Shown: piece after piece, positions 1 through 64,000 of the stretch | Layout: each line of letters starts with the position of its first letter | How positions within the stretch are numbered: position 1 is the stretch's first letter | NCBI GenBank assembly: GCA_044345375.1 | Contig: JBIJBF010000003.1 | Coordinates: 18,089-82,088, forward strand | Reading direction: 5' to 3' | DNA from: Alphaproteobacteria bacterium | GTDB lineage: Bacteria > Pseudomonadota > Alphaproteobacteria > CAISOG01 | Length of the DNA: 64,000 nucleotides | Position numbers and translations under genes: made by a program | Notes under the pieces: model-generated | Told to the model about the DNA's origin: nothing | What the model saw: the letters and a program-made list of their open reading frames with translations, nothing else | Database searches by the model: none

Positions 1-71
1 GCATATAAAATAAAAATTGTGTTTTGTTTCTTGTGGTTAGGGTCTTTGCCGTGTCTCCATTATCTGCAGAT

Positions 72-773
72 ATGAATCCCCAACATGTGGCCATTATTAT
101 GGATGGCAATGGCCGTTGGGCCAAGGCGCGTGGCCTGCCGCGCACGGCGGGGCATCGTCAGGGGGTTGAGGCGGTGCGGCGCACGGTTAAGGCCGCCATC
201 CACCACGGCATTCCCTTTATCACCCTGTTCGGTTTTTCGTCGGAGAATTGGTCGCGGCCACAGATGGAGGTGACCTTTTTGGTAGCGATGTTGCGCCGCT
301 ATTTGCGGGCTGAGGCGGCTGAGCTGCATCGCCAGGGGGTGCGCCTGCGCATTATTGGTGAGCGTGACCGCTTTCCCAAAGATATTGTCGCCCTGATGAC
401 CAGTGTTGAGCAGCAAACCGCGGGCAACAGCCGCCTGAACCTGACCCTGGCGCTGTCCTATGGCGGTCGCCAAGATGTGGTGCAGGCGGTGAAACAAATG
501 GTCTGTTTGGTGCAACGCGGCGAGCTGCAGTTGGATGCGATTGACACCACCAGTTTTGGCGGCTTCTTAAGCACCCACGATCTGCCCGACCCCGATCTGA
601 TCGTGCGCACCAGCGGCGAAATGCGGGTCAGCAATTTTCTGCTGTGGCAGATGGCCTATGCCGAAATGGTGTTCAGCGACGTGCTGTGGCCCGATTTTGC
701 TGAGCAGGATTTTGCGGCGGCGATCGCCAGCTATGGCAAACGCGAGCGACGTTTCGGCGCGGTGGTGGGATGA
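72..773 (+). CDS. uppS: Undecaprenyl-diphosphate synthase (isoprenyl transferase)
   Basis: The translation shows MNPQHVAIIMDGNGRWA and FGFSSENWSRP, the hallmarks of cis-prenyltransferases. I prefer the ATG at 72 over the upstream ORF start at 24. Position ahead of cdsA matches the conserved uppS-cdsA neighbourhood. Confidence 0.9.
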   Translation: MNPQHVAIIMDGNGRWAKARGLPRTAGHRQGVEAVRRTVKAAIHHGIPFITLFGFSSENWSRPQMEVTFLVAMLRRYLRAEAAELHRQGVRLRIIGERDRFPKDIVALMTSVEQQTAGNSRLNLTLALSYGGRQDVVQAVKQMVCLVQRGELQLDAIDTTSFGGFLSTHDLPDPDLIVRTSGEMRVSNFLLWQMAYAEMVFSDVLWPDFAEQDFAAAIASYGKRERRFGAVVG

Positions 774-1492
774 TCGCTGCGGGGAAATTTCAGGATTTGG
801 GGAAAAGGACGCTGACCGCGGTGCTGCTGCTGGCGGCGTTGGCGGGTTTGTTGGAGCTGGGAGGAAGATGGCTGCTGGCGGCGCATTGGCTGGTGGTATT
901 TCCCCTGATGTTGTGGGAAACCGTGGCGCTGACCCGCCGTTGGTGGCCGGGCCGCCGGGTCGCTCACCGCGTTGCGATGGTGGGGGTGCTAAGCCTGGTG
1001 CTGGGTAGTTATTTTGGCGCGGTGACTTGGTTTTTGTGGGATGCGGGTGATGGCGCGGGGTTGTATCTTGTGTTGGTGTTGTTTATCGCCATCATCGATA
1101 TGCTTGCCTATTTTGGCGGGCGCCTGATCGGTGGTCGCAAATTGGCGCCGTCCATCAGCCCGGGAAAAACCGTTAGCGGCGCTCTTGTCGCGGTGCTTGG
1201 CTTCGGCGGGATGATGGTTGTTTTGGGTGCGTGGGCAAGCTCCTCGACCAATGCACCTGTTTGGGATGGGCTGTTGATCGGTGTGTTCGGGATCCTACTG
1301 GCCGTTTTGGCGCAGGCTGGGGATTTGCTGGAATCCTATTTCAAAAGGCTTTGCGGGGTTAAAGATAGCGGCCGCTTGCTACTGGGGCATGGCGGGGTGC
1401 TGGACAGGCTGGATGGCCATTTGCTGGTGATGCCCGCGGTGTGCGCCTTCATGATTTGGATGAGTTTGCATTGGCAATGGGCCCAAGAATGA
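770..1492 (+). CDS. cdsA: Phosphatidate cytidylyltransferase
   Basis: Multi-pass membrane protein with a CTP-transferase-like C-terminus (GKTVSGA...DSGRLLLGHGGVLDRLD). ATGA overlap with uppS. Expected neighbour of uppS. Confidence 0.8.
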   Translation: MIAAGKFQDLGKRTLTAVLLLAALAGLLELGGRWLLAAHWLVVFPLMLWETVALTRRWWPGRRVAHRVAMVGVLSLVLGSYFGAVTWFLWDAGDGAGLYLVLVLFIAIIDMLAYFGGRLIGGRKLAPSISPGKTVSGALVAVLGFGGMMVVLGAWASSSTNAPVWDGLLIGVFGILLAVLAQAGDLLESYFKRLCGVKDSGRLLLGHGGVLDRLDGHLLVMPAVCAFMIWMSLHWQWAQE

Positions 1493-2679
1493 CCAAAACC
1501 CTTTCCATCTTTGGCGCAACCGGCACGGTGGGGCGCAAGGCGGCGCAGGTGGTGGCGGCTGATCCATCAGCCTTCTGTGTTGAGGTGTTGACGGCGGCGC
1601 AGGATGTGGCGGGGCTGGTGGGGTTGGGCGGCGAGCTGCAGGCGGCGCATCTGGTGCTAAGCGATGCCGGCCGCTATCAGGAGTTGCGCGACGCGGTTCA
1701 TGCGGCTGGGTTGAACTGCAGCGTGGCGGCGGGGGGTGATGCGATGTTGGAGGCGGCGGCGCGCCCGGTGGATTGCGCGGTGTCGGCGGTGGTTGGCTTG
1801 GCCGGCCTGCCCACCACTTTAGCGCTGGCGGCGCATGCCAAGGTGCTGGCGGTGGCCAACAAGGAAAGCGTGGTGTGCGGTTGGCCGCTGCTGCGCGAGC
1901 AGGCGGCGCGATGCCAGACCCAACTGATCCCGCTGGACTCTGAGCACAACAGCCTGTTTCAATTGCTGGAACATCTGCCCAAAACGATGTGGAGCGGGGT
2001 GACGATCACGGCCTCAGGCGGGCCCTTTCGCGGGATGGATCGCCAAGCCCTGGCCAGGGTCACGCCAGCGCAGGCGCTGCGCCACCCGATTTGGCGGATG
2101 GGCAGCAAGATCAGCGTCGATTCCGCCACCCTGGCCAACAAGGGGCTGGAGGTGATGGAGGCGGCGTGCCTGTTTGCTCTCTCCGCCGATCAAATTCAGG
2201 TGCTGGTGCATCCGCAGGCGCAGGTGCACGCGATGGTTCGGCTGCGCAACGGCAGCCGCCTTAGCCTTAGCAGCCCACCCGACATGCTGTACCCCATGCA
2301 GCAGGCGTTGTATTGGCCGCAGCCGTTTCAGGCACCCGCCGCGCAGGGCGATTGGTGCCCTGAGGGTGTGTGGGAATTTTTGCCGGTGGATGATTCTGCC
2401 TTTCCCGCGGTCAGGCTGGCCTATCAGGCCTTGCGGGCGGGTCAGGGGGCGATGGTGGCCTATAACGTGGCGAATGAGGTGGCGGTGGCGGCGTTTTTGC
2501 AGGGGCAGCTGAGCTTTTTGGGGATTAGCCAGATGATTGAGGCGGCGATGGAAATGGCGCTCGCGGATTTTCCCCTTGCAAGCTTGGCCAGCCTGCACGA
2601 TATTCAAGAATATGATCAATGGTTGCGGCAAAGGCTTGGCGGTTCGTTGCAGCCCACGTTAACCGCCTTAACCGGATAG
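1489..2679 (+). CDS. dxr: 1-deoxy-D-xylulose 5-phosphate reductoisomerase
   Basis: N-terminal MTKTLSIFGATGTVG Rossmann motif and Dxr-typical downstream motifs (LANKESVV, PLDSEHNSLFQ, SGGPFR). Start chosen at the ATG at 1489, which overlaps the cdsA stop. Confidence 0.9.
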   Translation: MTKTLSIFGATGTVGRKAAQVVAADPSAFCVEVLTAAQDVAGLVGLGGELQAAHLVLSDAGRYQELRDAVHAAGLNCSVAAGGDAMLEAAARPVDCAVSAVVGLAGLPTTLALAAHAKVLAVANKESVVCGWPLLREQAARCQTQLIPLDSEHNSLFQLLEHLPKTMWSGVTITASGGPFRGMDRQALARVTPAQALRHPIWRMGSKISVDSATLANKGLEVMEAACLFALSADQIQVLVHPQAQVHAMVRLRNGSRLSLSSPPDMLYPMQQALYWPQPFQAPAAQGDWCPEGVWEFLPVDDSAFPAVRLAYQALRAGQGAMVAYNVANEVAVAAFLQGQLSFLGISQMIEAAMEMALADFPLASLASLHDIQEYDQWLRQRLGGSLQPTLTALTG

Positions 2680-2701
2680 TTTTTTTAGAGGCATTTCCAA
2701 T

Positions 2702-3844
2702 ATGTTTGAAGCATTTTTGTCGGTTTGGCAGTTCGTTGAACACTATGTGCTGCCCTTTATCGGCATTATCACGGTGTTGGTGTTTGTGCATGAATTTGGC
2801 CATTTTTGGGTGGCGCGGCTTTGTGGGGTGCGGGTTGAGACCTTTTCGATTGGCTTTGGCCGCGAAATTTTTGGCTGGAACGATCGCCACCAAACCCGCT
2901 GGAAATTCTCCATGCTGCCCTTTGGCGGCTATGTCAAAATGTTTGGCGACAGCTCAGCCAGCAGCAGCCCTGACAGCCAGTTGTTGGCGGGGATGAGCAA
3001 GGAGGATTTGGCGGTTTCCTTTCATGGCAAAAAACTGTGGCAAAAATCGCTGATCGTGTTCGCGGGGCCGGCCTTTAACTTTATCTTTGCCTGGGTGGTG
3101 CTGACCCTGATGCTGATTTTCATCGGTCAGGTGGTCACCAAGCCCTTGGTGAGTGAGGTGGTGGCCGGTTCGGCGGCGGAACAGGCGGGCATTCAGGTGG
3201 GTGATGAGATTCTCAAGCTTAACGGCCGCCGCCTGCTGCGCTTCCAGGATTTGCAGCGTGAGGTGCAGGTGGGGCTGGATGCGCCGGTTGAGCTGGAATA
3301 TCGCCGCGGAAGCGAGATTTTGGTAAAAACCGTGACCCCCCAATTAAGTGAGCTGGAAGACAATTTTGGCAACAAACAAAAGATTGGTTTGCTGGGTTTG
3401 CGCGCCAATGCGGTGGATGTGGTGCCGATTGCGGCGGCGGATGCGCCATCCCAGGCTGCCTATGAGATTTACCGCCTGTCGGCCAACACCCTGACCGCGA
3501 TTGGTCAGATTATTCGCGGCAGCCGATCGGCCAAGGATTTGGGCGGGCCGCTGCGCATCGCCCAGATGTCGGGGGATTACGCGACCGTCAGCCTAGATCA
3601 GCTGCTGTATTTCCTGGTGCTGCTGTCGTGCAATTTGGGGCTGATCAACCTGTTCCCGCTGCCAGGCTTAGACGGCGGTCATTTGCTGTTTTATATCGTT
3701 GAGGCGGTTCGGGGCAGGGCGATGGCGCTAAAGGTTCAGGAGTACAGCATGATGGTGGGGATGGGGCTGATTATCTGCCTGATGCTTTTTGTGACCTATA
3801 ACGATCTGCGGATGTTTAAAATTCTTGATTTCGTTGGTCTTTAG
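2702..3844 (+). CDS. rseP: RIP zinc metalloprotease RseP (site-2 protease, PDZ domain)
   Basis: HEFGHFWVARLCGV zincin motif near the N-terminus, a central PDZ-like region and a C-terminal LDGGHLLF motif. Conserved position ahead of bamA. Confidence 0.85.
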   Translation: MFEAFLSVWQFVEHYVLPFIGIITVLVFVHEFGHFWVARLCGVRVETFSIGFGREIFGWNDRHQTRWKFSMLPFGGYVKMFGDSSASSSPDSQLLAGMSKEDLAVSFHGKKLWQKSLIVFAGPAFNFIFAWVVLTLMLIFIGQVVTKPLVSEVVAGSAAEQAGIQVGDEILKLNGRRLLRFQDLQREVQVGLDAPVELEYRRGSEILVKTVTPQLSELEDNFGNKQKIGLLGLRANAVDVVPIAAADAPSQAAYEIYRLSANTLTAIGQIIRGSRSAKDLGGPLRIAQMSGDYATVSLDQLLYFLVLLSCNLGLINLFPLPGLDGGHLLFYIVEAVRGRAMALKVQEYSMMVGMGLIICLMLFVTYNDLRMFKILDFVGL

Positions 3845-3860
3845 GCGTTAGGTTGGCTCC

Positions 3861-6155
3861 ATGAAAGCTTTTTCTCTCTTCCGCGTCCTGCTGCCTGTGG
3901 CGCTGTATTTTTCTCTGCTTGCGCCGCTTTATGCCGCGGATGGCGATGCGCCGCAGGCTTTGCGCACGGTGCAGGTCAGCGGCAATGAGCGGGTGGAATC
4001 GGCCACCATCACCACCTATGTCGCGATCAAGCCTGGTGATATCTATGATCCCGTGAAAGCCGACGAAAGCGTGAAAAATCTTTACGCGACCGGCCTGTTC
4101 AGCGATGTGTCGATCCGTCAGAACGCGGATGCGTTGTTCATTGTGGTGCGTGAAAATCCCTTGGTCAATCAGGTGGTGTTTGAGGGCAACAAGAGCCTGA
4201 GCACCGAAAGCCTGCAAAAGGAAATCTCCCTGAAACCCCGTGGGGTGTTTACCCCCGCGCAGGCGCAGGCGGATGCACAGCGGCTGGGTCAATTGTATAT
4301 TCGTGATGGCCGTTACGCCGCCAAAATTGTGCCCAAAACCATCGCCAAAGATCAAAACCGGGTGGATGTGGTGTTTGAGGTGGATGAGGGCAAGCCAACC
4401 TATATCCAAACCATTCAGTTCTCAGGCAACAAGGTTTTCAGCAACAGCACCTTGAAGGAGGTGGTGATGAGCCGGGAAACGGCCTGGTACCGCTTTTTGT
4501 CCACCAGCGACAGCTATGACCCCAACCGCTTGAGCTATGATCAGGAGTTGCTGACCAAATTTTATCAGCAGAATGGCTATGCGGCGGTTACCGTTGGCGC
4601 GCCGATTGCTGAGCTGACGCCAGCGCAGGATGGCTTTTTGGTAACCTTTCCGTTGGTTGAGGGGCCGCGCTATCAATTCGGCAAGATTGATTTGCAGCTG
4701 GCGATCCCTGAGGTGTCGGCGGATCAGCTGCGCCCCCTGATCAAGCTGAACAGCGGCGATTGGTACAACGCGAAGGATGTGGATGCGGTGGTGGTGGCGA
4801 TTGGCGACAAATTGGGCAGCCTTGGTTACGCGCTGGCCGATGTGGAGCCGCAGACTGAGCTGGATCCGGTGAAGCTGACGGTGGCGTTGAATTTCGTGGT
4901 AAAGCCATCGCCCAAGGTTTTTGTGGAATCGATCACCGTGCGGGGCAATACCCGCACCTCGGATGAGGTGGTGCGCCGCGAATTTCGTCTGGCGGAGGGC
5001 GACGCCTTTAACACCGCCAAATTGAAACGGTCGCGCGAACGGGTGAAAAACCTGAACTTCTTTGAAAAGGTGGATGTCAACACCCTGCCCGGCAGCGCGC
5101 CAGATCGCGCCAAAATTGAGGTGGATGTTGCCGAAAAATCCACCGGTTCGATCAATTTGGGGGCAGGCTACTCCACCTCTGAACAGCTATTGGCCAATTT
5201 TAGCGTGGGCGAGAAAAATCTGTTGGGGGAGGGCAAGGATTTGCGTTTGGCCACCCAGCTGTCGACCAAACGCCAGGAATACAATCTTAGCTACACCGAG
5301 CCGTATTTCTTGGATCGCAACATGACCGGCGGCTTTGACCTGTTCCGCACCACCAGCGATTACCGTCAGGAAAGCTCGTACAAGGAAACCCAGACGGGCT
5401 TGGGCCTGCGCACCAGTTATGAAATCGACGAACGCTGGTCGCAGCAGTTGCGCTACCGTGTTTCGCAAAGCGAAGTGCGTGACGTTACCGATACCGCGTC
5501 GCTGTATATCCAAGATTTAAAGGGCACCTATATCACCTCAGAGGTCGGTCAATCGCTGTTGTATGACCGTCGGGATAACCGTATTCAGCCAACCAGCGGC
5601 TATTTTGCCAAGCTAAGCAACGACTTGGCGGGGGTTGGCGGCAATGTCAACTACCTGCGCAACAAGCTTGAGGCGACCGACTATCAGCAAATCACCGATG
5701 GGGTGGTGCTGGCGATCGGGGCTGAGGGGGGGGCAATTTTTGGCTTGGATGGTGATGTGCGCATTCCTGACCGCTTTTTCCTAGGTGGCCAAAGCTTTCC
5801 TGGCTTTCGTTCCGCCGGTTTGGGCCCAAGAGATACGGGCAGTGATAACGGCTTGAACGAGGCACTTGGCGGCAACTACTACTATTTGGGGCGCAGCGAT
5901 CTGGGCTTTCCGTTGGGCTTGCCCAGCGATTTTGATCTGCGCGGGCATTTGTTTGGGGTGGCAGGAACCCTGACCAGCGTGGATGAAAAAAGCGCGACCA
6001 TTCGCGATGATGGCTCTTTACGAGCATCGGTTGGGATTGGTATAGCTTGGGAATCGCCCTTTGGTCCGATCCGTGTGGATTATGCCAAGGCGTTGGTCAA
6101 AGAAAATTTTGACCGCACCGAAAATTTCTTATTTAACTTTGGAACGCAATTTTAA
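3861..6155 (+). CDS. bamA: Outer membrane protein assembly factor BamA
   Basis: 764 aa with a signal peptide and POTRA-like repeats, ending in the FNFGTQF aromatic C-terminus typical of Omp85. Conserved rseP-bamA-skp order. Confidence 0.9.
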   Translation: MKAFSLFRVLLPVALYFSLLAPLYAADGDAPQALRTVQVSGNERVESATITTYVAIKPGDIYDPVKADESVKNLYATGLFSDVSIRQNADALFIVVRENPLVNQVVFEGNKSLSTESLQKEISLKPRGVFTPAQAQADAQRLGQLYIRDGRYAAKIVPKTIAKDQNRVDVVFEVDEGKPTYIQTIQFSGNKVFSNSTLKEVVMSRETAWYRFLSTSDSYDPNRLSYDQELLTKFYQQNGYAAVTVGAPIAELTPAQDGFLVTFPLVEGPRYQFGKIDLQLAIPEVSADQLRPLIKLNSGDWYNAKDVDAVVVAIGDKLGSLGYALADVEPQTELDPVKLTVALNFVVKPSPKVFVESITVRGNTRTSDEVVRREFRLAEGDAFNTAKLKRSRERVKNLNFFEKVDVNTLPGSAPDRAKIEVDVAEKSTGSINLGAGYSTSEQLLANFSVGEKNLLGEGKDLRLATQLSTKRQEYNLSYTEPYFLDRNMTGGFDLFRTTSDYRQESSYKETQTGLGLRTSYEIDERWSQQLRYRVSQSEVRDVTDTASLYIQDLKGTYITSEVGQSLLYDRRDNRIQPTSGYFAKLSNDLAGVGGNVNYLRNKLEATDYQQITDGVVLAIGAEGGAIFGLDGDVRIPDRFFLGGQSFPGFRSAGLGPRDTGSDNGLNEALGGNYYYLGRSDLGFPLGLPSDFDLRGHLFGVAGTLTSVDEKSATIRDDGSLRASVGIGIAWESPFGPIRVDYAKALVKENFDRTENFLFNFGTQF

Positions 6156-6769
6156 TGAAAAAACTTTTCTTCTTTCTGGCCGCCATTCTGGCGCTGCAGG
6201 CTGCAACTCTATCGGCGTGGGCTGAGGACACTTCATCTTCTGCCAGCGCCGCTGCGTCTGGTCAACATGCCCTAAAATTGGCGGTGGTGGATGTGCAGGA
6301 GGTGTTGCGAGCCTCTAAGGCTGCGACCAAGTGGCGTGAGCAGTTGGAGGCGCAAAAAACGGCTCTGCAGAAAGACCTGTCGAAGGAGGAGTCTGGCTTA
6401 AGGGATCAGGAGCAGGAACTGGCCGGCAAGCGCAGCGTGCTAAAGGCTGAGGCTTTTGAGCAAAAGCGCAAGGAATTTCAGGAGAAAGTTGCCGCTTTCC
6501 AGAAAAAGGTTCAGGACAAAAGCCGCGATTTGGATCAAAAATTTGCCAATGGCAACAACCAGGTGCGCAAAGCCATGCTGGAATCCGTGGCCGAAATCTC
6601 TGAGAAAAACGGATTTTCGATGGTGTTTTCCAGGGCTGACCTGCTGATTTTTGACAAAACCTTGGATGTCACCGATCAGGTGGTTAAGGCGATCGATCAA
6701 AAGCTGCCTGAAATTAAGCCAGAAAGCACGACGACAGCGGCTCCTGCATCCGCGCCTGCTAAGAAATAG
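6155..6769 (+). CDS. skp: OmpH/Skp family periplasmic chaperone
   Basis: Signal peptide followed by a long coiled-coil rich in K/E/Q. Located directly after bamA. Confidence 0.75.
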   Translation: MKKLFFFLAAILALQAATLSAWAEDTSSSASAAASGQHALKLAVVDVQEVLRASKAATKWREQLEAQKTALQKDLSKEESGLRDQEQELAGKRSVLKAEAFEQKRKEFQEKVAAFQKKVQDKSRDLDQKFANGNNQVRKAMLESVAEISEKNGFSMVFSRADLLIFDKTLDVTDQVVKAIDQKLPEIKPESTTTAAPASAPAKK

Positions 6770-6775
6770 GGTTGA

Positions 6776-7834
6776 TTGATGGCAGATCCGCGCTTTTTTG
6801 AACGCCGCGGGGGTCCAAGCGGGGGGCAAAGGCTGGCGCAGCTTTGTGCCGACTTGCCGGTGGATTTGCCAGCCGATCAGGGCGACCTGCTGATTGAGGA
6901 TGTCGCGCCCTTGGATCAGGCCAGATCAGGAACACTGACGTTTTTCGACAACATTGCCTATCGCCCCCAATTGGCCAGCACGCAGGCCTCAGCCTGTTTG
7001 CTGACCGCAGAATATGCATCAGAGCTGGCGGCCGGTGTGGTGCCGTTGATCACGCCACAGCCCTATTGGGTGTACGCGATGATCGCCGCGCGCCTGTATC
7101 CTGAGCCTGTAGCTGGTATGAGCGCTGTTCATCCAACCGCGCTGATCGATCCCACCGCCGAACTTGGACAAAATTGCGTGATCGGCGCCTATACGGTGGT
7201 GGCGGCAGGGGTCAAGTTGGGGGATGGGGTGCGCCTGGGCAACCATGTGGTGATCGGGCAGGGCGTTGTGATCGGCGATGATTGCTGGCTTGAGGATGGG
7301 GTGGTGGTTAGCCACAGCGTGATCGGCCACTCCGTCAAGATCTACCGCGGCGCCAAGCTGGGGCAGCCTGGCTTTGGCTACGCCTTTCATCAGGGGAATT
7401 TTACGCCGGTGCCGCAATTGGGGCGGGTGTGGGTGGGGGATCGGGTAGAAATCGGCGCCAACACCACCATCGATCGCGGCAGTGGCCCCGACACGGTGAT
7501 TGGGGAGGGTTGCATCATTGATAATCTTGTGCAAATCGGTCATAACGTAGTGGTTGGCCGTGGATGTGTGCTGGTTGCTCAGGTTGGTATTGCCGGCAGC
7601 ACCAAATTGGGGGATTTTGTGCAGATCGGCGGGCAAGCTGGTTTGGTTGGGCATTTGTCGATCGGGGCAGGCGCAAAAATTGCCGCACAAAGTGGTGTGA
7701 CACGCGATGTCCCTGCTGGTATGGTGATGGGCGGCAGTCCAGCGGTTGAGATGCGGTTGTTTGGTCGCCAGGCGATTGCATTGGCCAAGCTAGCTGGCCG
7801 TAAGGCTGCAGAAAAAGGCAAGAACGAAGGGTAA
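6776..7834 (+). CDS. lpxD: UDP-3-O-acylglucosamine N-acyltransferase
   Basis: 352 aa with left-handed beta-helix hexapeptide repeats (GxxVxIG series) and the expected position between skp and fabZ. Confidence 0.85.
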
Positions 7835-7844
7835 GGAAGAGATC

Positions 7845-8387
7845 ATGACAACAGCACAAGTCGTTGCAACAGCGCAATCATTGGCCGTAGCGGCACCAGA
7901 GCAGGAAGCAAGTGTAACGCAAGCCGCACTGGCACCAACAATGGAAGGTGACCGTTGCGACATCATCAAAATTATGGAGATGATTCCCCACCGCTACCCG
8001 TTGTTGATGATCGATCGGGTGCAGGCGATCAAGCCGCATGAGAGCGCGTTGGGGATCAAAAACGTTACGATTAACGAGCCGTATTTCAGTGGCCATTTTC
8101 CCAAAATGCCGGTGATGCCTGGCGTGCTGATCATCGAATCGATGGCGCAAACCGCCGCCGTTTTGGTGGTCTACAGCTTGGGCAAGGAGTTTGAAGGGAA
8201 ATTGGTGTATTTCATGTCGGTTGAGGATGCCAAATTCCGCCGGCCGGTGATGCCTGGCGCGCAGTTGGAGCTGCAGGTGCAAAAACTGCGCAGCCGCGGC
8301 AATGTCTGGAAATTCACCGGCGTTGCGCGGGTTGATGGGGTGGTGGTGGCTGAGGCCACCTATTCCGCCATGATTGTGGATTCGTAA
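7845..8387 (+). CDS. fabZ: 3-hydroxyacyl-ACP dehydratase FabZ (start uncertain; ATG at 7941 is an alternative)
   Basis: Hot-dog fold motifs: IMEMIPHRYPLLMIDRV, HFPKMPVMPGVLIIESMAQ. The first 32 codons of the ORF may be a spurious N-terminal extension. Confidence 0.85.
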   Translation: MTTAQVVATAQSLAVAAPEQEASVTQAALAPTMEGDRCDIIKIMEMIPHRYPLLMIDRVQAIKPHESALGIKNVTINEPYFSGHFPKMPVMPGVLIIESMAQTAAVLVVYSLGKEFEGKLVYFMSVEDAKFRRPVMPGAQLELQVQKLRSRGNVWKFTGVARVDGVVVAEATYSAMIVDS

Positions 8388-8407
8388 AACTTAAAGCTTA
8401 AGGCGTA

Positions 8408-9247
8408 TTGATTTTGCTGCAAAATATTCATCCCACCGCTATCGTCGATCCTGCCGCCAAGCTGGGCGCCAATGTAAAAATCGGCCCCTATTGTATGGTG
8501 GGGGCGGATGTGGTGTTGGGCGATGATTGCGAGCTGAAAAGCCATGTTTCGGTGGATGGCGCGACCACCCTGGGGGCTGGCTGCACGGTGTTTCCCTTTG
8601 CTTCCCTAGGCCAACCGCCGCAGGATTTGAAATACCGCGGCGAAAAATCACGGCTGGAAATTGGCGCGCGGGTGAATATCCGTGAATATGTTACGATTAA
8701 CACCGGCACCGCAGGCGGCGGCCTGCTGACCCAGGTGGGCGATGATTGCCTGCTGATGGTGGGGGTGCATATCGCCCATGACTGCATCGTGGGCAACCGC
8801 GTGGTGATGGCCAACAACGCGACCCTGGCCGGCCATGTCACCGTGGGCGATGATGCGATTATTGGCGGCTTATCCGCGGTGCATCAACATGTGCGGGTTG
8901 GCGCCAACGCGATGATCGGCGGCCTTACCGGTGTTGAACATGACGTGATTCCCTATGGCCTGGTGATGGGGGAGCGGGGGCATCTGCAGGGGCTGAATTT
9001 TGTGGGCCTAAAACGCCACAATTACTCGCGGGAGGAGATGGCGGCCTTGCGCAGCGTTTACGACAAGTTGTTTGACGGCAACGGCACCGTGCAGCAAAAG
9101 CTGGAACATCTGCAAACCGGCGTTGAGCAAAGCCCGGCGGTGCTCAAGCTGTTGGATTTTATCAGCGCGGAATCCACCCGATCCCTTTGCATGCCCAAAT
9201 CGGTCAATGGGCGCAACGCGGCGGCATCATCCAGTGTGGCTGCCTGA
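8408..9247 (+). CDS. lpxA: Acyl-ACP--UDP-GlcNAc O-acyltransferase
   Basis: TTG start with IHPTAIVDPAAKLG, hexapeptide repeats and an LpxA-type C-terminal helical domain. Follows fabZ; no lpxB follows it. Confidence 0.85.
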   Translation: MILLQNIHPTAIVDPAAKLGANVKIGPYCMVGADVVLGDDCELKSHVSVDGATTLGAGCTVFPFASLGQPPQDLKYRGEKSRLEIGARVNIREYVTINTGTAGGGLLTQVGDDCLLMVGVHIAHDCIVGNRVVMANNATLAGHVTVGDDAIIGGLSAVHQHVRVGANAMIGGLTGVEHDVIPYGLVMGERGHLQGLNFVGLKRHNYSREEMAALRSVYDKLFDGNGTVQQKLEHLQTGVEQSPAVLKLLDFISAESTRSLCMPKSVNGRNAAASSSVAA

Positions 9248-9300
9248 TAGCGGAGTAGAATTGTCATCCTTCTAATTCCCCTGCTATATCTGCCGCTAAG

Positions 9301-9350
9301 AACCACCCCGTCAGGCTTCGCCTGCCACCCCTCTGCAAGAGGGGAATTTT
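9301..9350 (+). repeat. REP-like palindromic intergenic element, copy 1
   Basis: accaccccgtcaggcttcgcctgccacccctctgcaagaggggaatttt contains two short hairpins (caggc-ttc-gcctg and cccctc...gagggg). Near-identical copies occur at 13087, 29357, 29536 and 47632. Confidence 0.8.
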
Positions 9351-9360
9351 ACGGCGTTCG

Positions 9361-10938
9361 CTAAGGAACCAAGTGCACAACCAAAGATTGCCCACTCATT
9401 TCCGCAGGTTTGGCCAGCCCCATGATCGCCAAAATGCTGGGCGCAATATCGGCCAGCCCCGCCGCGCCATCGACAGCCCGTGCAGCCAAGCCAAGGCGAT
9501 GCTGGCCATCCACCAACACCAGCGGTACGGGATTGGTGGTATGCGCGGTGTGGACAACCCCGGTCTCCTCATCCACCATCATTTCCACATTGCCATGATC
9601 AGCGGTGATCAGCAGCACGCCGTTTTGCGCGGCAAGGGCAGATTCCAACTGTCCCACACAACGGTCCACCGCCTCAACCGCTGCCACCGCCGCGGCCAAA
9701 TTGCCGGTATGGCCCACCATGTCGCCATTGGCGTAATTCACCACAATCAGGCTGTAGGTGCCTTGCGCAATCGCGGCCACCAATTTTTCGGTGAGTTCTG
9801 GCGCCGACATTTCGGGCTGCAGATCATAGGTCGCCACCTTTGGCGATGGCACCAGCAACCGATCCTCGCCCTCGCTAGGCTCATCCCGCCCGCCGTTCAT
9901 GAAAAAGGTGACGTGCGGGTATTTTTCGGTCTCGGCGGCGCGCAGTTGCTTTAGCCCTGCGGCGGCGACCACTTCGCCCAAGCCGTTCACAATCGTTTCT
10001 TTCTGGAAAATCACGCTGTACAGCGCGTTCAGCGCGGGATCGCTGTAATATTCCACCAGCCCCGTCACGTCGCTGAATCGCACAGGATTCGGCCGCGCAA
10101 AATCGGTAAAGTTCGGGTCGATCAGGGCGCGCAGGATTTGCCGCACGCGGTCAGAACGGAAATTGCCGATCAGCAGGCCATCGCCAGCTTGGATGCCGGT
10201 ATAGCCATCCAGCACGGTGGGCAGCACAAATTCGTCGGTCAAGCCAGCCTGATAGGCGGCCTCAATCGCAGCCTGAGCATTGCTGGCCACCGCGCCCTGT
10301 GCCGCCACGATCGCCTGATAGGCTTTTTCCACGCGGTCCCAGCGGTTGTCGCGATCCATGCCGTAGTAACGCCCGCCCAGCGTTGCGATCCGCCAGCCCG
10401 TTACACCTTTTAGCTGCTGCTGAAATTGGCCCAGATAGCCAAGGGCGCTTTGCGGCGCGGTGTCGCGGCCATCCAGCTGGGCGTGGACATTCACGAAAAC
10501 GCCAGTGGCGGTGATGATCTTGATCAGGGCGACCAAGTGGTTTTGGTGGCTGTGCACCCCCCCGTCCGACAGCAAGCCGAACAGATGGATGGTGGGATTG
10601 TCGGGATTGGCGGCCTTAACCGCCGCAAGCTGCGCCAGCAGGATGGGGTTGCTGGCCAGGCTGCCGCCGCTAATCGCCTGATCGATGCGGGGCAAATCCT
10701 GATAGATCACCCGCCCGGCGCCAATCGTCATGTGCCCCACCTCAGAATTGCCCATTTGCCCGGCGGGCAGCCCCACATGCAGCTCAGAGGCCTGAATCAG
10801 CCCATGGGGATGGTTGGCGATGATGCGATCCCAATTGGGGGTGTTGGCCTGGGCGATTGCGTTGTTGGCCCCCTCCCTGCGATAGCCCCACCCATCCAGA
10901 ATACACAGCACCACAGGCGTCACGGGGGGCTTAGACAT
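9361..10938 (-). CDS. gpmI: 2,3-bisphosphoglycerate-independent phosphoglycerate mutase
   Basis: 525 aa with N-terminal VLCILDGWG, metal-binding DGRD and ADHGN motifs characteristic of iPGM. Confidence 0.85.
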   Translation of the reverse strand: MSKPPVTPVVLCILDGWGYRREGANNAIAQANTPNWDRIIANHPHGLIQASELHVGLPAGQMGNSEVGHMTIGAGRVIYQDLPRIDQAISGGSLASNPILLAQLAAVKAANPDNPTIHLFGLLSDGGVHSHQNHLVALIKIITATGVFVNVHAQLDGRDTAPQSALGYLGQFQQQLKGVTGWRIATLGGRYYGMDRDNRWDRVEKAYQAIVAAQGAVASNAQAAIEAAYQAGLTDEFVLPTVLDGYTGIQAGDGLLIGNFRSDRVRQILRALIDPNFTDFARPNPVRFSDVTGLVEYYSDPALNALYSVIFQKETIVNGLGEVVAAAGLKQLRAAETEKYPHVTFFMNGGRDEPSEGEDRLLVPSPKVATYDLQPEMSAPELTEKLVAAIAQGTYSLIVVNYANGDMVGHTGNLAAAVAAVEAVDRCVGQLESALAAQNGVLLITADHGNVEMMVDEETGVVHTAHTTNPVPLVLVDGQHRLGLAARAVDGAAGLADIAPSILAIMGLAKPAEMSGQSLVVHLVP

Positions 10939-11177
10939 CGCATCGCATCCATCAATCAGGGTTTTAACTTGCGCCGACGCTAACGCAAAACCGGGCGCTG
11001 TTCAACTGGGTCAACACGCGGTGGCAGCGGTTTGGCGGCCGGTTTTGGCGATGGCTCGGGGTGACGAGCGGTGAAATCTTTAATTTAAAGTCAAAAATTT
11101 GAAACACTATTGACATAAAAACAAAAATTAACAACAATTAAACGTTTATTGTTAACTTTTATTTGTTTAAGGTAATT

Positions 11178-13001
11178 ATGATGAGTTTTAAAGTTCCGAA
11201 TTGGGTTACAAGGGCGGCCTTAAGTTTCGCAACGGTAGCGACGGTTTTCGTTAGTGGTGGTTCAGCGCTTGGGCAGGTGGCGGAGGCACAGCTGAATCCA
11301 GGGGATCTGCCACAGGGTACGACACCAACGTCAGAAATGGTTGAGGTTTCGACGGCGACGGCAGGGAATGCGGCGACGCCAGAGAAGCCTGAGGATGTGA
11401 TCACCGAACAAGCAATCGCAACTTTTGCAACAGATCAAAGGCTGCCAAGTTATGATGTTCAGGTGGTGGATCTGGCGATGACAGAAGTTGCGGCCAAATC
11501 AGTTGTGCAAGAACCCGTGCCGCAAGGGGGGGATATTGGTCAAGAATCAACAGTAATAGAAGAGAGTGGTGCATCCGGTGCAGCCTTATTGGGGGGTGAT
11601 ATTGCGCTTGGTTTGAACACTGGTGCTTCAAACTACAGCCTGCCACCACCAGCATTATCGGCAAAACCGGTTGTTTTGGCGAATAATTCCCAAACAAACA
11701 GTGCGCCCACAGATGTTGTTGAGGGTGTAACTTTTCGTCAACAAGCATTCATAACCCAACCAGAAAATGTTTCCGTAACAAGGTCTCCCGTGGTTACGGG
11801 TTTGGAAACAAAGATAGAGAAGCAGGTTGTTCCAGTATCATACACTGTTACACAACCAGGCGTAATAAGCGAGGTAATAGTCGGTCGGCCGGGTAATTTT
11901 AATGATTTTCCAAAAGCAATACAAGATCTTGCGGGAAAAATTCAGCAAAATGTTAAAAATCCTGATTTAAATACTATAAAAAGATATTTTGAAAACAACA
12001 TTTCGCCGCAAATTCAGATAGATGTTAGTAAGGTTATTGCTGAAGATCCAAGTATAATTAATAAATTAACGCAAGAACTACAATCTAAGCAAACAAAAAT
12101 TATTGTATCAACAGCATCTAAAACAAATTCTATAACAAAATACGAGGAAGTAGATATAATTAATACGATACCTGTGATTGGAGAACTAAAAATAACAAAT
12201 TTAACTACGGAAAAAGATCGAGTTAATTTATCTTGGCAAAACTCAAATATGGTACGATTGGGAGCAGTCGGTTTTGGTCCATATGGGAGTGCTGGGGAAC
12301 GAAATTTTGCTTTTCGCAGTGTGGCCGCAATAGATAATGTTATCTATGACCAAAGGTTTACTGGAATTAATCTTCCAACTGGTGAGCTGGGTGTTGCCGG
12401 ACAGTTGCCCTTAGGCAAGGAAACCACCGCTTTTTGGAGGGTTGGTGCAGATATAGTGGCGCCATTTTCACAAAAAAAGGTAACATCCACGATTCCTTTT
12501 AGCACAGCGCTCTCGATCGAGAATGTCAGCGGGTCTAAGGTTTTTATTGGAATCGAACCTGGATATGCAATTAACCCTAAGCTTACAAGCGGCGCCCAAA
12601 ACTTGACGCAGGCTAAAACGGCCGTTAATGCTGGGTTTGTGTGGAAATTAGGAACCGTTGGTTCTCTTAACGATCTCACCCTCGGAGGATCATTGGGCGA
12701 AATAGGAGAAAGTTTAGGTGCAGGCGGTGGGCGATACATTGAAGTTAATATGAGTGCCGTTTTTGGTGCCGCTGCTTCTGGTTCCTCGGGAAGAACGCCA
12801 TGGGCTAAACGGCAGCAGCAGCAGGCAATACAATTTATACAAGTTAAAATGTTTCCTGAAAACACTTTTGCATATGTTGGGTTTGAGCCTAAACCATTAA
12901 CTGACAAACTAAATACGCCAGAAAAAAAAGATGATATCACAGATATGGAGATGTACCGTATTTACAGCAGTCTGTCTCCTGTGGGCACTGCGAGCAGATA
13001 A
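11178..13001 (+). CDS. Secreted low-complexity surface or outer-membrane protein of unknown function (composition differs from its surroundings)
   Basis: ATG at 11178 preceded by an AAGG ribosome-binding site. Signal-peptide-like N-terminus (SFKVPNWVTRAALSFATVATVFVSGGSALGQVAEA). N-terminal third is rich in A/G/T/V/P. The middle of the gene (about 11880-12350) is strongly AT-rich with an N/K/I-rich translation. C-terminal half is Gly-rich and predicted beta-rich. AT-rich promoter region with TTGACA lies upstream, and a strong terminator follows. Confidence 0.5.
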   Translation: MMSFKVPNWVTRAALSFATVATVFVSGGSALGQVAEAQLNPGDLPQGTTPTSEMVEVSTATAGNAATPEKPEDVITEQAIATFATDQRLPSYDVQVVDLAMTEVAAKSVVQEPVPQGGDIGQESTVIEESGASGAALLGGDIALGLNTGASNYSLPPPALSAKPVVLANNSQTNSAPTDVVEGVTFRQQAFITQPENVSVTRSPVVTGLETKIEKQVVPVSYTVTQPGVISEVIVGRPGNFNDFPKAIQDLAGKIQQNVKNPDLNTIKRYFENNISPQIQIDVSKVIAEDPSIINKLTQELQSKQTKIIVSTASKTNSITKYEEVDIINTIPVIGELKITNLTTEKDRVNLSWQNSNMVRLGAVGFGPYGSAGERNFAFRSVAAIDNVIYDQRFTGINLPTGELGVAGQLPLGKETTAFWRVGADIVAPFSQKKVTSTIPFSTALSIENVSGSKVFIGIEPGYAINPKLTSGAQNLTQAKTAVNAGFVWKLGTVGSLNDLTLGGSLGEIGESLGAGGGRYIEVNMSAVFGAAASGSSGRTPWAKRQQQQAIQFIQVKMFPENTFAYVGFEPKPLTDKLNTPEKKDDITDMEMYRIYSSLSPVGTASR

Positions 13002-13013
13002 CCCCACACCCAA

Positions 13014-13063
13014 CTCCCCCCCCCTGTTCTGCCGTTAAAAGCAGGGCAGGGGGGTTTTTTTAA
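13014..13063 (+). terminator. Rho-independent terminator of the 612-aa gene
   Basis: cccccccctgttctgc-cgttaaaa-gcagggcagggggg GC-rich hairpin followed by a run of seven T. Confidence 0.75.
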
Positions 13064-13086
13064 AAGGGTCTATATTTGTGATGGAC

Positions 13087-13136
13087 AACCACCCCGTCAG
13101 GCTGCGCCTGCCACCCCTCCGCGGGAGGGGAATAGG
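13087..13136 (+). repeat. REP-like element, copy 2
   Basis: accaccccgtcaggctgcgcctgccacccctccgcgggaggggaataggg, sitting between convergent genes. Confidence 0.8.
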
Positions 13137-13168
13137 GTTGAACCCGCCCAAGGAGGAGAATTAAAAAC

Positions 13169-15592
<2,424 letters not shown>

Positions 15593-15600
15593 GGGGGGCG

Positions 15601-16488
15601 GTGATGAACATAAAACGGCTTACGACAGCAGATGTTGGGATATTGGAACAGTATTTGGCGCCCTATCAGGCGGAATGCATGTATATTTGCAGCAATATCA
15701 AAGCTGGCGGCATGGAATATGCGGGCCAGGATTTTCAAGGCGAGTATTTCGGCTGTTTTCGCGGCAGTTCAGAAGATTTGGATGGCGTTTTGGTGCATTA
15801 TTGGAACGGCAACATCATGATGTATGCGTCTGACACCCAAGTGTTAGAGCAACTGGTTGTGTTCTTCAAAACTTACGCAACCCGTCCCGTGGTCGGGGTT
15901 CTTGGCCCTGATAGGCAAGCAGAATATGTGGTGAATAGCCTTGGTCTGCAACATGCGGCCTTCGCGAGTAATCGGAATGAAGGCTTATACGAACTGGATC
16001 TAAAGAATTTGGGGGCGATCAAGCTGCCGAATGATGTTGCTGTTGTCAGCATGCAAGATGTTTCAATGGATTTGTTGCTGCAGTGGCGTCGTGCCTATGC
16101 CATTGAGGCATTGGGGGCAGATAATGACAGCGCTCTTGAAAAACGGGTTGCCGAAGAGGTTGATCGACAGATTCGTGGGCAGGATTGTTGGGTTTTGCTG
16201 GCGGGGGGAGTTCCCGTATCCCTAAGCGGTTTTAATGCGCGCCTAGCAGAGGTGGTGCAGGTGGGACCTGTGTGGACACCGCCAGAGCACCGCAACCAAG
16301 GCTTTGCCCGGCTGTTGTTGGCTTGGGTGTTGGCTCAAGCAAAAACCAAGGGCACCAAAAAGGCGATATTGTTCACCGATACGCCAGCGGGCATCAAAGC
16401 CTATCGCGCGATAGGCTTTGAAAAGATTGGTGAGTACCGTTTGGCTCTGTTGAAAAAGCCTGTTCATTTGGCTGCCCCCGCCGCCTAA
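15601..16488 (+). CDS. GNAT-family N-acetyltransferase
   Basis: The C-terminal half carries a GNAT core (QGFARLLLAWVLAQAKTKGTKKAILFTD...AYRAIGF). The N-terminal domain is of unknown function. Confidence 0.5.
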   Translation: MMNIKRLTTADVGILEQYLAPYQAECMYICSNIKAGGMEYAGQDFQGEYFGCFRGSSEDLDGVLVHYWNGNIMMYASDTQVLEQLVVFFKTYATRPVVGVLGPDRQAEYVVNSLGLQHAAFASNRNEGLYELDLKNLGAIKLPNDVAVVSMQDVSMDLLLQWRRAYAIEALGADNDSALEKRVAEEVDRQIRGQDCWVLLAGGVPVSLSGFNARLAEVVQVGPVWTPPEHRNQGFARLLLAWVLAQAKTKGTKKAILFTDTPAGIKAYRAIGFEKIGEYRLALLKKPVHLAAPAA

Positions 16489-16536
16489 GCTTTAAGGTAG
16501 GCTTAGGCGGCGGGGGATCTCAGCTAAGAAAGGGCG

Positions 16537-18411
16537 TTAACTCCCCTGGCGACGCAGAAAGGCTGGGATTTCCAGATCCTTTGATGGATTGCCAGACGAA
16601 GGGTTGGGGGCAGCGCCCTGTGGAGAGGCGGCTGCGCCACCGTCATTGGCTCCGCCAAAACTGGGCTCAACCCCTGCTGGTTGCCCTGAACCCGCTGGAT
16701 TACGGCCTAAACGTGGGAAAGCCGCGTTGGTAACCCGCTCAAATAGACTGGGAGAGCGCCCGTGCAGATCATCGTTATAGGCTTGTTCGTCATGGTTGCC
16801 TTGGGCTGGCGCTGCCTGCTGATGGGCAGCCGATGGACGTGCACTGCTGGGCATGATGCGCGGTTCGGTTGCGGCGGGTGGGATAAAGGGATCATCCACC
16901 TGCGGCAAGCCGCGCTTAATCGGCGCAACATTGGCCGCGGCTGGTTGGGGCGCAGGGGATGGCCGTTCAGCGGCTTGTCTGCCCTCAGCATAGCCTTGGT
17001 TTTGTGAGCCTTGATTCTGCTGGCCACCAACGATCTCATCCCACCCCTCATCAGCGGCATGCGTGTAGCCAGATTGTGCGGATTCTCCACGGTTTGCCCC
17101 TTCACGATTGGTCTGGGCCACCCGTTCTGCAAAGCCGCTGACCGCACCAGTGTTGGCGGGTTGACGGGCGCCAAAGTCGGGCTGACGCGGTTCATTGGCT
17201 GGACTAGGCGCTGGCGCAGCAGTCTGCCCATGTGCTTGCTCGGGCGGAAAATCGCCGTAAGCACTGGGGCGATAGCCACGGGAAGAGGCGCCGCTGCTGG
17301 GTTGCTGAGACGCCTGCTGTTGCATTTGCGGTTGAAAATTGGGTTGAATGGGGGCGGCGGCTGCAGCTGGCCTGCGGAATGCTGGCGCAACATTGCCCGA
17401 AAAGTCGGTGTCGCCAATCGCACCTGGGCCACGATGGGTGGCCTCAATACCGGTTGCCACCACCGAAATGCGGATTTTGCCCGCCAGTTTTTCATCAAAG
17501 GTGGCCCCAAAGATGATGTTGGCGTTTGGATCCACCTCCTCCCGAATGCGGTTGGCGGCTTGGTCGGCCTCAAACAGGGTCATATCCAACGCGCCGGAAA
17601 CATGAATCAGGATGCCTTTGGCACCGCGCATCGACACATCATCCAACAGGGGGTTGGAAATCGCCGCCTCGGCCGCGCGAATGGCGCGATCAGCCCCATC
17701 GGCCTCACCCGTGCCCATCATCGCCTTGCCCATCTCGCTCATCACCGTGCGGATGTCGGCAAAGTCAAGATTGATCATGCCAGGCATCATAATCAGATCG
17801 GTAATGCCGCGCACCCCCTGGTACAGCACGTTATCGGCGGTGCGGAACGCATCCATAAAGGTGGTTTGTTCGTCGGCAATGCGAAACAGATTTTGGTTGG
17901 GAACGATGATCAGCGTGTCAACAAACTGCTGCATCTCCTCAATCCCAGCCTCAGCCAGGCGCATCCGGTGGGCGCCCTCAAAATGAAACGGCTTGGTGAC
18001 CACCCCAACGGTTAGAATGCCCTGTTCCCGTGCCGCGCGCGCAATTACGGGGGCAGCGCCGGTGCCGGTTCCGCCGCCCATCCCCGCGGTGATAAAGACC
18101 ATGTCGTAGCCCTGAATCGCCTCCAACACATCCACAATCGCCTCCTCAGCCGCCTCACGCCCAACATCAGGGCGGGCACCAGCGCCAAGACCCTTGGTGC
18201 GTTTGGTTCCCAGCTGCATCCGCAAGGGAGCCTTGGATTGCGACAGGGTTTGCGCGTCGGTGTTGGCCACCACAAAGTCCACCCCCTCAAGATTCAGGCG
18301 GATCATGTTGTCAACGGCGTTGGTACCACCGCCACCCACACCAACCACGGCGAGACGAGGTTTCAGCTCACCTTGAGCGTCAGGAATATTCAGATTCAAT
18401 GACATGGACAC
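16537..18411 (-). CDS. ftsZ: Cell division GTPase FtsZ with a long disordered C-terminal linker
   Basis: GGGTGTG tubulin signature, [13 protein letters not shown] and NTDAQ motifs. About 300 aa of P/Q/A-rich linker before the conserved C-terminal peptide ([11 protein letters not shown]), as is usual in alphaproteobacteria. No ftsA or ftsQ adjacent. Confidence 0.9.
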
Positions 18412-18586
18412 GGGCGAAACCCCCTAAAATGATATATGGATGGAAACCAAAAACGGCCAAAGCAGTGTCGTTAAGCCTTTTTAGCAACAGCATTAGTTAT
18501 CCAACGAATTTTGCTGATGTTCAATCGCTTTGTAAAGCAAAAGTCGGATGAAATTTTTTTGAGACCTTTGCGCGGAGGTTTTTAGG

Positions 18587-20344
18587 TTAGAGGTTGCGAC
18601 TAGCCAATTGGACAGAAGCTTTTTCCCACAGCTTTTCTAAAGTGCTACACGGGTACACATAGAAAGCTTTATGGATCTGAGAGATAGCGCTTGAGCTAGG
18701 CAGATTGCGGCCGTATGGCGCGTCGTTATCAGAATCGTCTAAAACTTTGGTCAGCAAACCTAAGCAGACCATAGCTGGGTTTGCTTTCATGTGTTCGTTT
18801 GTATCGCGGTCTTGGGATACAACAATTTCCCATAAATTTTTATAGTCGATCTGAGAAGATGTGGCATTCACTGGCCATGCATCAGCGAAATTACACCCAA
18901 CTGGAGGAACAAAAGCATCATCCCTAAGTTCCTCGTAAGCCTGCGCAAGCAGCTCACGCAAGGCGGTAAAAACCTCTGGTTCCTTTACCCATGGTATAAG
19001 CGTTTCAAGCGCTGTACAGCGAATGATAAAACATTCTGGCTTATCATTGGGATCATCATTTTGGATGACCTCAATCATTGCGCTGCGAACCTCAGGGTGC
19101 TCTCCGTAAGGTATAAGGGATTTTGCTGCTGCTTCGCGAACCCATAAATCATCGTCAGTTTTTAGGGCTTCAATCAGTGCGCTCCTGGCTTCAGGATACT
19201 CTCCGTAAAATTTAAGGGATTCTGCCGCTGCGTGGCGAACACAGAAATCCGGATCGGTTTGCAGTGTCTCAATCAGTGCGCGGGCAGCCCAACGACTAGG
19301 CGTTTTGGGGCGCGAAAAAGCGTGAGCCGCTTGCGTGCGAAGCCAAAGATTCTTACTGTTCTGCATGATGTCAACAAGTACGCATTCAACCCCCGGATAG
19401 GTGTTGTAACGCGTAAGAGCTTTAATCGCTGCTTCGCGCACCGACCAATCCCGATCCTTCTGCGCCGTGTGCAACAGTTGATCGATAGCTTGGTCATCCT
19501 TATCTCCGTAATAAGCAAGGAATTCAACCGCTTCCTTGCGTTCCCACGTATGATACTCTTCTGCGCCTATCCACGGAGCATAATAAGAACCATTCACTAT
19601 GTTGATCAGTTCCTTGATAGCCTGATCGGTATAATCTTCGAACCGCCTAAGGGATTCAGCCACCTTTTCGCGAATCCATGTTTTCTCCTCCCTATTCCCC
19701 AGTATCTTAAGCAATTCTTGGGCAACCAACTTATCTTGAGGTGGGTAAGGCGCAAGAGCGTCAATTACTGCGTCAACCAACAGCGTCTCCTCACGCTCAT
19801 ATTTCAGTATCTCAAGCAGTGCGGGGGTAACCTCAGGATAATTTCTAAGATTTTCAAGCGATCTAGCCACTTCTAAGCGAATCCAGATTTCCTTATCTTT
19901 GTTTTTTAGTATTTCAAGCCGTTCGCTGAGAGACAGATCATCCAGCTTCAAAGGTTCAGTCGTTGTTAGGTTAATTGGGGGGTAAAGCTTTGTGTATGTA
20001 TAATTCATTGTTTTAAGTAGTTCAGGGATGCTTTGAAGATCATTTTGAAAGTTTGCGAAAAATTTGGCCGCTTCCGTGACAGCCGATGACGGTAACGTAG
20101 GGCCAGACTGTTGGATTAAATCCTCAAGATGCTGTTGGTGTTGATTTCTCGGTTTAGCGGGTTCATTCCTTTGATTGTAAAGTTTTGTATATGTATCATT
20201 GAGTGCTTGAAGCAGTTCAGGGATAATCTGAGGATCATTTTGAATTTTTGCGAAAAATTTGGCTGCTTCCGTGATGGCCCATGGCCGCAACTTAGGATCC
20301 GACTGCTGGATTAAAGCCTCAACCTGTTGGTGTTGATTTTTCAT
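18587..20344 (-). CDS. HEAT/PBS-lyase repeat protein (eukaryote-like repeat protein) with an N-terminal tandem duplication
   Basis: Low-GC gene. Repeated E/PEVRxAAxxALxxYG HEAT-like units, and two N-terminal copies of about 65 aa (NQHQQ..TEAAKFFA..IPELL..YTKLY). I prefer the start at 20344, which has an AGGAAAA ribosome-binding site, over the ATG at 20365. Confidence 0.6.
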   Translation of the reverse strand: MKNQHQQVEALIQQSDPKLRPWAITEAAKFFAKIQNDPQIIPELLQALNDTYTKLYNQRNEPAKPRNQHQQHLEDLIQQSGPTLPSSAVTEAAKFFANFQNDLQSIPELLKTMNYTYTKLYPPINLTTTEPLKLDDLSLSERLEILKNKDKEIWIRLEVARSLENLRNYPEVTPALLEILKYEREETLLVDAVIDALAPYPPQDKLVAQELLKILGNREEKTWIREKVAESLRRFEDYTDQAIKELINIVNGSYYAPWIGAEEYHTWERKEAVEFLAYYGDKDDQAIDQLLHTAQKDRDWSVREAAIKALTRYNTYPGVECVLVDIMQNSKNLWLRTQAAHAFSRPKTPSRWAARALIETLQTDPDFCVRHAAAESLKFYGEYPEARSALIEALKTDDDLWVREAAAKSLIPYGEHPEVRSAMIEVIQNDDPNDKPECFIIRCTALETLIPWVKEPEVFTALRELLAQAYEELRDDAFVPPVGCNFADAWPVNATSSQIDYKNLWEIVVSQDRDTNEHMKANPAMVCLGLLTKVLDDSDNDAPYGRNLPSSSAISQIHKAFYVYPCSTLEKLWEKASVQLASRNL

Positions 20345-20648
20345 ATTTTTTCCTGATTTGTTCATAATGCGTAAACAAACTTATTGATAGATTCAATATA
20401 TTACAATACATAATATTTACATATTTAAGGGGCTTATTTGTTTGGCTTGCTGCCCTATAGAAAACCAACCCTGTGGCTGTTGCGGCGGCGTTGGGCTCGT
20501 GGATAGTCGCTAAAGCGTACGAGCAAAGCGCCTTAGCCGCAGTGTTGCAGACGGGGCGGTAAGAATCTTGCGTAATGTCTTGCCAAAGCAGGTCAAGATG
20601 GGGTAACTGTTAAAAAGTTTCCCTAGTTATTGCATTGGATTTTTTTCT

Positions 20649-21458
20649 ATGCCTTTGATTTTTCGTAATTTTCGCGTCTGTGTTTCCGTTATTTCGTTGA
20701 CCGCTGGTCTGTTGGCCTCAGCCTCCTTGGTGGCGCATGCTGATATTCAGCAGGGTTTGACCGCCTATCAGGCGGGGGACTATGCCGCGGCCATTCAGCA
20801 GTTTGAGCCTTTGGCATCTAAGGGCAATCCATCCGCGCAATACGCGCTGGCGGTGATTTATGTTAAGGGGCAGGGGGTTGCGGCCAATCCTGAACGGGCG
20901 GCGATTTTGTTTGAACAGGCGGCCAGCCAAGGGCACACCCCATCCGCCTTGGCGATTGGGGTGATGTATGCGCGTGGGGTTGGGGTGGCGCCTGACTACG
21001 CCAAGGCTCTGGTGTTTTTGGACAAGGCCGCGGCAACGGGCAGCGCGCAGGCCAAAAGCAATTTGGCCGATCTGTACCGTGAGGGGTTGGGCACAACCCG
21101 TGATTTGCGCAGGGCGGCGACCTTGTACCGTGAGGCGGCTGAGGCGGGGGATGCCAACGCGCAGTACAACTATGGAGTGCTAAGCGCCATTGGGATCGGC
21201 ACCACGCAAAATTGGCCTGAGGCTTACGCGTATTTGAGCCTTGCGGCCTATCAGAATTCGGCTGAGGCCAAGGATGTGTTAACCAGCATCACCGGTTTGA
21301 TCAGCCCTGAGGATTTGGCGGCGGGCAAACAGATGGTTGCCACCAAGAATCCTAAAGCGGCTGAGGCTTTTGCTGAGAAGGCTCCGGTTGCGGCTGAGGA
21401 TTTGGCGGCGGGTGAAAAATCGGCCGATGAAAAACCCGCCAAGAAAAAACGCCATTAG
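20649..21458 (+). CDS. Sel1-repeat (TPR-like) secreted protein
   Basis: Signal peptide, then at least five Sel1-like 36-aa repeats (AQYALAVIYVKGQGV..., ALAIGVMYARGVGV..., KSNLADLYREGLG..., QYNYGVLSAIGIG...), followed by a charged C-terminal tail. Confidence 0.7.
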   Translation: MPLIFRNFRVCVSVISLTAGLLASASLVAHADIQQGLTAYQAGDYAAAIQQFEPLASKGNPSAQYALAVIYVKGQGVAANPERAAILFEQAASQGHTPSALAIGVMYARGVGVAPDYAKALVFLDKAAATGSAQAKSNLADLYREGLGTTRDLRRAATLYREAAEAGDANAQYNYGVLSAIGIGTTQNWPEAYAYLSLAAYQNSAEAKDVLTSITGLISPEDLAAGKQMVATKNPKAAEAFAEKAPVAAEDLAAGEKSADEKPAKKKRH

Positions 21459-21496
21459 TTTCCTGCAGAGAGGACGGCAGAATTGGGGATTGGCTA

Positions 21497-22033
21497 TTGA
21501 TGGCGCCGTTGATTCTGCCCTTTGCGGGCAAACAACCCGTGATCGATCCGAACAGCTTTGTGGCGGCAAACGCCAGCGTGATTGGTGACGTGCAAATTGG
21601 CGCGGAAAGCAGCCTGTGGTTTGGGGTGGTGCTGCGCGGCGATGTCAACCGCATTCAAATTGGCCGGCAGACCAACATTCAGGATGGCACCGTGGTGCAT
21701 GTCTCCTCAGGCTCTTTAGGCGTGGTGGCGCGCCCAACCACGATTGGTGATCGGGTTACGGTGGGGCATGCCGCGATTTTGCATGCCTGCGAGCTCCAGG
21801 ATGAGGCCTATGTGGGCATGGGTGCGGTGGTGTTGGATGGCGCGGTGGTGGAAGGCGGCGGCTTTTTGGCGGCTGGCGCTCTGTTAACCTCTGGCAAGGT
21901 GGTGCGGCGCGGCGAGCTGTGGGCCGGCAACCCCGCCAAACTGCTCCGCCCCCTGCGGCCTGAGGAGTCGGCCTTTATCCCCCAATCCGCCGCCCATTAC
22001 TGGCAATTGGCGCTGGCGCATAAAAACGGTTAG
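21497..22033 (+). CDS. Gamma-class carbonic anhydrase / hexapeptide-repeat family protein (YrdA/PaaY-like)
   Basis: The pattern IDPNSFVAANASVIGDVQIGAESSLWFGVVLRGDVNRIQIGRQTNIQDGTVVHV is typical of gamma-CA-like left-handed beta-helix proteins. Confidence 0.8.
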   Translation: MMAPLILPFAGKQPVIDPNSFVAANASVIGDVQIGAESSLWFGVVLRGDVNRIQIGRQTNIQDGTVVHVSSGSLGVVARPTTIGDRVTVGHAAILHACELQDEAYVGMGAVVLDGAVVEGGGFLAAGALLTSGKVVRRGELWAGNPAKLLRPLRPEESAFIPQSAAHYWQLALAHKNG

Positions 22034-22059
22034 GCCGTTAAAGATATCCTACAAGTTGA

Positions 22060-22755
22060 ATGCTTTTTGGTTTACAGGAAAGAATATTTTCGGTTAAAAA
22101 TAATTTACAGGCGGCGCAGGGATGCCGCCAAAGGGTTAACGATGTTGATAAAGGGGGTGGAATGTCGGGTGTGAATGGTGTGGTTGGTTTTAGGGTAGCG
22201 ACTCCAGATAGCAGGACTCTGTCAGATAGTCAGATTCCGTCAGTTCTGAACCTGGTCTTGACTATTGATTATTTGCGCGCGCGACAAGCACAACAAGCTC
22301 AGCGATCCAGCTCTCAATCGAACACCAGCGCTGCAAAGCTGCAACCAGAGCTGCCGTCGTTTTGTGAGGAAGAACTGGCTGTTTATAATCCGCCCATTAA
22401 GGTCACAGATATTCAAGGGCTTTTTACATTCACGCTGAAAAGAGATCCAACCCCCTTTTTTACCATTGCCAATAACGGATATGCGCCAACGGTAGGGAAA
22501 GCGAAAACGCTGGAATTTTTTGATCAAACGAAAACTCTTCATATGACGATAGTGGAGCAAGTATATCAAGAGCCAGTGGTTCATGGTAACACTATACAAC
22601 TTATTGAGTGCCCAAATGGCACTTTGGTGCCGGAGGAGAGGCTAGCAATTTATACTCTGTCGAGTGGCGACAGAGTAGTTGTTATGAATGCTGATGAATT
22701 GACGGTTCAATTTGTGTCTAGCAAAGATTCAGCACTCGCACCACATCAACGATAA
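22060..22755 (+). CDS. Hypothetical protein, low-GC orphan (true start may be the ATG at 22162)
   Basis: Open frame with AT-rich composition and no recognisable motif. Its 3' end overlaps glyS convergently. Confidence 0.35.
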
Positions 22756-24107
22756 AACTCCTGAAAATACCCCGTCAGTTCGCTTAGTGGCAGGCGGGTT
22801 TGGGTCATGCTGTCGCGGTCGCGCAGGGTGACGCTGGCGGGCGATTTTTCTAGGCTTTCAAAGTCGATGGTGATGCACAGCGGCGTGCCGATTTCGTCGT
22901 GACGGCGATAGGCCTTGCCGATATTGCCGGTGTTTTCCAGCAGGATGCGGCCGATGCCCAGTTTTTGCAGGCTGTTCTTCACCTGCTGCGCCAGTTCCAC
23001 CAGTTCAGGCTTGTTGCGCGCCAGCGGGATGACGGCGGCCTTGATCGGCGCCAGATGGCGTTTGAGCTTCAGCACGATACGGGTGCCATCGCCCACCGCC
23101 TCCTCCGTATACGCCTCGCACAACAGGGCCAGCACGCCGCGGTCAACGCCGGCTGACGGTTCGATGACAAAGGGCACCATTTCCGCATTCGCCTCAGGAT
23201 CGCGGTAGGTCAGCTTGGTCACCGAATCGCCGTTGGGCAGCACGCGGGCGGTTAATGCCAACTCCTCAGGCTTTTTGGAGTGCGAGCCAAGGTCAAAATC
23301 GGTGCGGTTGGCGATCCCCTCCAACTCCTCCATCCCATGGGGAAAGCGGTAGAGGATGTCGGTGGTGGCCTTGGAATAGTGCGACAAATCCTCAAGTGCT
23401 GCCACAAACACCTCAAGATTTTCAAGGGTGAGCCCCTGTTCCTGCCACCAGGCCAGGCGGCGTTCCACCCATTCGGCATGCGCCGCCTCATCCACCCCTG
23501 GCATCACGAAATATTCCAGCTCCATCTGCTCAAATTCCCGCACGCGGAAGATAAAGTTGCGCGGGGTGATTTCGTTGCGAAAGGCCTTGCCGATTTGGGC
23601 GATGCCAAAGGGCAATTTGCGGCTGGTGGCATCCAACACATTTTTAAAGTTGGTGAAAATGCCCTGCGCGGTTTCGGGGCGCAGATAGGCAAAGGAATCC
23701 TCGTCGCTCAGGGGGCCAACCGTGGTTTTGAACATCAGGTTAAACGGGCGCGGCTCGGTTAAGTCTTTCGAGCCGCATTTGTCGCATTTGCCCTCTTTAA
23801 TATGGTCGGCGCGCCAACGGCTTTGGCAGTTTTTGCAATCGACCATCGGGTCAACAAAGGTGGATTCGTGGCCAGAATGGCGCAGCACCAGCCGGTTGGT
23901 CAGGATCGAGGCATCCAACCCCTCAACATCATCACGCTCATACACCATCGCCCGCCACCAGGCAGCCTTGAGGTTGTTTTTCAGCTCAACCCCAATCGGG
24001 CCGTAGTCATACACCCCCTGCAGCCCGCCATAAATTTCAGAACCTTGGAAGATGAAACCACGGCGTTTGCACAGGGCAACCAAATCTTGCATGGAGGTGG
24101 CGGGCAT
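22746..24107 (-). CDS. glyQS: Glycine--tRNA ligase, homodimeric alpha2 (GlyQS, class II) type
   Basis: N-terminus [40 protein letters not shown] plus a zinc-knuckle insertion ([12 protein letters not shown]...CDKCGS) and a C-terminal anticodon-binding domain. This is the single-chain 450-aa form rather than the bacterial glyQ+glyS pair. Confidence 0.85.
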
Positions 24108-24218
24108 TTGTAAAGAACCTTTGGGCTGTCGATCAGAATAAGAACAGCCTAGGGTAACAGATAGACTTTGCAGAACAAGCCGTTTTTTGTTAGAAAGAAG
24201 GGCAATTTAGGAAAAATA

Positions 24219-25397
24219 ATGATGGCAGATTTATACCCAGCCAAGCTGGCGTTGGCGGATGGCACCGTGTTGCGCGGTACTGGCTTTGGCGCGCAGGGCC
24301 TGGCGGTGGGGGAGCTGTGTTTTCACACCGGCATGACCGGGTATCAGGAAACCCTTAGCGATCCATCCTTTGCCGGGCAGATCATCACTTTTACCAGCCC
24401 GCATATCGGCAATGTTGGTTGCAATACGGACGACAATGAGTCTGGCCGGCCGCGCGCGCTGGCGATGATTGCGCGGCAGCTGCCGACACAGCCCGCCAAT
24501 TATCGGGCGGAGGAAAGCCTGACCGGCTGGCTGCAACGCCATGGCCTGATCGGCCTGGCGGGGGTGGATACCCGTGCGCTGACCCTGATGATCCGTGATG
24601 CGGGGGCGGCGCCCCATGCGGCGATTTGGCATGGGGAGGTGGAGTCTGAGCCGGCGGATACGCTGTTGGTGCAACGTGCCGCCAGCTGGAATGGCCTGAA
24701 CGGGCTGGATCTGGCGATCACCGTGACCACCAATCAGGCCTATGATTGGCCGAGAACTGGGGGGGATGCTGCGGGCGTTTGGGGTGAGGCGGTGGCACCA
24801 GCCAACGGGCTGACCGTGGTGGTGATCGATTTTGGGGTGAAGGCCAACATGCTGCGCCATCTGGCTGGCCTTGGCTGCCGCGTGCGGGTGCTGCCGGCCA
24901 ATGCAACGGTTGAGCAGGTGATGGCTGAGGCGCCCTCTGGGGTGTTGCTGTCCAACGGCCCGGGCGATCCGGCGGCCACTGCGGCCTATGCGGCGCCGAT
25001 GATTCGCGGGTTGATCGAACGGCGGGTGCCGATTCTGGGCATTTGTTTGGGGCACCAGCTGCTGGCGCTGGCTTTTGGCGCGCGCACCTATAAATTGCCG
25101 CTGGGGCATCGCGGTGCCAACCACCCGGTGCGGCTAAGCGGCCATCAGGTGGGCATTACCAGCCAGAACCACGGCTTTGCGGTTGAGGCGGCCAGCTTAA
25201 CGGAGCGCGGGCTGAGGGTAACGCAGACGTCGTTGTTCGATGGCACGGTTGAGGCGTTTGACCACCCAACCCTGCCGATTTTGTCGGTGCAGTACCATCC
25301 TGAGGCTGCCCCTGGCCCGTTGGAAGGCGGGCGGTTGTTTGCCGATTTTGTCACCCTGATGCAACGCCATCGGGCGGGAGCTGCCCATGCCGCTTAG
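24219..25397 (+). CDS. carA: Carbamoyl-phosphate synthase small (glutaminase) subunit
   Basis: MMADLYPAKLALADGTVLRG start with an AGGAAAAA ribosome-binding site, and a class-I glutamine amidotransferase triad (GICLGHQLL ... H..E). No carB follows. Confidence 0.9.
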   Translation: MMADLYPAKLALADGTVLRGTGFGAQGLAVGELCFHTGMTGYQETLSDPSFAGQIITFTSPHIGNVGCNTDDNESGRPRALAMIARQLPTQPANYRAEESLTGWLQRHGLIGLAGVDTRALTLMIRDAGAAPHAAIWHGEVESEPADTLLVQRAASWNGLNGLDLAITVTTNQAYDWPRTGGDAAGVWGEAVAPANGLTVVVIDFGVKANMLRHLAGLGCRVRVLPANATVEQVMAEAPSGVLLSNGPGDPAATAAYAAPMIRGLIERRVPILGICLGHQLLALAFGARTYKLPLGHRGANHPVRLSGHQVGITSQNHGFAVEAASLTERGLRVTQTSLFDGTVEAFDHPTLPILSVQYHPEAAPGPLEGGRLFADFVTLMQRHRAGAAHAA

Positions 25398-26280
25398 GCT
25401 GTTCGCGATGCTGTTGTTGGCGGTCTTGACCGGCTGTGGTTCGGATGGCAAGTCCGTGTTGGCACCGGTGGTGGATGGGCTGGCGGGCAGTGGCAAGCGG
25501 GTGGCGACGACCAGTCATCCGGCGGCCAGCAAGTCTGTATCTGGGAGCGTTGGACAAGATAGCAGGGCGGTCGCTGTGGAGCCCATCAGCACGACGGCAA
25601 CCACCGATAGCGCGAGGCCAACCATCGAAAAAGTGGAAAGCAAGCCGTTAGCCAAGCCGGTGGTGTTGGCGCCGCTGCCCCCCACCAAAACCCAGCCGAC
25701 CAAAATCAAGGGCACGCCCGCCCCACCGTTGGAGGAGCATTCGGGTGCAGAAAAAGCGGTGGATGCCGAGCAAAAGGCGGTCAGCTTAGCCCCCAATGTG
25801 CCGACTGAGAATGAGCCGCAGACGGTGGCGGCTCAACCCCTCCCCAAAAAAATGGCAGAGGTGAAACCCGCCTCCACCACCGCGCCCCAGCTGTATTGGC
25901 CGCTTAAGGGGCGGCTGTTGTCAGGCTATGGCCGCCAGGATGAGGGGCGGTTTAACGATGGGTTGAACATTGCGGCGGCGGCTGGCACCCCGATTCAGGC
26001 GGCTGCGGATGGCAAGGTGGTGTATGTGGGCAACGACGTGCCGGCCTATGGCAATTTGGTGCTGCTGGAGCATGCCAACGGCTGGGTAACCGCCTATGGC
26101 CATATGGAGGCGGTGTATGTCAAGCGCGGCGAATCGGTGCGGCACGGTGTGATGATCGGGCGGGTGGGCGCCACCGGCAAGGTTGCTGAGGCGCAGCTGC
26201 ATTTTCAACTGCGCCAAGGCAAACAACCAGTCGACCCCGCGCCCTTCCTGCCTAAGATGACGGTGTCGGCGGCGGGGTAG
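25387..26280 (+). CDS. M23-family peptidoglycan endopeptidase lipoprotein (NlpD/LytM-like)
   Basis: LTGC lipobox, a P/A/T-rich linker and a C-terminal M23 domain (GLNIAAAAGTPIQAAADGKVVYVG...GHMEAVYVKRGESV...HFQLR). Confidence 0.8.
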   Translation: MPLRLFAMLLLAVLTGCGSDGKSVLAPVVDGLAGSGKRVATTSHPAASKSVSGSVGQDSRAVAVEPISTTATTDSARPTIEKVESKPLAKPVVLAPLPPTKTQPTKIKGTPAPPLEEHSGAEKAVDAEQKAVSLAPNVPTENEPQTVAAQPLPKKMAEVKPASTTAPQLYWPLKGRLLSGYGRQDEGRFNDGLNIAAAAGTPIQAAADGKVVYVGNDVPAYGNLVLLEHANGWVTAYGHMEAVYVKRGESVRHGVMIGRVGATGKVAEAQLHFQLRQGKQPVDPAPFLPKMTVSAAG

Positions 26281-26293
26281 GGGGGGTGCGCCG

Positions 26294-26797
26294 CTACCCG
26301 TTATAGGGGTTCGGGATGCTCATCTTGGCCAGCAGCTGGATTTCGATCGCCTCCATCACCGCGGCCTCAGCCTCAGTCTCATGGTCATGGCCCAGCAGGT
26401 GCAACAGGCCGTGCAGGATTAGGTGGGCAAAATGATGCGCTAGGGGTTTGGCGGCCGCCGTTGCCTCAGCCACCATCACGCCGGATGCCACATACAGCTC
26501 CCCCGTTGGGTATTCGGCCAACAGCTCCACCGGCACGCCGATCAGCTGTTCGGGGGGATAGGGGAAGGACAGGATGTTGGTGGGCGCGTCTTTGCCGCGG
26601 TGTGCCTGATTCAGCTGCTGGACGAGATCGTTGTCGGTTAGGATGATCTCCACCCGCTGCGCATCCAGCCGTGGCTCAACCAGGCGCAGCTGCTGCCAGA
26701 TTTGCTGCACGGTGGCGGCGGGCTGATCCAACAGATCGTCCCAAACCGGGTCGTCGATGGTTAGGTTGAATGGGGCAGTTTGAGGATCGGGTGGCAT
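26294..26797 (-). CDS. ybeY: rRNA maturation endoribonuclease YbeY
   Basis: HxxxH zinc motif (HLILHGLLHLLGHDHETE). Sits immediately downstream of phoH, the conserved pair. Start set at MPPDPQ. Confidence 0.85.
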   Translation of the reverse strand: MPPDPQTAPFNLTIDDPVWDDLLDQPAATVQQIWQQLRLVEPRLDAQRVEIILTDNDLVQQLNQAHRGKDAPTNILSFPYPPEQLIGVPVELLAEYPTGELYVASGVMVAEATAAAKPLAHHFAHLILHGLLHLLGHDHETEAEAAVMEAIEIQLLAKMSIPNPYNG

Positions 26798-26801
26798 GCT
26801 G

Positions 26802-27776
26802 CTAAGTTTTGGCCTCATAGGCGCGGATGATGCGGCCGACCAGCGGGTGGCGCACGACATCCTGATCGGTAAAGCGGGTTACCGCCACCCCCTCAACCCC
26901 TGCCAGCACATCAATGGCTTCGGCCAAGCCCGAACGCTGGCCGGCGGGCAGATCGATTTGGGTTAGATCGCCGGTGATCACCATTTTGCTGCGCTCACCC
27001 AGGCGGGTCAGGAACATTTTCATTTGCGCTGGGGTGGTGTTTTGCGCCTCATCCAAAATCACATAGGCGTGGTGCAGGGTGCGGCCGCGCATGAAGGCCA
27101 GCGGCGCAATCTCAATCTCCCCCGATTCCATCCGCCGCACCACCTGATCGGATGGCATCATGTCGTAAAGCGCGTCGTAGAGGGGGCGCAGGTAGGGATC
27201 AACCTTGTCCTTTAGGTCGCCGGGCAGAAAGCCCAGCCGTTCCCCCGCCTCAACCGCTGGGCGTGACAGGATGATGCGATCCACCTGATTGGCCGCCAGC
27301 ATCGCAACCCCCATCGCCACCGCCAGATAGGTTTTGCCGGTTCCAGCGGGCCCAACCCCAAAGGTCATGTCGTGCTTTTGCAGGGCATCCACATAGGTTT
27401 TTTGGCCAGCGGTGCGCGGCTCGACATAGCGTTTGCGGGTTTTGATGCCGCCGCCCTCGGTAAACAGCTCAGCCCCTGGTAAGGCAGCAGAGGCGCGAAT
27501 GGCCGAATCAATCTCCCCATCATCCAGCAGCACGCCGCGCTTGGTGCGCTCATAAAGGGTGATCAGCACCTGCCTGGCCAGTTCGCAGCTGGAGTTGGCG
27601 CCAACAACGGCCACGCGGTTGCCGCGGGTGGAAAGCTGCACCCCCAATGCCTTTTCGATATGGCGCAAATGCTCGCCATGCTGGCCAAACAGATTGGGCA
27701 ACAGCGCGTTGTTGTCAAATTGGATATAGACCGGTTCGGCAGGGTTGGCAGGCGGGTGGTGGGGCGGGTGTGGCAT
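26802..27776 (-). CDS. phoH: PhoH-family ATPase
   Basis: Walker A GPAGTGKTYLAVA, then DEAQN and the ITGDLTQIDLP PhoH signature. Confidence 0.9.
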   Translation of the reverse strand: MPHPPHHPPANPAEPVYIQFDNNALLPNLFGQHGEHLRHIEKALGVQLSTRGNRVAVVGANSSCELARQVLITLYERTKRGVLLDDGEIDSAIRASAALPGAELFTEGGGIKTRKRYVEPRTAGQKTYVDALQKHDMTFGVGPAGTGKTYLAVAMGVAMLAANQVDRIILSRPAVEAGERLGFLPGDLKDKVDPYLRPLYDALYDMMPSDQVVRRMESGEIEIAPLAFMRGRTLHHAYVILDEAQNTTPAQMKMFLTRLGERSKMVITGDLTQIDLPAGQRSGLAEAIDVLAGVEGVAVTRFTDQDVVRHPLVGRIIRAYEAKT

Positions 27777-27848
27777 GAAACAGGATTGCCTTGATCAAGG
27801 GGTTGATTGGCAGAATCCTAGCAACGCCGCCAAGCGTTGGCTAGGGGA

Positions 27849-29264
27849 TTAGGTCAGCCATTTGAGCGCGAAGGTGGCAAAGCCCAAAAAGGCCATAAAG
27901 CCGACCACATCGGTAACGGTGGTCACGAAAACGCCGCTGGAGATGGCCGGATCGATTTTAAAACGATCAAGGGTCAGGGGGATCAGGGTGCCCGCCAGCG
28001 AGGCCGCCAGCAGGTTGACGACCAGCGCCGATCCCATCACCACGCCAATCACCCAATTTTGGTACCATAGGCCGCTGAACAGGCCGATTAACAGGCCAAG
28101 GCTAAGGCCATTCAGCAGGGCGATCAGCAATTCCTTGACCACAAAGCGCCCCCGTGCGCCCTCACCCAACATCCGGGTCGCCATCCCCCGCACCGCCACC
28201 GCCAGGGTTTGGGTGCCGGCATTGCCGCCCATGCTGGCGACAATCGGCATCAGCACGGCCAGCGCGATCACCTGTTGCAGGGTGTCTTGGAAAAAGGAGA
28301 TTACCCAGCTGGCCAACATCGCGGTGGCCAGATTGATGCTGAGCCAGACAAAGCGGGGGCGGGTGGTGGCCAGCAGGCCGGCGGAAAGATCGCTGTCCCC
28401 CGCATGCGCCAAGCGCAACACATCCTCGGTCGCCTCAGCCTGCAAGACATACAGCACATCATCCACGGTGATCACCCCGATCAGGCGGCCATCGCTGTCA
28501 ATCACTGAGGCGCTGACCAGGCTGTAGCGGCGAAAGATTTGCGCCACCTCCTCCTGATCTGTGTTGACCCCGATCGAATGAAATTCTGGCCGCATCACAT
28601 CGCGCAGCAGGTTGCTGGGCTTGGCGCGCATCAGCTGGGCCAGGGGCAGAACGCCGACCGGCTGATGCGCGGGGTTGACCACGCTGATTTCATAAAACTG
28701 TTCGGGCATTTCCGCCCAGTCTTGCAGCGCCAACCGTGCCTGGCCTATCGTCCAATGTTCCGGCATCGCCATCACCTCGCGCCGCATCAGCCGCCCCGCG
28801 CTGTCCTCAGGGAAGGTCAGGCCTTCTCGCAGGGTTAGCTGCTCCCAGGCGGGCAGGGCGTCCAACACCGCCTGCTGCTCCTCCTCATCCAGATTTTCTA
28901 GCAGGTTAAGCGCATCATCCGATGCCATCTGCTTCAGCGCATCGGCGATCTCGGTGGGGGTCAGATCCTCCAACACATCATCGCGCACGCTGTCGTCCAG
29001 CTCAGCCAGCACATCGGGGTCCAGATCCTCGCCCAACAATTCGATCAGGGCATGCCGGTTTCTGTGCCGCAGCTGGGTTAGCACCAGGGCGATGTCGGGC
29101 GCTGACAGGTCATGCAGCAGCGCCAACACCACCTCAGCCTCCTCATCCTCCAGCGCGATTTCCACCTGTTTCCAAAGCGGGGGTAGGGGGTCGGCGTGCG
29201 GATGCTCCTCAACCACTGGGGTGGGGTTTTCGGGCTCTAAAAGGTGGGGATCGGTGATGGTCAT
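27849..29264 (-). CDS. mgtE: Magnesium transporter MgtE
   Basis: N-terminal MgtE-N domain, tandem CBS domains and five C-terminal transmembrane helices (MgtE channel architecture). Confidence 0.85.
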   Translation of the reverse strand: MTITDPHLLEPENPTPVVEEHPHADPLPPLWKQVEIALEDEEAEVVLALLHDLSAPDIALVLTQLRHRNRHALIELLGEDLDPDVLAELDDSVRDDVLEDLTPTEIADALKQMASDDALNLLENLDEEEQQAVLDALPAWEQLTLREGLTFPEDSAGRLMRREVMAMPEHWTIGQARLALQDWAEMPEQFYEISVVNPAHQPVGVLPLAQLMRAKPSNLLRDVMRPEFHSIGVNTDQEEVAQIFRRYSLVSASVIDSDGRLIGVITVDDVLYVLQAEATEDVLRLAHAGDSDLSAGLLATTRPRFVWLSINLATAMLASWVISFFQDTLQQVIALAVLMPIVASMGGNAGTQTLAVAVRGMATRMLGEGARGRFVVKELLIALLNGLSLGLLIGLFSGLWYQNWVIGVVMGSALVVNLLAASLAGTLIPLTLDRFKIDPAISSGVFVTTVTDVVGFMAFLGFATFALKWLT

Positions 29265-29356
29265 GGCATCAACCCTTGCTGCAGAAGACTAGGTGGTTTC
29301 TTTGTCGGTTACTTCTGCGGAATGGTCAAGCGATAGGGTGGGGGTGTGTCTGTTAC

Positions 29357-29590
29357 TTAATTCCCCTCCCGCGGAGGGGTGGCAGGCGAAGCCTGACGGG
29401 GTGGTTGTTTTAAAAGTTTGTCAGGCGCAGCCTGCCTCCTTTAGATATTTGTCAGGCACAGCCTGACGGGGTGGTTCTTATCTTGGTGGTGTGATGCGCT
29501 GCAGGCAGCACCATGTTTGAATTGTTTGTTACAAGGACCACCCCGCCCTTCGGGCACCCCTCCGCAGGAGGGGAATTTAAGGGGAATTAA
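29357..29590. repeat. Cluster of REP-like elements: one inverted full copy, two partial inverted copies and a variant direct copy
   Basis: 29357-29406 is the reverse complement of the REP consensus. 29418-29440 and 29449-29477 are partial copies. 29536-29577 is a variant in which gcccttcgggc replaces the central hairpin. The cluster lies between the mgtE start and the rnpB 3' end. Confidence 0.75.
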
Positions 29591-29597
29591 GAATTTA

Positions 29598-30028
29598 AGA
29601 TGTCGGTTGGCCTGTAAGCTGGGTTTTGTCTGGGCGGTGAACCGCCCTGGATGGCCATTCATCTTGGGGTGGAATTGCTTCCACACCTCTAGCAACCGAC
29701 CCGCAGAGCCATCGTGGAAACCCGATTGAGTCCCCGAAAAACGGGGGCTCGCGCCCTGCCTATTTGGTTTTGCTCCGGATGGGGTTTACCGCGGCCACGA
29801 TCGGTTGCCCAATCGGCGGTGCGCTCTTACCGCACCTTTTCACCCTTACCGCCCAAGGGTCGAAACCCAAGGACGGCGGTATCGTTTCTGTGGCACTTTC
29901 CCTTGAATTGGCGTTTTCAGCCAACCCCGCTGGGCGTTACCCAGCATCCTGCTTCCATGGAGCCCAGACTTTCCTCTCACCAGCCGAAGCTGAGCAAGCG
30001 GCCATCCAGCCAACCGACGCCGCCATCG
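29598..30028 (-). ncRNA. rnpB: RNase P RNA, bacterial type A
   Basis: The minus strand carries GAGGAAAGUCUGGGCUCC (P4 5' strand), GGUAAGGGUGAAAAGGUGCGGUAAGAGCGCACC (the P10/11-12 consensus), GGUAAACCCCAUCCGGAGCAA and ACAAAACCCAGCUUA (P4 3' strand). P1 is formed by GUCGGUUGGC near 30019 pairing with GCCAACCGAC near 29605. Ends are estimated to within about 5 nt. Confidence 0.9.
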
Positions 30029-30066
30029 TGGCCGATCGGCCTGTTTTGTCAAGAGTGGGGGGACGG

Positions 30067-30831
30067 TTATTCGGCAAAAACCGCGTTGGTGTAGACATCC
30101 TGCACGTCGTCATGCTCATCGAGAGCATCCAGCAGTTTCAGGGCGCTGGCGGTGGCATCTGCGGTCACATCGTTGGAGGTAAGGGGGGTTGGGGTCAGGG
30201 GCAGCCAGACCAATTTGGCGCTGGCCGGCGTGCCAAACTTTGCCTCAAGCCCATCGCGCAGGGTGGCCAGATCATCGGGGGCGCAAAAGGCCGACAGCAT
30301 CGCCATCCCTTCCTCATCCTCCTCCTCAGCCTGCACATCATCCGCGCCCAATTCCAACGCCAGCTCGAACAATTGATCGAATGAGATGCGGGCGGGATAG
30401 GTGATTTGGCCAGCGCGTTTGAACATAAAGGCCACGCTGTTTCCCTCACCCAAGCTGCCGCCGTTTTTGTTGAAAATGGTGCGGACGTCGCTGGCGGTGC
30501 GGTTGCGGTTGTCGGTTGAGCCCTCAACAATAATCGCGATGCCGCCGGGGCCGTAGCCCTCATACCGCACCTCATCATACACCACGCCGCCCTCCTCCCC
30601 ACTGCCCTTACGGATGGCGCGTTCCAGGTTGTCTTTGGGCATGTTGGCCTCACGCGCTGCGGTGATCGCCGCTCTTAGCCGTGGGTTGGTGGCGGGATCG
30701 GCGTTGGATCGCGCCGCCACCATCACCTCGCGCACCAGTTTGGAGAACAGGCGGCTGCGCTTGGCATCCTGCGCGCCCTTGCGGTACATGATGTTTTTAA
30801 ACTGGGAATGGCCAGCCATGATTGCCTCCAA
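30067..30831 (-). CDS. yebC: YebC/PmpR-family transcriptional regulator (DUF28)
   Basis: MAGHSQFKNIMYRKGAQDAKRSRLFSKL is the conserved N-terminus of the family; 254 aa. Confidence 0.9.
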   Translation of the reverse strand: MEAIMAGHSQFKNIMYRKGAQDAKRSRLFSKLVREVMVAARSNADPATNPRLRAAITAAREANMPKDNLERAIRKGSGEEGGVVYDEVRYEGYGPGGIAIIVEGSTDNRNRTASDVRTIFNKNGGSLGEGNSVAFMFKRAGQITYPARISFDQLFELALELGADDVQAEEEDEEGMAMLSAFCAPDDLATLRDGLEAKFGTPASAKLVWLPLTPTPLTSNDVTADATASALKLLDALDEHDDVQDVYTNAVFAE

Positions 30832-30849
30832 CCTTTTTTGTCGAAAAGC

Positions 30850-31452
30850 CTAAAAGCTGATGTTGTCGTGGGTATCGCTGCCGCTGGCCGCATCGGGCAG
30901 GGGGTTTTTGCTGGGGTAGCGTTGCAGCACGGCATCCAGATCGCTTTGCTTGCAAATTTCCAGCCCAACTGGATGGCGCGGGCGGATATTGGCATGGTTC
31001 CAGTGGGTGCGGTCGCGAATGGTTTGGATGGTGTGCTTGGTGGTGCCCAGCAGTTTGACAATCGCGTGATCCGGCACCTCAGGATGCGTGCGCAAGACCC
31101 AGGCCACGGCATCGGGCTTGTCCTGACGCTTGGAAAGGGGGGTGTAGCGGGTGCCACCGCTGCGGCTGGGCAACTCAATCCGGCTTTCGCTGGCCCGCAG
31201 CTGCGCCGACCCATCGGCCTCGCACCGAGCAATCTCCTCAGCCGACAAAACACCGCTCATCAACGGGTTGGAGCCCTGCAGGCCGGTGGCGATATCCCCA
31301 TCCGCCAATGCCTGCACCTCAAGCTGATGCAGGCCGCAAAAGGCGGCAATCTGATCAAAGGTTAGGCCGGTGTTGTCGATCAACCAAATGGCCGTGGCCT
31401 TTGGCATCAAGGGCAGGGCGGAGGATGCGGTTTTTTTAGGGGCGGTGGCCAT
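30850..31452 (-). CDS. Conserved alphaproteobacterial DUF1013-family protein (TrcR-like regulator)
   Basis: PLMPKATAIWLIDNTGLTFDQIAAFCGLHQLEVQALADGD and the internal GTTKHTIQTIRDRTHWN match my memory of DUF1013 proteins. Confidence 0.5.
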   Translation of the reverse strand: MATAPKKTASSALPLMPKATAIWLIDNTGLTFDQIAAFCGLHQLEVQALADGDIATGLQGSNPLMSGVLSAEEIARCEADGSAQLRASESRIELPSRSGGTRYTPLSKRQDKPDAVAWVLRTHPEVPDHAIVKLLGTTKHTIQTIRDRTHWNHANIRPRHPVGLEICKQSDLDAVLQRYPSKNPLPDAASGSDTHDNISF

Positions 31453-31705
31453 CGAGGGATCCTGTTGTTTTTTGTGTGGTTAGCCTTAGAGCCATGCAAC
31501 AGAGCCCAGCCGCGCAAAACACCGCCAAACCCCGCCCAAGCCGTATCAAAAGCTGTCATGGATGGCTAATGGTTACTGCATTGCTGGGTTTGATGCAATT
31601 GAAAAATTGGTGGGGTTGGGGGCGGTGTTCAAAACGGATACATCGCTTTACGAGCTTTACAGAAAATGGCATGGTTTTTCTATAAACTGAGAAAAAATAT
31701 AGAAA

Positions 31706-32179
31706 ATGACCAAAGATAGCAAAATTAAAAAAAATCAAACAAAAACGACTGAAGTTAAGCCAAAGCAAAAAACGCCAAAACCATTGCAGGTTGCAAAAGA
31801 AAATACTGTACCACCTGATCCTGATGTTGACCATGGTGGCAGCCAGCTTAGCCAAGAACTGAACGAATTGTTGGTTGCGGTGGCCAAGGGGCAGCCGTTA
31901 TTGGCGGGTGATAAGATGGGCGAGGTGGCGACGGTGTATCCAACCCTGGACCAACGATTAAAGGTGATGACGATGCTGTTAAAACAACAGGAGCAGGAAA
32001 TGGGCGACATGGTAGAAAAGGATGGCGGTGATGGACGAAAAAAAGCCAAAGCCGCGAAAATCCGCGCGGGCTATAGCGCCGATGAACTTCGCGAACTGCT
32101 CAGCCGCCATTTGGCTGAGCTGTCAACCAAAAAGCCGGCGGGCAAAACTGCTGGCCAGCCTGAGCGATCAGGAGGTTGA
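31706..32179 (+). CDS. Lys-rich small protein, possible small terminase or DNA-binding subunit; first gene of the phage-derived cluster
   Basis: 157 aa. K-rich N-terminus (MTKDSKIKKNQTKTTEVKPKQKTPKP) and a central coiled-coil. The 3' 158 nt overlap the terminase ORF out of frame, and an A7 run sits at the junction. Confidence 0.4.
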   Translation: MTKDSKIKKNQTKTTEVKPKQKTPKPLQVAKENTVPPDPDVDHGGSQLSQELNELLVAVAKGQPLLAGDKMGEVATVYPTLDQRLKVMTMLLKQQEQEMGDMVEKDGGDGRKKAKAAKIRAGYSADELRELLSRHLAELSTKKPAGKTAGQPERSGG

Positions 32180-33395
32180 ACGGCTGTATTACAGCTGGGC
32201 CTTTTGGGCGCGCCCTGAACAGCTGCCGCCGGCCGGTTTGTGGCGGGTGTGGCTGATTCTGGCGGGACGGGGCTGGGGCAAAACCCGAACCGGCGCCGAA
32301 TGGGTTAGCTGGCAGGTGCAAACCGGGCAGGCCAGCCGTATCGCCCTGGTCGCCGCAACGCTGCATGAGGCGCGCAGCGTGATGGTTGAGGGGGCCAGCG
32401 GCTTGTTAAGCTGCAGCCCGCCGTGGAACCGCCCGCGCTATGAGCCATCGAAACGGCTGCTGACCTGGCCCAACGGCGCGGTGGCGCAGTGTTTTGGCGC
32501 TGAGGAGCCGGACAGCCTGCGCGGACCGCAGTTTGATGCGGCCTGGTGCGACGAATTGGCCAAATGGCCCCGTCAGGGTGCCTGGGATCAGCTGATGTTC
32601 GGGCTGCGTTTGGGGCAAAACCCGCAGGTGGTGGCAACGACCACGCCCCAGCCCGTACCGCTGATCGAAAGCCTGGCAAAAAAGGCTGAGGTGGTGGTGA
32701 CAAGGGGCAGAACGCTGGACAACCGTGCCAATCTGGCGGCGGGATTTTTGAGCGAATTGGAGCAAACCTATGCCGGCACTTGGCTGGCTGCGCAGGAGTT
32801 GGAGGGCGAGCTGCTTAGCGATGCGCCAGACACCCTGTGGCCCGCTAAGATTTTGGCGGAGTCGGTGATCGAGCCGGCGTCTGCGCCGCCGATGGTGAAA
32901 ACGCTGCTGGCGATCGACCCTGCCGTAACCAGCCATAGCAGCAGCGACGAAACCGGGCTGGTGGTGGTGGGATTGGGGGAGGATGGGGTGTTTTATGTGC
33001 TGCAAGATGCCAGCGACCGGCTGCGGCCAGAGGTGCTGGTGGAACGGGTGGCGGCGCTGGTTGCCCTGCACAGCATTGGTCAGGTGGTGGTTGAGGTCAA
33101 TCAGGGCGGCGACTGGCTGCTGGAGGCCTTGAATAGTGCAACCTTGGATGCCGTGGTCCAGCCGGTGCGCGCGGTTCAGGACAAATGGACGCGGGCGGAA
33201 CCGGTGGCCATGCTGTATGCGCAGGGTCGGGTGAAGCATGTGGGCCGTCTGCCAACGCTGGAGGCGCAGCTGCGGGCCTGTCGTCGTGGGACTAGGAGCG
33301 GAGGAATGGATCGGGTGGATGCGCTGGTTTGGGCGATTCGCAGTTTGAAACAGGCCAGCGTTAAGCAGCGCGGGTTTGCGGTTCGGGTGGTTTAG
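32022..33395 (+). CDS. Phage terminase large subunit (GTA g2-like TerL)
   Basis: LLASLSDQEVERLYYSWAFWARPEQLPP...WRVWLILAGRGWGKTRTGAEW is the N-terminal signature shared by alphaproteobacterial GTA-type large terminases. An ATPase Walker region and a C-terminal nuclease-like DxD pattern are present. The exact start is uncertain (32022 or 32082). Confidence 0.8.
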   Translation: MAVMDEKKPKPRKSARAIAPMNFANCSAAIWLSCQPKSRRAKLLASLSDQEVERLYYSWAFWARPEQLPPAGLWRVWLILAGRGWGKTRTGAEWVSWQVQTGQASRIALVAATLHEARSVMVEGASGLLSCSPPWNRPRYEPSKRLLTWPNGAVAQCFGAEEPDSLRGPQFDAAWCDELAKWPRQGAWDQLMFGLRLGQNPQVVATTTPQPVPLIESLAKKAEVVVTRGRTLDNRANLAAGFLSELEQTYAGTWLAAQELEGELLSDAPDTLWPAKILAESVIEPASAPPMVKTLLAIDPAVTSHSSSDETGLVVVGLGEDGVFYVLQDASDRLRPEVLVERVAALVALHSIGQVVVEVNQGGDWLLEALNSATLDAVVQPVRAVQDKWTRAEPVAMLYAQGRVKHVGRLPTLEAQLRACRRGTRSGGMDRVDALVWAIRSLKQASVKQRGFAVRVV

Positions 33396-33703
33396 TTGGT
33401 GGATTCATCCAACTCTTGCAACAGCTTGTCTGCATCCTGCCTGCCAAGGATGGTCATGATTTCTGCGGTATCGTCAATCATGCGATAATAGATGCTATGA
33501 GATCCGCAAATTCTGCGCCGATATCCTTGGCGGATATAATCCACAGATGGATAAGAAAGAGGGTGTTTTGCAATTTTTTCAAAAGCATCAAACATTTTTT
33601 GAAGATAATAATCAGCTTTTTGTAATCCGTACTGCACAAAACCCCATTGATAAATTGTTACAAGATCTTCTTCGGCCTGTTTTTTAAGTTTATACGTTCC
33701 CAT
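33392..33703 (-). CDS. parE: Type II toxin ParE/RelE family
   Basis: 103 aa with RelE/ParE-fold features (YRRRICGSHSIYYRMIDD..IMTILGRQD). Low GC. Overlaps the upstream antitoxin gene. Confidence 0.75.
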   Translation of the reverse strand: MGTYKLKKQAEEDLVTIYQWGFVQYGLQKADYYLQKMFDAFEKIAKHPLSYPSVDYIRQGYRRRICGSHSIYYRMIDDTAEIMTILGRQDADKLLQELDESTN

Positions 33704-33944
33704 GAAAACCTAATTTCTTCAACGCCTCGGCCTTAATGTCTTCGGCTGTCATGGTACTAAATTCTCTGTTTTCCGCACTGATCAGTTTTGAACGAATATA
33801 ATCGATCTCGGTCGTTTCCTTTAACCTTGCGTGACGAATCAGAGCGTTAACGACTTCACTTTTGTTGAAATATTCTTGTTTTTCAACCTGCTGTTTAAGC
33901 CAATCATCATTGGGGGTGGTGAGAGAAATGCTTTGTCTTGTCAT
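33690..33944 (-). CDS. parD: Type II antitoxin ParD (RHH/CopG fold)
   Basis: The 84-aa protein starting MTRQSISLTTPNDDWLKQQVEKQEYFNKSEVVNALIRHARLKE is a typical ParD ribbon-helix-helix. AGGAG ribosome-binding site 9 nt upstream. Overlaps the parE start by 14 nt. Confidence 0.75.
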   Translation of the reverse strand: MTRQSISLTTPNDDWLKQQVEKQEYFNKSEVVNALIRHARLKETTEIDYIRSKLISAENREFSTMTAEDIKAEALKKLGFHGNV

Positions 33945-34036
33945 GATCCTGCTCCTGTAAACAACGATATCTGGTTCTATTATGCACCATATACGCACCA
34001 CACACAATATTTATCAACCTTATCAAGGAAAATTCC

Positions 34037-35236
34037 ATGAAAGACTGGATTCAACGACGTTTTTTAAGCCGTTCTGCGGATGCTGTGCCAGCGGCCAAGG
34101 CTAGCAGGGCGGGGCATTTGATGGTTTATGGCCAGCTGAATCAGCCGCGCTGGACACCGCGGCGCTACGACATGCTGGCTGAGGAGGGGTATCGGCGCAA
34201 CGTGGTGGCCTTTCGCTGCATTAAGGAGATTGCGCAGGGGGCGGCGGGGGTTCCCTGGATTTTGTATCAGGGCGATCAGGAGCTGGTTGAGCACCCGTTG
34301 CTGCGGCTGCTGACCAACCCCAACCCCACGCAGGGGCAGGCCAGTTGGGCTGAGATGCTGTACAGCAACCTGCTGATTGCCGGCAATGCCTATATCGAGG
34401 CGGTGGGGGATGGTGACCAGCTGCCGCGCGAGCTTTGGGTGCTGCGCCCCGATCGGATGACGGTGGTGGCGGGGATGTACGGCGTGCCAAAGGCTTATGA
34501 ATACCAGATCAACGGCCAAGTCTACCGCTGGTCGGCGGATGTGGCCAATGGCGCATCCCCCATCCTGCATCTGAAAAGCTTTCATCCGTTGGATGATTGG
34601 TACGGCCTGAGCCCGATGGAGGCGGCGGCCTATGCGATTGATCAGCACAACGAGGCATCCAAATGGAACCAATCGCTGTTGCAAAACGGCGCACGCCCCA
34701 GCGGCGCGCTGGTGGTTCAGATGAGCAAGGATGGGGATGCCAGCCTGAGCAGCGAACAGTTTGATCGGCTGAAAGCGCAGCTGGATGAGCAGTACAGCGG
34801 CCCTGTCAACGCGGGCAGACCGATGCTGTTGGAGGGCGGGTTGCAGTGGGTGGACATGATGATGAACCCCAGGGATTTGGATTACCTGAACGCCCGCTAT
34901 GCCGCTGCGCGTGAGATCGCCCTGGCCTTTGGCTATCCCCCCATGCTGTTGGGGATTCCGGGCGACAACACCTATAACAACCAGCGCGAGGCAAGGGTGG
35001 CGTTGTGGGAGCAAACCATCCTGCCGTTGGTGCACCAGCTGCGCGACGGGCTGAACAACTGGCTGCTGCGGCAGGCTTACGGGGTGGGGGAGGCGCCGTT
35101 GCGGATTGATTACGATCCAGATGCCATCAGCGCCCTGTCGCTGCGCCGTGAACAGCTGTGGGACAAACTGAACAAGGCGGAGTTTCTTAGCACCGATGAG
35201 AAGCGTCAGGCTGCTGGGTATGGGGTGATGGGCTAG
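34037..35236 (+). CDS. Phage portal protein, HK97 family
   Basis: 399 aa with portal-family motif spacing (WILYQGDQELVEHPLLRLL..., LHLKSFHPLDDWYGLSPMEAA..., PMLLGIPGDNTYNN) and the expected position after the terminase. Confidence 0.8.
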   Translation: MKDWIQRRFLSRSADAVPAAKASRAGHLMVYGQLNQPRWTPRRYDMLAEEGYRRNVVAFRCIKEIAQGAAGVPWILYQGDQELVEHPLLRLLTNPNPTQGQASWAEMLYSNLLIAGNAYIEAVGDGDQLPRELWVLRPDRMTVVAGMYGVPKAYEYQINGQVYRWSADVANGASPILHLKSFHPLDDWYGLSPMEAAAYAIDQHNEASKWNQSLLQNGARPSGALVVQMSKDGDASLSSEQFDRLKAQLDEQYSGPVNAGRPMLLEGGLQWVDMMMNPRDLDYLNARYAAAREIALAFGYPPMLLGIPGDNTYNNQREARVALWEQTILPLVHQLRDGLNNWLLRQAYGVGEAPLRIDYDPDAISALSLRREQLWDKLNKAEFLSTDEKRQAAGYGVMG

Positions 35237-35317
35237 CTGGGCTTGGAGTTGTTTGGGTTTTTTGGGGCTTGGTGGAGACAATCTGCCAAGTCTTTTTTTG
35301 TTTCTTAAGGGGATGTT

Positions 35318-35953
35318 GTGATGAGACAAGGATTGGTTTTGCTAACCGCGCCAGCGGTTGAGCCGGCCACGTTGGTTGAGGCGAAAAGCTATTTGGGTGT
35401 GCTGGATCCGGCCGAAGATGCGCTGATCGGCAATTTGATTACCGCTGCCAGACAGGCGGTGGAGAGCTATACGGGGCGGGTGTTGATCACCCAAAGTTGG
35501 CGTCTGACGCTGGACAACTGGCCAGAACCTAAGGTTGGGGTGGGATCGGACTGGTTAAGCCTGCAACAGGATTGGCCAGCGCAGTTTTCTGGGAACGGTG
35601 GACTGGTGGTGGTTGAGTTGCCCAAGGCGCCGCTGCAAAGCGTTAGCGGGGTTCGGGTGTACGACAGCAGCGGGGTGGCCAGCACGGTTGCGCCGTCCGC
35701 CTATGTCGTGGACACCACCACCACGCCAAGCCGGTTGGTGTTTGGCAGCAATATCAGCCTGCCCGCGGTGGGGCAGGTGGCACGCGGCATTGAGATCGAT
35801 TTTGTTGCCGGTTATGGCGCCTCAGCCACCAGCCTGCCAGCCATGCTGCGTCAGGCGGTGTTGGCGGGGGTTAAGGTTTTGTACGAGCGGTCGGGTGGCG
35901 CCATGTCGAGCGCGTTGCGGTTGGCCGAGCTGTTCAAGCTGAAAAGGATATAG
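35318..35953 (+). CDS. gp6-like head-tail connector protein
   Basis: The N-terminal pattern LVEAKSYLGVLDPAEDALIGNLITAARQAVESYTGRVLITQSWRLTLD is diagnostic of the phage gp6-like connector (Phage_connect_1) family. Confidence 0.75.
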   Translation: MMRQGLVLLTAPAVEPATLVEAKSYLGVLDPAEDALIGNLITAARQAVESYTGRVLITQSWRLTLDNWPEPKVGVGSDWLSLQQDWPAQFSGNGGLVVVELPKAPLQSVSGVRVYDSSGVASTVAPSAYVVDTTTTPSRLVFGSNISLPAVGQVARGIEIDFVAGYGASATSLPAMLRQAVLAGVKVLYERSGGAMSSALRLAELFKLKRI

Positions 35954-35956
35954 AGG

Positions 35957-36475
35957 ATGAGCGACACGGTTTTAACCCTTAGCCTTGCGGGCTTTCCCCC
36001 CCTTGGTTTGCCGCGGGTGGAGCAGGAGCTGCGCCCGATTGCCCAACATGCAACCCGCCGCACGGTGAATGGGGCGTTGCAGGACAGCGGTTGGAGCGGC
36101 TGGCAGAAATTTGAGACGGTCATTACCTGCGAGTTGCCCCTGCCGCCTGCTTTGGGCGGGATTTGGCCGGGGATGGCGGTCACGGTTGGTTGCGTGTTGC
36201 CGCTTTGTGAGCAATTAAGCGGCGCAACCAGCAAAACCTTGGCGAAAACGCCGGTGGCGGGCAGCGTTTATGCGGTGGATGGGCTTGGCAACCCGATTGC
36301 GGTGGTCAGCCTTAGCGGCAAGCTGCTGACGCTGGCCAGTTTTAGCGGCACCGCCAGCATCACCTATCGCCCCAGCCTTAGCATGCGGGTGGTGGATTTG
36401 CGTCTGACCACCAAGGAGGCGCCGCGTGGCAGCCGTAATGCCGGCGGTTGGCGGCTGGAATTAAGCGAGATTTAG
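35957..36475 (+). CDS. Hypothetical phage structural protein
   Basis: 172-aa intact ORF tightly packed between the connector and the next structural gene. Host-like GC. No recognisable motif. Confidence 0.4.
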   Translation: MSDTVLTLSLAGFPPLGLPRVEQELRPIAQHATRRTVNGALQDSGWSGWQKFETVITCELPLPPALGGIWPGMAVTVGCVLPLCEQLSGATSKTLAKTPVAGSVYAVDGLGNPIAVVSLSGKLLTLASFSGTASITYRPSLSMRVVDLRLTTKEAPRGSRNAGGWRLELSEI

Positions 36476-36486
36476 GGGGTCAAAAC

Positions 36487-38409
36487 ATGTTGTATTTTGC
36501 TTGGGTGGATGCCAACGAGGCTTGGAATGCCAGCCTGCATGCTCTTGAGGATGAGGCGTTGTTGCAGGTGGATCTGCAGCAGCTGGAGGGCAAGCCGGCG
36601 CAATTGCAGATTTTGGTGCGGAACCCAGGTCAGGGCTTGCTGAACCCCGCGCGCAAGACCCGCGCCTTTCTGAGCCATCAGGGGGCTGGGCAAAGCGTGC
36701 CGGTGTTGATGTTTGCGGGTCGGGTGATTGCGGTGGCGCAGGTGGACGGCAGCGAGCTGGTCCGCATCACCCTGACCGCCCTGCCTAATGACGCGGCGGC
36801 GTTGCTGCAGAGCTTTAGCGCTGGGTTAAAGGTGGCGCCCTATTGGGATGATTTGTTTGTCAGCCCCAGCCGTCGTGATGATCCGGATGAGGTGTTAAAG
36901 GCGAGAGATGCGGTGTATTGTTGGGACAAGCTGACCAACACGGTGTCGTTAAGCGGCCTGTTTGTCGGCAATCAAAGCCTGAATCTTGGCCAAAATTTTT
37001 TCTACGACAGTTTGCAGCAGGAATTGGCTGAAACGCCGCTTAGCGCGGTTGAGATGACGGTGGTGGCCGAATGGGCGCAGCAGGCGCGCGGTATAACCGA
37101 CGTAACCCGCCGGATTGAGCGGGCCTTTGGCGGGCAAAAAATCAACAGCCTGACCGGCCGGGATTTGGCGGCGCGGTGGCCATCGGCGGCCAAGCTGATT
37201 AATCGGCAATCGGGCTATCAGGTGGATCAGGCGCAGTTGCAGGAATATGTGCCGCCAGCTGGTGCCGCCAGTGTGTATCCCACCGCCAGCGTGTCGGTGG
37301 AGATGGGGGTTGAGGAGTACCCCTATCCAGCTGGTGTCACCAAGCCTGCGGGCAATAGCCGGCCGTTGTTTGTGAAGCGTTGGTGGTTTAACGCCAAGCT
37401 GGTGCTGAGCTGGCATTATCGGCAAAAACGGCGGGAGGAGCTGCTATTCCGGCTGAACCATGCGGTGCAGGCGGTGGCGCCAAGCGGTGGAGCGGTGCAA
37501 AAAATTGCGGTGACCATGCAGGAACTGCTGCTGGATACCGCGACGCCGACTTGGGGGGCTGGATACAGTTATCAGCTGGGGGATCAGGTGCGGTTTGGCG
37601 CCTTTGTCTACCAATGTTTGTTGGTGCATAGCGCATCCAACAGTTTTGCCAGCGATCTGGCGGCGCTGAAATGGAAGCAATTGGCCGCAGATGCCAGCGC
37701 GCTGGGCGCAGGGTGGCGCAGCAGCTTTTTTGTGACCAGCCGTGGCCAGCAGGCGGTACAGCACGCGATTGAACGGGCGCGGGCAGCGCTGGCCAGATCC
37801 CTGCGCGCCGTGCAGATTACCGTGCAGGCGCGTTGGGAGGATTTGCAGGGCGTGGGTTTGGATCACAGCCTGACGATCAGCGACCAACGCCTGCCGGGCG
37901 GCACGGCGACGGGCAAGGTGGTTGGTCTGCGTTTTTATGCGGATGGCGACAAGGGGCAGGCGTGGGCTGAGGTAACGATGGCTTGTGCGGTGGGGACTGG
38001 GGCGGCGCAACCAACGCCGGCGGCGGGCAGTGGCAGCTATACCGCTGATGGCTATGACAGCCTTGGCTGGCAGCCGCGTCAAAATGGCCAGTTGGCCAGT
38101 GTTAGCGGTATTGTCTACAACGATGATGTTGCGGGACAGCTTAGCCCGCAGGGATTGCTGTATCCCACCCAGCTGGATGCCCTGGATCTGGTGCGCAAAG
38201 TAACGGTGGTGAATGATGCGGAGCAGCAGAACGCCTATCTGTTGGCCAATCAGTATCCGCAGCGGCGCAACCTGCAGGCGGTGGTCAATGAGAAAAAGAC
38301 CAGCATCAAGCTGGAACTGCTGGACCTGACCGCCGATGACCAACTGCGCCAGCAGATCACCCTGACCATTCCCAATGCTTGGAGTGGTCCTAAGCAAATT
38401 GAGTTGTAA
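36487..38409 (+). CDS. Large phage structural protein, possible tail or receptor-binding protein with a carbohydrate-binding-like module
   Basis: 641 aa from the ATG at 36487 (AGGGGG ribosome-binding site). Contains YQLGDQVRFGAFVYQCLLVHSASNSFASDLAALKWKQL, which resembles the CBM5/12-like Y..N....P...W.. motif seen in phage tail proteins. Confidence 0.4.
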   Translation: MLYFAWVDANEAWNASLHALEDEALLQVDLQQLEGKPAQLQILVRNPGQGLLNPARKTRAFLSHQGAGQSVPVLMFAGRVIAVAQVDGSELVRITLTALPNDAAALLQSFSAGLKVAPYWDDLFVSPSRRDDPDEVLKARDAVYCWDKLTNTVSLSGLFVGNQSLNLGQNFFYDSLQQELAETPLSAVEMTVVAEWAQQARGITDVTRRIERAFGGQKINSLTGRDLAARWPSAAKLINRQSGYQVDQAQLQEYVPPAGAASVYPTASVSVEMGVEEYPYPAGVTKPAGNSRPLFVKRWWFNAKLVLSWHYRQKRREELLFRLNHAVQAVAPSGGAVQKIAVTMQELLLDTATPTWGAGYSYQLGDQVRFGAFVYQCLLVHSASNSFASDLAALKWKQLAADASALGAGWRSSFFVTSRGQQAVQHAIERARAALARSLRAVQITVQARWEDLQGVGLDHSLTISDQRLPGGTATGKVVGLRFYADGDKGQAWAEVTMACAVGTGAAQPTPAAGSGSYTADGYDSLGWQPRQNGQLASVSGIVYNDDVAGQLSPQGLLYPTQLDALDLVRKVTVVNDAEQQNAYLLANQYPQRRNLQAVVNEKKTSIKLELLDLTADDQLRQQITLTIPNAWSGPKQIEL

Positions 38410-38432
38410 CCATCATCCAGAAAAGAAAGCGT

Positions 38433-39131
38433 GTGAGCATGTCAGAGCTGTTGTATATACAGGTTCCCCTGCAAGGGAAAACCCTGTCAGAAATTGGAAT
38501 TTTTGAGGGCTACGCCAGTGTGTTTGGCGTGATTGATCGCCAACAAGATCAGGTGATGCCGGGGGCTTTTCGCAAAAGCCTGCTGAACGCTGAGGCCAAT
38601 CGGGCGATGCCAAAATTGTTGTGGCAGCATGATCCCGCGCAGCCGATTGGGGTTTGGCAGATGCTGAAGGAGGACAGCACCGGTTTGTATGTGCGCGGGC
38701 AGCTGCTGTTGGATTTGCCGCGCGCGCAGGAGGCCTATGTGCTGCTAAAGGCTGGCGCGATGGACGGGCTTAGCATCGGTTATGAGGTGGTGCAGGCCAG
38801 CAAGGATCGCCGCAGCGGTATCCGCCAGCTGTTGGAGGTGAAGTTGTGGGAAATATCGCTGGTCACCTTTGCCGCCAACACTTCCGCAAGGGTTACCGTG
38901 GTGAAGCACGGGCAGGGGGATGGGTTGCCCGAAGCGCAATCGCCCCGTTTGTTTGAAAAATTTCTGCGTGATGCAGGATTCAGCCGCCGCCAAGCGGTCG
39001 CGCTGACCAATCACGGCTGGCCAGGCCTGAAAAGCTTAGCCAGCCAGCCGCGGGATGCGGCGCTACAGGACACAGAATACCGCCAGCTGGTCGCCAAATT
39101 GCGGCAGACGGTTAGCATTCTGCAATCCTAA
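38433..39131 (+). CDS. HK97-family prohead protease
   Basis: The N-terminal LSEIGIFEGYASVFGVIDRQQDQVMPGAFRKSL and the later MDGLSIGY pattern are typical of the HK97 prohead protease (S78). Confidence 0.8.
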   Translation: MSMSELLYIQVPLQGKTLSEIGIFEGYASVFGVIDRQQDQVMPGAFRKSLLNAEANRAMPKLLWQHDPAQPIGVWQMLKEDSTGLYVRGQLLLDLPRAQEAYVLLKAGAMDGLSIGYEVVQASKDRRSGIRQLLEVKLWEISLVTFAANTSARVTVVKHGQGDGLPEAQSPRLFEKFLRDAGFSRRQAVALTNHGWPGLKSLASQPRDAALQDTEYRQLVAKLRQTVSILQS

Positions 39132-39163
39132 CACTTTTATCAAAACAACAAAGGAATGATGAG

Positions 39164-40387
39164 ATGACGACAGTGTACAACAACGATGCCCCCACCGACG
39201 TGTTGCAGGTGGTGGATCAAATGAACCAAGTGTTTGCCGAGTTTAAAGCGCAGAACAACCAGCTGATTGCGCAGGTTGAGCGCAAAAATGCCGCCGATGC
39301 GGTAACCGTGGACACCGTAAACCGCCTGAACCAACTGCTGCAAAAACAACAGGACAGAATTGACAGCCTGAGCATCAGCGCCAAACGCAGCCCGCTGAGC
39401 CTAAACCAAGGTGGCTATGTTGGCTTGGCCGAGCAGGAGCATAAGGAGGCCTTTATGAGCTATCTGCGCAAGGGGGATGAGCTGGGGCTGCAAGGCTTTG
39501 AACGCAAGGCGTTGAGCAGCACCACCGATGCCGATGGTGGCTTTAGTTTGCCCAAGATTTTGGCCGATTTTATGATTCAGACCATTTTTGATACCAGCCC
39601 GATCCGGCAGATTGCCAATGTGGTGACGGTTGGCAATGATGCCTTTGAGGTGTTGGCGGATGCGACCGAGGCCGCGGCGGCCTGGGTGACGGAGGCGCAG
39701 GCACGGGCTGAAACCGCAACGCCCACCTTTAACAAAATCCGCATTCCGGTTCAGGAATTGGCGGCATCCCCTAGGGCATCGCAGCGTTTGTTGGACGACA
39801 GCAGTTTTGACATGGAGGCCTTTTTGGCGGCGGAGGTGGCCGGCAAATTTGCCAGACTGGAAAACACGGCCTTTGTTTCGGGGACGGGCACTGGCCAACC
39901 ACGCGGTTTCTTAACCTATGCCGCTGGTACCGCCTGGGGGCAGATTGAGCAGGTCAAAACCGGTGTGGCGGGCGCATGGCCGGCCAGCAACCCCGCCGAT
40001 ATCTTGCTGGATTTGATGACCAAGCTGAAAAGCAGCTATCTGAACGGCGCGGCATGGGTGTTGAACCGCAACACGCTGGCCGATATTCGCAAGTTTAAGG
40101 ATACCACCGGGCAGTATATTTGGCAGCCAGGTTTGGGAACCGCATCCAGCACCCTGTTGGGCTACCCCGTTTATCTGGCTGAGGATATGCCAAGCAAGGC
40201 CGCCAGCAGCCTTTCGGTTGGGTTTGGCAATTTTAAACAGGGCTACACCATTGTGGACCGCGTGGGGATCCGCCTGCTGCGCGACCCCTATACCGCCAAG
40301 CCGTTTGTGGTGTTTTACTTTACCAAACGCACCGGCGGCGATGTGGTGAATTTTGAGGCAATCAAACTGCTGCAATTCGCGGTGTAG
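39164..40387 (+). CDS. HK97-fold major capsid protein with an N-terminal scaffolding (delta) domain
   Basis: 407 aa. Coiled-coil N-terminus, then GFSLPKILADF, DEAFLAAEVAGKFARLENTAFVSGTG and a WQPGLGT region characteristic of HK97-family major capsid proteins. Follows the protease. Confidence 0.8.
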   Translation: MTTVYNNDAPTDVLQVVDQMNQVFAEFKAQNNQLIAQVERKNAADAVTVDTVNRLNQLLQKQQDRIDSLSISAKRSPLSLNQGGYVGLAEQEHKEAFMSYLRKGDELGLQGFERKALSSTTDADGGFSLPKILADFMIQTIFDTSPIRQIANVVTVGNDAFEVLADATEAAAAWVTEAQARAETATPTFNKIRIPVQELAASPRASQRLLDDSSFDMEAFLAAEVAGKFARLENTAFVSGTGTGQPRGFLTYAAGTAWGQIEQVKTGVAGAWPASNPADILLDLMTKLKSSYLNGAAWVLNRNTLADIRKFKDTTGQYIWQPGLGTASSTLLGYPVYLAEDMPSKAASSLSVGFGNFKQGYTIVDRVGIRLLRDPYTAKPFVVFYFTKRTGGDVVNFEAIKLLQFAV

Positions 40388-40402
40388 TTGTTAAGTGCAT
40401 AG

Positions 40403-40446
40403 GGGGGGGCTGAGCAGCGTTTTGCTTGGCCCCCTTTTTGTTTTTT
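40403..40446 (+). terminator. Hairpin plus T-tract immediately downstream of the capsid gene
   Basis: GGGGGC-(16-nt loop)-GCCCCC followed by tttttgtttttt. It sits between the capsid stop (40387) and the next gene start (40462). Confidence 0.6.
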
Positions 40447-40461
40447 GGAGGGAGCAAGGCG

Positions 40462-41625
40462 ATGCCTATACGCACGTCTATCATTACGACGCAAAATTTT
40501 TCAGGCTACAGCGAGGCCGCTAGTCGGGATGAAAACCCCGATGCTGGCGTGCTGGACTTGGCCAATGAGCAGGGCAGTGATGAGGTGGTGTTGATCGATC
40601 CCTATGCCGCGCTGGATTTGCCCGCCGAAATCACGTTGCGTGCCGGTTTGGTTCCGGTCTATGTGGCCAGCACCAACAACGCGCAGGCGCAGCTGTTGGC
40701 CAATGGCGCGCCCAGCAACCCGGTGGCGGTCAATTTGTACCAAAACACCGGCCGCTTTGCCGGCAGCAATTTGGTGAATGATGAGGCCTTTTACGCGCAG
40801 GAACGCCAGCGCACCATTCAGGAGTTGCGGTTGATCTACAACAATCAGTTTAGCTGGCGCCCCTTTGGCAGCAATGTGGTGTTTAGCGGTTCGGGGGCTA
40901 GCGTTAACGGTTATCCGCTGGTGTTGGGCAGCGGCAACAGTGTGTACAGCAAGCCCTTTGCGGTGCAGCCAAGCGGTGGGTTGGCGACGCTGACCCTGTA
41001 CTACAGCTACAACAGCGGCACCGCGCAATACGGCGCGCAGACCGACAGCGGTTTTGTTAGTAACCCTGCCCATAAGTTGGTTAGCCCAGTGGACAGCAGT
41101 TATAGCGGCGCGCCCAGCAGTTGGCAGGCGATTAAGCTTAGCAGCGGGGTTGAAACACTGTACAGCGCGACCCTGCTGAACCGGCAATTCTATCGCGCCT
41201 ATGGCGGCGACTATGTGGTGGGGATGACCGCCGATCAGGTGCGGCAAAAATGCTTTCGCATCAGCGCGGTGGCCTATAGCACCAGCGGCAACGCCAACAC
41301 CGAGTTTGACACGATGATGGGGGTGGTGAACGCCAGCTTGTGGGGCAGCGGATCCTGCCGCACCCGTATTGGCCAGCCAAGCGATTTGACGAAATATGAG
41401 GATGTGTTGGCGGCGGGCAGCCATCTGGCCAGCGGCGATTTTGCTAGCCCCGAACAGGTGATCAGCCTGGCCAGCGCGTTGCAGCAGGGGATGGCCAAAA
41501 TCCAGCTGAATCTTGGGTTGGACAGCAACGGCCAGCCGATTTTTGGCCAGTATCAATCGGTGGCCTGGAGCCACCCCGGGGGGGATGCGAGCCTGATTGA
41601 TGTGACTTTTGTACCAATCGGTTAG
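40462..41625 (+). CDS. Hypothetical phage structural protein, possible tail or baseplate component
   Basis: 387 aa from the ATG at 40462 (GGAGGG ribosome-binding site). Ser/Gly/Asn-rich and beta-predicted. No recognisable motif. Confidence 0.4.
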   Translation: MPIRTSIITTQNFSGYSEAASRDENPDAGVLDLANEQGSDEVVLIDPYAALDLPAEITLRAGLVPVYVASTNNAQAQLLANGAPSNPVAVNLYQNTGRFAGSNLVNDEAFYAQERQRTIQELRLIYNNQFSWRPFGSNVVFSGSGASVNGYPLVLGSGNSVYSKPFAVQPSGGLATLTLYYSYNSGTAQYGAQTDSGFVSNPAHKLVSPVDSSYSGAPSSWQAIKLSSGVETLYSATLLNRQFYRAYGGDYVVGMTADQVRQKCFRISAVAYSTSGNANTEFDTMMGVVNASLWGSGSCRTRIGQPSDLTKYEDVLAAGSHLASGDFASPEQVISLASALQQGMAKIQLNLGLDSNGQPIFGQYQSVAWSHPGGDASLIDVTFVPIG

Positions 41626-41657
41626 CGATTGATTTCATTTTTTTAAGGAGAAAGCCT

Positions 41658-43238
41658 ATGACGATTGTGTTGCGAACGGTTAAGGGCGCGCCCCTGACCA
41701 TCACGGAAATTGACGGCAATTTTAGCCAGTTGACGGACAGGCTGACGGCGCTGGAGCAGAATCCGCCGCTGGCGGAAAGCATTGGTGCGATCAGCGTGCA
41801 GGGCGATCAGCTGAGCATTCTGGGCAATCGGGGCAGCAATTTTGGCCAATTTGCCCTGCCGGTTGCGCAATTGGTGGCGCGTGGGGTTTGGGCAACCGCC
41901 ACCGCCTATGCCAAGCTGGAGATGGTCAACGCGCCCGATGGCAATGGCTATATTTGCCTAACCGCGCATACCAGCGGGGTGTTTGCCACCGATTTGGCCG
42001 CCAACCGTTGGGCTAAGCTGGTCAATGCTGGCACGGCTGGTGTAACCGGTAAGGTGTTAACCGGCGCAGGCCTAACCGGTGGCGGTGATTTGTCGGTGGA
42101 TCGAACCCTAAGCTTAGCATCGATGCCTGCCAACAGCCTAAAGGGCAACAACAGTGCCAGCACGGCGGTGCCGGTCGATTTAACCGCCGCGCAGGCCGCC
42201 GCCATGCTGCCAGCGATGCTTGGCGACAGCGGCAGTGGTGGGGCTAAGGGGTTGGTGCCAGCCCCGGCGGCTGGGGATGCGGCGGCGGGCAAATTCCTGA
42301 AAGCCAATGGCACTTGGGCGGTGCCTGCAGGCGGCGGTGGGGGCGGTAGCGTTGGTGGAAGCTCAGGGCAGCTGCAGTACAACAGCGCTGGCGTTTTTGC
42401 TGGCGCCACCAATCTTAAGGTGATCGGCAGTGGCGCGGGGTTGAATTTTGGCGGGGTGGCGCTGCAGCCTGCGGCCAGTGCGGGCAGCCTGAATCTGTAT
42501 GCCAACAACGAGCTTGGCCAGGCTTTCTTAAGCCTGCGCAGCGATACCGCCCCCGAAGCGTTTGTGCAGGAATGTTTGGGGCATCGCAGTGTGGCGATCA
42601 TTTTGCCCAGCAGCGGCGGGTTGGTGGCCTCATTTGGGGTTAACACCAGCAACGCCGGCAGCATTACCCACAGCAGCAGCGCGGCGATAGGCTATTGGAT
42701 CGCCAATGCCACAACAGCGACGGCCAATAATGATGTCTATTTTGCCACGGCGGCCAATTATTTTTACCGCAACCTTGGGTTTTACCACGCCGCGACCCTG
42801 AACTATCCCGATGCCAGCTATGGCGCTGGCGCGACTGGAACCCGCATCGGCGTTGGGTTGGTGGCCAATGCCGCCAGCAATCTGTTGGCCGGTGATACCC
42901 TATTGACCGCTGGCTGTGGTTTTCAGTATTCGACCAACCGTGGGGATAGCAATTGGCAGCTGGTTAGCTTTGACGGCACCACCCAAACCACGGTGAACAC
43001 CGGCATGGTTTTTGCCCCCGCCAAGCTTTATCAGTTTGAGCTGTTTGCCGCGCCCAATGGCGGCAGCCTGAATTGGCGGATCAAAAACCTGACCGACAAC
43101 AGCATGCAGAGCGGGGTGGTCACCACCAACCTGCCGCCAGCCAGCACCGGACTGATGATGATGGCGGGTGTGCGCAACCTAGGCGCCAGTATCCGCAACA
43201 TGCAAATGAAACGCATGTATGGAACTAGCTCTATTTGA
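41658..43238 (+). CDS. Phage tail fibre protein
   Basis: Motifs LTGGGDLSVDRTLSL, KGNNSASTAVPVDLT and GLVPAPAAGDAAAGKFLKANGTWAVP, a poly-Gly hinge (AGGGGGGSVGGSSG), and QLQYNSAGVFAGATNL are all typical tail-fibre repeats. Confidence 0.75.
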   Translation: MTIVLRTVKGAPLTITEIDGNFSQLTDRLTALEQNPPLAESIGAISVQGDQLSILGNRGSNFGQFALPVAQLVARGVWATATAYAKLEMVNAPDGNGYICLTAHTSGVFATDLAANRWAKLVNAGTAGVTGKVLTGAGLTGGGDLSVDRTLSLASMPANSLKGNNSASTAVPVDLTAAQAAAMLPAMLGDSGSGGAKGLVPAPAAGDAAAGKFLKANGTWAVPAGGGGGGSVGGSSGQLQYNSAGVFAGATNLKVIGSGAGLNFGGVALQPAASAGSLNLYANNELGQAFLSLRSDTAPEAFVQECLGHRSVAIILPSSGGLVASFGVNTSNAGSITHSSSAAIGYWIANATTATANNDVYFATAANYFYRNLGFYHAATLNYPDASYGAGATGTRIGVGLVANAASNLLAGDTLLTAGCGFQYSTNRGDSNWQLVSFDGTTQTTVNTGMVFAPAKLYQFELFAAPNGGSLNWRIKNLTDNSMQSGVVTTNLPPASTGLMMMAGVRNLGASIRNMQMKRMYGTSSI

Positions 43239-43282
43239 TGGGGAAAATTGTTTTTAATATTAACATTTAATTAGTAAATCTC

Positions 43283-43546
43283 ATGGATAAAATAACCATC
43301 AATAATGCACTAAATCGTCTTCTTGAGCAGGCCGCAAAACGCGGCGCGCAACAAGCCCTGGCTGAGCTGGGGTTGCATGACCGCAATGCTGGAGAAGATA
43401 TGCGTGATTTGCGGGGGTTGTTGGATGCTTGGCGCACCGCAAAGCGTACCATCGGACAAACCCTGCTGAGAACGTTAACGGTTATGTTGCTGATCGGCAT
43501 GCTGACGGGCGTTTTGATCAAGTTAAAGATGGTTGCTTCGAACTAA
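43283..43546 (+). CDS. Putative holin or small membrane protein of the lysis cassette
   Basis: 87 aa. Charged N-terminus, a single C-terminal transmembrane helix (LLRTLTVMLLIGMLTGVLI) and a basic tail. Immediately upstream of the endolysin and overlapping it. AT-rich start context. Confidence 0.45.
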   Translation: MDKITINNALNRLLEQAAKRGAQQALAELGLHDRNAGEDMRDLRGLLDAWRTAKRTIGQTLLRTLTVMLLIGMLTGVLIKLKMVASN

Positions 43547-43580
43547 TTCATTTGGGAGCAGGAATTTCGGGAGGATGGAG

Positions 43581-44069
43581 ATGACGGATGGATTCGACTG
43601 GGCCATTGAAGTTGTTTTGCGGCACGAGGGTGGGTATGTGGACGATCCAGATGATCATGGCGGTGCCACCAATTTTGGCATTTCGCAACGCCAATACCCC
43701 GATTTGGATATCAAAAAACTGACGCGTGAGGATGCGATTGCTATCTATCGCCGCGATTGGTGGCAGGCCTATGGCTATGGTCAGATTACAGACATGATGG
43801 TGGCCACCAAAGTGTTGGATTTATCGGTGAATATGGGGCCAGGCACCGCCCATCGCTTGACGCAGCGGGCACTGCGCGCGGTGGGGTTGATGGTTTCTGA
43901 GGATGGGGTGTTGGGGCCGGTGACGCTGGGAGCGTTGAATCAGGTGATGCCGTCAAACCTGTTAAGCGCGCTGCGGGCTGAGGCGGCGGGGTATTACCGC
44001 TGTTTGGCGCTTAAGCAAAAATCTTTTGAAAAATTTCTAACAGGCTGGTTAAATCGTGCCTATGCGTGA
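43581..44069 (+). CDS. GH108-family endolysin (N-acetylmuramidase) with a C-terminal PG_binding_3 domain
   Basis: FDWAIEVVLRHEGGYVDDPDDHGGATNFGIS is the GH108 catalytic signature. The C-terminal part (LGALNQV...AEAAGYYRCLA) resembles the peptidoglycan-binding module. GGGAGG ribosome-binding site before the ATG at 43581. Confidence 0.8.
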   Translation: MTDGFDWAIEVVLRHEGGYVDDPDDHGGATNFGISQRQYPDLDIKKLTREDAIAIYRRDWWQAYGYGQITDMMVATKVLDLSVNMGPGTAHRLTQRALRAVGLMVSEDGVLGPVTLGALNQVMPSNLLSALRAEAAGYYRCLALKQKSFEKFLTGWLNRAYA

Positions 44070-44109
44070 ATTCATGTTCCTTTCATGAAAGTTTTGTTAG
44101 AATAGCCGA

Positions 44110-45864
44110 ATGGTTGATCAATCTGACAATATAGATCCAACGGCTGCACCCCCTGAGGAGGCGGCCGCGCCTATCGATGCGGGCGCGGTTGGCTTTAATC
44201 CACGCCGCCGTTCGGCGCTGAGGTTTCAGGCACCGCTTGTAACGGTTAAAGAGGAGGGGGTGGAGACAAGGGAATCCCCATCCGCACAGGACGCGTCGCC
44301 GGCTAAAGATCCGCAGCAGGCGGCCGCTTCCGTTGCTGGTGATTCGGTGGAAAAAACGGCCGTGGAATCGGTAACGGTTGTTGAAGATCCTGTTAATCCT
44401 GATTTGACCCGTCCGGCCGATTTTCCTAAGGCGACCTCGCCCAAAGAAATGGTGCCTGAGCCCAAAAGGGGCGGGGATGCCCCCCTGGCTCCACCGCCGT
44501 CCAGTGTTGTGACCAGGCCATTTGCCGGCAAATCTTTTGTTGGCCCGACGGAAGGGTCAGTGGCGGGTGATCAAAAGGCCGATAGGGCAAGTTCAACCAG
44601 CGTGCAAGAGCCAGTGGTTGAGGCAAGCAAGGGTGGCGGGGCTGCCCCAACCGTTGCTGAAACCGCCGAATCGGTGCCCGATTTTCAAGACTGGCTGCGA
44701 CAGCGGCAGGAGGCGTTGCGAAAAGCGCGCGAACGTGCCCTGAGACGTGAAGAGGCTTTGGGGGATGCGGCCAAAACGGTTCAAGACTCTGCATCCGATT
44801 CCCCCAAAGAGGTTGCGGAGCGGCAGGAACCTGTTTTGCAGACGATCGGGAGTCAATCCACCGCCAATGCTGCCGAAAATCAGGGCAATGAAAGCAAAAC
44901 GGCGGCGGCACCGATCGGCTTTAACCCCAATCGGGGCAAGCGTTCAACCGCGTTTAACATTCCCCCGCCTGCAGATGCGGTGGTATCCACCACGCCTAAG
45001 GCTAAGGCCGAATCAACCGCGGCTGAGGAGCCGTTGGCGGCCAGCCGTGCGGCGCCACAAGATGACGGGCCAAATCAGGCTTTTGATCTCAACGAAGCCG
45101 CCCTAGGCACGCATGGCACGGTGGAAAAGGTTCTCAGCTCAACCGAACTGATCGAAACGCCCGCGCTGAAAGCGTTGAAAAATTTTATGGATGGCAAAGC
45201 GCCGGATAAGGAAAACGCGGCTGCGGTTGCGGTCAAATCCAAGAAAAGTTTTTTTAGCATCAAAAAAATCCGGCAAAGGCTTTATGACTTTGTTTTTTGG
45301 GCTGTAAGTTTTCTGGTGCTGGCTGGTGGATGGACGTTGTTTGTCTATGGAATCATGGTGTTGTTTATTGCGATCAACCCCATTCCTTTTGTGGATGCTG
45401 GTGGCAATGTGTTGTGGAGTTTTGATGCGCGCTACACAAGCCACTGGATCGGGCTGCGGCAGTATTTTAACGCTGGTGCGGTGATTCCATGGTCGTTGGT
45501 GTGGGCGGTGGTGTTGGCTTTTTGTGTGTGGTTGTTGCCTGGAATTGCGCTTTTAAAGCAAGGGATTCAGCCGACCAGCTCGGTTTTCAAGCGTCAGCTT
45601 GATCGGCGTTGGTATCAGATAAAGCGCTTGTGGAGAAAGCCCGATGAGGCCGAAAAGGTGTTGTTAAAAACATCGATGGCCGATATTGAGGGGATGTTGA
45701 CGCAAGCCCGTAAGGAGGCTGAGGCGGATCTGAAAAAACGTAAGGTGGCCGCGGCGGGCGGCACCCCAGGTGGCAGTCAGGCCAATTCTATGGCGCCGGC
45801 GGGCCCAAGCCCCGCCGCGATGGCCAGTGCCGCGGCCAGCAGAGGGTCTGGCGGCAATGGATAG
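44110..45864 (+). CDS. Membrane protein of unknown function with a long disordered N-terminal region
   Basis: 584 aa. About 400 aa of P/A/E/S/T-rich low complexity that includes two GFNP.R..S.AF motifs and a coiled-coil, then about four transmembrane helices (FVFWAVSFLVLAGGWTLFVYGIMVLFIAI...WSLVWAVVLAFCVWLLPGIALL) and a basic, Gly-rich tail. Confidence 0.35.
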   Translation: MVDQSDNIDPTAAPPEEAAAPIDAGAVGFNPRRRSALRFQAPLVTVKEEGVETRESPSAQDASPAKDPQQAAASVAGDSVEKTAVESVTVVEDPVNPDLTRPADFPKATSPKEMVPEPKRGGDAPLAPPPSSVVTRPFAGKSFVGPTEGSVAGDQKADRASSTSVQEPVVEASKGGGAAPTVAETAESVPDFQDWLRQRQEALRKARERALRREEALGDAAKTVQDSASDSPKEVAERQEPVLQTIGSQSTANAAENQGNESKTAAAPIGFNPNRGKRSTAFNIPPPADAVVSTTPKAKAESTAAEEPLAASRAAPQDDGPNQAFDLNEAALGTHGTVEKVLSSTELIETPALKALKNFMDGKAPDKENAAAVAVKSKKSFFSIKKIRQRLYDFVFWAVSFLVLAGGWTLFVYGIMVLFIAINPIPFVDAGGNVLWSFDARYTSHWIGLRQYFNAGAVIPWSLVWAVVLAFCVWLLPGIALLKQGIQPTSSVFKRQLDRRWYQIKRLWRKPDEAEKVLLKTSMADIEGMLTQARKEAEADLKKRKVAAAGGTPGGSQANSMAPAGPSPAAMASAAASRGSGGNG

Positions 45865-45878
45865 GGGGGACGCCTAAA

Positions 45879-46430
45879 ATGCAGGGGGTGTTTGCGCATG
45901 GCCAGACGTTGGCGGCCTTTTTGGCGGGATCTTTGGCGGGCGTGCAGGTGCTGGCCCTGGTGATCTTGGTCGGTTGTTTGCTGGCGCATTTGGTGTGGGA
46001 CTACCGCGAATTGATTTTGCCCGATGTGCTGAATCTTTTGATTTTGGCTACCGGCCTGGCTGTTGCCGCTTTTGCGCCGCTGCCTGATTGCAGCTGGAGC
46101 CAATCATGGCAGGGGTTTTTGATCGCCCTGGCCAGCGCATGGGGGTTTTACGAGTTGGTTTGGTGGGTGCGGGGGGAGGAAGGTTTTGGGTTTGGCGACG
46201 TCAAGTTGTTTGCCGCTGCAGGCAGTTGGTTGGGGCCAGCCAAGCTGATTGGGATGGTGCTGATTGGATCGCTGGCATCGCTGTTCATCATCGGGTTGCT
46301 GGGGCTGTGTTTGCGCCGTTGGCATATACGGGTGGAATTGCCCTTTGGCCCTGGGCTTATCCTAGGCTTTTTGATGATGCTTGCCTTTCCAGAGTTGATT
46401 GACCACAGCTTGCAGTGGTTGCTGTTTTAG
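45879..46430 (+). CDS. cpaA: A24-family prepilin peptidase (CpaA/TadV-like)
   Basis: 183 aa, polytopic, with the GFGDVKLFAAAGSWLG aspartyl-protease motif. Confidence 0.65.
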   Translation: MQGVFAHGQTLAAFLAGSLAGVQVLALVILVGCLLAHLVWDYRELILPDVLNLLILATGLAVAAFAPLPDCSWSQSWQGFLIALASAWGFYELVWWVRGEEGFGFGDVKLFAAAGSWLGPAKLIGMVLIGSLASLFIIGLLGLCLRRWHIRVELPFGPGLILGFLMMLAFPELIDHSLQWLLF

Positions 46431-46523
46431 GTAGCCGCAACGCCTATGTGCCGCGGTTTTTATCAAAAAGGTTGCTTCAATCATCGGTCAGGATCATAAT
46501 AAAAGATTATAGGATAAAAGCAG

Positions 46524-47606
46524 ATGAAATTTTTGGATCAGGCGAAGGTTTATATTGCGAGTGGGGCAGGGGGGGCAGGCTGCCTGAGCTTTCGCCGGGA
46601 AAAATGCGTGGAGTTTGGCGGCCCTGATGGGGGCGATGGTGGACGTGGCGGCGATGTGATTGCGCGCGCGGTTAGCAACAGCAACACCCTGATCGATTAC
46701 CGCTATCAGCAGCACTACAAAGCCAAAACCGGTGGGCATGGGATGGGAAAAGATCGGCATGGTGCCAAGGGCGCTAGCGTGATCATGAATGTGCCGATTG
46801 GGACGCAAATTTATGAGGAGGATCAGGAAACCCTGCTGGCCGATTTGACCGTTGAGGGGCAAGAGGTGGTGTTGGCCAAAGGCGGCAAGGGTGGCATGGG
46901 CAACGCGCATTTCAAATCCTCAACCAACCAGGCGCCGCGTCATACCACGCCAGGCAAGCCCTGCGAGGAAAAAACCATTTTTCTGCGGCTGAAACTGATT
47001 GCCGATGTCGGCTTGGTAGGGCTGCCCAACGCTGGCAAATCCAGTTTGTTGCGGGCGGTAAGCCAGGCCAAGCCGAAAGTTGCCGACTACCCCTTTACCA
47101 CGTTGAACCCGCATTTGGGGGTGGTGACGGTGCATGACGATCTTTTTGTGATGGCGGATGTGCCAGGATTGATTGAGGGCGCGCATGAGGGGGTGGGGCT
47201 CGGCGTGCGGTTTTTGGGGCATGTGGAGCGTTGCCGCGTGCTGATTCATCTGGTAGACGCGTTGCAAACATCGGTGGTCAAATCCTATCGCACCGTGCGC
47301 AAGGAGATTGCGGCCTATAGCGAAGAACTGGCGGAAAAGCCGGAACTGGTGGTGTTAAGCCGGGTGGACATGTTGAGTGATGCTGAGCTTAAGAAGCAGC
47401 AAGAAAAGTTAAAGCGGGCGCTCAAAAAACCCGTGTATCTGATGTCCAGCATGACCGGCCGGGGGGTTGATCCCCTGATGCAGGGGGTGCTTGAGGCGGT
47501 AAAAGCGGCCAATCGTTTGTCAGATGACGAGGATCGGGAGGCGGCTGACGGCGCTGATACGGGGTGGAGCCCTGTTCCGTGCCCTGTGGTTGCCGCGCGC
47601 AGATAA
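46524..47606 (+). CDS. obg: GTPase Obg/CgtA
   Basis: N-terminal [26 protein letters not shown] Obg fold with Gly-rich repeats, plus G-domain motifs GLPNAGKSS and DVPGLIEGA. Confidence 0.9.
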
Positions 47607-47631
47607 ACCGATGTTTCGGCTTGTCCGAAAG

Positions 47632-47730
47632 GACCACCCCGTCAGGCTTCGCCTGCCACCCCTCCGCAAGAGGAGGGGAATTAAGAGGGCCGTGCAGGGG
47701 TGCCCGAAGCGGGACCACCCCTGCAGTTAA
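47632..47730 (+). repeat. REP-like element, copy 6, plus an adjacent partial variant
   Basis: gaccaccccgtcaggcttcgcctgccacccctccgcaagaggaggggaattaag, followed by gggaccacccctgcag. Lies between the convergent obg and glnA. Confidence 0.8.
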
Positions 47731-47734
47731 GCAA

Positions 47735-49159
47735 TTAGGCCGTGAAGTACTGCTCAAACTCCACCGGATGGGTGGTGTGTTCAAGCCGATAAACCTCCTG
47801 CATTTTCAGCTCAATAAAGGCATCGATCACGTCATCGCTAAACACATCGCCAACGGTTAGGAAGGCGCGGTCCTTGTCCAATTCGGCCAGGGCTTCGCGC
47901 AGGCTGCCGCACACGGTTGGTACCTTTTTCAGCTCATCCGCTGGCAATTCATACAGGTTTTTGTCCATTGGATCGCCCGGATGGATTTTGTTTTTGATGC
48001 CATCCAAGCCAGCCATCAGCTGGGCCGAAAAGGCCAGATAGGCGTTGGCGGTTGGATCGGGGAACCGCACCTCAACCCGCTTGCCACTGGCCGAATTGCT
48101 GAACGGAATGCGGCAGCTGGCGGAACGGTTGCGGCTGCTGTAGGCCAACAACACGGGTGCCTCAAAGCCTGGAATCAGGCGTTTGTAGCTGTTGGTGGTG
48201 GGGTTGGTAAAGGCGTTGAGGGCTTTGGCGTGCTTGATAATGCCGCCGATGTAGTGCAGGGCGGTTTCCGACAGGCCGGCGTATTGATCGCCCGCAAACA
48301 GAGGCTTGCCGTCTTTCCAAATCGATTGGTGGCAGTGCATGCCACTGCCGTTATCGCCCACGACGGGTTTGGGCATAAAGGTGGCGGACAGGCCGTATTG
48401 GTGCGCCACCATGTGCACCACGTATTTGTATTTTTGCATCGCATCGGCCATGTTCAACAAGGTGCCAAATTTAACGCCCAGTTCGTGTTGGGCAATGGCG
48501 ACCTCATGGTGGTGCTTTTCAACCTCAACATCCATATTGGCCAAGGTTTCCAGCATTTCTGCCCGCAGCTCGCTGCCCTGATCCATCGGCGCGACGGGGA
48601 AATAGCCGCCCTTGTTCGGGATGCGAAAACCGCTGACGCCCTCAGGGAACAATTTGTCGCCCTCAAATTCTACATCATACAAGCCCTCGTCACTGCGAAC
48701 GCTGTAAAAGCTGGTGGTTGGGCTGTTTTTGTAACGCACATCACGGAAGACGAAAAATTCAGCCTCAGGGCCAAAATACACCGTGTCGCCAAAGCCGGCT
48801 GTTTTCACATACGCCTCAGCGCGGCGGGCGATGCTGCGCGGATCGCGGCTGTAGGGCTTGCCGGTGGAAGGCTCCAACACGTCACAAAACAGAATCAAAT
48901 TGGTGCGATCTTCGCTGAAGGTATCCAACACGGCGCTGGTCAAATCGGGCATCAACAGCATATCGGATTCGTTGATCGCCTTCCAGCCCGCGATGGATGA
49001 GCCGTCAAACATAATCCCCTCCCGCAGCAGTTTCTCATCAACGGTGTTGACCGATTGCGCGGTGTGTTGCCATTTGCCACGTAAGTCCGTAAAACGGAAG
49101 TCGACGAAACGAACCCCATGTTCCTCAATTAATCTGAGAACTTTTTTCGCGTCGGACAT
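47735..49159 (-). CDS. glnA: Glutamine synthetase type I
   Basis: [32 protein letters not shown] start with an AGGAG ribosome-binding site. Also GS catalytic motifs and a candidate adenylylation-site Tyr region. No glnB upstream. Confidence 0.9.
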
Positions 49160-49329
49160 GGTGGGGCTCCTGTTGGATGGGGGGGTTTGTGCATTTGCAC
49201 AAACTGTAACAAAGTTTATGCCATGGGTCGGGAGACATCGCAAGAGTATTTTTGTTACGTTTTTAAATAAAAATATGTTTAAAAATTACAAGATATTTTA
49301 TATAATTCTAAATCTCTTCAGAAAATTTG

Positions 49330-50388
49330 ATGGAAAATTTTAAAAAACTTTTGTTGTCGTGGGGCTATAGGGCGGGGTTGCCCTTTTTAAGATGCCTGCC
49401 AGCTGAGCAGGCGCATGATGCCACCGTGCAGTTGATGCGGTTGGTTCCTTGGGGGTTTTTGCCTGTTCAGAATGCCGAATCCGTATCTGTTCATCCATCG
49501 GCAATCGATTGTTTGGGGCTGCGTTTTCCTAACCGCGTGGGGTTGGCCGCAGGGTTTAGCAAAAATGCTGAGGGGCTAACCGGCCTGTTTGCCCTGGGTT
49601 TTGGCTTTGTGGAGATTGGTTCGGTTACGCCCAAACCACAGCCTGGCAATCCGCGCCCCCGGGTGTTTCGCTTGGCGCAAGATCACGCGATCATTAACCG
49701 CTACGGCTTTAACAGCCAGGGGCATGAGGCGGTGTACCAGCGGCTGAGCCGTTGGCGTACGGACGCTGCCAAACATGGGTTTAGCGGCATTGTTGGGGTC
49801 AATCTTGGCAAGAATAAAGACAGCGAGGGGGCGCAGGCGATTCAGGACTACCGCGATGGGGTTCAGCGTTTTGCCGATGTGGCCGATTATTTGGTGATCA
49901 ACATCTCATCGCCCAACACGCCTGGGTTGCGGTCTTGGCAGGCCGCTGAGGCGTTGAAGCCGTTGTTGGAGGGGGTGGGGGAGGCTAGGGCGAAAAGTCT
50001 TGTTACTAGGTCGCTGCTGTTAAAGCTGGCGCCTGATCTTGGGCAGGATGAGTTGGAGGCGATTGTTGGGTTGGTGCAAGAATGTGGGCTGGATGGCCTG
50101 ATCGCTACCAACACCACCATCAGTCGGCCGGCTAGCCTTAGGGGGGGTGCGCGGGCGCAAGCGGGCGGCCTGAGCGGCGAGCCGTTGTTTGAAACTTCAA
50201 CAGCCGTGCTAAAAACCCTGAGACAATTGGCGGGCGATTCCCTGCCGATTATTGGGGTGGGCGGTATCACCAGCGTGGCCACGGCTGAGGCCAAAATTGC
50301 GGCGGGTGCCAATTTGGTTCAGCTGTATACGGGGCTTATGTACAGCGCAAAACTTCTGCCCGATCTTTTGGGCAGCACAAAGCCCTAG
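49330..50388 (+). CDS. pyrD: Dihydroorotate dehydrogenase (quinone), class 2
   Basis: AAGFSKNAEG, GFGFVEIGSVTP, NISSPNTPGLR and GVGGI motifs. Confidence 0.85.
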   Translation: MENFKKLLLSWGYRAGLPFLRCLPAEQAHDATVQLMRLVPWGFLPVQNAESVSVHPSAIDCLGLRFPNRVGLAAGFSKNAEGLTGLFALGFGFVEIGSVTPKPQPGNPRPRVFRLAQDHAIINRYGFNSQGHEAVYQRLSRWRTDAAKHGFSGIVGVNLGKNKDSEGAQAIQDYRDGVQRFADVADYLVINISSPNTPGLRSWQAAEALKPLLEGVGEARAKSLVTRSLLLKLAPDLGQDELEAIVGLVQECGLDGLIATNTTISRPASLRGGARAQAGGLSGEPLFETSTAVLKTLRQLAGDSLPIIGVGGITSVATAEAKIAAGANLVQLYTGLMYSAKLLPDLLGSTKP

Positions 50389-50403
50389 CCATCGGCTGAT
50401 AGA

Positions 50404-51096
50404 TTGGCTAATAGATTAGACACGCCCAATGAACAGGGGATTTTTGCCTTGCTGTCACCCACCGACTTTTTGTTTTATCTCTTCGCGGGCTTTGCCTTGG
50501 CGGCTGCGGTTGGGGTGGTGTTGGCGAAAAATCCAGTCTATGGCGTGTTGTTCCTGATCCTAGCTTTTTTGAACGCTTCGGGCTTGTTTTTGCTGGCAGG
50601 TGCTGAGTTTTTGGCCTTTATTTTGGTCATCGTCTATTTGGGCGCGGTGGCGGTGCTGTTCCTGTTTGTGGTGATGATGCTGGATGTGAATTTGACCACG
50701 CTGCGGGCGGGTTTTGTGCGCCATGTGCCGGTGGCGGTGGCGGTTGGTGGAATTTTTGCGGCGCAATTGGTGGTGGCGCTGTTGGTGTGGGGTCAACAGC
50801 AGGTGCCGGTGAAACTGGCTGAGGCTGGCGGTGATTTGGGCAACGCGTTGGCGCAACCAACCAACACCCATTCCATGGGGCGGGTGTTGTACACCGATTA
50901 TTTTGTTGCCTTTCAGACGGCGGGATTGGTGTTGCTGGTGGCGATGATTGGGGCGATTGTGCTGACGCTGCGCCCACCCCGTGCAGGTTTAAAAACCCAA
51001 AAAATTGCCGATCAGGTGGCGCGCTCGCCCCGTCAAAGCGTGCGTTTGGTCAAGGGGCGCGTACCCGCCAAATCTTTGCCGGAATCAGCACCATGA
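50404..51096 (+). CDS. nuoJ: NADH-quinone oxidoreductase subunit J
   Basis: Hydrophobic 230-aa protein with [30 protein letters not shown]. First gene of a nuoJKLMN run. Confidence 0.8.
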
Positions 51097-51416
51097 TGAT
51101 CGCACCACCAGCGGTTGGCCCCACCCATTACGCGGTATTAAGCGCGGTGCTGTTTGCGATTTCCGTCAGCGGCCTGTTCCTGAACCGCAAAAACCTGATT
51201 GTGATGCTGATGTGTGTTGAGCTGATGCTGTTGGCGGTCAACCTGATGTTTGTTGGCTTTTCGGTGCAATGGCACAACCTGACGGGGCAAGTTTTTTCGT
51301 TGTTCGTGTTGACCGTTGCGGCGGCTGAGGCGGCGATCGGCCTGGCTATTCTGGCGGTGTATTTCCGCAACCGTCACACCATTGCGGTGGACGATTTAAA
51401 CAGCCTGCAGGGGTAA
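51093..51416 (+). CDS. nuoK: NADH-quinone oxidoreductase subunit K
   Basis: 107-aa, three-helix protein ([36 protein letters not shown]). Confidence 0.85.
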
Positions 51417-51428
51417 GGGGGCGGGATC

Positions 51429-53399
51429 ATGGATTTTCTGGGCATGCTTCTTCCCATGGCGAAATGTCTGGCCATGGTTGCGGTGTTTCTGCCGTTGATT
51501 GCGGGGTGCGGAGCGCGGCTTTTGGTTCCGTCCAAAAACGATCGCTTGGCGCAATTGCTGACCTGCGGCGCGTTGGTTGTATCCGCGGTGTTGGCGAATC
51601 TCCTGTTGTTGGCGGTGGTTCAGGGTGGCCATGCGGTGGAGGTGCCTTTAGCCAACTGGATCACGGTGGGCAGCTTTACGGTTAACTGGGCACTGCATTT
51701 CGATGTGTTGGCGGCGGTGATGGTGGCGATGGTGACCACGGTTTCGGCCTGCGTGCATATCTACGCGGTGGGCTATATGGCGCATGACCCTGAGGTGCCT
51801 CGCTTTATGGGCTATTTGAGCCTGTTTACCTTTTTTATGTTGATGTTGGTAACCGCCAACAATTTGGTGCAAATGTTTTTGGGGTGGGAGGGGGTCGGGC
51901 TGGCCTCCTACCTGCTGATCGGGTTTTGGAACAGCAAGGCCAGCGCCAACAAGGCCTCGATCAAGGCCTTCGTGGTCAACCGTGTGGGCGATTTGGGTTT
52001 TCTGCTGGGAATTTTTATGGTTTGGGGGGTGTTTGGCACCCTAGAGTTTGAGGGCATCTTTGCGGCGTTATCATCGGGAATCGCATCGCAGCCAGCGATC
52101 GAGTTGATCGGTTTGCTGCTGTTGATCGGCGCCATGGGCAAGTCGGCGCAATTTGGCCTGCATGTGTGGTTGCCAGATGCGATGGAGGGGCCAACCCCGG
52201 TGTCGGCGTTGATTCATGCCGCGACCATGGTCACCGCTGGCGTCTTTATGATTTGCCGCCTTTCGCCCCTGTACGCGGCCGCGCCCATGGTGGGGGATGT
52301 GATCACGGTGCTGGGCGTGGTGACGGCGCTGTTTGCCGCATTTGTTGGGCTGACCCAACATGATATCAAGCGCGTGATTGCCTATTCAACCTGCAGCCAG
52401 TTGGGCTATATGTTTTTTGCGGCCGGCGTTGGCGCCTATAACGCCAGCATGTTTCACCTGGTCACCCACGCGTTTTTTAAGGCGCTGTTGTTTTTAGGGG
52501 CGGGCAGCGTGATTCATGCGGTGGGGGGTGAGCAGGATATTCGGCGCATGGGTGGGTTGCGGCGCTATTTGCCCTATACCTATCCCTTGTTTCTGATCGG
52601 CAGTTTGGCTCTGTGCGGGATTTACCCTTTTGCCGGCTATTTCTCAAAAGATGCGATTCTTGAGGCTGCCTATCACAGCGCATCGCCGGTTGCCGCTTTT
52701 GCCTATGTCGGTGGCTTGCTGGCCGCCTTTATGACCGCCTTTTACAGTTTTCGCCTTATTATTATGGTGTTTTTCGGGGCGGAACATGGGGGGGATGCGC
52801 ATGGCTCCGATCATTCCCATGGCCATCCCCATGAATCGCCGCTTTCCATGCTAATCCCGCTGGCGGTGTTGGCGGTTGGTGCGATTTTAGGCGGGATGTT
52901 GTTGCAGCCGTTGCTGCTGCATAACGACCATGGTTTTTGGCAGAGCAGCCTGCTGCTGCCGCACCATGAGGGTGAGGCGCATCCATCCTTGTTGATTAAA
53001 TTTACGCCTTTGTTGGTGGGTTTATCAGGAATCGGCCTGGCTTGGTTGTTGTATGTGGTGTATCCAACCCTGCCAGCGCGGATTGCGGCGGCGATCAGGC
53101 CGCTGTACCAGCTGTCGTTCCACAAGGCTTATATTGATGAGCTGTATGTTTGCCTGATTGTGCGCCCACTGGAAAAACTGGGACGCTTGTTTTGGCGGGA
53201 TGATGCCACCATCGATCGCTTTGGCCCGAATGGCGCGGCGAATCTAACGGTTTTGTTCGGCAAAATCAGCCTGCGTTGGCAAAGCGGGCTGGTGTATGAA
53301 TATGTGATAGCGATGGTGATTGGGTTGATGCTGGCGTTGAGCCTGCAAGCCTATAGCGGCGGCGATATCCGCCCGTTGTTGTCGTTGGTTTTAAGATAG
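51429..53399 (+). CDS. nuoL: NADH-quinone oxidoreductase subunit L
   Basis: 656-aa antiporter-like subunit (WLPDAMEGPTPVSALIHAATMVTAG). Confidence 0.9.
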   Translation: MDFLGMLLPMAKCLAMVAVFLPLIAGCGARLLVPSKNDRLAQLLTCGALVVSAVLANLLLLAVVQGGHAVEVPLANWITVGSFTVNWALHFDVLAAVMVAMVTTVSACVHIYAVGYMAHDPEVPRFMGYLSLFTFFMLMLVTANNLVQMFLGWEGVGLASYLLIGFWNSKASANKASIKAFVVNRVGDLGFLLGIFMVWGVFGTLEFEGIFAALSSGIASQPAIELIGLLLLIGAMGKSAQFGLHVWLPDAMEGPTPVSALIHAATMVTAGVFMICRLSPLYAAAPMVGDVITVLGVVTALFAAFVGLTQHDIKRVIAYSTCSQLGYMFFAAGVGAYNASMFHLVTHAFFKALLFLGAGSVIHAVGGEQDIRRMGGLRRYLPYTYPLFLIGSLALCGIYPFAGYFSKDAILEAAYHSASPVAAFAYVGGLLAAFMTAFYSFRLIIMVFFGAEHGGDAHGSDHSHGHPHESPLSMLIPLAVLAVGAILGGMLLQPLLLHNDHGFWQSSLLLPHHEGEAHPSLLIKFTPLLVGLSGIGLAWLLYVVYPTLPARIAAAIRPLYQLSFHKAYIDELYVCLIVRPLEKLGRLFWRDDATIDRFGPNGAANLTVLFGKISLRWQSGLVYEYVIAMVIGLMLALSLQAYSGGDIRPLLSLVLR

Positions 53400-53418
53400 G
53401 GCGTTTTAAGGTAGGCGG

Positions 53419-54975
53419 ATGTTGACGGCATTAACTGCGGAAATATTGTTGAAGCTGCTGGTGTTTGGCCCAGCCGCGGTTGCGTTGGTTTTGGCCCTGC
53501 TGGCGCCCTGCGTTCGGCAGCTTGAGTGCCGCGATTGGGTGGTGCAGAAAATTGGTCTGCTGGCGGTTGTTGCCAGCTTAGTGGTGTCCGCCAGTTTAAG
53601 CGTGATGTTTGTTGTGGATAGGTCGGGTTTTCAGTTTGTCAGCCGGATCGGCTTTAACCTGCCGTTTGAGCTCAGCTTTGGCTTGGATGGGTTGTCACTG
53701 ACCCTGGTGCTGCTGACCAATTTTCTGATTCTGTTGACGCTGATTTCGGGTGAAAACTCTATCAAGCAACGGCGCAGCGCCTTTGTGATCAGCGTGCTTT
53801 TCTTGCAAAGCTTTTTGCTGGCGGTGTTTTGCACGCTGGACATCTTTTTGCTGTATGTGTTTTTTGAGGCGATGTTGATCCCGATGTTTGTGATTATCGG
53901 GATTTGGGGGGGGGAGAACCGCACTTATGCGGCTTTTAAATTCTTCCTCTACACCCTGGCGGGATCGGTGTTGATGCTGCTGGCCTTGATTTATCTGTAC
54001 CAATTGGCGGGCACCTCGTTTTTGCCTGAGTTGTTTGCGTCTGATCGTATTGCGGCCATTCCGGCGCATGTGCAGCGGCTGTTGTGGTTCGCCTTTTTTG
54101 CCAGTTTTGCGGTGAAAATTCCCCTCTGGCCATTCCATACTTGGTTGCCTGACGCGCATGTGCAGGCGCCAACCGGTGGATCGGTGTTGTTGGCTGGTAT
54201 CCAGCTGAAATTGGGTGCCTATGGATTTTTGCGGTTGGCGATGCCGCTTTTGCCGCAAGCCACCCAGCAATTGGCCTGGGTGCTGGCGCTGTTGGCGATC
54301 ATCTCCATCATCTATGCCTCCCTCGTTGCGTTGGCGCAGCAGGATATGAAAAAACTGATCGCCTATTCCAGCGTGGCGCATATGGGGATCGTGGTGTTGG
54401 GGTTGGTGGCCAACAATCTTTATGGCCTGCAAGGGGCGATGGTGCAGATGATCAGCCATGGCTTAAGCTCCGCCGCGCTATTCCTGTGTGTAGGCGTGGT
54501 GTATGATCGGCTGCACAGCCGTGATATTGCCAGTCTAGGCGGCTTAATCCCGCGGATGCCGATCTTTGGCTTTTTCTTTTTGTTGTTCGTGATGACCGGA
54601 ATCGGCCTGCCCGGCACCTCAGGCTTTGTTGGCGAATTTTTGGTGTTGTTGGGGGCGTTTAAGGCGCAGCCGGTATTGGCGGTGTTGGCGGGAACGGGCA
54701 CCATTTTGGGGGCGTGGTACAGCCTGCGCCTTTATCGCGGTGTGATGCTGGGGGATGCCCACCATCCGGAAACCGATCAGGTTCAAGATCTAAATGGGCG
54801 TGAGATCACGATGTTCAGCCTGTTGGCGGTTGGTGTTTTGTATTTGGGCATTCAACCACAGGGGGTGCTGGACTTGCTGCAAGTGCCCAGCAACTTCTTG
54901 GTAGGCAAGGCTGCAGGGCTGCCGCCGCCAAGTCTGGTGCCAGACTTTTTTAGAGAGATGTTGCAATGGCGATGA
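53419..54975 (+). CDS. nuoM: NADH-quinone oxidoreductase subunit M
   Basis: 518-aa antiporter-like subunit (WLPDAHVQAPTGGSVLLAGI). Confidence 0.9.
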   Translation: MLTALTAEILLKLLVFGPAAVALVLALLAPCVRQLECRDWVVQKIGLLAVVASLVVSASLSVMFVVDRSGFQFVSRIGFNLPFELSFGLDGLSLTLVLLTNFLILLTLISGENSIKQRRSAFVISVLFLQSFLLAVFCTLDIFLLYVFFEAMLIPMFVIIGIWGGENRTYAAFKFFLYTLAGSVLMLLALIYLYQLAGTSFLPELFASDRIAAIPAHVQRLLWFAFFASFAVKIPLWPFHTWLPDAHVQAPTGGSVLLAGIQLKLGAYGFLRLAMPLLPQATQQLAWVLALLAIISIIYASLVALAQQDMKKLIAYSSVAHMGIVVLGLVANNLYGLQGAMVQMISHGLSSAALFLCVGVVYDRLHSRDIASLGGLIPRMPIFGFFFLLFVMTGIGLPGTSGFVGEFLVLLGAFKAQPVLAVLAGTGTILGAWYSLRLYRGVMLGDAHHPETDQVQDLNGREITMFSLLAVGVLYLGIQPQGVLDLLQVPSNFLVGKAAGLPPPSLVPDFFREMLQWR

Positions 54976-56489
54976 CGCTTAGCCTTCAAGACATGATGCG
55001 CACCCTGTGCCAGCTGCCCGACCTCGCGTTTAACAGCGGGTTGATGCCGCAGCTGACCTTGTTGGTGGCTGGCTTGCTGTTGGTGCTGCTGGTAGCGATC
55101 GACACGCGGGGGCGCTACCGGGCGATTTGCAAGTTGGGGGAGCTGGCGTTGCTGACCAGCGCGGTAACGGCGGCGGCCGGCCTGTACGCGGTGCTTGATC
55201 AGGGTTTTGCCATCTCTAAGAGCACGTCGCTGTTGGTGGTGACCCCGCTTAGCCTGCTTTTTTGCACGGTCATTCCCCTGCTAAGTTTGGCCTGTTTGGC
55301 CACCTCAGTCCGCTGGCTAAAGCATCAGGATTTGGCGAAGGGCGAGCTGGTGTTGTTGGTGCTGTTTGCCAATTTGGGCATGCAGCTGATGGTGTCGGCC
55401 AATCATTTCCTGATGCTGTATTTGGGGTTGGAGCTGCAGGCGTTAAGTTTTTACGTGTTGGCCGCTTTTGCGCGCGATAACCGCCAGTCGGCCGAGGCGG
55501 GGTTAAAATATTTCCTTCTTGGCTCCCTGGCTTCCGGCTTTTTGCTGTTTGGCATTGCGATGCTGTATGGTGCCAGCGGCACCCTGGATTTTGCAGCGGT
55601 GGCTCAGTATTTGAACAGCGGCGGCCTAACCCTGTTGGATCAGGCGGCGCTGTTGTTTGTTTTGGCGGGAATGGCGTTTAAACTGGCCGCGGTGCCCTTT
55701 CACCTGTGGACGCCGGATGTGTATGACGGCGCGCCAACCCCGGTGACCATGCTGTTTGCAACGGCAGGGAAGGCGGCCAGCGTTGCCCTGTTGATCGTGG
55801 TTTTGCATGGCCCCCTGCGGCCGCTGATGGGGCAATGGCAACCGTTGCTGGCGGTGTTGGCGCTGGCTTCGTTGGTGATCGGTGCCCTGGGTGCCTTGCG
55901 GCAGGAGCGGTTAAAGCGGCTGCTGGGCTTTAGCGCGATTGCGCAGGCTGGCTATATGTTGCTGGGCTTGGTGGTTGGGGTGGATGCCTTGCCGGCCTTG
56001 CTGTTGTTTGTGTTTATTTATGCGGTGGCCAGTGTGGGTGCCTTTACGGTGTTGTTGGCCTTTGTGAAACAGGGCACGGATGGCGCAACCACGCCGATTA
56101 ACACCATCGCTGATTTGCGTGGGCTGGCGGCCAACCATCCAGCTTGGGCCGCGGGATTTGCGCTTTTCATGTTGTCGCTTGCTGGTATCCCCCCCCTGGC
56201 AGGATTCTGGAGCAAGCTGTATCTGCTGTTGGCAGCCTTTGCTCACGGCCATCTGCTGCTAACCCTGACCGCGTTGTTGGCCACGGTGATCGGCTCATTC
56301 TACTATCTCAAAGTGGCCAAGGCGGTTTATATCGATCCGATTGCTGAGCATCAACTGCCGCTAAGGCGGGATGCCAGTGCCGCGGCGGTGATCGTGGCGT
56401 TGTTGAGCGTCCTGTTAACCGTGGGGTTGATGTTGGGTTTGACGCCGACCATGAAGTTTTTGACCAATGTTGTGCACGCCAGTTTCTGA
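54966..56489 (+). CDS. nuoN: NADH-quinone oxidoreductase subunit N
   Basis: 507-aa antiporter-like subunit (LWTPDVYDGAPTPVT). Terminal gene of the nuo run. Confidence 0.9.
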   Translation: MAMTLSLQDMMRTLCQLPDLAFNSGLMPQLTLLVAGLLLVLLVAIDTRGRYRAICKLGELALLTSAVTAAAGLYAVLDQGFAISKSTSLLVVTPLSLLFCTVIPLLSLACLATSVRWLKHQDLAKGELVLLVLFANLGMQLMVSANHFLMLYLGLELQALSFYVLAAFARDNRQSAEAGLKYFLLGSLASGFLLFGIAMLYGASGTLDFAAVAQYLNSGGLTLLDQAALLFVLAGMAFKLAAVPFHLWTPDVYDGAPTPVTMLFATAGKAASVALLIVVLHGPLRPLMGQWQPLLAVLALASLVIGALGALRQERLKRLLGFSAIAQAGYMLLGLVVGVDALPALLLFVFIYAVASVGAFTVLLAFVKQGTDGATTPINTIADLRGLAANHPAWAAGFALFMLSLAGIPPLAGFWSKLYLLLAAFAHGHLLLTLTALLATVIGSFYYLKVAKAVYIDPIAEHQLPLRRDASAAAVIVALLSVLLTVGLMLGLTPTMKFLTNVVHASF

Positions 56490-57297
56490 TCAGTCCATTG
56501 CTATCCCTAGTGTTGAACAAGTCGGTGGCTGGCAGTTTTGGCGGTTCGAGCGCTTAGAGAGCACCAGCAAAACCGCGAAGGAATTGTTGGCTGCGGGCAA
56601 ATTGGCATTGCCTGCGATTGTGTATGCAAAAAGCCAAACCGCTGGCTATGGCCGTAGGGGGCGGGCTTGGCAACATCGCCCTGGGAATTTGGCCATTACC
56701 TATGTGCTAAAAGATAGGCCGTCACCCATCGCCTCTGGTGCCATATCCATGATGATGGGTTTGGCGGTGCTGGATGGTTTAAAAAATCTGGGAATCGATG
56801 AGAATCGCCTCGCCCTGAAATGGCCGAACGACGTGCTGCTGGACGACAAAAAATGTGCCGGCATTTTGGTGGAGTCCGTTAGCTTTTTGGCACCGCCGGA
56901 CGTTCAGCAAATGGCTTTGGTGATTGGCATTGGGGTGAATATTGTCGGCGATGGTTTGCAGCAGCAGGAGGGGGGCTTGCCGATAGGAGCGTTGGCGGAC
57001 GCAACCTCGCGTTCTTTGAGTCCGGCGATTGTTTCCGCGCACCTTACCGATGCGTTGACCGATTGGTGGGCTCAATGGAACAGCGGCGGGTTATCGGCGG
57101 ATCAGCTGCAACAACTCTGGCTAAGCCGTGCGTGGAAATTGGGTCACCCCGTGATGGTTTTGGCTTCGCAGGCATCGATTTATCGCGGGGTTTTTACAGG
57201 GGTAAGCGCTGACGGCTGTTTGCGGTTGCAGCTTGACGATGGCACCGTGCAGACGTTCAGCAGTGGGGAAGTTTCGGTTCGTGCTGAAGAGGGTTAG
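56467..57297 (+). CDS. birA: Biotin--[acetyl-CoA-carboxylase] ligase (no N-terminal DNA-binding domain)
   Basis: SQTAGYGRRGRAW and KWPNDV motifs. Follows nuoN, as is common in alphaproteobacteria. Confidence 0.8.
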   Translation: MLCTPVSDQSIAIPSVEQVGGWQFWRFERLESTSKTAKELLAAGKLALPAIVYAKSQTAGYGRRGRAWQHRPGNLAITYVLKDRPSPIASGAISMMMGLAVLDGLKNLGIDENRLALKWPNDVLLDDKKCAGILVESVSFLAPPDVQQMALVIGIGVNIVGDGLQQQEGGLPIGALADATSRSLSPAIVSAHLTDALTDWWAQWNSGGLSADQLQQLWLSRAWKLGHPVMVLASQASIYRGVFTGVSADGCLRLQLDDGTVQTFSSGEVSVRAEEG

Positions 57298-57504
57298 AGC
57301 ATTTTCCATTTAGCCCTACACGTCGCCTTTGCTACGGACTCACCGTGCTCACGTATTAAGTATACGCTCCGCGCGCTTCGCCTTGCCTTCCTAGTGTAGA
57401 ACTAAAGCGAAAACGCTCTAGAAGCGATTTGTTCGGCTTGCACTTGCGCCTATAGCGGTGCATTTTAAAACACCCCTTCCTTGATGTATGTTTGAGTTGT
57501 TTGC

Positions 57505-58440
57505 ATGTCCCCGATCGTGTCCCCTAAAAAAATTGCCATGTTGTATGGCGGTTTTTCTGCGGAGCGTGAGGTTTCGTTGGTCAGTGGTGATGGTTGTGCC
57601 GCAGCCTTGGAACGGTTGGGGCATCAGGTCGCGCGGATTGATGTAACGCCGGATATTGGCGCGTTGGTTCAACGGTTGATCGACCTGAAGCCCGATGTGG
57701 TGTTCAACGCCCTGCATGGCCGGTTTGGGGAGGATGGCTGTGTGCAGGGATTGTTGAATCTGTTGAAGATTCCCTATACCCATTCTGGCGTCATGGCCTC
57801 AGCGTTGGCGATGGACAAGCCGATGGCGATTCGGTTGTTTCGTCAGGCGGGTTTGCCCTGCGCAGACAGCGTGGTGGTCAGGTTGGCTGATTTGGTGGAT
57901 GGGGTGGATCCCCTGCCGCGCCCCTTTGTGCTGAAACCCACCAATGAGGGGTCGAGCGTGGGTGTGCATATTCTGCAAATTGGCGACAACCGTTCGCTTG
58001 GCGAAGTTCTGGGTGCCGATTGGCCGCCGGATGCGCTGATCATGGTTGAGGCCTATATCCCAGGGCGGGAGGTGCAGGTGGCGGTGATGGGTGAACAAGC
58101 TTTGGGGATTATAGAACTGCGGCCGAAGCGGCTTTTTTATGACTACACCGCCAAATACACCGCGGGAGTAACCGAGCATTTGATGCCAGCCCCAGTGCCC
58201 GCCGCCATTGCCGAGCAAGCGATGGAGATCGCCCTGGCCGCGCATCGGGTGTTGGGATGTCGTGGGGTAAGCCGCAGCGATTTTCGTTATAACCCTGAGA
58301 CGGAGCAAGTGATTCTGTTGGAGCTTAATAACCAGCCGGGGATGACCCCCCTGTCGTTAACCCCTGAAATCGCCGCCTATCGCGGCATTACCTATGAGGC
58401 TTTGGTGCAATGGCTGGTCGATCACGCGCAAACAGATTAA
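57505..58440 (+). CDS. ddl: D-alanine--D-alanine ligase
   Basis: KIAMLYGGFSAEREVSLVSG start, and ATP-grasp motifs (EGSSVGV, the ELN..PGMT C-terminal loop). Confidence 0.9.
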   Translation: MSPIVSPKKIAMLYGGFSAEREVSLVSGDGCAAALERLGHQVARIDVTPDIGALVQRLIDLKPDVVFNALHGRFGEDGCVQGLLNLLKIPYTHSGVMASALAMDKPMAIRLFRQAGLPCADSVVVRLADLVDGVDPLPRPFVLKPTNEGSSVGVHILQIGDNRSLGEVLGADWPPDALIMVEAYIPGREVQVAVMGEQALGIIELRPKRLFYDYTAKYTAGVTEHLMPAPVPAAIAEQAMEIALAAHRVLGCRGVSRSDFRYNPETEQVILLELNNQPGMTPLSLTPEIAAYRGITYEALVQWLVDHAQTD

Positions 58441-59663
58441 GGCCGCCCCCCGCAAGGAGTCGTTCGGGTAGCCGTTCAACTGCTCGGCGCGTGAACCCAT
58501 CGGTTGCGCGGGCGCCGGCTTACAGAAGACGGTCAAAATCCAGCCGGTCATGGCGGGTTTGGTTGCGTGACCTGGGGTTCGGTCTTTTGATTTTTTTGTT
58601 GATTGTGGGTTGGTGGGTGTGGGCGCAGCCGCAACACGCACCGCAACAATCGGGCACTAAGACGACCGCTGGCCGAAAAGGCACGGGCGGCGAGTTGACC
58701 CATTTGCAGGACACCCTGCCGCCGCAATTGCGTGCACCGTTACCCGGCAGCCCGCCGCCGATGTTCGATCAGGCCAATGCCTTTAAAACAGCGCCGCCAG
58801 CTTTGCCCGATCCCCCTTTGTCATCGCCACTTGCCGCAATTGCGCATCCAAGCTGGCCTTTACAAACCATCCAGATTACCGGCACCCAGAATTTGGACAG
58901 GGCAGAGGTGGCAGCGGTGTTGCCCTTTGCGGTTGGCGATGCGATGCGTGATATCAATTTAGCGGCAGCGGCCACCAAGGTGCAAAGCTTGCCGTGGGTA
59001 AAGCGCGTCAGCGTAAGACGCGATTGGACACATCAACAAATACAGATTGTGGTGGAAGAACGTAAGCCGGTGGCGTTGTTGCAGGTGCAGGATCTCAGTT
59101 CAAATAGTCAGGGCGTTAACAAGGCGGTGGCAAAGTTGATGGATGAGGACGGGTTTGTCTTGAATGTACCGTTAACGGCCAAATTTCGTGATGCGATTTT
59201 GTTGGTGGGTCAGGGCACGCCTGAGCAATGGGTGCAAAGATGGCGACAGCTGGATGGCCTGTTGGCGGCACAGCCGCAGCTGCGCCAACAGGTGCGCTCA
59301 GCGGTATCGGTGGGCGGTCGGCGGTGGGATTTGCAGCTTGGCGATCCCCAATCTGCGAATCGGTTGCTGATTAAGTTGCCTGAGCAGGGGGCGGCTGAGG
59401 CCTTGGCCAGATATGCGGCGCTGCAAAGCGGGCAGGGTGGTGAGAGTTTGCGCTTGGCCAGCCCGCCGGTAACGATGGTGGATCTGCGTTTGCCGGATCG
59501 GGTGGTTTTGCGCGGACTGCCTTTAGGAACGCCCAAATTGCCTGCGCCCAAGCAATTTGACCCTAAAACGGGCAAGCCATCCGTTCCCCCCAACAAAATT
59601 GGTCAACCCGCGCTTTACAAAACGCCTGAACCGCATGGGAAAGCCAAAGGACGAGAAATCTAA
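58410..59663 (+). CDS. ftsQ: Cell division protein FtsQ (start uncertain)
   Basis: Arg-rich cytoplasmic N-terminus, a single transmembrane helix (FGLLIFLLIVGWWVWA), then POTRA/FtsQ-like periplasmic domains (NLDRAEVAAVLPFAVGD...WVKRVSVRR). Immediately after ddl. No ftsA or ftsZ follows. Confidence 0.7.
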   Translation: MAGRSRANRLRPPPARSRSGSRSTARRVNPSVARAPAYRRRSKSSRSWRVWLRDLGFGLLIFLLIVGWWVWAQPQHAPQQSGTKTTAGRKGTGGELTHLQDTLPPQLRAPLPGSPPPMFDQANAFKTAPPALPDPPLSSPLAAIAHPSWPLQTIQITGTQNLDRAEVAAVLPFAVGDAMRDINLAAAATKVQSLPWVKRVSVRRDWTHQQIQIVVEERKPVALLQVQDLSSNSQGVNKAVAKLMDEDGFVLNVPLTAKFRDAILLVGQGTPEQWVQRWRQLDGLLAAQPQLRQQVRSAVSVGGRRWDLQLGDPQSANRLLIKLPEQGAAEALARYAALQSGQGGESLRLASPPVTMVDLRLPDRVVLRGLPLGTPKLPAPKQFDPKTGKPSVPPNKIGQPALYKTPEPHGKAKGREI

Positions 59664-59735
59664 CCGATTCGTGTCCGTTTTAGGGGAAAGCAGGAAATGT
59701 TTCCCAAACCCTAAAGCTTTAGGTTATGGTGCGAC

Positions 59736-61211
59736 ATGATGAAAAAAGATGCTCCCGATTCCGTTCCCAATTTGCCCCAAAAAGATTCGCCGCAGGCTGA
59801 TGTATCAGCAGTCATTTTGCCAAAAGTTGCCTTGATCGGCCGGCCGAATGTTGGCAAATCCACCCTGTTTAACCGCTTGGTCGGTCAACGTCGCGCCATT
59901 GTTCACGCCCGCCCTGGGGTAACGCGTGATCGGTTGGAGGCGGTGTCAAGGGTGCTGGGCGGTGATGTGGTGATTACCGATACGGCAGGGCTGGGGGAGG
60001 AGGTGGATCCCCTGTCGCCGTTGGGGCGGGCGCAGACTCTGGCGGCAATGGCTGAGGCGGCAATGGTTTTGCTGGTGATCGATGGCCGGCTGGGGGTTAC
60101 GCCGGCGGATGAGGGGGTGGCGCGTTTGGTGCGCAAACAAAACAAGCCGATGGCGTTGTTGGTCAATAAGGCGGAAGGGCAGCTGAACCCCAATCTGGAT
60201 GCGGGGCTTGCCAAGCTTGGCTTTGCGGAGCCTTTGTTGGTATCGGCCGAACATGGCCAAGGATTTCACCAACTGACCCAGCTGGTGCGGGAAATGTTGA
60301 AGCTGCCAAATTTGCAAACAGCAGCCGCCGCAGCGTTGCAGGCTGAGGCATTTGAGCAGGATGAGGAGGCCGTCGCCCCGCCAGAAATGGTGCGCCCACT
60401 GAAGCTGGCGATTGTTGGCCGCCCGAATGTCGGAAAATCCACTCTGGTGAACACCCTGTTGGGCAAGGAACGGCTTAGCGTTAGCCCGATTGCCGGCACT
60501 ACCCGTGATGCCGTTACCCTTAGCTGGGCATGGTTTGATAAAAAGGCTGATATCTATCGACCGATTGATTTGGTGGATACGGCCGGCCTGCGTCGCAAAA
60601 CCAAGGTTGAGGATGTGGTTGAGTATATGTCGGTTGGCGCCACCCTGAACGCCATCGCGATGGCCGAGGTGGTGATTTTGTTGATCGATGCCACGCAAGG
60701 ACTGGATCGTCAGGATTTGCAAATCGCCCGCCATGTGGCTGAGGAGGGGCGGGTGCTGGTGATCGCGGCCAACAAATGGGATTTGGTTGAGGATCCCAAA
60801 GCGGTGCGGGAGGAGCTGGAATATCGGTTGGACAGCTCATTTGCCCAACTTCGCCTGCCCCTGATCACCATTTCGGCAGCAACCAGCAAAAATTTTGATC
60901 CTTTGCTGCGGTTGGTCTTTCAGCTGTACGACAGTTGGAACCAACGCCTGCCCACCCCCGCCCTGAACCGATGGTTGCGCGCCGCGGTTGCGCGGCAATC
61001 GCCCCCCTATGTGGATGGCAAACCGCTAAAGCTGCGCTACATGACCCAACAATCCACCCGCCCGCCGCAGTTTTTGCTGTTCAGCAACCGCAACGTCGAA
61101 ATTCCTGCTACCTATCAGCGCTATCTGACCAACAGTTTGCGCACCTATTTCAAGCTGGCACCGGTGGTGGTGCGTTGGCAGGTACGCACCGGCGATAACC
61201 CCTATACTTAA
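59736..61211 (+). CDS. der: Ribosome-biogenesis GTPase Der (EngA), tandem G-domains
   Basis: Two GRPNVGKST P-loops (IGRPNVGKSTLFN and VGRPNVGKSTLVN) and a C-terminal KH-like domain. Confidence 0.9.
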   Translation: MMKKDAPDSVPNLPQKDSPQADVSAVILPKVALIGRPNVGKSTLFNRLVGQRRAIVHARPGVTRDRLEAVSRVLGGDVVITDTAGLGEEVDPLSPLGRAQTLAAMAEAAMVLLVIDGRLGVTPADEGVARLVRKQNKPMALLVNKAEGQLNPNLDAGLAKLGFAEPLLVSAEHGQGFHQLTQLVREMLKLPNLQTAAAAALQAEAFEQDEEAVAPPEMVRPLKLAIVGRPNVGKSTLVNTLLGKERLSVSPIAGTTRDAVTLSWAWFDKKADIYRPIDLVDTAGLRRKTKVEDVVEYMSVGATLNAIAMAEVVILLIDATQGLDRQDLQIARHVAEEGRVLVIAANKWDLVEDPKAVREELEYRLDSSFAQLRLPLITISAATSKNFDPLLRLVFQLYDSWNQRLPTPALNRWLRAAVARQSPPYVDGKPLKLRYMTQQSTRPPQFLLFSNRNVEIPATYQRYLTNSLRTYFKLAPVVVRWQVRTGDNPYT

Positions 61212-62335
61212 AAATGTTTCTCTGCTTGTGCCATGCGCTGCACCACTTTGCGCATTAAGCTGGATAAGGCCAGGTCGTGTACTGTATCCAGCGACAACCA
61301 TTGATGCGGTTGGGTTGTGACCATAAAGGCGGGCAGGGCGGTATCGTCCACCTGCTGTTGATACAAATGCAGCTGCAGATGAAAGTGGGTAAAGCTGTGG
61401 CGAATCATCGCGATTGGCTGGTAAGGGCGCGTGGGGAAGGGAACGGCTTCAGTGGGAAGATGGATCGGCTGGGCTGCGTTTGGTGGGTTGGGGAGTTCTT
61501 GCAGCGGCAGCGACCAAAGGCCTGCCAGCAATCCATGATCGGGTCTACGCTGCCAAAAACTCTGGCCATCAGGATTTTTTAACCACCAGCCAAGCATATG
61601 GCGGGTGGGTTTGGCGATCCGTGCTGCGATTCTGGGGTAGGCCGCCACCAGATTTTGCTGATAGGCTTGGCAGTGCAACTGTAATGGACAATTTGGACAA
61701 TCAGGCTGGCGTGCGCGACAAACCAAACTGCCCAGCTCCATCATGGCCTGCACCAGATCGCCGCAGCGGTCATTGGCCAGCAGGAACGATCCGGCTTGGG
61801 CAGCCTGTTGGTGCAGCGCTGGCGGGGATTTGTCTAAACAAAGCAGTCTGGCCAGCACGCGCGCCACGTTGGTATCCACCGCCAACACCGGTTGTTCAAA
61901 GGCGATGGCGGCAATCGCCGCGGCGGTATAGGGGCCAAGGCCGGCCAGTTTTTGCAGCTCAACCACCGATTGCGGCCAAACGCCCTGATGCTCCCTCCAC
62001 AATTGCTGAGCCGCCGCGTGCAATTGGTGGGCGCGGCGGTAATAGCCAAGCCCTGACCAAGCCTGCAACACCTGATCAAGGCTGGCGTTGGCCAAATCCT
62101 GCAGGGTGGGAAAGCGATCCAAAAAAGCCGGAAACCGATGGCGAACGGTTGCCACGGTGGTTTGTTGCAGCATCACCTCGCTTAGCCAAACGCGATAAGG
62201 ATCTGGGGTTGTTTGCGCGGAACTTTCGGGGGTTAAGCGCCATGGCAACACACGGCGGTGCTGATCATACCAATCCAACAGCTGGCGACGGATGGCAGCA
62301 GCATCTGTATCGATTGGGGCAGGGGGCGCAAGCAA
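61208..62335 (-). CDS. mutY: A/G-specific adenine DNA glycosylase
   Basis: LLDWYDQHRRVLPWR with a helix-hairpin-helix and the 4Fe-4S cysteine cluster (CRARQPDCPNCPL), plus a C-terminal NUDIX-like domain. Confidence 0.85.
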   Translation of the reverse strand: MLAPPAPIDTDAAAIRRQLLDWYDQHRRVLPWRLTPESSAQTTPDPYRVWLSEVMLQQTTVATVRHRFPAFLDRFPTLQDLANASLDQVLQAWSGLGYYRRAHQLHAAAQQLWREHQGVWPQSVVELQKLAGLGPYTAAAIAAIAFEQPVLAVDTNVARVLARLLCLDKSPPALHQQAAQAGSFLLANDRCGDLVQAMMELGSLVCRARQPDCPNCPLQLHCQAYQQNLVAAYPRIAARIAKPTRHMLGWWLKNPDGQSFWQRRPDHGLLAGLWSLPLQELPNPPNAAQPIHLPTEAVPFPTRPYQPIAMIRHSFTHFHLQLHLYQQQVDDTALPAFMVTTQPHQWLSLDTVHDLALSSLMRKVVQRMAQAEKHF

Positions 62336-62343
62336 GGCTGGGC

Positions 62344-63249
62344 TTAACTGGAGATCGGGGGGCTTGGCTCCTGCGGGGCTGTTTTCGGAAACAGGCCGTG
62401 CCGTGGTTTTTTAGGCCGCCGTGGGATGCCATCGACCACCGACCAAGCCCTGCTGTTGTTCTCATAAGCCTCATTCATTTGCTGAAAACACTGCTGGGCG
62501 ATGGTTTTGCGGTTGTCCCGACTGGTAACCGCTAGGGGAGGCAGAAAATCAACCAACACATGAATCCGTCCAAGCCCCAACATTTTCCAGCCATGCCCCG
62601 CGATGCTCATATCGCCGTACCAAGCCAGGTTGGGCAAATCGTTGCGGCTGACCGGCAGGCCGTTGCAGGCCACATAGTTGATCACCACCGGTTGGATGAT
62701 CAGCGGTTGTTCCGTGAATTGGTTGATAATGCCAAACAGCGATGATTTAAAGGGCAGCAGCCGGCTGCCATCCCCCGAAGTTCCCTCAGGAAACAAAATC
62801 ATCGTATCGCCCTGGCTTAGCCGATTGGTTAGATCCTGCAGTTGGTTGCCGGTTTGGGTGGCGGTGCGCCGCACAAACAGCGTGTTTTGCAATTTGGCCA
62901 GCAGTCCAAACAACGGCCAGCCGGCAATTTCTGATTTGGCGATAAAGCTGGCTGGCAATACAGATCCCAGCACGGTGATGTCCAGGTAAGACATGTGGTT
63001 GCAAACAATCAGGCGGGGTTGCGGTGTTTCTGGGTGGGCAACGGTTTTGCCATGTAGCCGCCCCCTGCGCCGGCCACGCACCACCAGCTTAATCCCGAAC
63101 AGACGACAACAGCTTCGATGATAAAGATTGGGAATCCAATAGACGGCGTTTTTGTATCGGCCTTTGGCAAAATGTTGAACGCCTATTTGTGCAGGAAGCA
63201 GAATCAGGGTTAGTGCCAGAAAAAGCAGCAAACGTGTAAAGGCCAACAT
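62344..63249 (-). CDS. plsC: 1-acyl-sn-glycerol-3-phosphate (lysophospholipid) acyltransferase
   Basis: N-terminal transmembrane helix, H(X)4D-type motif context (CNHMSYLD) and the FPEGT motif. Confidence 0.75.
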   Translation of the reverse strand: MLAFTRLLLFLALTLILLPAQIGVQHFAKGRYKNAVYWIPNLYHRSCCRLFGIKLVVRGRRRGRLHGKTVAHPETPQPRLIVCNHMSYLDITVLGSVLPASFIAKSEIAGWPLFGLLAKLQNTLFVRRTATQTGNQLQDLTNRLSQGDTMILFPEGTSGDGSRLLPFKSSLFGIINQFTEQPLIIQPVVINYVACNGLPVSRNDLPNLAWYGDMSIAGHGWKMLGLGRIHVLVDFLPPLAVTSRDNRKTIAQQCFQQMNEAYENNSRAWSVVDGIPRRPKKPRHGLFPKTAPQEPSPPISS

Positions 63250-63328
63250 ACAATTTATCCCGTTAATGCCGATTGTTTATCCGCATGGCTCCAATTTTAT
63301 CGCGAATTCTTGCGCCATGCAAACCGTC

Positions 63329-64000
63329 TTAAGCCACGGCTTGCAGGCCAGCGTTTTTCAGGGTTAGCACACGATGCGAAAGGGCGGCGACCACGGCGGG
63401 GTCATGGCTGATCAACAGATAGCTAAGCCCATGCTCGCTCTGCAGTTTTTTTAGCAGCGCAATCACCTGCGCCTGGGTTAGGGCATCCAAAGCTGAGGTG
63501 GGCTCATCCAGAATCAACAGGCGGGGGCGCAGGATCAGGGCCCGCGCGATCGCCACCCGTTGCCGCTGGCCGCCGGACAGCTCATGGGGATAGCGGTTGG
63601 CCAGTTCTGGCGCCAGTTCCACCGCCTGCAACGCCTCAGCCACCATCGCATTTTGGGTCGAGGGATCCAGCCGTGGGCGGATCAGCCCCAACCCCTCAGC
63701 CACCAAATCGCCAACCATCATCCGTGGGTTCAGGCTGGAAAAGGGGTCTTGCCAGACCATTTGGATATGCCGCCGCAGGGTGCGCAGGGCATGCCCGCGA
63801 AGTTTCAGCAACCCCTGACCATCAAACTCCACCACGCCACCAGCGGTCGGGATCAGCCGCAACAGGGCCAGCGCGATGCTGGTTTTGCCAGTACCGCTGG
63901 CGCCAATCAGCCCCAGGGTGCGCCCCTGTTCAATCGTGAAATCCGCATCTTTCAGCACGGTGAGCCATCGTCTGCGCCAAAAGGCTAGGGGGCTAGGGTT
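63329..64000 (-). CDS. ABC transporter ATP-binding protein, truncated at the window edge
   Basis: Walker [13 protein letters not shown] signature LSGGQRQR and Walker [13 protein letters not shown]. The N-terminus probably continues beyond position 64000. Confidence 0.8.

Follow-up and report, generated by a model that had tools for sequence, protein, structure and literature searches.

A block of virus-derived genes about 12 kb long lies in the genome of an uncultured freshwater alphaproteobacterium, and raises the question of whether the host maintains it or carries it as the remains of a phage. An earlier note on the sequence had proposed either a novel, domesticated GTA type or a podovirus-like remnant. 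We analysed the 64-kb stretch of DNA that contains the block (the window) and compared its genes with those of relatives, phages and known GTAs. All twelve co-directional ORFs of the cluster are present and uninterrupted on the + strand, at or near their previously reported coordinates, and this part of the inventory stands; two minus-strand genes in the 640-nt gap between terminase and portal had been overlooked (Table 1). Outside that toxin/antitoxin slot, intergenic gaps within the cluster measure 4–82 nt.

The flanks are housekeeping DNA, as had been claimed, with TrcR/DUF1013, YebC, MgtE and PhoH on the left and a 584-aa membrane protein, CpaA, Obg and GlnA on the right. The cluster also matches the host in composition, both in GC content (58.6% vs 56–61% in the flanks) and in GC3 (0.69–0.76 vs 0.64–0.78 in host genes), so this claim of the note holds. 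Within the window we found no tRNA gene, att-like flanking repeat, integrase, AlpA or primase/replicase gene, CtrA box, or replication or regulatory gene flanking the cluster, in line with the reported absence of integrase, replication genes and tRNA/att sites. The hub probably starts at 36487, the 387-aa protein at 40462 and the endolysin at 43575, the last start agreeing with the gene call in the conspecific strain L015 and with the onset of the tblastn match. An upstream TTG start of the 387-aa gene, at 40426, was excluded because of the hairpin at 40401..40438.

Table 1. Features of the cluster, in window coordinates
Feature	Position	Strand	Basis or remark
Small Lys-rich protein, 157 aa, candidate small terminase	31706..32179	+	position only; overlaps TerL ORF start
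Large terminase TerL, RcGTA g2 homologue	32031..33395	+	Terminase_6N, Terminase_6C; start 32031, 32082 or 32091
ParE-family toxin, cargo in TerL–portal gap	33392..33703	-	PF05016
Antitoxin-like ORF paired with ParE	33690..34007	-	position and overlap
Portal, RcGTA g3 homologue	34037..35236	+	Phage_portal
Terminator-like hairpin, 13 pairs and T-run	35264..35294	+	at portal/adaptor rearrangement junction
Head–tail adaptor, RcGTA g6 homologue	35318..35953	+	TIGR02215, Phage_connect_1, phrog_442
172-aa tail-tube-fold protein, best read as Dit or tube-initiator ring	35957..36475	+	
640-aa tail hub, gp27 / Mu gp44 / VgrG / Tal type	36487..38409	+	predicted fold
Prohead serine protease, RcGTA g4 homologue	38433..39131	+	Peptidase_S78
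HK97-fold major capsid protein, RcGTA g5 homologue	39164..40387	+	TIGR01554
Strong terminator-like hairpin, 17 pairs, 8 G-C, T-run	40401..40438	+	capsid/387-aa junction
387-aa protein, presumed tail-tip accessory or receptor-binding	40462..41625	+	ancestral position after hub
526-aa tail-fibre-like protein	41658..43238	+	short stretch matching phage genes
DUF6127 membrane protein, one C-terminal TM helix	43283..43546	+	PF19622, phrog_10540
GH108 muramidase and PG_binding_3 domain (endolysin)	43575..44069	+	PF05838, PF09374

Packaging and head genes

Our reference is RcGTA of Rhodobacter capsulatus, which is encoded by a g1–g15 head–tail cluster and represented by PDB 6TBA and related entries; its structure was reportedly described by Bardy et al. 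in 2020. RcGTA g2–g6 each have a homologue in the cluster (TerL, portal, protease, capsid and adaptor, in that order of numbering), and Pfam, NCBIfam or PHROGs confirmed what the earlier note had assigned for these five genes and for the endolysin. The portal (Phage_portal, 2.8e-85) is 45% identical to g3 of L019, which carries a canonical RcGTA-like g1–g15 cluster, and finds its best PDB sequence match in RcGTA Rcc01684 (3e-97; second-best 1e-14). The protease (Peptidase_S78, 3.9e-34) is 45% identical to L019 g4. The capsid protein is of the HK97 type (NCBIfam TIGR01554, 3e-110), with RcGTA Rcc01687 as its best PDB sequence match (1.9e-88; second-best 8e-41), and the adaptor (TIGR02215, 6.5e-40; Phage_connect_1, 4e-07; phrog_442) matches the RcGTA adaptor Rcc01688 in the PDB (8e-12) and is 31% identical to L019 g6. 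TerL (Pfam Terminase_6N, 6.5e-24; Terminase_6C, 2.1e-13) is 47% identical to L019 g2 (E 1e-111) and equally close to the TerL of a true siphophage. A terminase motif had been taken to favour the GTA reading; it does not discriminate, because phages and Firmicutes have equally close terminases. Taken together, the head genes share 31–47% identity with g2–g6 of L019 and 37–48% with their counterparts in the genuine circular 45-kb siphophage MW202777, and are thus as similar to a phage as to a GTA cluster. These identities would be compatible with descent from the RcGTA domestication and with separate capture of a related phage.

The small Lys-rich protein noted upstream of TerL is a real ORF, with a dN/dS of 0.18 against L015, and is conserved at the same place in a sister lineage (L004, L005 and L010; 47–51% identity), where its C-terminal motif, YSADELRELL..HLAELS, is invariant. 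It had no match in Pfam, PHROG or NCBIfam, and hhalign showed no similarity to RcGTA-like g1 or phage TerS; its position makes it a candidate TerS.

Tail tip and lysis genes

No homologue of RcGTA g7–g15 occurs in the 64-kb window, and stopper, tail terminator, tube, chaperone and tape-measure genes are likewise absent from it, as the earlier note had suspected for the major tail and tape-measure genes. Of three genes listed there as unknowns, the two that follow the adaptor can now be assigned, and the third, the 387-aa gene, is specific to these clusters. The 172-aa protein has a tail-tube fold and holds the distal-tail position in related phages, where the gene order is tape measure, 172-aa protein, hub; from its predicted fold it is best read as a Dit or tube-initiator ring. 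The 640-aa protein is, on its AF2 model (pLDDT 75), a gp27/VgrG-type tail hub: Foldseek returned 39 PDB matches at E<=1e-3 (best 5e-9, probability 1.0), nearly all of them baseplate hub, tail-tip or central-spike complexes (PVC, AFP, VgrG1, Mu gp44, 80alpha, Bxb1 and T5). Normally hub and Dit assemble on a tape measure, a gene that the window does not contain. The hub is rare, with 10 word-sharing relatives only among 5.8 billion proteins, no match in INPHARED and no similarity to RcGTA-like g13; it always adjoins a member of the 172-aa family, and its relatives carry a CBM5/12-like insertion.

The fibre had no Pfam, PHROG or PDB match and is the least conserved structural gene relative to the sister lineage (57%). 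A stretch of about 60–110 aa is 29–49% identical to genes found 3′ of the hub, at a distance of some 0.4–7 kb (mostly 1–3 kb), in 15 of the 16 phage loci from IMG/VR; these 15 keep the trio of 172-aa protein, hub and fibre stretch. Sequence and profile comparisons of the tail tip with RcGTA g12–g15 were negative. The 172-aa protein, hub and fibre form a tail-tip module held in common with siphophages of about 50 kb and unrelated in sequence to g12–g15. In these phages (IMG/VR L023–L038; contigs L002 and L020) the three stretches occur in the same order at 25–49% identity, but a tape measure of 700–1000 aa, instead of the head–tail adaptor of the window, lies directly 5′ of the 172-aa gene, and the 387-aa protein has no counterpart. 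Homologues of that protein fall into 4 clusters only among 5.8 billion proteins, all within the two lineages. It is 66% identical to p393 of L005, which directly follows the hub, and weakly similar to post-hub proteins of L001 and L013; its gene has a dN/dS of 0.06–0.12. Since it follows the hub in the ancestral order, we presume it to be a tail-tip accessory or receptor-binding protein.

The two lysis genes close the cluster. The product called a holin in the earlier note is an 87-aa DUF6127 protein (PF19622, 3e-22) that precedes the GH108 gene in both lineages; it is lysis-associated by position and a candidate holin. The endolysin was correctly named (PF05838, 4e-24; PF09374, 8e-12). The cluster lacks the recognised GTA_holin_3TM gene that the sister lineage carries 3′ of its endolysin.

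Gene order and cargo

The gene order does differ from that of RcGTA, as had been observed, but it does not imply novelty, since the sister lineage keeps the RcGTA order of portal, protease, capsid and adaptor. The window lineage has undergone a local swap of the protease–capsid and adaptor–Dit–hub blocks, which put the protease 3′ of the hub. Owing to this rearrangement, the 387-aa, fibre and lysis genes lie 3′ of the strong hairpin behind the capsid gene. A scan of L005 (2200–16700) found no terminator-like hairpin in its portal–protease gap (5896–6018) or just 3′ of its capsid gene (8021–8108).

The gap between TerL and portal holds cargo. At 39.6% GC it stands apart from the cluster (58.6%), and it encodes a ParE toxin (7.3e-12) whose start is overlapped by 14 nt by an antitoxin-like ORF without a Pfam match. 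In L015 ParE is deleted and a 59-aa truncated antitoxin remnant remains. Across the window and its relatives the same gap carries a ParE toxin/antitoxin pair, a porin or a GIY-YIG gene.

Selection and persistence

The earlier note had proposed dN/dS and synteny in relatives as checks on domestication, and both support it. Pooling the cluster genes gives a dN/dS of 0.10 against L015, which departs from neutrality at P = 2e-51 and is similar to that of the flanking TrcR, YebC and MgtE genes (0.03–0.12). TerL (0.05) is among the most constrained cluster genes, the portal has a value of 0.15, and the capsid shows 0 amino-acid changes against 11 synonymous differences. Within the sister clade dN/dS is 0.11–0.15 at an unsaturated dS of 0.22, in a comparison that takes in every unknown gene. 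All cluster genes are under purifying selection. The set of all twelve is kept across a dS of about 1–1.8 between window and sister lineage, near ftsZ in both; FtsZ is 61% identical between them and the cluster proteins 57–85%. The location is fixed, and divergence tracks the host. Given these dN/dS values, the gene set in the sister lineage, the host-like GC3 and the lack of integrase, tRNA and att sites in the window, the cluster is domesticated and not decaying.

A probable GTA-like cluster of three modules

The locus is thus probably a host-maintained, reduced GTA-like cluster made of three joined modules. The first would supply RcGTA-type packaging and head functions (candidate TerS, TerL, portal, protease, HK97 capsid and adaptor); the second, of other phage ancestry, a tail tip (Dit-like tube-fold protein, gp27/VgrG-type hub, 387-aa protein and fibre); and the third lysis (DUF6127 membrane protein and GH108 endolysin). 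From the genes alone, we infer stub-tailed, DNA-carrying particles. In a subpopulation of cells, TerS and TerL would load DNA via the portal into protease-matured HK97-type heads, and the adaptor would cap the portal. A stub of Dit-like ring, hub trimer and fibres would dock directly, or nearly so, on the adaptor, GH108 lysis would free the short-tailed particles, and the fibres and a carbohydrate-binding hub would bind the recipient. Several observations count against this reading: the window contains neither a tape measure nor a CtrA box, the head genes resemble a siphophage as much as a GTA cluster, the rearrangement has placed a strong hairpin ahead of the 387-aa, fibre and lysis genes, George et al. 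saw no particles in related symbionts (PMC9254644), and the window lineage has lost the 149-aa gene and the 3TM holin of the sister lineage.

Alternatively, the cluster could be part of a complete long-tailed GTA, with stopper, terminator, tube, chaperones, tape measure and holin at loci outside the window and a siphovirus-like particle as the product. We think this unlikely. The contig extends to at least 115 kb, of which the window covers 64 kb, and genes for tube, tape measure and holin could therefore be elsewhere in the genome; the lysis, fibre and head-spike genes of RcGTA occupy separate loci. Rickettsiales GTA genes are scattered, and the terminase of Holosporaceae symbionts lies apart from the main cluster (PMC9254644); Paracaedibacter retains stopper- and terminator-like genes. 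However, near the cluster neither a tube nor a tape-measure gene shows up in any of the six genomic loci or the long metagenomic contigs of this architecture; in Holosporaceae genomes, the profile searches of George et al. 2022 (PMC9254644) turned up no tail tube; and the adaptor occupies the place that the tape measure takes in phages with this tail tip.

The sister lineage points to another use of such a particle. At the same locus its portals continue into a common linker and interchangeable C-terminal toxin domains: a Colicin E5 tRNase (36.6 bits) and a DUF4258 domain (27.8 bits), both above their gathering cut-off of 25 bits, and a CHAP-like domain below cut-off. Each has its own small downstream ORF (80, 96 or 176 aa), and the 607-aa fusion is found on 6 contigs that belong to 4 NCBI accessions. 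These fusions, in the sister lineage only, resemble MuF polymorphic toxins (Jamet et al. 2017, PMC5576092; Zhang et al. 2012, PMC3482391) in joining a constant head-internal N-terminal carrier to variable C-terminal toxins, with a small candidate immunity gene behind each; unlike in MuF systems, the carrier is the portal itself and the locus a domesticated GTA-like cluster, not a prophage. For phage-derived loci, MuF-toxin fusions and a secretory route based on capsid packaging have been proposed (PMC3482391, PMC5576092), and George et al. raise a non-DNA role (PMC9254644). The window cluster might likewise be a protein carrier, a device for delivery or antagonism that is built on the capsid and carries toxins on the portal or in the head, and the slot by the portal does hold a ParE toxin/antitoxin in the window and a GIY-YIG gene in L005. 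This seems distinctly unlikely here: the window portal is the short, toxin-free form, ending ...KRQAAGYGVMG at the exact point where the sister-lineage extensions begin; the toxin/antitoxin pair is encoded in the opposite orientation and is disappearing from L015, like ordinary selfish cargo; and the intact TerL, at its low dN/dS, argues for continued DNA packaging. Toxin and DNA carriage are mutually compatible.

A cryptic prophage remnant, podovirus-like or other, that is intact by chance and has no host function is largely refuted and very improbable. The genes are phage-derived, cargo has entered the TerL–portal gap, and the window lineage has two genes fewer and a rearranged order, but every gene shows a dN/dS of about 0.1 in each of three independent comparisons, 12 of 12 genes are retained across dS>1, codon usage matches the host, and the window has no integrase, att site or tRNA. 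The post-adaptor genes are a siphophage-type pair of tube-fold protein and hub, not the nozzle of a podovirus. Scarcely credible, finally, is a capsid-forming satellite with its own small heads and tails borrowed from a helper phage: the TerS-like, TerL, portal, protease, capsid and adaptor genes without tube or tape measure recall the packaging module of the capsid-forming PICIs reportedly described by Alqurainy et al. in 2023, but no integrase, AlpA, primase/replicase or att site was found, the locus is fixed with a divergence that tracks the host, and hub, fibre and lysis proteins are encoded within it.

Relation to known GTA clusters

Two known GTA systems are close to the locus. With RcGTA, whose proteins give its portal, capsid and adaptor their top matches among solved structures, it shares the g2–g6 homologues (ordered alike in the sister lineage), the lack of replication and integration genes and, in the sister lineage, a GH108-type endolysin and GTA_holin_3TM holin. 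It differs in having no g7–g11 homologues, a tail tip that is not g12–g15, an unrelated small protein at the g1 position, in-cluster lysis genes and no CtrA box in the window.

Tail-poor RcGTA-like clusters under purifying selection have been described in Holosporaceae and Rickettsiales (George et al. 2022, Genome Biol Evol, PMC9254644), following work on reduced clusters by Lang & Beatty 2007 and Shakya et al. 2017, as cited there; TEM of related symbionts showed no particles (PMC9254644). Like these, the window cluster keeps homologues of the RcGTA capsid, portal, protease and adaptor, shows no detectable tube or tape measure, is without prophage functions and is under purifying selection. 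Candidatus Paracaedibacter symbiosus and related MAGs have the same architecture (portal, protease, capsid, adaptor ... 164-aa protein, hub), including the 172-aa/hub pair, and the layout of the Ca. P. symbiosus cluster, which retains stopper and terminator genes, fits the paper's amoeba-symbiont clade. Unlike in the published clusters, TerL and the small upstream gene adjoin the cluster, a lysis cassette lies within it and the order is rearranged. The host, at 57% GC and with large contigs, also differs from those symbionts and is thus not obviously a highly reduced endosymbiont. Since the packaging and head genes are g2–g6 homologues, the order reflects a local rearrangement and tail-poor clusters are already known (PMC9254644), the suggestion of a novel GTA type is not upheld; the cluster falls within the reduced GTA class of Holosporaceae and Rickettsiales, as a fuller member with a local rearrangement. 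The genes after the adaptor, unassigned in that class, are here Dit-like, hub and fibre genes of non-RcGTA ancestry, and the cluster thereby reveals the identities of previously unassigned genes in reduced GTAs.

Gene content and setting of the cluster

The cluster comprises twelve plus-strand ORFs, none of them interrupted, in keeping with the intact, co-directional gene set that an earlier note had read from the sequence. Profile searches upheld the terminase, portal, connector, protease, capsid and GH108 identities given there. The gene it called a holin is real and encodes a one-transmembrane DUF6127 protein, for which a holin role is putative; its inventory had the twelve genes right and overlooked a minus-strand pair, a ParE toxin and an antitoxin-like ORF, in the gap between TerL and portal. 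Its description of host-like GC and of housekeeping flanks without mobility genes also held. Both GC and GC3 of the cluster are the same as those of the host genes, no integrase, repressor or replication genes were seen in the flanks, the window contains no tRNA genes, and a search of the window for att-like flanking repeats returned short, chance-level matches only. The gene for the cell-cycle regulator TrcR adjoins the cluster divergently, which may be coincidence; the CtrA box TTAA-N7-TTAA has 0 matches across the window.

Features of the cluster, its surroundings and its relatives. L010, L039 and L040 are sister-lineage loci; L013 (Ca. Paracaedibacter symbiosus) and L001 are more distant cluster relatives.
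Sequence	Position	Feature	Basis or detail
Window	11163-13001	Low-GC island
Window	18587-21458	Low-GC island
Window		Left flank of cluster	PhoH, MgtE, YebC, TrcR (housekeeping)
Window	31706-44069 (+)	Whole cluster	
Window	31706-32179 (+)	Small upstream ORF	
Window	32031-33395 (+)	TerL	Terminase_6N + Terminase_6C
Window	33392-34007 (-)	ParE toxin and antitoxin-like ORF	39.6% GC
Window	(+)	Portal	Profile match 2.8e-85
Window	35264-35294	Strong terminator-like hairpin	
Window	(+)	Adaptor	gp6/TIGR02215, 6.5e-40
Window	35957-36475 (+)	172-aa Dit-like protein	
Window	36487-38409 (+)	640-aa hub	
Window	(+)	Prohead protease	S78 profile
Window	(+)	HK97 capsid	TIGR01554, 3e-110
Window	40401-40438	Strong terminator-like hairpin	
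Window	40462-41625 (+)	387-aa protein	
Window	41658-43238 (+)	526-aa fibre	
Window	(+)	DUF6127 protein	Profile search
Window	(+)	Endolysin	GH108 + PG_binding_3
Window	44110-45864	584-aa membrane protein	
Window		Right flank of cluster	584-aa protein, CpaA, Obg, GlnA
L010	2759-4840	607-aa portal; downstream ORF of 80 aa	Colicin E5 tRNase PF12106, 36.6 bits (cut-off 25)
L039	6001-8085	593-aa portal; downstream ORF of 96 aa	DUF4258 PF14076, 27.8 bits (cut-off 25)
L040	6001-8368	611-aa portal; downstream ORF of 176 aa	CHAP-like, below cut-off
L013	8937-10031	EamA transporter	Opposite strand
L001	5661-6551	EamA transporter	Opposite strand

In the window lineage the small first ORF overlaps that of TerL by about 90-150 nt. 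Both reading frames appear conserved against the sister-lineage locus L004, and the gene calls of another such locus, L005, show no overlap. The small protein is conserved and, by position only, a candidate TerS; an hhalign comparison of its profile with g1 and with a phage TerS gave no similarity.

A gene between the endolysin and cpaA encodes a 584-aa protein whose N-terminal part is long, disordered and rich in Ala, Pro and Glu, and which has transmembrane helices at its C-terminal end. Conspecific strains conserve it (dN/dS 0.10). We rejected the ideas that it forms part of the element and that it is a holin fusion, since it matches no family, has no detectable homologue in the sister locus L005 (21.9 kb) and shows no similarity to the 3TM holin. 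Elsewhere in the window, two low-GC islands stand at 43-47% GC against 57% overall. One encodes a 612-aa protein without a Pfam match, the other two repeat proteins, of 592 aa with HEAT repeats and of 269 aa with Sel1 repeats. Eukaryote-like proteins of this sort are typically found in bacteria associated with protists.

Relationship of the head module to RcGTA

By sequence search of the PDB, the top match of the portal was RcGTA Rcc01684 (3e-97; runner-up 1e-14) and that of the capsid RcGTA Rcc01687 (1.9e-88; runner-up 8e-41). The adaptor matched RcGTA Rcc01688 (8e-12), and TerL gave no useful match. Five genes also matched g2-g6 of the canonical RcGTA-like cluster MW091529.1, with E-values of 3e-30 to 1e-111 and identities of 47% for TerL, 45% for the portal, 45% for the protease, 40% for the capsid and 31% for the adaptor; the rest of our cluster had no further protein matches there. 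MW202777, a circular siphophage of 45 kb whose structural module is RcGTA-like, equals MW091529.1 in the similarity of its head to that of the window. The head module is therefore of RcGTA type. The g2-g6 homologues stand in canonical order in a sister lineage and are rearranged in the window. Like GTAs of the RcGTA type, the cluster occupies a fixed chromosomal locus, is inherited with the host and is devoid of integrase, replication and lysogeny genes.

MW091529.1, one of the best INPHARED 'phage' matches, is listed there as part of a phage genome ('Bacteriophage sp. 103231', 18,183 bp). Its sequence holds the full g1-g15 set of a canonical RcGTA-like cluster with efflux-pump genes behind it, and the record is thus probably a GTA locus of a bacterium that was wrongly classed as viral. 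Since this match is itself a canonical GTA cluster, we rejected the best INPHARED 'phage' matches as a sign of a phage relative.

Identity of the post-adaptor genes

In RcGTA-type clusters, g7-g15 encode the stopper, terminator, tube, chaperones, tape measure, Dit (g12), hub (g13), peptidase (g14) and megatron (g15). A tblastn search of the 64-kb window with all MW091529.1 proteins found matches to g2-g6 only and none to g7-g15, in line with the earlier note, which had recognised no major tail or tape-measure gene. From adaptor to tail tip, the stopper, terminator, tube, chaperone and tape measure are all missing in the window, and the intergenic gaps of the cluster leave no space for hidden genes. 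The main rival to a particle built from the cluster alone is that these tail genes are encoded elsewhere in the genome.

The family of the 172-aa protein has 321 representatives. Its structure, predicted from an 82-sequence alignment of library matches, has a tube/Dit fold (pLDDT 93). For the 640-aa hub we found only ten word-sharing relatives among 5.8 billion proteins and, by tblastn, no match in 50,697 phage genomes; the genome scan for its relatives used a 5-sequence hub alignment. Its AlphaFold model (pLDDT 75) gave 39 PDB matches with E<=1e-3 (best 5e-9, probability 1.0), almost only to baseplate hub, tail-tip and central-spike proteins, among them those of PVC and AFP, VgrG1, Mu gp44, 80alpha Tal and the Bxb1 and T5 tips. 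The two genes are always neighbours, and the phage contigs L020 and L023 have the order tape measure, 172-aa homologue, hub. In 15 of 16 phage loci from IMG/VR (L023-L038), the hub is followed, mostly after 1-3 kb, by a fibre gene sharing a short stretch with the 526-aa protein of the window; the head genes of these phages lie upstream of the 10-kb flanks covered. Profiles of the 172-aa protein and the hub compared by hhalign with RcGTA-like g9, g12 and g13 scored probabilities below 2%.

The hub and tube folds, the phage gene context and the negative g9, g12 and g13 profiles therefore identify the tail tip as a Dit-hub-fibre module from siphophages, with an ancestry other than that of RcGTA. 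Given the negative hhalign comparisons, we claim no homology with RcGTA parts for the tail tip or for the small upstream protein. The earlier note had left both post-adaptor genes unassigned; they now carry a tube/Dit fold and a gp27/VgrG/Mu gp44 hub fold, respectively, and do not support its alternative of a podovirus-like remnant. A podovirus short tail would have the adaptor followed by a beta-propeller nozzle or a tail-tube protein of the T7 gp12 or P22 gp10 type, and here the large post-adaptor protein is the hub. PDB sequence searches with the fibre, the 387-aa protein and the hub and 172-aa profiles gave no useful match. Homologues of the 387-aa protein fall into four clusters only, all within these GTA-like clusters, and aligning them gives too little depth to predict a structure.

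Purifying selection and domestication

Between the window and the conspecific strain L015, pooled dN/dS is 0.10 (Sd 147, Nd 48; P = 2e-51 against neutrality); the flanking TrcR, YebC and MgtE genes give 0.03-0.12 for the same strain pair. Two comparisons within the sister lineage, L005 with L010 and L005 with L011, gave pooled values of 0.15 and 0.11, each at a dS of about 0.22, and in both every gene, uncharacterised ones included, lies at 0.06-0.49. Window and sister lineage are separated by a dS of about 1-1.8 and all twelve genes are still kept. The dN/dS analysis that the earlier note had proposed thus returns purifying selection, with pooled values of 0.10-0.15 across three comparisons, and its reading of a domesticated element is borne out by low dN/dS, host-like GC3 and the lack of mobility genes. 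The cluster is domesticated. A decaying or cryptic prophage is rejected by the same dN/dS of ~0.1-0.15 and by the lack of an integrase, an att site, and repressor and replication genes around the cluster. A capsid-forming satellite (cf-PICI) is likewise rejected: the flanks hold no integrase, AlpA-type regulator, primase/replicase or att, and the cluster itself encodes a hub, a fibre and an endolysin.

Relatives and rearrangement

Five conspecific loci (L003 and L015-L018) have the cluster at the same locus and in the same gene order. A sister lineage, known from MAGs of fresh water whose labels read Holosporaceae, Rhodospirillaceae or Alphaproteobacteria bacterium, carries the same gene set, with proteins 57-85% identical to those of the window. 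Organisms of these lineages are represented in time-series metagenomes, viromes and metatranscriptomes of Lake Mendota, Loclat and Umea. Its order is small gene, TerL, portal, protease, capsid, 149-aa gene, adaptor, 172-aa gene, hub, 393-aa gene, 542-aa gene, DUF6127, GH108 and GTA_holin_3TM. Compared with it, the window lineage has swapped the protease-capsid and adaptor-172-hub blocks and no longer has the 149-aa gene or the 3TM holin. The departure from RcGTA gene order noticed earlier is thus confirmed for the window, whereas the sister lineage keeps the RcGTA order. The sister cluster lies immediately 3' of ftsZ and dagK; in the window ftsZ is 13 kb upstream of the cluster and its product is 61% identical to the sister FtsZ, a divergence comparable to that of the cluster. 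This position and identity fit co-divergence with local rearrangement. The syntenic position that the earlier note had proposed to look for is seen among conspecifics; the sister cluster is also near ftsZ and differs in block order.

Two of the three block-swap junctions coincide with the hairpins at the portal and capsid ends, the second of which now precedes the genes for the 387-aa protein, the fibre and lysis. A scan of L005:2200-16700 found no counterpart of either.

In Ca. Paracaedibacter symbiosus and related MAGs the order is portal, protease, capsid, adaptor, stopper, 129-aa gene, 164-aa homologue, inserted EamA and hub. An EamA transporter gene lies between the Dit-like gene and the hub in both L013 and L001; thus a host gene is fixed inside the phage-derived cluster in two distant members. 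A further locus, L014 (CAZITL010000007.1), binned as 'uncultured Verrucomicrobiales', has portal, protease, capsid, 172-aa homologue and hub in the Paracaedibacter order, with head genes at 38-55% identity, which points to either mis-binning or transfer beyond Alphaproteobacteria.

Portal-toxin forms and a cargo site

At the same locus, the sister-lineage portal occurs in a short form of 408-426 aa and in three long forms, which share a Gly/Asp/Pro-rich linker and then differ. The 607-aa portal was found on six contigs under four NCBI accessions, and other sister-lineage strains have short, toxin-free portals. The small ORFs downstream of the long forms could be immunity genes. The architecture is that of polymorphic toxin-immunity systems, with the portal as carrier, and MuF-toxin fusions are its nearest precedent (Jamet et al. 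2017, PMC5576092; Zhang et al. 2012, PMC3482391). A literature search, judged by title and abstract, found no paper linking a GTA to polymorphic toxins. The window portal ends exactly at the long-form junction and is followed by a hairpin and then the adaptor gene.

The TerL-portal gap varies as well. The place held by the ParE pair in the window is occupied by a truncated antitoxin in L015 (ParE lost), a GIY-YIG gene in L005 and a porin in L004, and is empty in L010. The cargo at this site is therefore variable.

Discussion

According to George et al. (2022, PMC9254644), many Holosporaceae and Rickettsiales have RcGTA-like clusters in which head, portal and adaptor genes are kept and a tail tube is not detectable. 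These widespread clusters are under purifying selection; an amoeba-symbiont clade retains stopper and terminator genes, and the unknown post-adaptor genes may, in their view, be tail genes that have diverged or genes taken over from phages. The window cluster fits this class: it too keeps head, portal and adaptor, has no detected tube or tape measure and is constrained at a housekeeping-like level, and the Ca. Paracaedibacter symbiosus cluster is homologous to it in architecture. Hence it is a variant of a described class and not, as the earlier note had proposed, a new type of GTA. Taken alone, it is a modest result, a well-preserved, rearranged member of that class. The identification of the post-adaptor genes supports the recruitment of phage genes.

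Reduced GTAs in symbiont-like Alphaproteobacteria are an open puzzle, with conserved heads apparently lacking any means of attachment or delivery. The genes after the adaptor encode a tube-fold ring protein, a hub and a fibre; they were recruited from another siphophage family, and selection constrains them to the same degree as the head genes. The question accordingly moves from why a head is kept to how a tail tip works without tube or tape measure, and the tail-tip identities are concrete targets for cryo-EM or AlphaFold-multimer modelling.

On the established gene identities and folds, we picture HK97-type heads that would be filled with DNA by TerL and would bear a stub tail of Dit-like ring, hub and fibre, seated on the adaptor. 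Particles would be freed by lysis and may bind recipients through the fibre and the CBM-like hub. A second rival, or a complement, to DNA carriage is that the particle delivers protein. The portal-toxin polymorphism of the sister lineage makes this a testable alternative function; however, the window portal, at 399 aa, stops at the toxin junction and has no toxin domain.

Beyond DNA carriage by such stub-tailed particles, we offer as a long shot that reduced GTAs are a particle design of their own, an RcGTA-type head directly on a siphophage tip of Dit-like ring, hub and fibre that lacks both tube and tape measure, doubling in at least one lineage as a vehicle for portal-fused toxins (Colicin E5 tRNase, DUF4258, CHAP-like), each with an immunity gene. 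If true, they would include a capsid-based antagonism or host-interaction system, of a kind predicted but never demonstrated, and the Holosporaceae-type reduced GTAs would not be degenerate leftovers.

Follow-up and report, generated by a model that had tools for sequence, protein, structure and literature searches.

A compositionally foreign ParD/ParE-type cassette in the terminase-portal junction of a phage-derived gene cluster from a lake alphaproteobacterium

How does a pair of small genes come to lie, on the opposite strand, between two neighboring head genes of a phage-derived cluster, and what does it do there? We addressed this question in a 64-kb window, by which we mean the whole stretch of DNA analyzed, from an uncultured lake alphaproteobacterium. 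On the plus strand, the gene for the large terminase subunit (32022-33395; Pfam Terminase_6N and Terminase_6C) and that for an HK97-type portal (34037-35236; Pfam Phage_portal, 286.8 bits, and TIGR01537) flank parE (33392-33703) and parD (33690-33944), whose open reading frames and minus-strand orientation, opposite to the phage cluster, are as the initial annotation had described them. We consider it fairly probable (roughly 70%) that the pair is a mobile type II ParD/ParE cassette, acquired horizontally from an AT-richer donor, set precisely in a coupled terminase-portal junction and acting as a selfish addiction module.

The 103-aa product of parE was identified as a ParE-class toxin by Pfam, by sequence matches to PDB entries, by an AlphaFold model and by alignment with its homologues. 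It scored 46.2 bits against Pfam ParE_toxin (PF05016; gathering cut-off 23) over positions 1-86 of the 89 in the profile, and phmmer matched it to crystal-structure chains of ParE1, ParE2 and PrpT with E-values of 4e-10 to 1e-6. The AlphaFold model (pLDDT 84.4) has the element order E-H-H-E-E-E(-H). When it served as a Foldseek query, the first 23 matches were all ParE-class, with query-normalised TM-scores of 0.68-0.82, target-normalised TM-scores of about 0.68-0.89 and rmsd values of 0.9-2.3 A. The RNase toxins RelE, YoeB and YafQ ranked below these, mostly with lower query-normalised TM-scores (about 0.48-0.65). As modeled, the fold is nearer to ParE than to the RelE, YoeB and YafQ RNases.

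For the 84-aa product of parD, counted from its ATG, assignment to the ParD antitoxin family rests on a sub-threshold TIGR02606 match, a family profile and the operon layout. The start codon is supported by the homologues, all of which also begin MTRQSIS, and the predicted parts of the protein are an N-terminal ribbon-helix-helix and a C-terminal toxin-binding half. Against TIGR02606 it reached an E-value of 6.5e-8 and 32.5 bits, below the cut-off of 46.2, over 67 of the 70 profile positions, and it matched no Pfam family at E <= 0.01. Identity to the homologues in its alignment is 51-68%, PF03693 is matched by 23 of the 27 sequences aligned, and the family profile matches Vibrio cholerae ParD2 (7b22; E 2.3e-7) and Caulobacter ParD1 (3kxe_C; E 5.5e-5). 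Judged by sequence, the protein belongs to the ParD family via its homologues, though it lies itself under the curated cut-offs. Profile searches thus upheld the original naming of the pair for ParE, which exceeds its Pfam cut-off, and for ParD at the level of its family but not of the single protein. The monomer model of ParD, a presumed obligate dimer, is of low confidence (pLDDT 65), with the N-terminal 27 residues unstructured.

The layout is that of a type II operon: two small, adjacent and co-oriented genes, with the antitoxin gene first and an overlap of 14 nt. Homologous pairs from other genomes (L096-L107) are arranged in the same way, with 82-84 aa followed by 95-103 aa and overlaps of 8 or 14 nt. 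At its downstream end parE converges on the terminase gene and shares 4 nt with it (33392-33395), its last sense codon and its stop codon both extending into the region of the terminase stop. As the TAA stop of parE is read from the complement of 33392-33394, it sits in terminase-derived sequence. At the upstream end, a 92-nt spacer (33945-34036), delimited by reading the sequence, separates the divergent starts of parD and the portal gene. It contains the Shine-Dalgarno sequences of both, AGGAG for parD (complement of 33952-33956) and AAGGA for the portal (34025-34029, 7 nt before the ATG), and presumably the promoter and operator of the toxin-antitoxin operon as well. The sole minus-strand promoter candidate, a weak one read by eye, combines a -35 TTGTGT (34002-34007) with a -10 CATAAT (33979-33984). 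A consensus scan of 33200-34200, spacer included, returned no sigma-70-like promoter, and a scan of the same interval found no terminator-like site on either strand.

Comparison with two relatives whose portals are 81% identical (L010 and L092) revealed exactly what was inserted. In both, the junction reads TAG-G-ATG, that is, terminase stop codon, one base and portal start codon. In the window, a 641-nt block (33396-34036), made up of the pair and the 92-nt spacer, stands in place of that single base, in agreement with the earlier statement that the pair exactly fills the terminase-portal gap. The portal start codon is identical in the alignment of the window with the empty-site relatives, terminase residues 4-457 aligned to L010 by tblastn, and the terminase C-terminus is intact and conserved in insert-free relatives. 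Three further relatives (L093-L095) have a 36-nt gap between terminase and portal, and roughly half of the relatives at greater distance have a short gap or none, and no cargo. No match to parD or parE was found in 80 related genome loci.

The block also differs in base composition from its surroundings. Its GC content is 0.396, as against 0.566 for the whole window and 0.62-0.67 for the flanking terminase and portal genes, and 200-nt windows over 33400-34000 range from 0.355 to 0.42, which bears out the low GC and AT-rich flanks reported initially. Relative to 54 genes of the window (mean GC 0.574, sd 0.044), parE has a GC of 0.391 (GC3 0.365; z = -4.2) and parD a GC of 0.404 (GC3 0.435; z = -3.9). 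Equally AT-rich 641-nt windows make up 1.05% of all such windows, and comprise the cassette block and three other low-GC islands. More distant homologous ParDE pairs are matched in GC to their hosts (0.56 vs 0.61; 0.47 vs 0.47), so that low GC is not a property of this toxin-antitoxin family, and we discarded that explanation. The nearest homologues of the pair, 61-68% identical, lie in non-phage contexts, either downstream of alaS or beside tatABC and transposases.

Presence or absence between conserved phage genes is thus combined here with deviant composition, the pattern of an accessory insertion, and the data support a later horizontal insertion of the cassette, as first suggested. That the pair is instead an ancestral component of the cluster, lost from the relatives, is extremely improbable. 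The remnant that the closest sister lineage (L090, below) retains at this site would fit such an origin, yet the clean empty sites in the two 81% relatives effectively refute it, and the short or absent gaps in about half of the distant relatives, the lack of ParDE in all 80 loci, a GC content four standard deviations off and the unrelated chromosomal contexts of the nearest homologues all point the other way.

We also looked for traces of how the cassette arrived. An 8-nt sequence, TGGATTCA, occurs at the two ends of the insert (33400-07 and 34046-53) and resembles a target-site duplication. It is also present in portal codons 4-6 of the empty-site relatives, and because the left flank lacks the ATGAAA expected of a true duplication and 8-mers recur by chance, with five 8-nt repeat families within 951 nt of the insert region, we take it for microhomology or coincidence. 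An integron gene cassette was rejected as well: the junction GTTGGTG does not fit the GTTRRRY core, and there is no room for an attC site because parE terminates directly within the stop codon of the terminase gene. A repeat search detected no long inverted repeat at the parE end of the insert.

The sister lineage L090, whose portal is 97% identical to that of the window, has a decayed copy of the cassette in this position, which places the insertion before the split of the two lineages. The flanking genes are 96-99% identical at the nucleotide level (dS 0.03-0.10). In L090, the parD remnant encodes 59 aa and lacks 25 residues of the DNA-binding core, while the toxin-binding half persists. Its parE is gone, and a REP-like hairpin, found in four copies in the window genome, stands in its place. 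The spacer is 90% conserved, apart from a deletion of 10 nt in which the candidate -10 element has been lost. On this sequence evidence the insertion is not very recent, and the toxin gene was lost before the antitoxin gene. Such an order is expected when a toxin is active, and it suggests activity of this one in the common ancestor. The 3' halves of parD in the two lineages are only 68% identical and the flanks 96-100%, which indicates that simple vertical descent of one cassette is not the whole story.

Is the copy in the window itself still functional? C-termini of ParE proteins matter for toxicity, and this ParE ends in a tail of about six residues, LDESTN, that was created at the insertion junction, is absent from every aligned homologue and is modeled with low confidence (pLDDT about 54); the toxin may therefore be attenuated. 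At the extreme, the pair would be an inactive hitch-hiker, its reading frames preserved by nothing more than the youth of the population and its ParE already disabled by the junction-derived C-terminus. The unique tail, and a stop codon taken from the terminase gene, would agree with this, as would the decay of the cassette in the sister lineage, which illustrates that such loss is possible. Several contigs, from JGI lake metagenomes 3300033994, 3300042361 and 3300042516, carry an identical pair and are 99.7-100% identical to the window overall; they represent one near-clonal population and not independent evidence of selection, and we dropped conservation within the population as a sign of selection. 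Still, we give this explanation little credence. Both reading frames are full length, the family-invariant residues are all kept (22 columns in ParE, 21 in ParD), neither the operon architecture nor either Shine-Dalgarno site is disrupted, and in L090 the toxin was wholly removed and the toxin-binding half of the antitoxin kept, which suggests an active ancestral toxin.

The initial annotation had further proposed that the insert might act as a polar block between terminase and portal expression. In the empty-site relatives, the portal Shine-Dalgarno sequence lies inside the terminase gene, with the stop and start codons 1 nt apart, and a 641-nt antisense insert abolishes this coupling. The insert might accordingly be imagined to throttle or gate the portal and downstream genes chiefly through antisense, convergent transcription and the lost translational coupling. 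A toxin-antitoxin transcript would run into the 3' end of the terminase gene, since no terminator was found, and in prophage Pf4 a ParE/RelE-superfamily pair reportedly modulates the production of phage (PMC13048266). We nevertheless regard gating as the chief role of the insert as quite improbable: the plus strand has no terminator-like site, the portal has a good Shine-Dalgarno sequence of its own, and the structural genes downstream of the insert are all intact. Between the window and L090, two lineages that both inherited the insert, dN/dS was 0.00-0.20 for terminase, portal, connector, p172, p640 and protease. Purifying selection has thus continued on head genes on both sides of the insert, which argues against a complete polar block; judging from these sequences, such a block is unlikely.

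The cluster that received the cassette contains the head genes for terminase, HK97 portal, S78 protease, HK97 capsid and a TIGR02215 connector; it may be a defective prophage or an RcGTA-like gene transfer agent, the latter being defined by the conserved RcGTA head-tail set, including the tail genes g9-g15. Among its other products, the 172- and 653-aa proteins matched no NCBIfam, Pfam or known-function PHROG family (the 653-aa protein gave weak sub-threshold matches only), and the 399- and 526-aa proteins matched no Pfam or PHROG family. No integrase was found for the cluster, whose flanks are chromosomal housekeeping genes. There were no convincing direct repeats that could serve as att sites within 29200-47000 and no tRNA genes in the window, and an Rfam scan of 29000-47000 returned RNase P RNA at 29599-30017 and nothing else.

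Other cargo occupies the same junction in some relatives. The terminase-portal gap encodes HTH_17 and PIN_3 proteins in L024, DUF4258 and MqsA-like HTH proteins in L061, and an Ntox44-like protein in L074, and in L055 a protein whose C-terminal part is a DUF4258 toxin domain; DUF3892 and DUF6969 also occur among the junction cargo. The gap exceeds 200 nt in 19 of the 43 junctions. Toxin-type cargo and long gaps of this kind could mean that the pair is retained chiefly for anti-phage defense (abortive infection) or for competition between elements, to the benefit of the host or of the cluster, as one of many defense or toxin cargos of the head junctions, and for P2 and P4, hotspots of defense genes in prophages are already established (PMC9122126). 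We think this unlikely. Neither ParD nor ParE matched a PADLOC defense model, no phage-sensing component is evident, and decay in the sister lineage shows the cassette to be dispensable. Moreover, the portal-protease (42/68) and protease-capsid (19/58) junctions are equally variable, so there is no dedicated defense slot; the same counts rule out a hotspot specific to the terminase-portal junction.

A broader reading of these junctions is also rather unlikely. In this family of HK97-type head clusters from uncultured Alphaproteobacteria, the terminase-portal, portal-protease and protease-capsid junctions may be exchangeable cargo slots that prefer toxin-type modules: ParDE in the window, HTH-PIN and DUF4258-HTH pairs, polymorphic proteins tipped with DUF4258 or Ntox44, and a portal fused to a colicin-E5 tRNase. 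The slots would be turned over by allelic replacement, an element proposed because the window and L090 share junction and spacer but have parD 3' halves of only 68% identity. If this were true, and if some of the toxins were packaged or delivered by particles, such clusters would be toxin-delivery or competition devices and not plain defective prophages. The wider pattern in relatives, of toxin-type junction cargo and the portal-colicin E5 fusion, may repay a survey; portal homologues number more than 8000 at E <= 1e-30.

Under the preferred explanation, a mobile addiction cassette, the parD-parE bicistron would be transcribed leftwards out of the 92-nt spacer. ParD dimers would repress the promoter via the N-terminal ribbon-helix-helix, and the C-terminal tail would neutralise ParE. 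Once ParD was depleted, free ParE would be expected to poison DNA gyrase and stop replication. The net effect would be a selfish addiction module that makes its own loss, and that of neighboring DNA, costly, and we propose that the cassette persists because inactivation of the toxin has to precede its removal. The head-gene cluster tolerates the insert, whose end has supplied the portal with a new Shine-Dalgarno sequence, and the head genes are presumably expressed by read-through. Transcription pattern, autoregulation, gyrase as target and a stabilising role are predictions of this scheme, and any function of the pair, whether gyrase poisoning, addiction or defense, is putative. Toxin-antitoxin morons in prophages are well documented, and in that sense the finding is ordinary biology. 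What the locus offers is a clean, datable toxin-antitoxin life cycle in a phage-derived cluster, with an empty site, an intact site and a sister site bearing an antitoxin stump. It also illustrates that a translationally coupled terminase-portal junction can take a 641-nt antisense cassette with the head genes still constrained.

Several known systems bear comparison. The P2 and P4 accessory-gene hotspots of temperate phages and satellites (PMC9122126) share conserved flanking phage genes and interchangeable, compositionally deviant cargo. By contrast, the cargo here has no known anti-phage activity or PADLOC match, several junctions are equally variable and about half of the relatives carry no cargo at all. 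PfiAT of the Pseudomonas prophage Pf4 (9w3a) likewise places a ParE-like toxin in a prophage (query-normalised TM 0.75), although PfiT is only 18% identical, has a distinct C-terminus and is described as a regulator of filamentous phage production. In the Campylobacter jejuni prophage CJIE4, mazF (CJE1470) lies between the large terminase (CJE1471) and HK97 portal (CJE1469) genes (PMC3995785). Here too a toxin-antitoxin gene occupies the terminase-portal junction of an HK97-type head module and varies in presence among related elements. The toxin of CJIE4 is the RNase MazF, whereas ours is a ParE and putative gyrase poison, and CJIE4 has an integrase and can be recognised as a prophage, whereas the present cluster lies between housekeeping genes without integrase or att repeats. 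As for the module itself, the present pair differs from the chromosomal and plasmid type II systems RK2 ParDE, Caulobacter crescentus ParDE1 (3kxe), V. cholerae ParDE2 (7r5a), Mycobacterium tuberculosis ParDE1 (8c24) and Pseudoalteromonas PrpAT (7ycs) in that its ParD falls under the Pfam and NCBIfam thresholds, its ParE has a junction-made C-terminal extension of about six residues, and its gyrase poisoning, autoregulation and antitoxin lability are predicted. Like them, it is an antitoxin-first, overlapping bicistron. Its toxin, about 100 aa long, has the ParE fold (target-normalised TM 0.85-0.89, 26-31% identity), and the profile built from the family of its antitoxin, a protein of about 80 aa, matches ParD2 and ParD1.

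The ORF list confirmed the presence of two minus-strand genes between the large terminase gene (32022-33395, plus strand) and the HK97-type portal gene (34037-35236, plus strand), exactly where the initial annotation had placed a ParDE toxin-antitoxin pair. The parE gene encodes 103 aa (33392-33703), and parD encodes 84 aa (33690-33944) when read from the ATG at 33944, with an N-terminus, MTRQSIS, that is common to all its homologues. The two genes share 14 nt. The terminase and parE ORFs converge, with 4 nt in common: the last parE codon takes in the G of the terminase TAG, and the TAA that ends parE is read from the complement of 33392-33394. The low GC content claimed for the pair was borne out by 200-nt windows, which range from 0.355 to 0.42 across 33400-34000, compared with 0.62-0.67 in terminase and portal. 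The 641-nt block between these two genes (33396-34036) has a GC content of 0.396; parE (GC 0.391, GC3 0.365) and parD (GC 0.404, GC3 0.435) have GC z-scores of -4.2 and -3.9, respectively, relative to 54 window genes (mean 0.574, sd 0.044). Equally AT-rich 641-nt windows make up 1% of all, and fall in this block or in three further islands of low GC. Islands with a GC content of 0.44-0.47, at 11163-13001, 18587-20365, 20649-21458, and 22060-22755, encode a 612-aa protein without a Pfam match, a HEAT-repeat protein, a Sel1-repeat protein, and a 231-aa protein without a match. Repeat proteins of this eukaryote-like type would suit a host-associated lifestyle, which agrees with the Holosporaceae label on the nearest MAG.

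Profile and structure searches support the ParDE identity of the pair. The 103-aa protein matches Pfam ParE_toxin at 46.2 bits (cut-off 23) and the sequences of solved ParE toxins with E-values of 4e-10 to 1e-6 (M. tuberculosis ParE1 8c24, PrpT 7ycs, Caulobacter ParE1 3kxe, and V. cholerae ParE2 7r5a). Its AlphaFold model, built with eight homologues as input, has a pLDDT of 84, and the top 23 PDB matches returned by Foldseek are all ParE-class toxins, the best with a target-normalised TM of 0.85-0.89 and an rmsd of 0.9-1.4 A; the RNases RelE, YoeB, and YafQ rank below them, with mostly lower TM (query-normalised about 0.48-0.65). Taken alone, the 84-aa protein is less clear: it has no Pfam match, and its match to the ParD profile TIGR02606 (E 6.5e-8, 32.5 bits) is under the curated cut-off of 46.2. 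Its family settles the matter in favor of a predicted ParD, because 23 of 27 aligned sequences (homologues at 51-68% identity) match PF03693 ParD_antitoxin, and the family profile finds V. cholerae ParD2 (E 2.3e-7) and Caulobacter ParD1 (E 5.5e-5). The ParD monomer model (pLDDT 65) is too poor for use, as expected when an obligate ribbon-helix-helix dimer whose tail is disordered is modelled as a monomer. At other sites, homologous pairs share the layout seen here, a protein of 82-84 aa followed by one of 95-103 aa with an 8- or 14-nt overlap.

Comparison with related loci supports insertion. Exact copies of ParD and ParE are confined to near-identical contigs, recovered from several lake metagenomes as well as one MAG, and their context never varies; with 99.7-100% identity to the window, these contigs represent one population. 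A portal-profile scan, with one genome per species, yielded 80 related loci, all from uncultured Alphaproteobacteria and none with a parD or parE match. In the two closest of the relatives whose portal is 81% identical (L010, a MAG labelled Holosporaceae, and L092, GCA_964687945.1), the junction reads GGTTTAG-G-ATGAAAAAT: one base separates the terminase stop from the portal start, and the portal Shine-Dalgarno sequence lies within the terminase gene. In relatives at 66%, the gap measures 36 nt. Compared with the empty site, the window has changed solely by gaining 641 nt, which sit precisely between TAG and ATG and leave the terminase C-terminus and portal N-terminus unaltered. The closest ParDE homologues (61-68% identity) are sited elsewhere, downstream of alaS, by tatABC and a transposase, or by IS fragments. 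In the more distant homologues checked, GC matches the surroundings (0.56 vs 0.61 and 0.47 vs 0.47); low GC is therefore no family trait, and the pair is foreign at this junction. An ancestral component lost in the relatives is effectively excluded by the empty sites. A few bases in from either end of the insert region there is an identical 8-mer, TGGATTCA (33400-33407 and 34046-34053), which recurs at portal codons 4-6 of the L010 empty site; it could reflect microhomology used at insertion, or chance.

The horizontal insertion proposed initially is thus upheld, but not as a very recent arrival. At the same junction, the sister lineage L090 (GCA_043528455.1), whose portal is 97% identical and whose flanking genes show 96-99% nucleotide identity (dS 0.03-0.10), carries a 350-nt remnant of the cassette, which places the insertion before the two lineages split. 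The 92-nt spacer between the divergent parD and portal starts (33945-34036) is 90% identical in L090, where a 10-nt deletion takes out the sole -10-like hexamers. Of parD, the initial 21 nt survive and the following 75 nt, encoding the ribbon-helix-helix core (residues 8-32), are deleted. In place of parE stands a GC-rich hairpin element of ~85 nt, CACCCCTCCGCAGGAGGGGAA (L090:~993-1075), a REP-like sequence with four intergenic copies in the window (9326-9346, 13112-13132, 29361-29381, and 29555-29575) versus 0.01 expected by chance. The L090 cassette thus decayed toxin-first, the sole viable loss order for an active addiction module, which provides circumstantial evidence that ParE was toxic. 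The retained 3′ half of parD is only 68% identical to that of the window, far under what a dS of at most 0.10 allows, so one of the two lineages has probably exchanged part of the cassette for a different allele.

The phage-derived cluster spans about 31.7-45.9 kb, in the order 157-aa protein, large terminase, toxin-antitoxin pair, portal, TIGR02215 connector, 172-aa protein, 653-aa protein, S78 protease, HK97 capsid protein, 399-aa protein, 526-aa protein, GH108 endolysin, and 584-aa protein. It is bordered by trcR/yebC/RNase P RNA and by obg, and searches for an integrase, tRNAs, and att-like repeats turned up none; the cluster represents a defective prophage or else a GTA-like element. The RNase P RNA (bacterial class A, 268 bits, 29599-30017, minus strand) lies just upstream of yebC, and long ORFs listed across it are spurious. 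It was suggested that the insert could be a polar block between terminase and portal. The insert does abolish their coupling, but a complete block is unlikely, because its end supplies a good portal Shine-Dalgarno sequence (AAGGA, 34025-34029), neither strand of 33200-34200 showed a terminator-like hairpin, all structural genes are intact, and dN/dS between the window and L090, the two lineages that inherited the insert, is low (terminase 0.06, portal 0.14, connector 0.00, p172 0.20, p640 0.07, and protease 0.09). A quantitative effect on expression is possible. In the window (35318-40387) and L090, a connector-172 aa-653 aa block precedes protease-capsid, whereas L092 (10857-16611), L013, and most relatives have the order portal-protease-capsid-connector-172-639, a difference produced by block transposition within the head module. 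The 81%-related L092 cluster adjoins topA-ftsZ-dagK, while that of the window adjoins mgtE-yebC-trcR with ftsZ about 13 kb upstream (compared regions: L092 3649-7999, window 16537-18411 and 30067-32022); either the cluster moved or the chromosome was rearranged.

We infer that the pair is most likely a selfish type II addiction cassette. By analogy with the established behavior of RK2, Caulobacter, Vibrio, and mycobacterial ParDE, from which every step is drawn, parD-parE would be transcribed leftward from the spacer, ParD would autoregulate this promoter and neutralise ParE, and free ParE would poison gyrase. A consensus scan of 33200-34200 found no promoter. A caveat on the proposed ParE action is its C-terminal tail, LDESTN, which is created by the junction, is found in no homologue, and has low confidence in the model. 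The pair may have a role in defence, but a PADLOC search returned no match for it.

Among the relatives retrieved, the terminase-portal junction is longer than 200 nt in 19 of 43 cases, several of them AT-rich and filled with other cargo: HTH_17 and PIN_3 (L024), DUF4258 and an MqsA-like HTH protein (L061), a 228-aa protein with a C-terminal DUF4258 (L055, 2384-3374), a 222-aa protein with a weak C-terminal Ntox44 match (L074, 6623-7821), DUF3892 (L081), or DUF6969 (L032). Since portal-protease (42/68) and protease-capsid (19/58) junctions are just as variable, this cargo reflects moron-type plasticity of a general kind and not a dedicated slot. The L055 and L074 proteins have related N-termini (31% identity, 89 aa), unlike C-terminal toxin domains, and a small ORF after each, the layout of a polymorphic toxin with its immunity gene. 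The L092 portal gene (8001-10082, CBAEAB010000010.1) encodes 607 aa, with Phage_portal at residues 66-399 and a C-terminal Colicin_E5 tRNase at residues 531-602 (36.6 bits, cut-off 25); the 80-aa ORF after it could encode an immunity protein. Six further portal homologues of 539-691 aa have C-terminal extensions without assignment, and these long portals may be polymorphic portal-toxin fusions. This toxin-rich cargo, including the portal-colicin E5 fusion, and the toxin-first decay series at one site are the most interesting by-products of the analysis. Toxin-antitoxin genes are well known as prophage morons. In the C. jejuni prophage CJIE4, mazF sits between the large terminase and HK97 portal genes (PMC3995785), a position like that of the ParDE pair here.

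Follow-up and report, generated by a model that had tools for sequence, protein, structure and literature searches.

A conserved gene pair of an orphan, predicted hairpin-anchored membrane protein and an A24 peptidase abuts a phage-like cluster in an alphaproteobacterium

Introduction

Between the lysis genes of a phage-like cluster and a solitary gene for a prepilin peptidase of family A24, an alphaproteobacterial contig encodes a 584-residue membrane protein, here called X584. Does X584 close the phage-like cluster, is it the relic of a pilus locus, or does it form a unit of its own with the peptidase gene? A preliminary description, made from the letters of the sequence, had put forward the first two possibilities and found the architecture of the protein unfamiliar. 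We addressed the question in the window, that is, the whole 64-kb stretch of DNA that was analysed, and in the loci of relatives. The genes at issue are:

43283–43546, + strand: DUF6127 holin-like gene, upstream of X584
43533–44069, + strand: muramidase gene with GH108 and PG_binding_3 domains, ending 40 nt before X584
44110–45864, + strand: X584 coding sequence (584 aa, from the ORF list), orphan family of predicted hairpin-anchored inner-membrane proteins with long disordered cytoplasmic regions
45879–46430, + strand: short A24 (GxGD) aspartyl peptidase gene, 183 aa, PF01478, without the N-methyltransferase domain

Results

X584 belongs to a lineage-specific orphan family

X584 is a real gene. 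The boundaries of its open reading frame, which begins at the first start codon (ATG) past an in-frame stop, and homologues that align over the full length bear out the 584-residue frame originally described. Roughly ten full-length homologues were found, at 36–41% identity by BLASTP and 44–46% in the MAFFT alignment, all of them in a narrow clade of freshwater metagenome-assembled genomes labelled Holosporaceae or Alphaproteobacteria; the members of this clade are uncultured, probably host-associated alphaproteobacteria. The family is lineage-specific and narrowly distributed: an exhaustive HMMER profile search covering 1.84 billion representative proteins yielded fragments and the two full-length clusters already known, with nothing else besides, and scans of genome and metagenome contigs led to the same clade again and to no new lineage. 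All conservation reported below is based on two lineages only: this species and a close-knit set of relatives.

The impression of an unrecognised architecture held up in every database consulted. X584 had no Pfam match at E ≤ 0.01, and none of the 11 family members had one at E ≤ 5; NCBIfam, PHROGs and PADLOC gave zero matches, and the family profile found no PDB sequence (best E = 0.44). These family and PDB searches revealed no homology to a characterised housekeeping membrane protein.

The X584 and A24 genes travel together, independently of phage genes

The partner of X584 is the gene that follows it. In every homologue locus that extends past the 3' end of the X584 gene (L001–L007, L014, L020 and L021), the A24 gene lies directly downstream, across a gap of 14 nt here and of 14–70 nt across loci, so that the link to the peptidase raised in the preliminary description proves to be a conserved one. 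A gap of 14 nt leaves no room for a terminator between the two genes. The outer neighbours vary: the lysis genes and obg flank the pair here, a UvrD-like helicase gene and an FMN reductase gene flank it in relatives.

Conservation also extends upstream of the pair, and the candidate signals at its two ends are:

44070–44109, + strand: conserved upstream region of X584, putative promoter of its own (alignment A3)
44095–44096 (TG) and 44098–44103 (TAGAAT), + strand: extended −10-like element, ending 6 nt before the ATG
46400–46431, + strand: hairpin and T-run over the peptidase stop codon, terminator-like site

About 27 of the 42 positions before the ATG are shared with L001, L002, L005 and L006 despite a different upstream gene (alignment A3). 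The conserved stretch measures approximately 45 bp and includes an element of the pattern TGnTAnAAT, and the same four relatives carry TGATACAAT at an equal distance from the ATG. A two-hexamer promoter scan found no match, and no Shine-Dalgarno sequence precedes X584. We infer from the conserved stretch that X584 has a putative promoter of its own and that its mRNA is possibly leaderless. The hairpin at 46400–46431 may mark the end of the two-gene transcription unit, on weak evidence, as terminator-like sites in the region are just as numerous as expected from shuffled sequence.

Taken together, the conserved pair, the varying flanks and the conserved upstream region argue that X584 and the A24 gene constitute an operon of the chromosome, autonomous and lineage-specific, which in this species simply happens to lie next to the phage-like cluster. 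The competing assignment, in which X584 is the last gene of a phage-derived element and encodes a membrane protein for ejection, superinfection exclusion or a spanin-like role, drew on its placement, which was described correctly: X584 begins 40 nt past the GH108 muramidase gene, directly after the lysis genes and on the same strand, and lysis genes also lie upstream in the same-species contigs L014 and L016. They are, however, confined to these contigs and absent from L001–L007 and L020. In the distant relatives, the X584 homologue is preceded by the UvrD-like helicase gene and followed by the A24 gene, and the flanks of approximately 10 kb hold no gene for DUF6127, GH108, a capsid, a portal or a terminase. 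A check of co-occurrence in relatives, which had been proposed at the outset, thus upholds the linkage to the A24 gene and limits that to the phage cluster to same-species contigs. Neither the PHROGs families nor a tblastn search of 50,697 phage genomes and IMG/VR matched X584, and the promoter-like region upstream of X584 is conserved independently of phage genes. A spanin role in particular is ill-suited to the topology predicted below, with both ends in the cytoplasm and some 25 residues in the periplasm. No att-like direct repeat was found when the 40-nt gap that precedes X584 was compared with the left side of the phage-like cluster (longest shared word, 10 nt). The pairing is conserved and independent of phage genes, and we regard membership of X584 in a phage element as highly improbable.

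Conserved motifs in a predicted disordered N-terminus, and a conserved tail

The AlphaFold2 model of X584 has an overall pLDDT of 46, with residues 1–390 predicted to be disordered except for a helix at 192–225. This region is rich in Ala (16.7%) and Pro (9.7%), and also in Ser and Glu; the Pro/Ala-rich character ascribed to the roughly 400 N-terminal residues is thereby upheld, and their acidity is mild, at a net charge of −9. These ~390 N-terminal residues hold one charged helix and some seven short motifs that are conserved. The main conserved elements outside the membrane are:

44191–44226, + strand: motif 1, aa 28–39, GFNPRRRSALRF, family consensus F[NR]PRRR..[VL].F
44398–44430, + strand: motif PDLTRPADFPK, aa 97–107, a conservation island
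44674–44745, + strand: conserved charged helix, aa 189–212 (VPDFQDWLRQRQEALRKARE...), 80% conservation
44917–44970, + strand: motif 2, aa 270–287, GFNPNRGKRSTAFNIPPP (alignment)
45082–45204, + strand: conserved juxtamembrane cytoplasmic region, aa 325–365, 61% conservation, with a short AlphaFold2 helix at 351–360
45562–45861, + strand: predicted cytoplasmic C-terminal tail, aa 485–584 (alignment, conservation scores)

GFNP occurs twice in X584, at aa 28 and aa 270 (GFNPRRRSALRF and GFNPNRGKRSTAF), as had been described, but neither copy fits the full pattern GFNP.R..S.AF exactly. The two regions do not form a significant internal repeat (BLASTP of one half against the other, E = 0.09), and a repeated 4-mer in a protein of this size is roughly what chance would yield; we consider the two motifs real because they are conserved across homologues, not because they are repeated. 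The second is invariant across all homologues as GFNPNR.G.R..FNIPP, with G270, F271, N272, P273, N274, R275, G276, R278, F282, N283, I284 and P285 unchanged. The first is kept as F[NR]PRRR...F, its Gly not conserved, with F29, P31, R32, R33, R34 and F39 invariant (alignment A1). The RRR of this motif was considered as a Tat signal and rejected, there being no hydrophobic region after it.

In the island at aa 97–107, the residues P97, D98, L99, R101, P102, A103, D104, P106 and K107 are invariant in the alignment, and conservation reaches 65% against about 18% in the flanks. The charged helix is the only confidently modelled N-terminal part (pLDDT about 85 over aa 191–210), and the juxtamembrane region follows the consensus F.LNE..LG....V.KVL.STEL.ETPALKALK.F.

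The 100-residue C-terminal tail, which the preliminary description does not mention, is among the best-conserved parts of X584. It comprises LDRRWYQ, a charged helix at 523–548 and a Gly/Ala-rich, near-invariant end, KKRKVAAAGGTPGGSQ.NS...AAASRGSGGNG; conservation is 76% over aa 513–560 and 61% over aa 561–584, compared with 42% for the whole protein.

X584 is predicted to be a two-helix hairpin in the inner membrane

Kyte-Doolittle hydropathy identifies two hydrophobic segments, aa 392–428 and aa 453–484, and AlphaFold2 models two helices; the membrane module previously credited with four transmembrane helices therefore has two:

45283–45393, + strand: TM1, aa 392–428, N-in/C-out (Kyte-Doolittle; AlphaFold2 helix 384–422)
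45325–45339, + strand: invariant G406-G407-W408-T409-L410 in TM1, candidate A24 cleavage or recognition site
45394–45465, + strand: short predicted periplasmic loop, aa 429–452, with conserved aromatics and near-neutral charge
45466–45561, + strand: TM2, aa 453–484, out-to-in (hydropathy; AlphaFold2 helix 461–484)

A basic cluster, KSKKSFFSIKKIRQR, lies just before TM1, in keeping with the positive-inside rule, and a basic stretch, KRQLDRRWYQIKRLWRK, directly follows TM2. Because there are two helices with basic clusters before the first and after the second, the topology should be N-in/C-in, and X584 would span the inner membrane as a hairpin of two helices, its two ends cytoplasmic and its periplasmic part only about 25 residues long. 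Both helices carry many invariant residues, G406, G407, W408, T409 and L410 of TM1 among them. The loop conserves D429, G432, W436, F438, S444, H445, W446 and Y452, and AlphaFold2 places short strand elements at 427–436. Two further identities for this module were examined and set aside: a split-off PilD N-terminal domain, as X584 has neither the Cys pairs nor a PF06750 match, and a GlyGly-CTERM-like sorting signal, as the GG-TM of X584 is not C-terminal.

The downstream gene encodes a putatively active A24 peptidase

The peptidase matches PF01478 at E = 2e-15 (57.6 bits against a cut-off of 26.5) over profile positions 2–102 of 104. Enzymes of family A24 need two conserved Asp residues (PMC10191384), which correspond here to:

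45999–46001, + strand: catalytic D41, invariant in alignment A2
46197–46199, + strand: catalytic D107, within GFGFGD, invariant in alignment A2

In alignment A2, made with 10 A24 proteins, D41, G104, G106, D107 and K109 are invariant, and G104-F-G106-D107 forms the GxGD motif. Judged by this alignment, the catalytic residues are intact, and the gene product is a putative active peptidase. Its AlphaFold2 model (pLDDT 87.8) is all-helical, with eight helices; the highest TM-score in a Foldseek search of the PDB, to FlaK (3s0x; TMq 0.47, E = 1.6), was not significant. The orthologues behind the X584 homologues are 64–71% identical across the clade, and this identity together with the kept catalytic residues indicates purifying selection on the peptidase.

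No filament genes found around the pair

The enzyme had been described as a lone A24 peptidase without pilin or secretin genes, and the PF01478 match and our searches agree. Pfam scans of the large ORFs found no pilin, pseudopilin, secretin, Tad, T2SS or T4P gene in the 64-kb window, and a regular expression for class III signal peptides, applied to all six frames of the window, found no canonical substrate. Filament genes and canonical class III substrates were likewise absent within approximately 10 kb on either side in the relatives.

These results bear on the proposal of a degraded Tad/Cpa locus, in which the pair would be the remnant of a Flp pilus system, with X584 derived from a pilus-assembly gene by decay or fusion and the peptidase surviving as a leftover CpaA or TadV. 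The peptidase is indeed short and without a methylase domain, like CpaA and TadV, and in Caulobacter cpaA directly follows the pilin gene. X584 is nevertheless intact and conserved at full length with its motifs, which is not the state of a pseudogene; it has no similarity to Tad/Cpa families in Pfam or NCBIfam, and the Flp motif (G....EY) occurs in no frame nearby. The Pfam families of TadA/B/C/Z, RcpA and CpaB–F are represented neither in the window nor in the called genes of relatives, whose flanks hold no Tad, Cpa or pilin remnant either. Purifying selection on the peptidase also speaks against decay. Its nearest relatives outside the clade, moreover, are short enzymes in alphaproteobacterial T2SS loci (33–41% identity), not in Tad loci. 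We judge a Tad/Cpa remnant very unlikely.

Those outside relatives lend weight to another reading, in which the A24 enzyme would process prepilins or pseudopilins in the ordinary way for a T2SS or T4P encoded elsewhere in the genome, and X584 would be an uncleaved, co-transcribed scaffold specific to the lineage, either an accessory or positioning factor of that machinery resembling FimV, HubP or PodJ or a protein without functional relation to it. In Hyphomicrobium (L012) the short A24 gene adjoins GspD, GspK and GspG, in Bradyrhizobium (L017) it adjoins T2SS M, PilN, K and pseudopilin genes, and other short A24 genes stand alone amid unrelated genes (L010 and L018). Prepilin peptidases are frequently encoded away from their own substrates, and an acidic, disordered, motif-rich cytoplasmic region would suit a scaffold. 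Against this stand the lack of any T2SS, T4P or Tad gene within the 64 kb or the ~10-kb flanks of relatives, and the fact that the pair and its promoter region stay joined while both flanks have been rearranged. Any likeness to FimV, HubP or PodJ is diminished by the different topology of X584 and by its lack of LysM, TPR, Sel1 and peptidoglycan-binding domains. In the contexts of the next-nearest A24 peptidases no analogous upstream disordered protein with two transmembrane helices was found. We hold the ordinary-peptidase reading to be quite plausible, at somewhat below an even chance.

Discussion

X584 as a possible partner of the peptidase

The conserved pairing suggests functional coupling of X584 and the peptidase, and a tentative model can be drawn. 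X584 would be a membrane-tethered interaction hub with a disordered, motif-bearing N-terminus and a conserved C-terminal tail, and the co-expressed GxGD peptidase would have its dedicated partner in the membrane hairpin, which would most likely be a substrate. The peptidase might cut TM1 at the invariant GG/WTL (the slash marks the cut), which resembles the prepilin site G/FTL and lies in a helix that is N-in like that of prepilins; cleavage there would release the disordered cytoplasmic domain of about 400 residues from the membrane. We regard such an operon, with X584 as a hub and dedicated, most likely cleaved, partner of the peptidase, as possible, at distinctly less than an even chance; that X584 is cleaved at all, and where, is speculative. 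The main rival to this hub and substrate model has the peptidase serving a T2SS or a pilus in the ordinary way, next to an operon partner unrelated to it.

The candidate site shares part of the prepilin pattern. A class III signal peptide has a hydrophilic leader of 6–26 residues ending in Gly (PMC4471445). In X584 the only Gly in the right orientation before a transmembrane helix is G407, so the "leader" would be 407 residues long, and the 13–14 residues before the Gly are hydrophobic. About 21 hydrophobic residues, WTLFVYGIMVLFIAINPIPFV (aa 408–428), follow the Gly in an N-in helix, as in a prepilin, but Val occupies position +5 in all X584 homologues where prepilins have Glu, and the N_methyl signature (PF07963) gave no Pfam match in X584 even at E ≤ 5. 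This departure of the TM1 site from most class III features (PMC4471445) favours the ordinary-peptidase reading. The loose pattern G/[FWYMLIV][ST][LI] followed by a transmembrane helix occurs only twice in the approximately 19,800 residues encoded in the window; the other occurrence, of the form G/x[ST][LI] before a helix, is in the polytopic membrane ORF at 53419–54975, so a site of the GG/WTL type can arise by chance.

A third arrangement would leave X584 uncut, either as a regulator, anchor or inhibitor that docks on the peptidase or as a hub in some other cytoplasmic process, division or polarity for instance, with an operon link that is only regulatory. The transmembrane hairpin and short loop show more conservation than a passive anchor would require, and the disordered regions carry conserved motifs; very indirectly, ftsA is missing from its two usual places in the window, next to ftsQ and next to ftsZ, so that this lineage may have unknown membrane tethers. 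X584, on the other hand, shows no recognisable binding domain and no motif of a known system, and we consider this arrangement doubtful.

Comparison with known systems

The arrangement resembles that of a prepilin with its peptidase (PilA/PilD, GspG/GspO, Flp/TadV, PilA/CpaA), in that an A24 gene directly follows a membrane-protein gene. X584 shares with prepilins an N-in first helix with an invariant Gly-Gly-W-T-L and some 20 hydrophobic residues (compare G/F-T-L-I-E); it differs in lacking Glu5, the N_methyl signature and a globular pilin head, and in the 407-residue segment up to the Gly. Its second helix returns the chain to the cytoplasm, and X584 therefore cannot be a filament subunit. 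Pilus systems also differ in their surroundings, for no assembly ATPase, platform protein or secretin is encoded near X584. The T2SS-associated short A24 enzymes of L012 and L017 share the form without the DiS_P_DiS methylase domain, but they lie amid gspD, gspK, gspG, pilN and T2SS-M, whereas the sole constant neighbour of the clade enzyme is X584. To our knowledge, all bacterial A24 peptidases characterised so far act on pilin-like proteins of type IV filaments. Our literature searches for orphan members of the family, or for substrates other than pilins, in Alphaproteobacteria or Holosporales turned up nothing relevant, and neither did those on DUF6127.

Presenilin, signal peptide peptidase and FlaK belong to the same catalytic clan as A24 and act on N-in helices, the structural match of our model to FlaK being weak. 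For GxGD intramembrane proteases, a helix-destabilising Gly within the substrate helix favours cleavage. This preference of presenilin and signal peptide peptidase provides a mechanistic model for a cut at the GG of TM1 with release of the cytoplasmic domain. A bolder version of the substrate model would have the A24 enzyme recruited from pilus biogenesis as a dedicated intramembrane protease that cuts X584 at GG/WTL, the two genes forming a module for presenilin-like or signal peptide peptidase-like release; we think this unlikely, if conceivable, and we know of no bacterial A24 enzyme that frees a large cytoplasmic domain in a regulated manner. The spoIIGA-sigE pair, in which the gene of a membrane aspartyl protease adjoins that of the sole protein it processes, follows the same operon logic, by analogy only: this protease of Firmicutes is not known to be an A24 enzyme, and it acts on pro-sigma-E, a soluble, folded protein.

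The polar scaffolds SpmX, FimV and HubP are, like X584, membrane-anchored with long acidic or Pro-rich disordered regions. Of these, SpmX, which descends from a phage lysin, has two transmembrane helices at its end, and FimV promotes the function of type IV pili. X584 differs from these scaffolds in topology, shows no detected sequence similarity to them and lacks a muramidase domain, LysM, TPR and the FimV C-terminal motif.

Implications

In this locus an A24 enzyme shares a conserved operon with a disordered, hairpin-anchored protein that is not a pilin, and no filament genes were found in the 64-kb window or the ~10-kb flanks of relatives. Whatever the relation between the two proteins, annotation of X584 as part of a phage element or as a Tad remnant is unwarranted. 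If the peptidase does not act on it, X584 would be one more lineage-specific hypothetical protein; if it does, the pair would be the first candidate for a bacterial case in which a GxGD protease releases a cytoplasmic domain from the membrane.

X584 is a membrane-anchored, largely disordered protein

Housekeeping genes, as read from Pfam hits, make up most of the window (uppS, cdsA, dxr, rseP, bamA, lpxD, fabZ, lpxA, ftsZ, carA, mgtE, obg, glnA, pyrD, nuoJ-N, ddl, ftsQ, der and mutY) and are broken by a compact phage-derived cluster (~30.1-44.07 kb). As the preliminary description had it, the 584-aa ORF under study, X584, follows the lysis genes co-directionally. It lies 40 nt downstream of the cassette, and a peptidase gene lies 14 nt beyond it.

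Genes at the X584 locus
43283-43546, same direction as X584, DUF6127 holin-like gene (PF19622, E = 3e-22)
43533-44069, same direction as X584, GH108 + PG_binding_3 muramidase, lysis cassette with the DUF6127 gene
44110-45864 (+), X584, 584 aa; ATG is the first start codon past an in-frame stop
45879-46430 (+), Peptidase_A24 gene, 183 aa (PF01478, E = 2e-15)

The prepilin peptidase is indeed a lone one: Pfam searches found no pilin, secretin, Tad, T2SS or T4P genes in the whole window, and a class III signal peptide or Flp motif was absent from every reading frame searched there.

The low-complexity N-terminus noted previously is apparent; residues 1-390 are Ala-, Pro-, Ser- and Glu-rich with a net charge of -9, and AlphaFold2 predicts them to be disordered save one charged helix, 192-225 (overall pLDDT 46). 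In place of the proposed four-transmembrane-helix module there are two hydrophobic segments, residues 392-428 (TM1) and 453-484 (TM2), each modelled as one long helix. Strong basic clusters flank this hairpin, KSKKSFFSIKKIRQR immediately before TM1 and KRQLDRRWYQIKRLWRK immediately after TM2, and the 24-aa loop joining the helices carries almost no net charge; by the positive-inside rule, we infer that both termini are cytoplasmic. The predicted cytoplasmic C-terminal tail of 100 aa includes a charged helix (523-548) and closes with a stretch rich in Gly and Ala. X584 is, on this predicted topology, a hairpin-anchored disordered hub facing the cytoplasm. GFNP does occur twice, as described; neither copy matches the fuller pattern GFNP.R..S.AF exactly, and the internal repeat falls short of significance (E = 0.09).

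Searched by word index, 5.8 billion proteins yielded the identical protein and ten full-length homologues (36-41% BLASTP identity); in an exhaustive HMMER profile search covering 1.84 billion cluster representatives, just two full-length clusters and five fragments came up. The homologues come from metagenome bins of freshwater origin that bear the label Holosporaceae bacterium or Alphaproteobacteria bacterium. In their alignment and per-region identities, conserved islands alternate with variable, indel-rich linkers, which is typical for a disordered protein acting via short linear motifs.

Conserved islands of X584
F[NR]PRRR..F
PDLxRPADxPK
VPDFQxWLRQRQEALRKARE (80% conserved)
GFNPNR.G.R..FNIPP
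STELxETPALKALKxF
both TM helices and the aromatic periplasmic loop
LDRRWYQ
KKRKVAAAGGTPGGSQ.NS...AAASRGSGGNG, near-invariant tail (76% conserved across residues 513-560)

An invariant KKRKV (45733-45747, residues 542-546) within the conserved C-terminal helix matches the SV40 nuclear-localisation signal core residue for residue. This may be coincidence; we remark on it because related bins carry the label Holosporaceae, which include intranuclear symbionts of protists.

The architecture had not been recognised previously, and remote homology searches found no known family: no part of X584 matched any library searched (Pfam, NCBIfam, PHROGs, PADLOC, PDB sequences). It is neither a Tad component nor a homologue of FimV, HubP, PodJ or SpmX.

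The X584-peptidase pair is independent of the phage-derived cluster

The suspected link between X584 and the peptidase is real. An A24 gene lies 14-70 nt 3' of the X584 homologue in all recovered loci reaching past its 3' end (L001-L007, L014, L020, L021), and the peptidase orthologues (64-71% identical) are more conserved than X584; the two are established as a co-transcribed, co-conserved pair. Their outer neighbours vary. Same-species contigs keep the window's order (DUF6127, GH108, X584, A24, obg), and among the recovered loci phage genes precede the pair in these contigs only. In distant relatives the upstream genes are groES/groEL, usg and one for a 1018-aa UvrD-like helicase, and an FMN reductase gene lies downstream. 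A tblastn search of loci L001-L013 found no counterpart to the DUF6127, GH108, capsid, portal and terminase proteins of the window, and the called genes of L001-L004 include no phage families. Minus-strand ORFs are further signs of fluid surroundings: a 216-aa ORF without Pfam hit between the helicase and the X584 homologue (L002, 9221-9871; L004, 6114-6764), and a 79-aa ORF after the peptidase gene that looks transposase-like (L021, 882-1121).

The 45 bp directly 5' of the X584 ATG are kept across lineages and hold an extended -10-like element (TGTTAGAAT in the window, TGATACAAT in relatives) ending exactly 6 nt before the ATG; a Shine-Dalgarno sequence is lacking. We infer from this DNA that X584 is transcribed from a promoter of its own into an mRNA with no leader or almost none; a simple two-hexamer scan called no promoter here. 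The conserved stretch starts directly after the muramidase stop codon, which places the junction between the phage-derived element and the X584 unit at ~44070.

X584 was not found in 50,697 phage genomes or IMG/VR and is not a phage protein. Given the varying flanks of a constant pair, its conserved upstream DNA and this absence, we reject the earlier proposal that X584 is the last gene of the phage-derived element; X584 and the A24 gene are an autonomous chromosomal unit.

Other features of the window
11163-13001, 612-aa ORF, no Pfam hit
13169-14839 (-), 556-aa ATPase, ATP-synt_ab family (hits to N-terminal beta-barrel and V/A-type C-terminal domain)
16537-18411 (-), ftsZ, 624 aa
18587-20365 (-), 592-aa HEAT-repeat protein
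20649-21458, Sel1-repeat protein
29599-30017 (-), bacterial RNase P RNA class A (RF00010, 268 bits, full length)
about 30100-44069 (+), phage-derived cluster, compact, about 14 kb, comprising:
32022-33395 (+), large terminase
34037-35236 (+), portal
35318-35953 (+), head-tail adaptor
36448-38409 (+), 653-aa protein without assignment
38433-39131 (+), S78 prohead protease
39164-40387 (+), HK97-type capsid
40426-41625 (+), large protein without assignment
41658-43238 (+), Gly-rich large protein without assignment
57505-59663 (+), ddl-ftsQ, outside the phage-derived cluster and about 40 kb from ftsZ

The phage-derived cluster, which ends with the DUF6127 and muramidase genes, could represent a GTA-like element or a defective short-tailed one; no integrase, tail tube, tape measure or att repeat was recognised for it, and its adaptor and 653-aa protein unusually precede protease and capsid. 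RNase P RNA sits between mgtE and the left end of the cluster, so ORFs listed over that stretch (e.g. 29714-30094, 29764-30384) are spurious. The adjacent intergenic DNA (29290-29600) holds several copies of a GC-rich palindromic unit (e.g. GTCAGGC[GA]CAGCCTGAC...GGGGTGGTT and CCCCTCC..GGAGGGG), which look like REP-type repeats. Two low-GC islands, 11001-13000 (GC 0.41-0.45) and 18000-21000 (0.47-0.51), depart from about 0.57 elsewhere; the first contains the 612-aa ORF and the second the HEAT- and Sel1-repeat genes, eukaryote-like repeat proteins of a kind typical of host-associated bacteria. ftsA is missing from both usual positions, since der follows ftsQ and the HEAT-repeat gene lies upstream of ftsZ. 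The 556-aa ATPase stands alone, with no further ATP synthase, flagellar or T3SS genes adjoining.

X584 as a candidate peptidase substrate

Sequence and catalytic residues both assign the peptidase to family A24, in its short form, which lacks the methyltransferase domain; in an alignment with ten diverse A24 proteins, D41 and the G-F-G-D107 motif do not vary. Its structure model is confident (pLDDT 87.8) and all-helical, with the GxGD protease FlaK giving the top TM-score among PDB hits, a match that is not significant. The protein is apparently an active GxGD membrane peptidase. Beyond the clade there is a sharp drop in similarity, to identities of 33-41% (E about 1e-12). Of the outside relatives examined, two belong to loci for type II secretion (Hyphomicrobium L012, Bradyrhizobium L017), a further one (L009) has genes resembling pseudopilins within a few kb, and others stand alone amid unrelated genes (L010, L018); none of them has an X584-like protein ahead of the peptidase. 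The degraded Tad/Cpa locus put forward previously finds no support in either the window or the peptidase's relatives. The preliminary observations were largely right, and both of their specific interpretations wrong or unsupported.

Prepilin peptidases cleave N-in hydrophobic helices at the cytoplasmic face, on the C-terminal side of a conserved Gly (PMC4471445; PMC10191384). TM1 of X584 is predicted to be N-in and carries an invariant L-x-G-G-W-T-L-x-V with about 20 hydrophobic residues after it, its G-G-W-T-L resembling the prepilin G|F-T-L-I-E. We favour X584 as the peptidase's partner because of this orientation and resemblance. X584 would then be a dedicated partner and probably a substrate, whose cutting would free its 400-aa disordered domain. 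Coupling and cleavage of this kind are a tentative proposal, less likely than not, and cleavage at the specific TM1 site is less likely still.

Substantial evidence speaks against cleavage: the leader would have to be 407 aa long, with its final 13-14 residues hydrophobic, Glu5 and the N_methyl signature are absent from X584, a comparable loose pattern also arises by chance in the ORF of a polytopic membrane protein (53419-54975), and the conservation is drawn from two lineages only. For this reason the main rival, to which we give a good chance if short of an even one, is that the enzyme ordinarily processes pseudopilins or pilins, as it could for a T2SS or T4P system encoded elsewhere in these genomes, and that X584 is an unrelated or accessory operon partner. 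By its leader, Glu5 and N_methyl features X584 is no pilin, and its second TM helix excludes a filament subunit.

If the favoured substrate model is right, X584 would act most like the substrate of a GxGD intramembrane protease, following presenilin/SPP logic, and the gene layout would recall spoIIGA-sigE, in which a protease gene adjoins the gene of its single substrate. Taken together, X584 represents a so far uncharacterised family of proteins, confined to one clade, whose genes share a conserved operon with that of an A24 peptidase, and we rate the pair as a prepilin-peptidase module whose partner is non-pilin.
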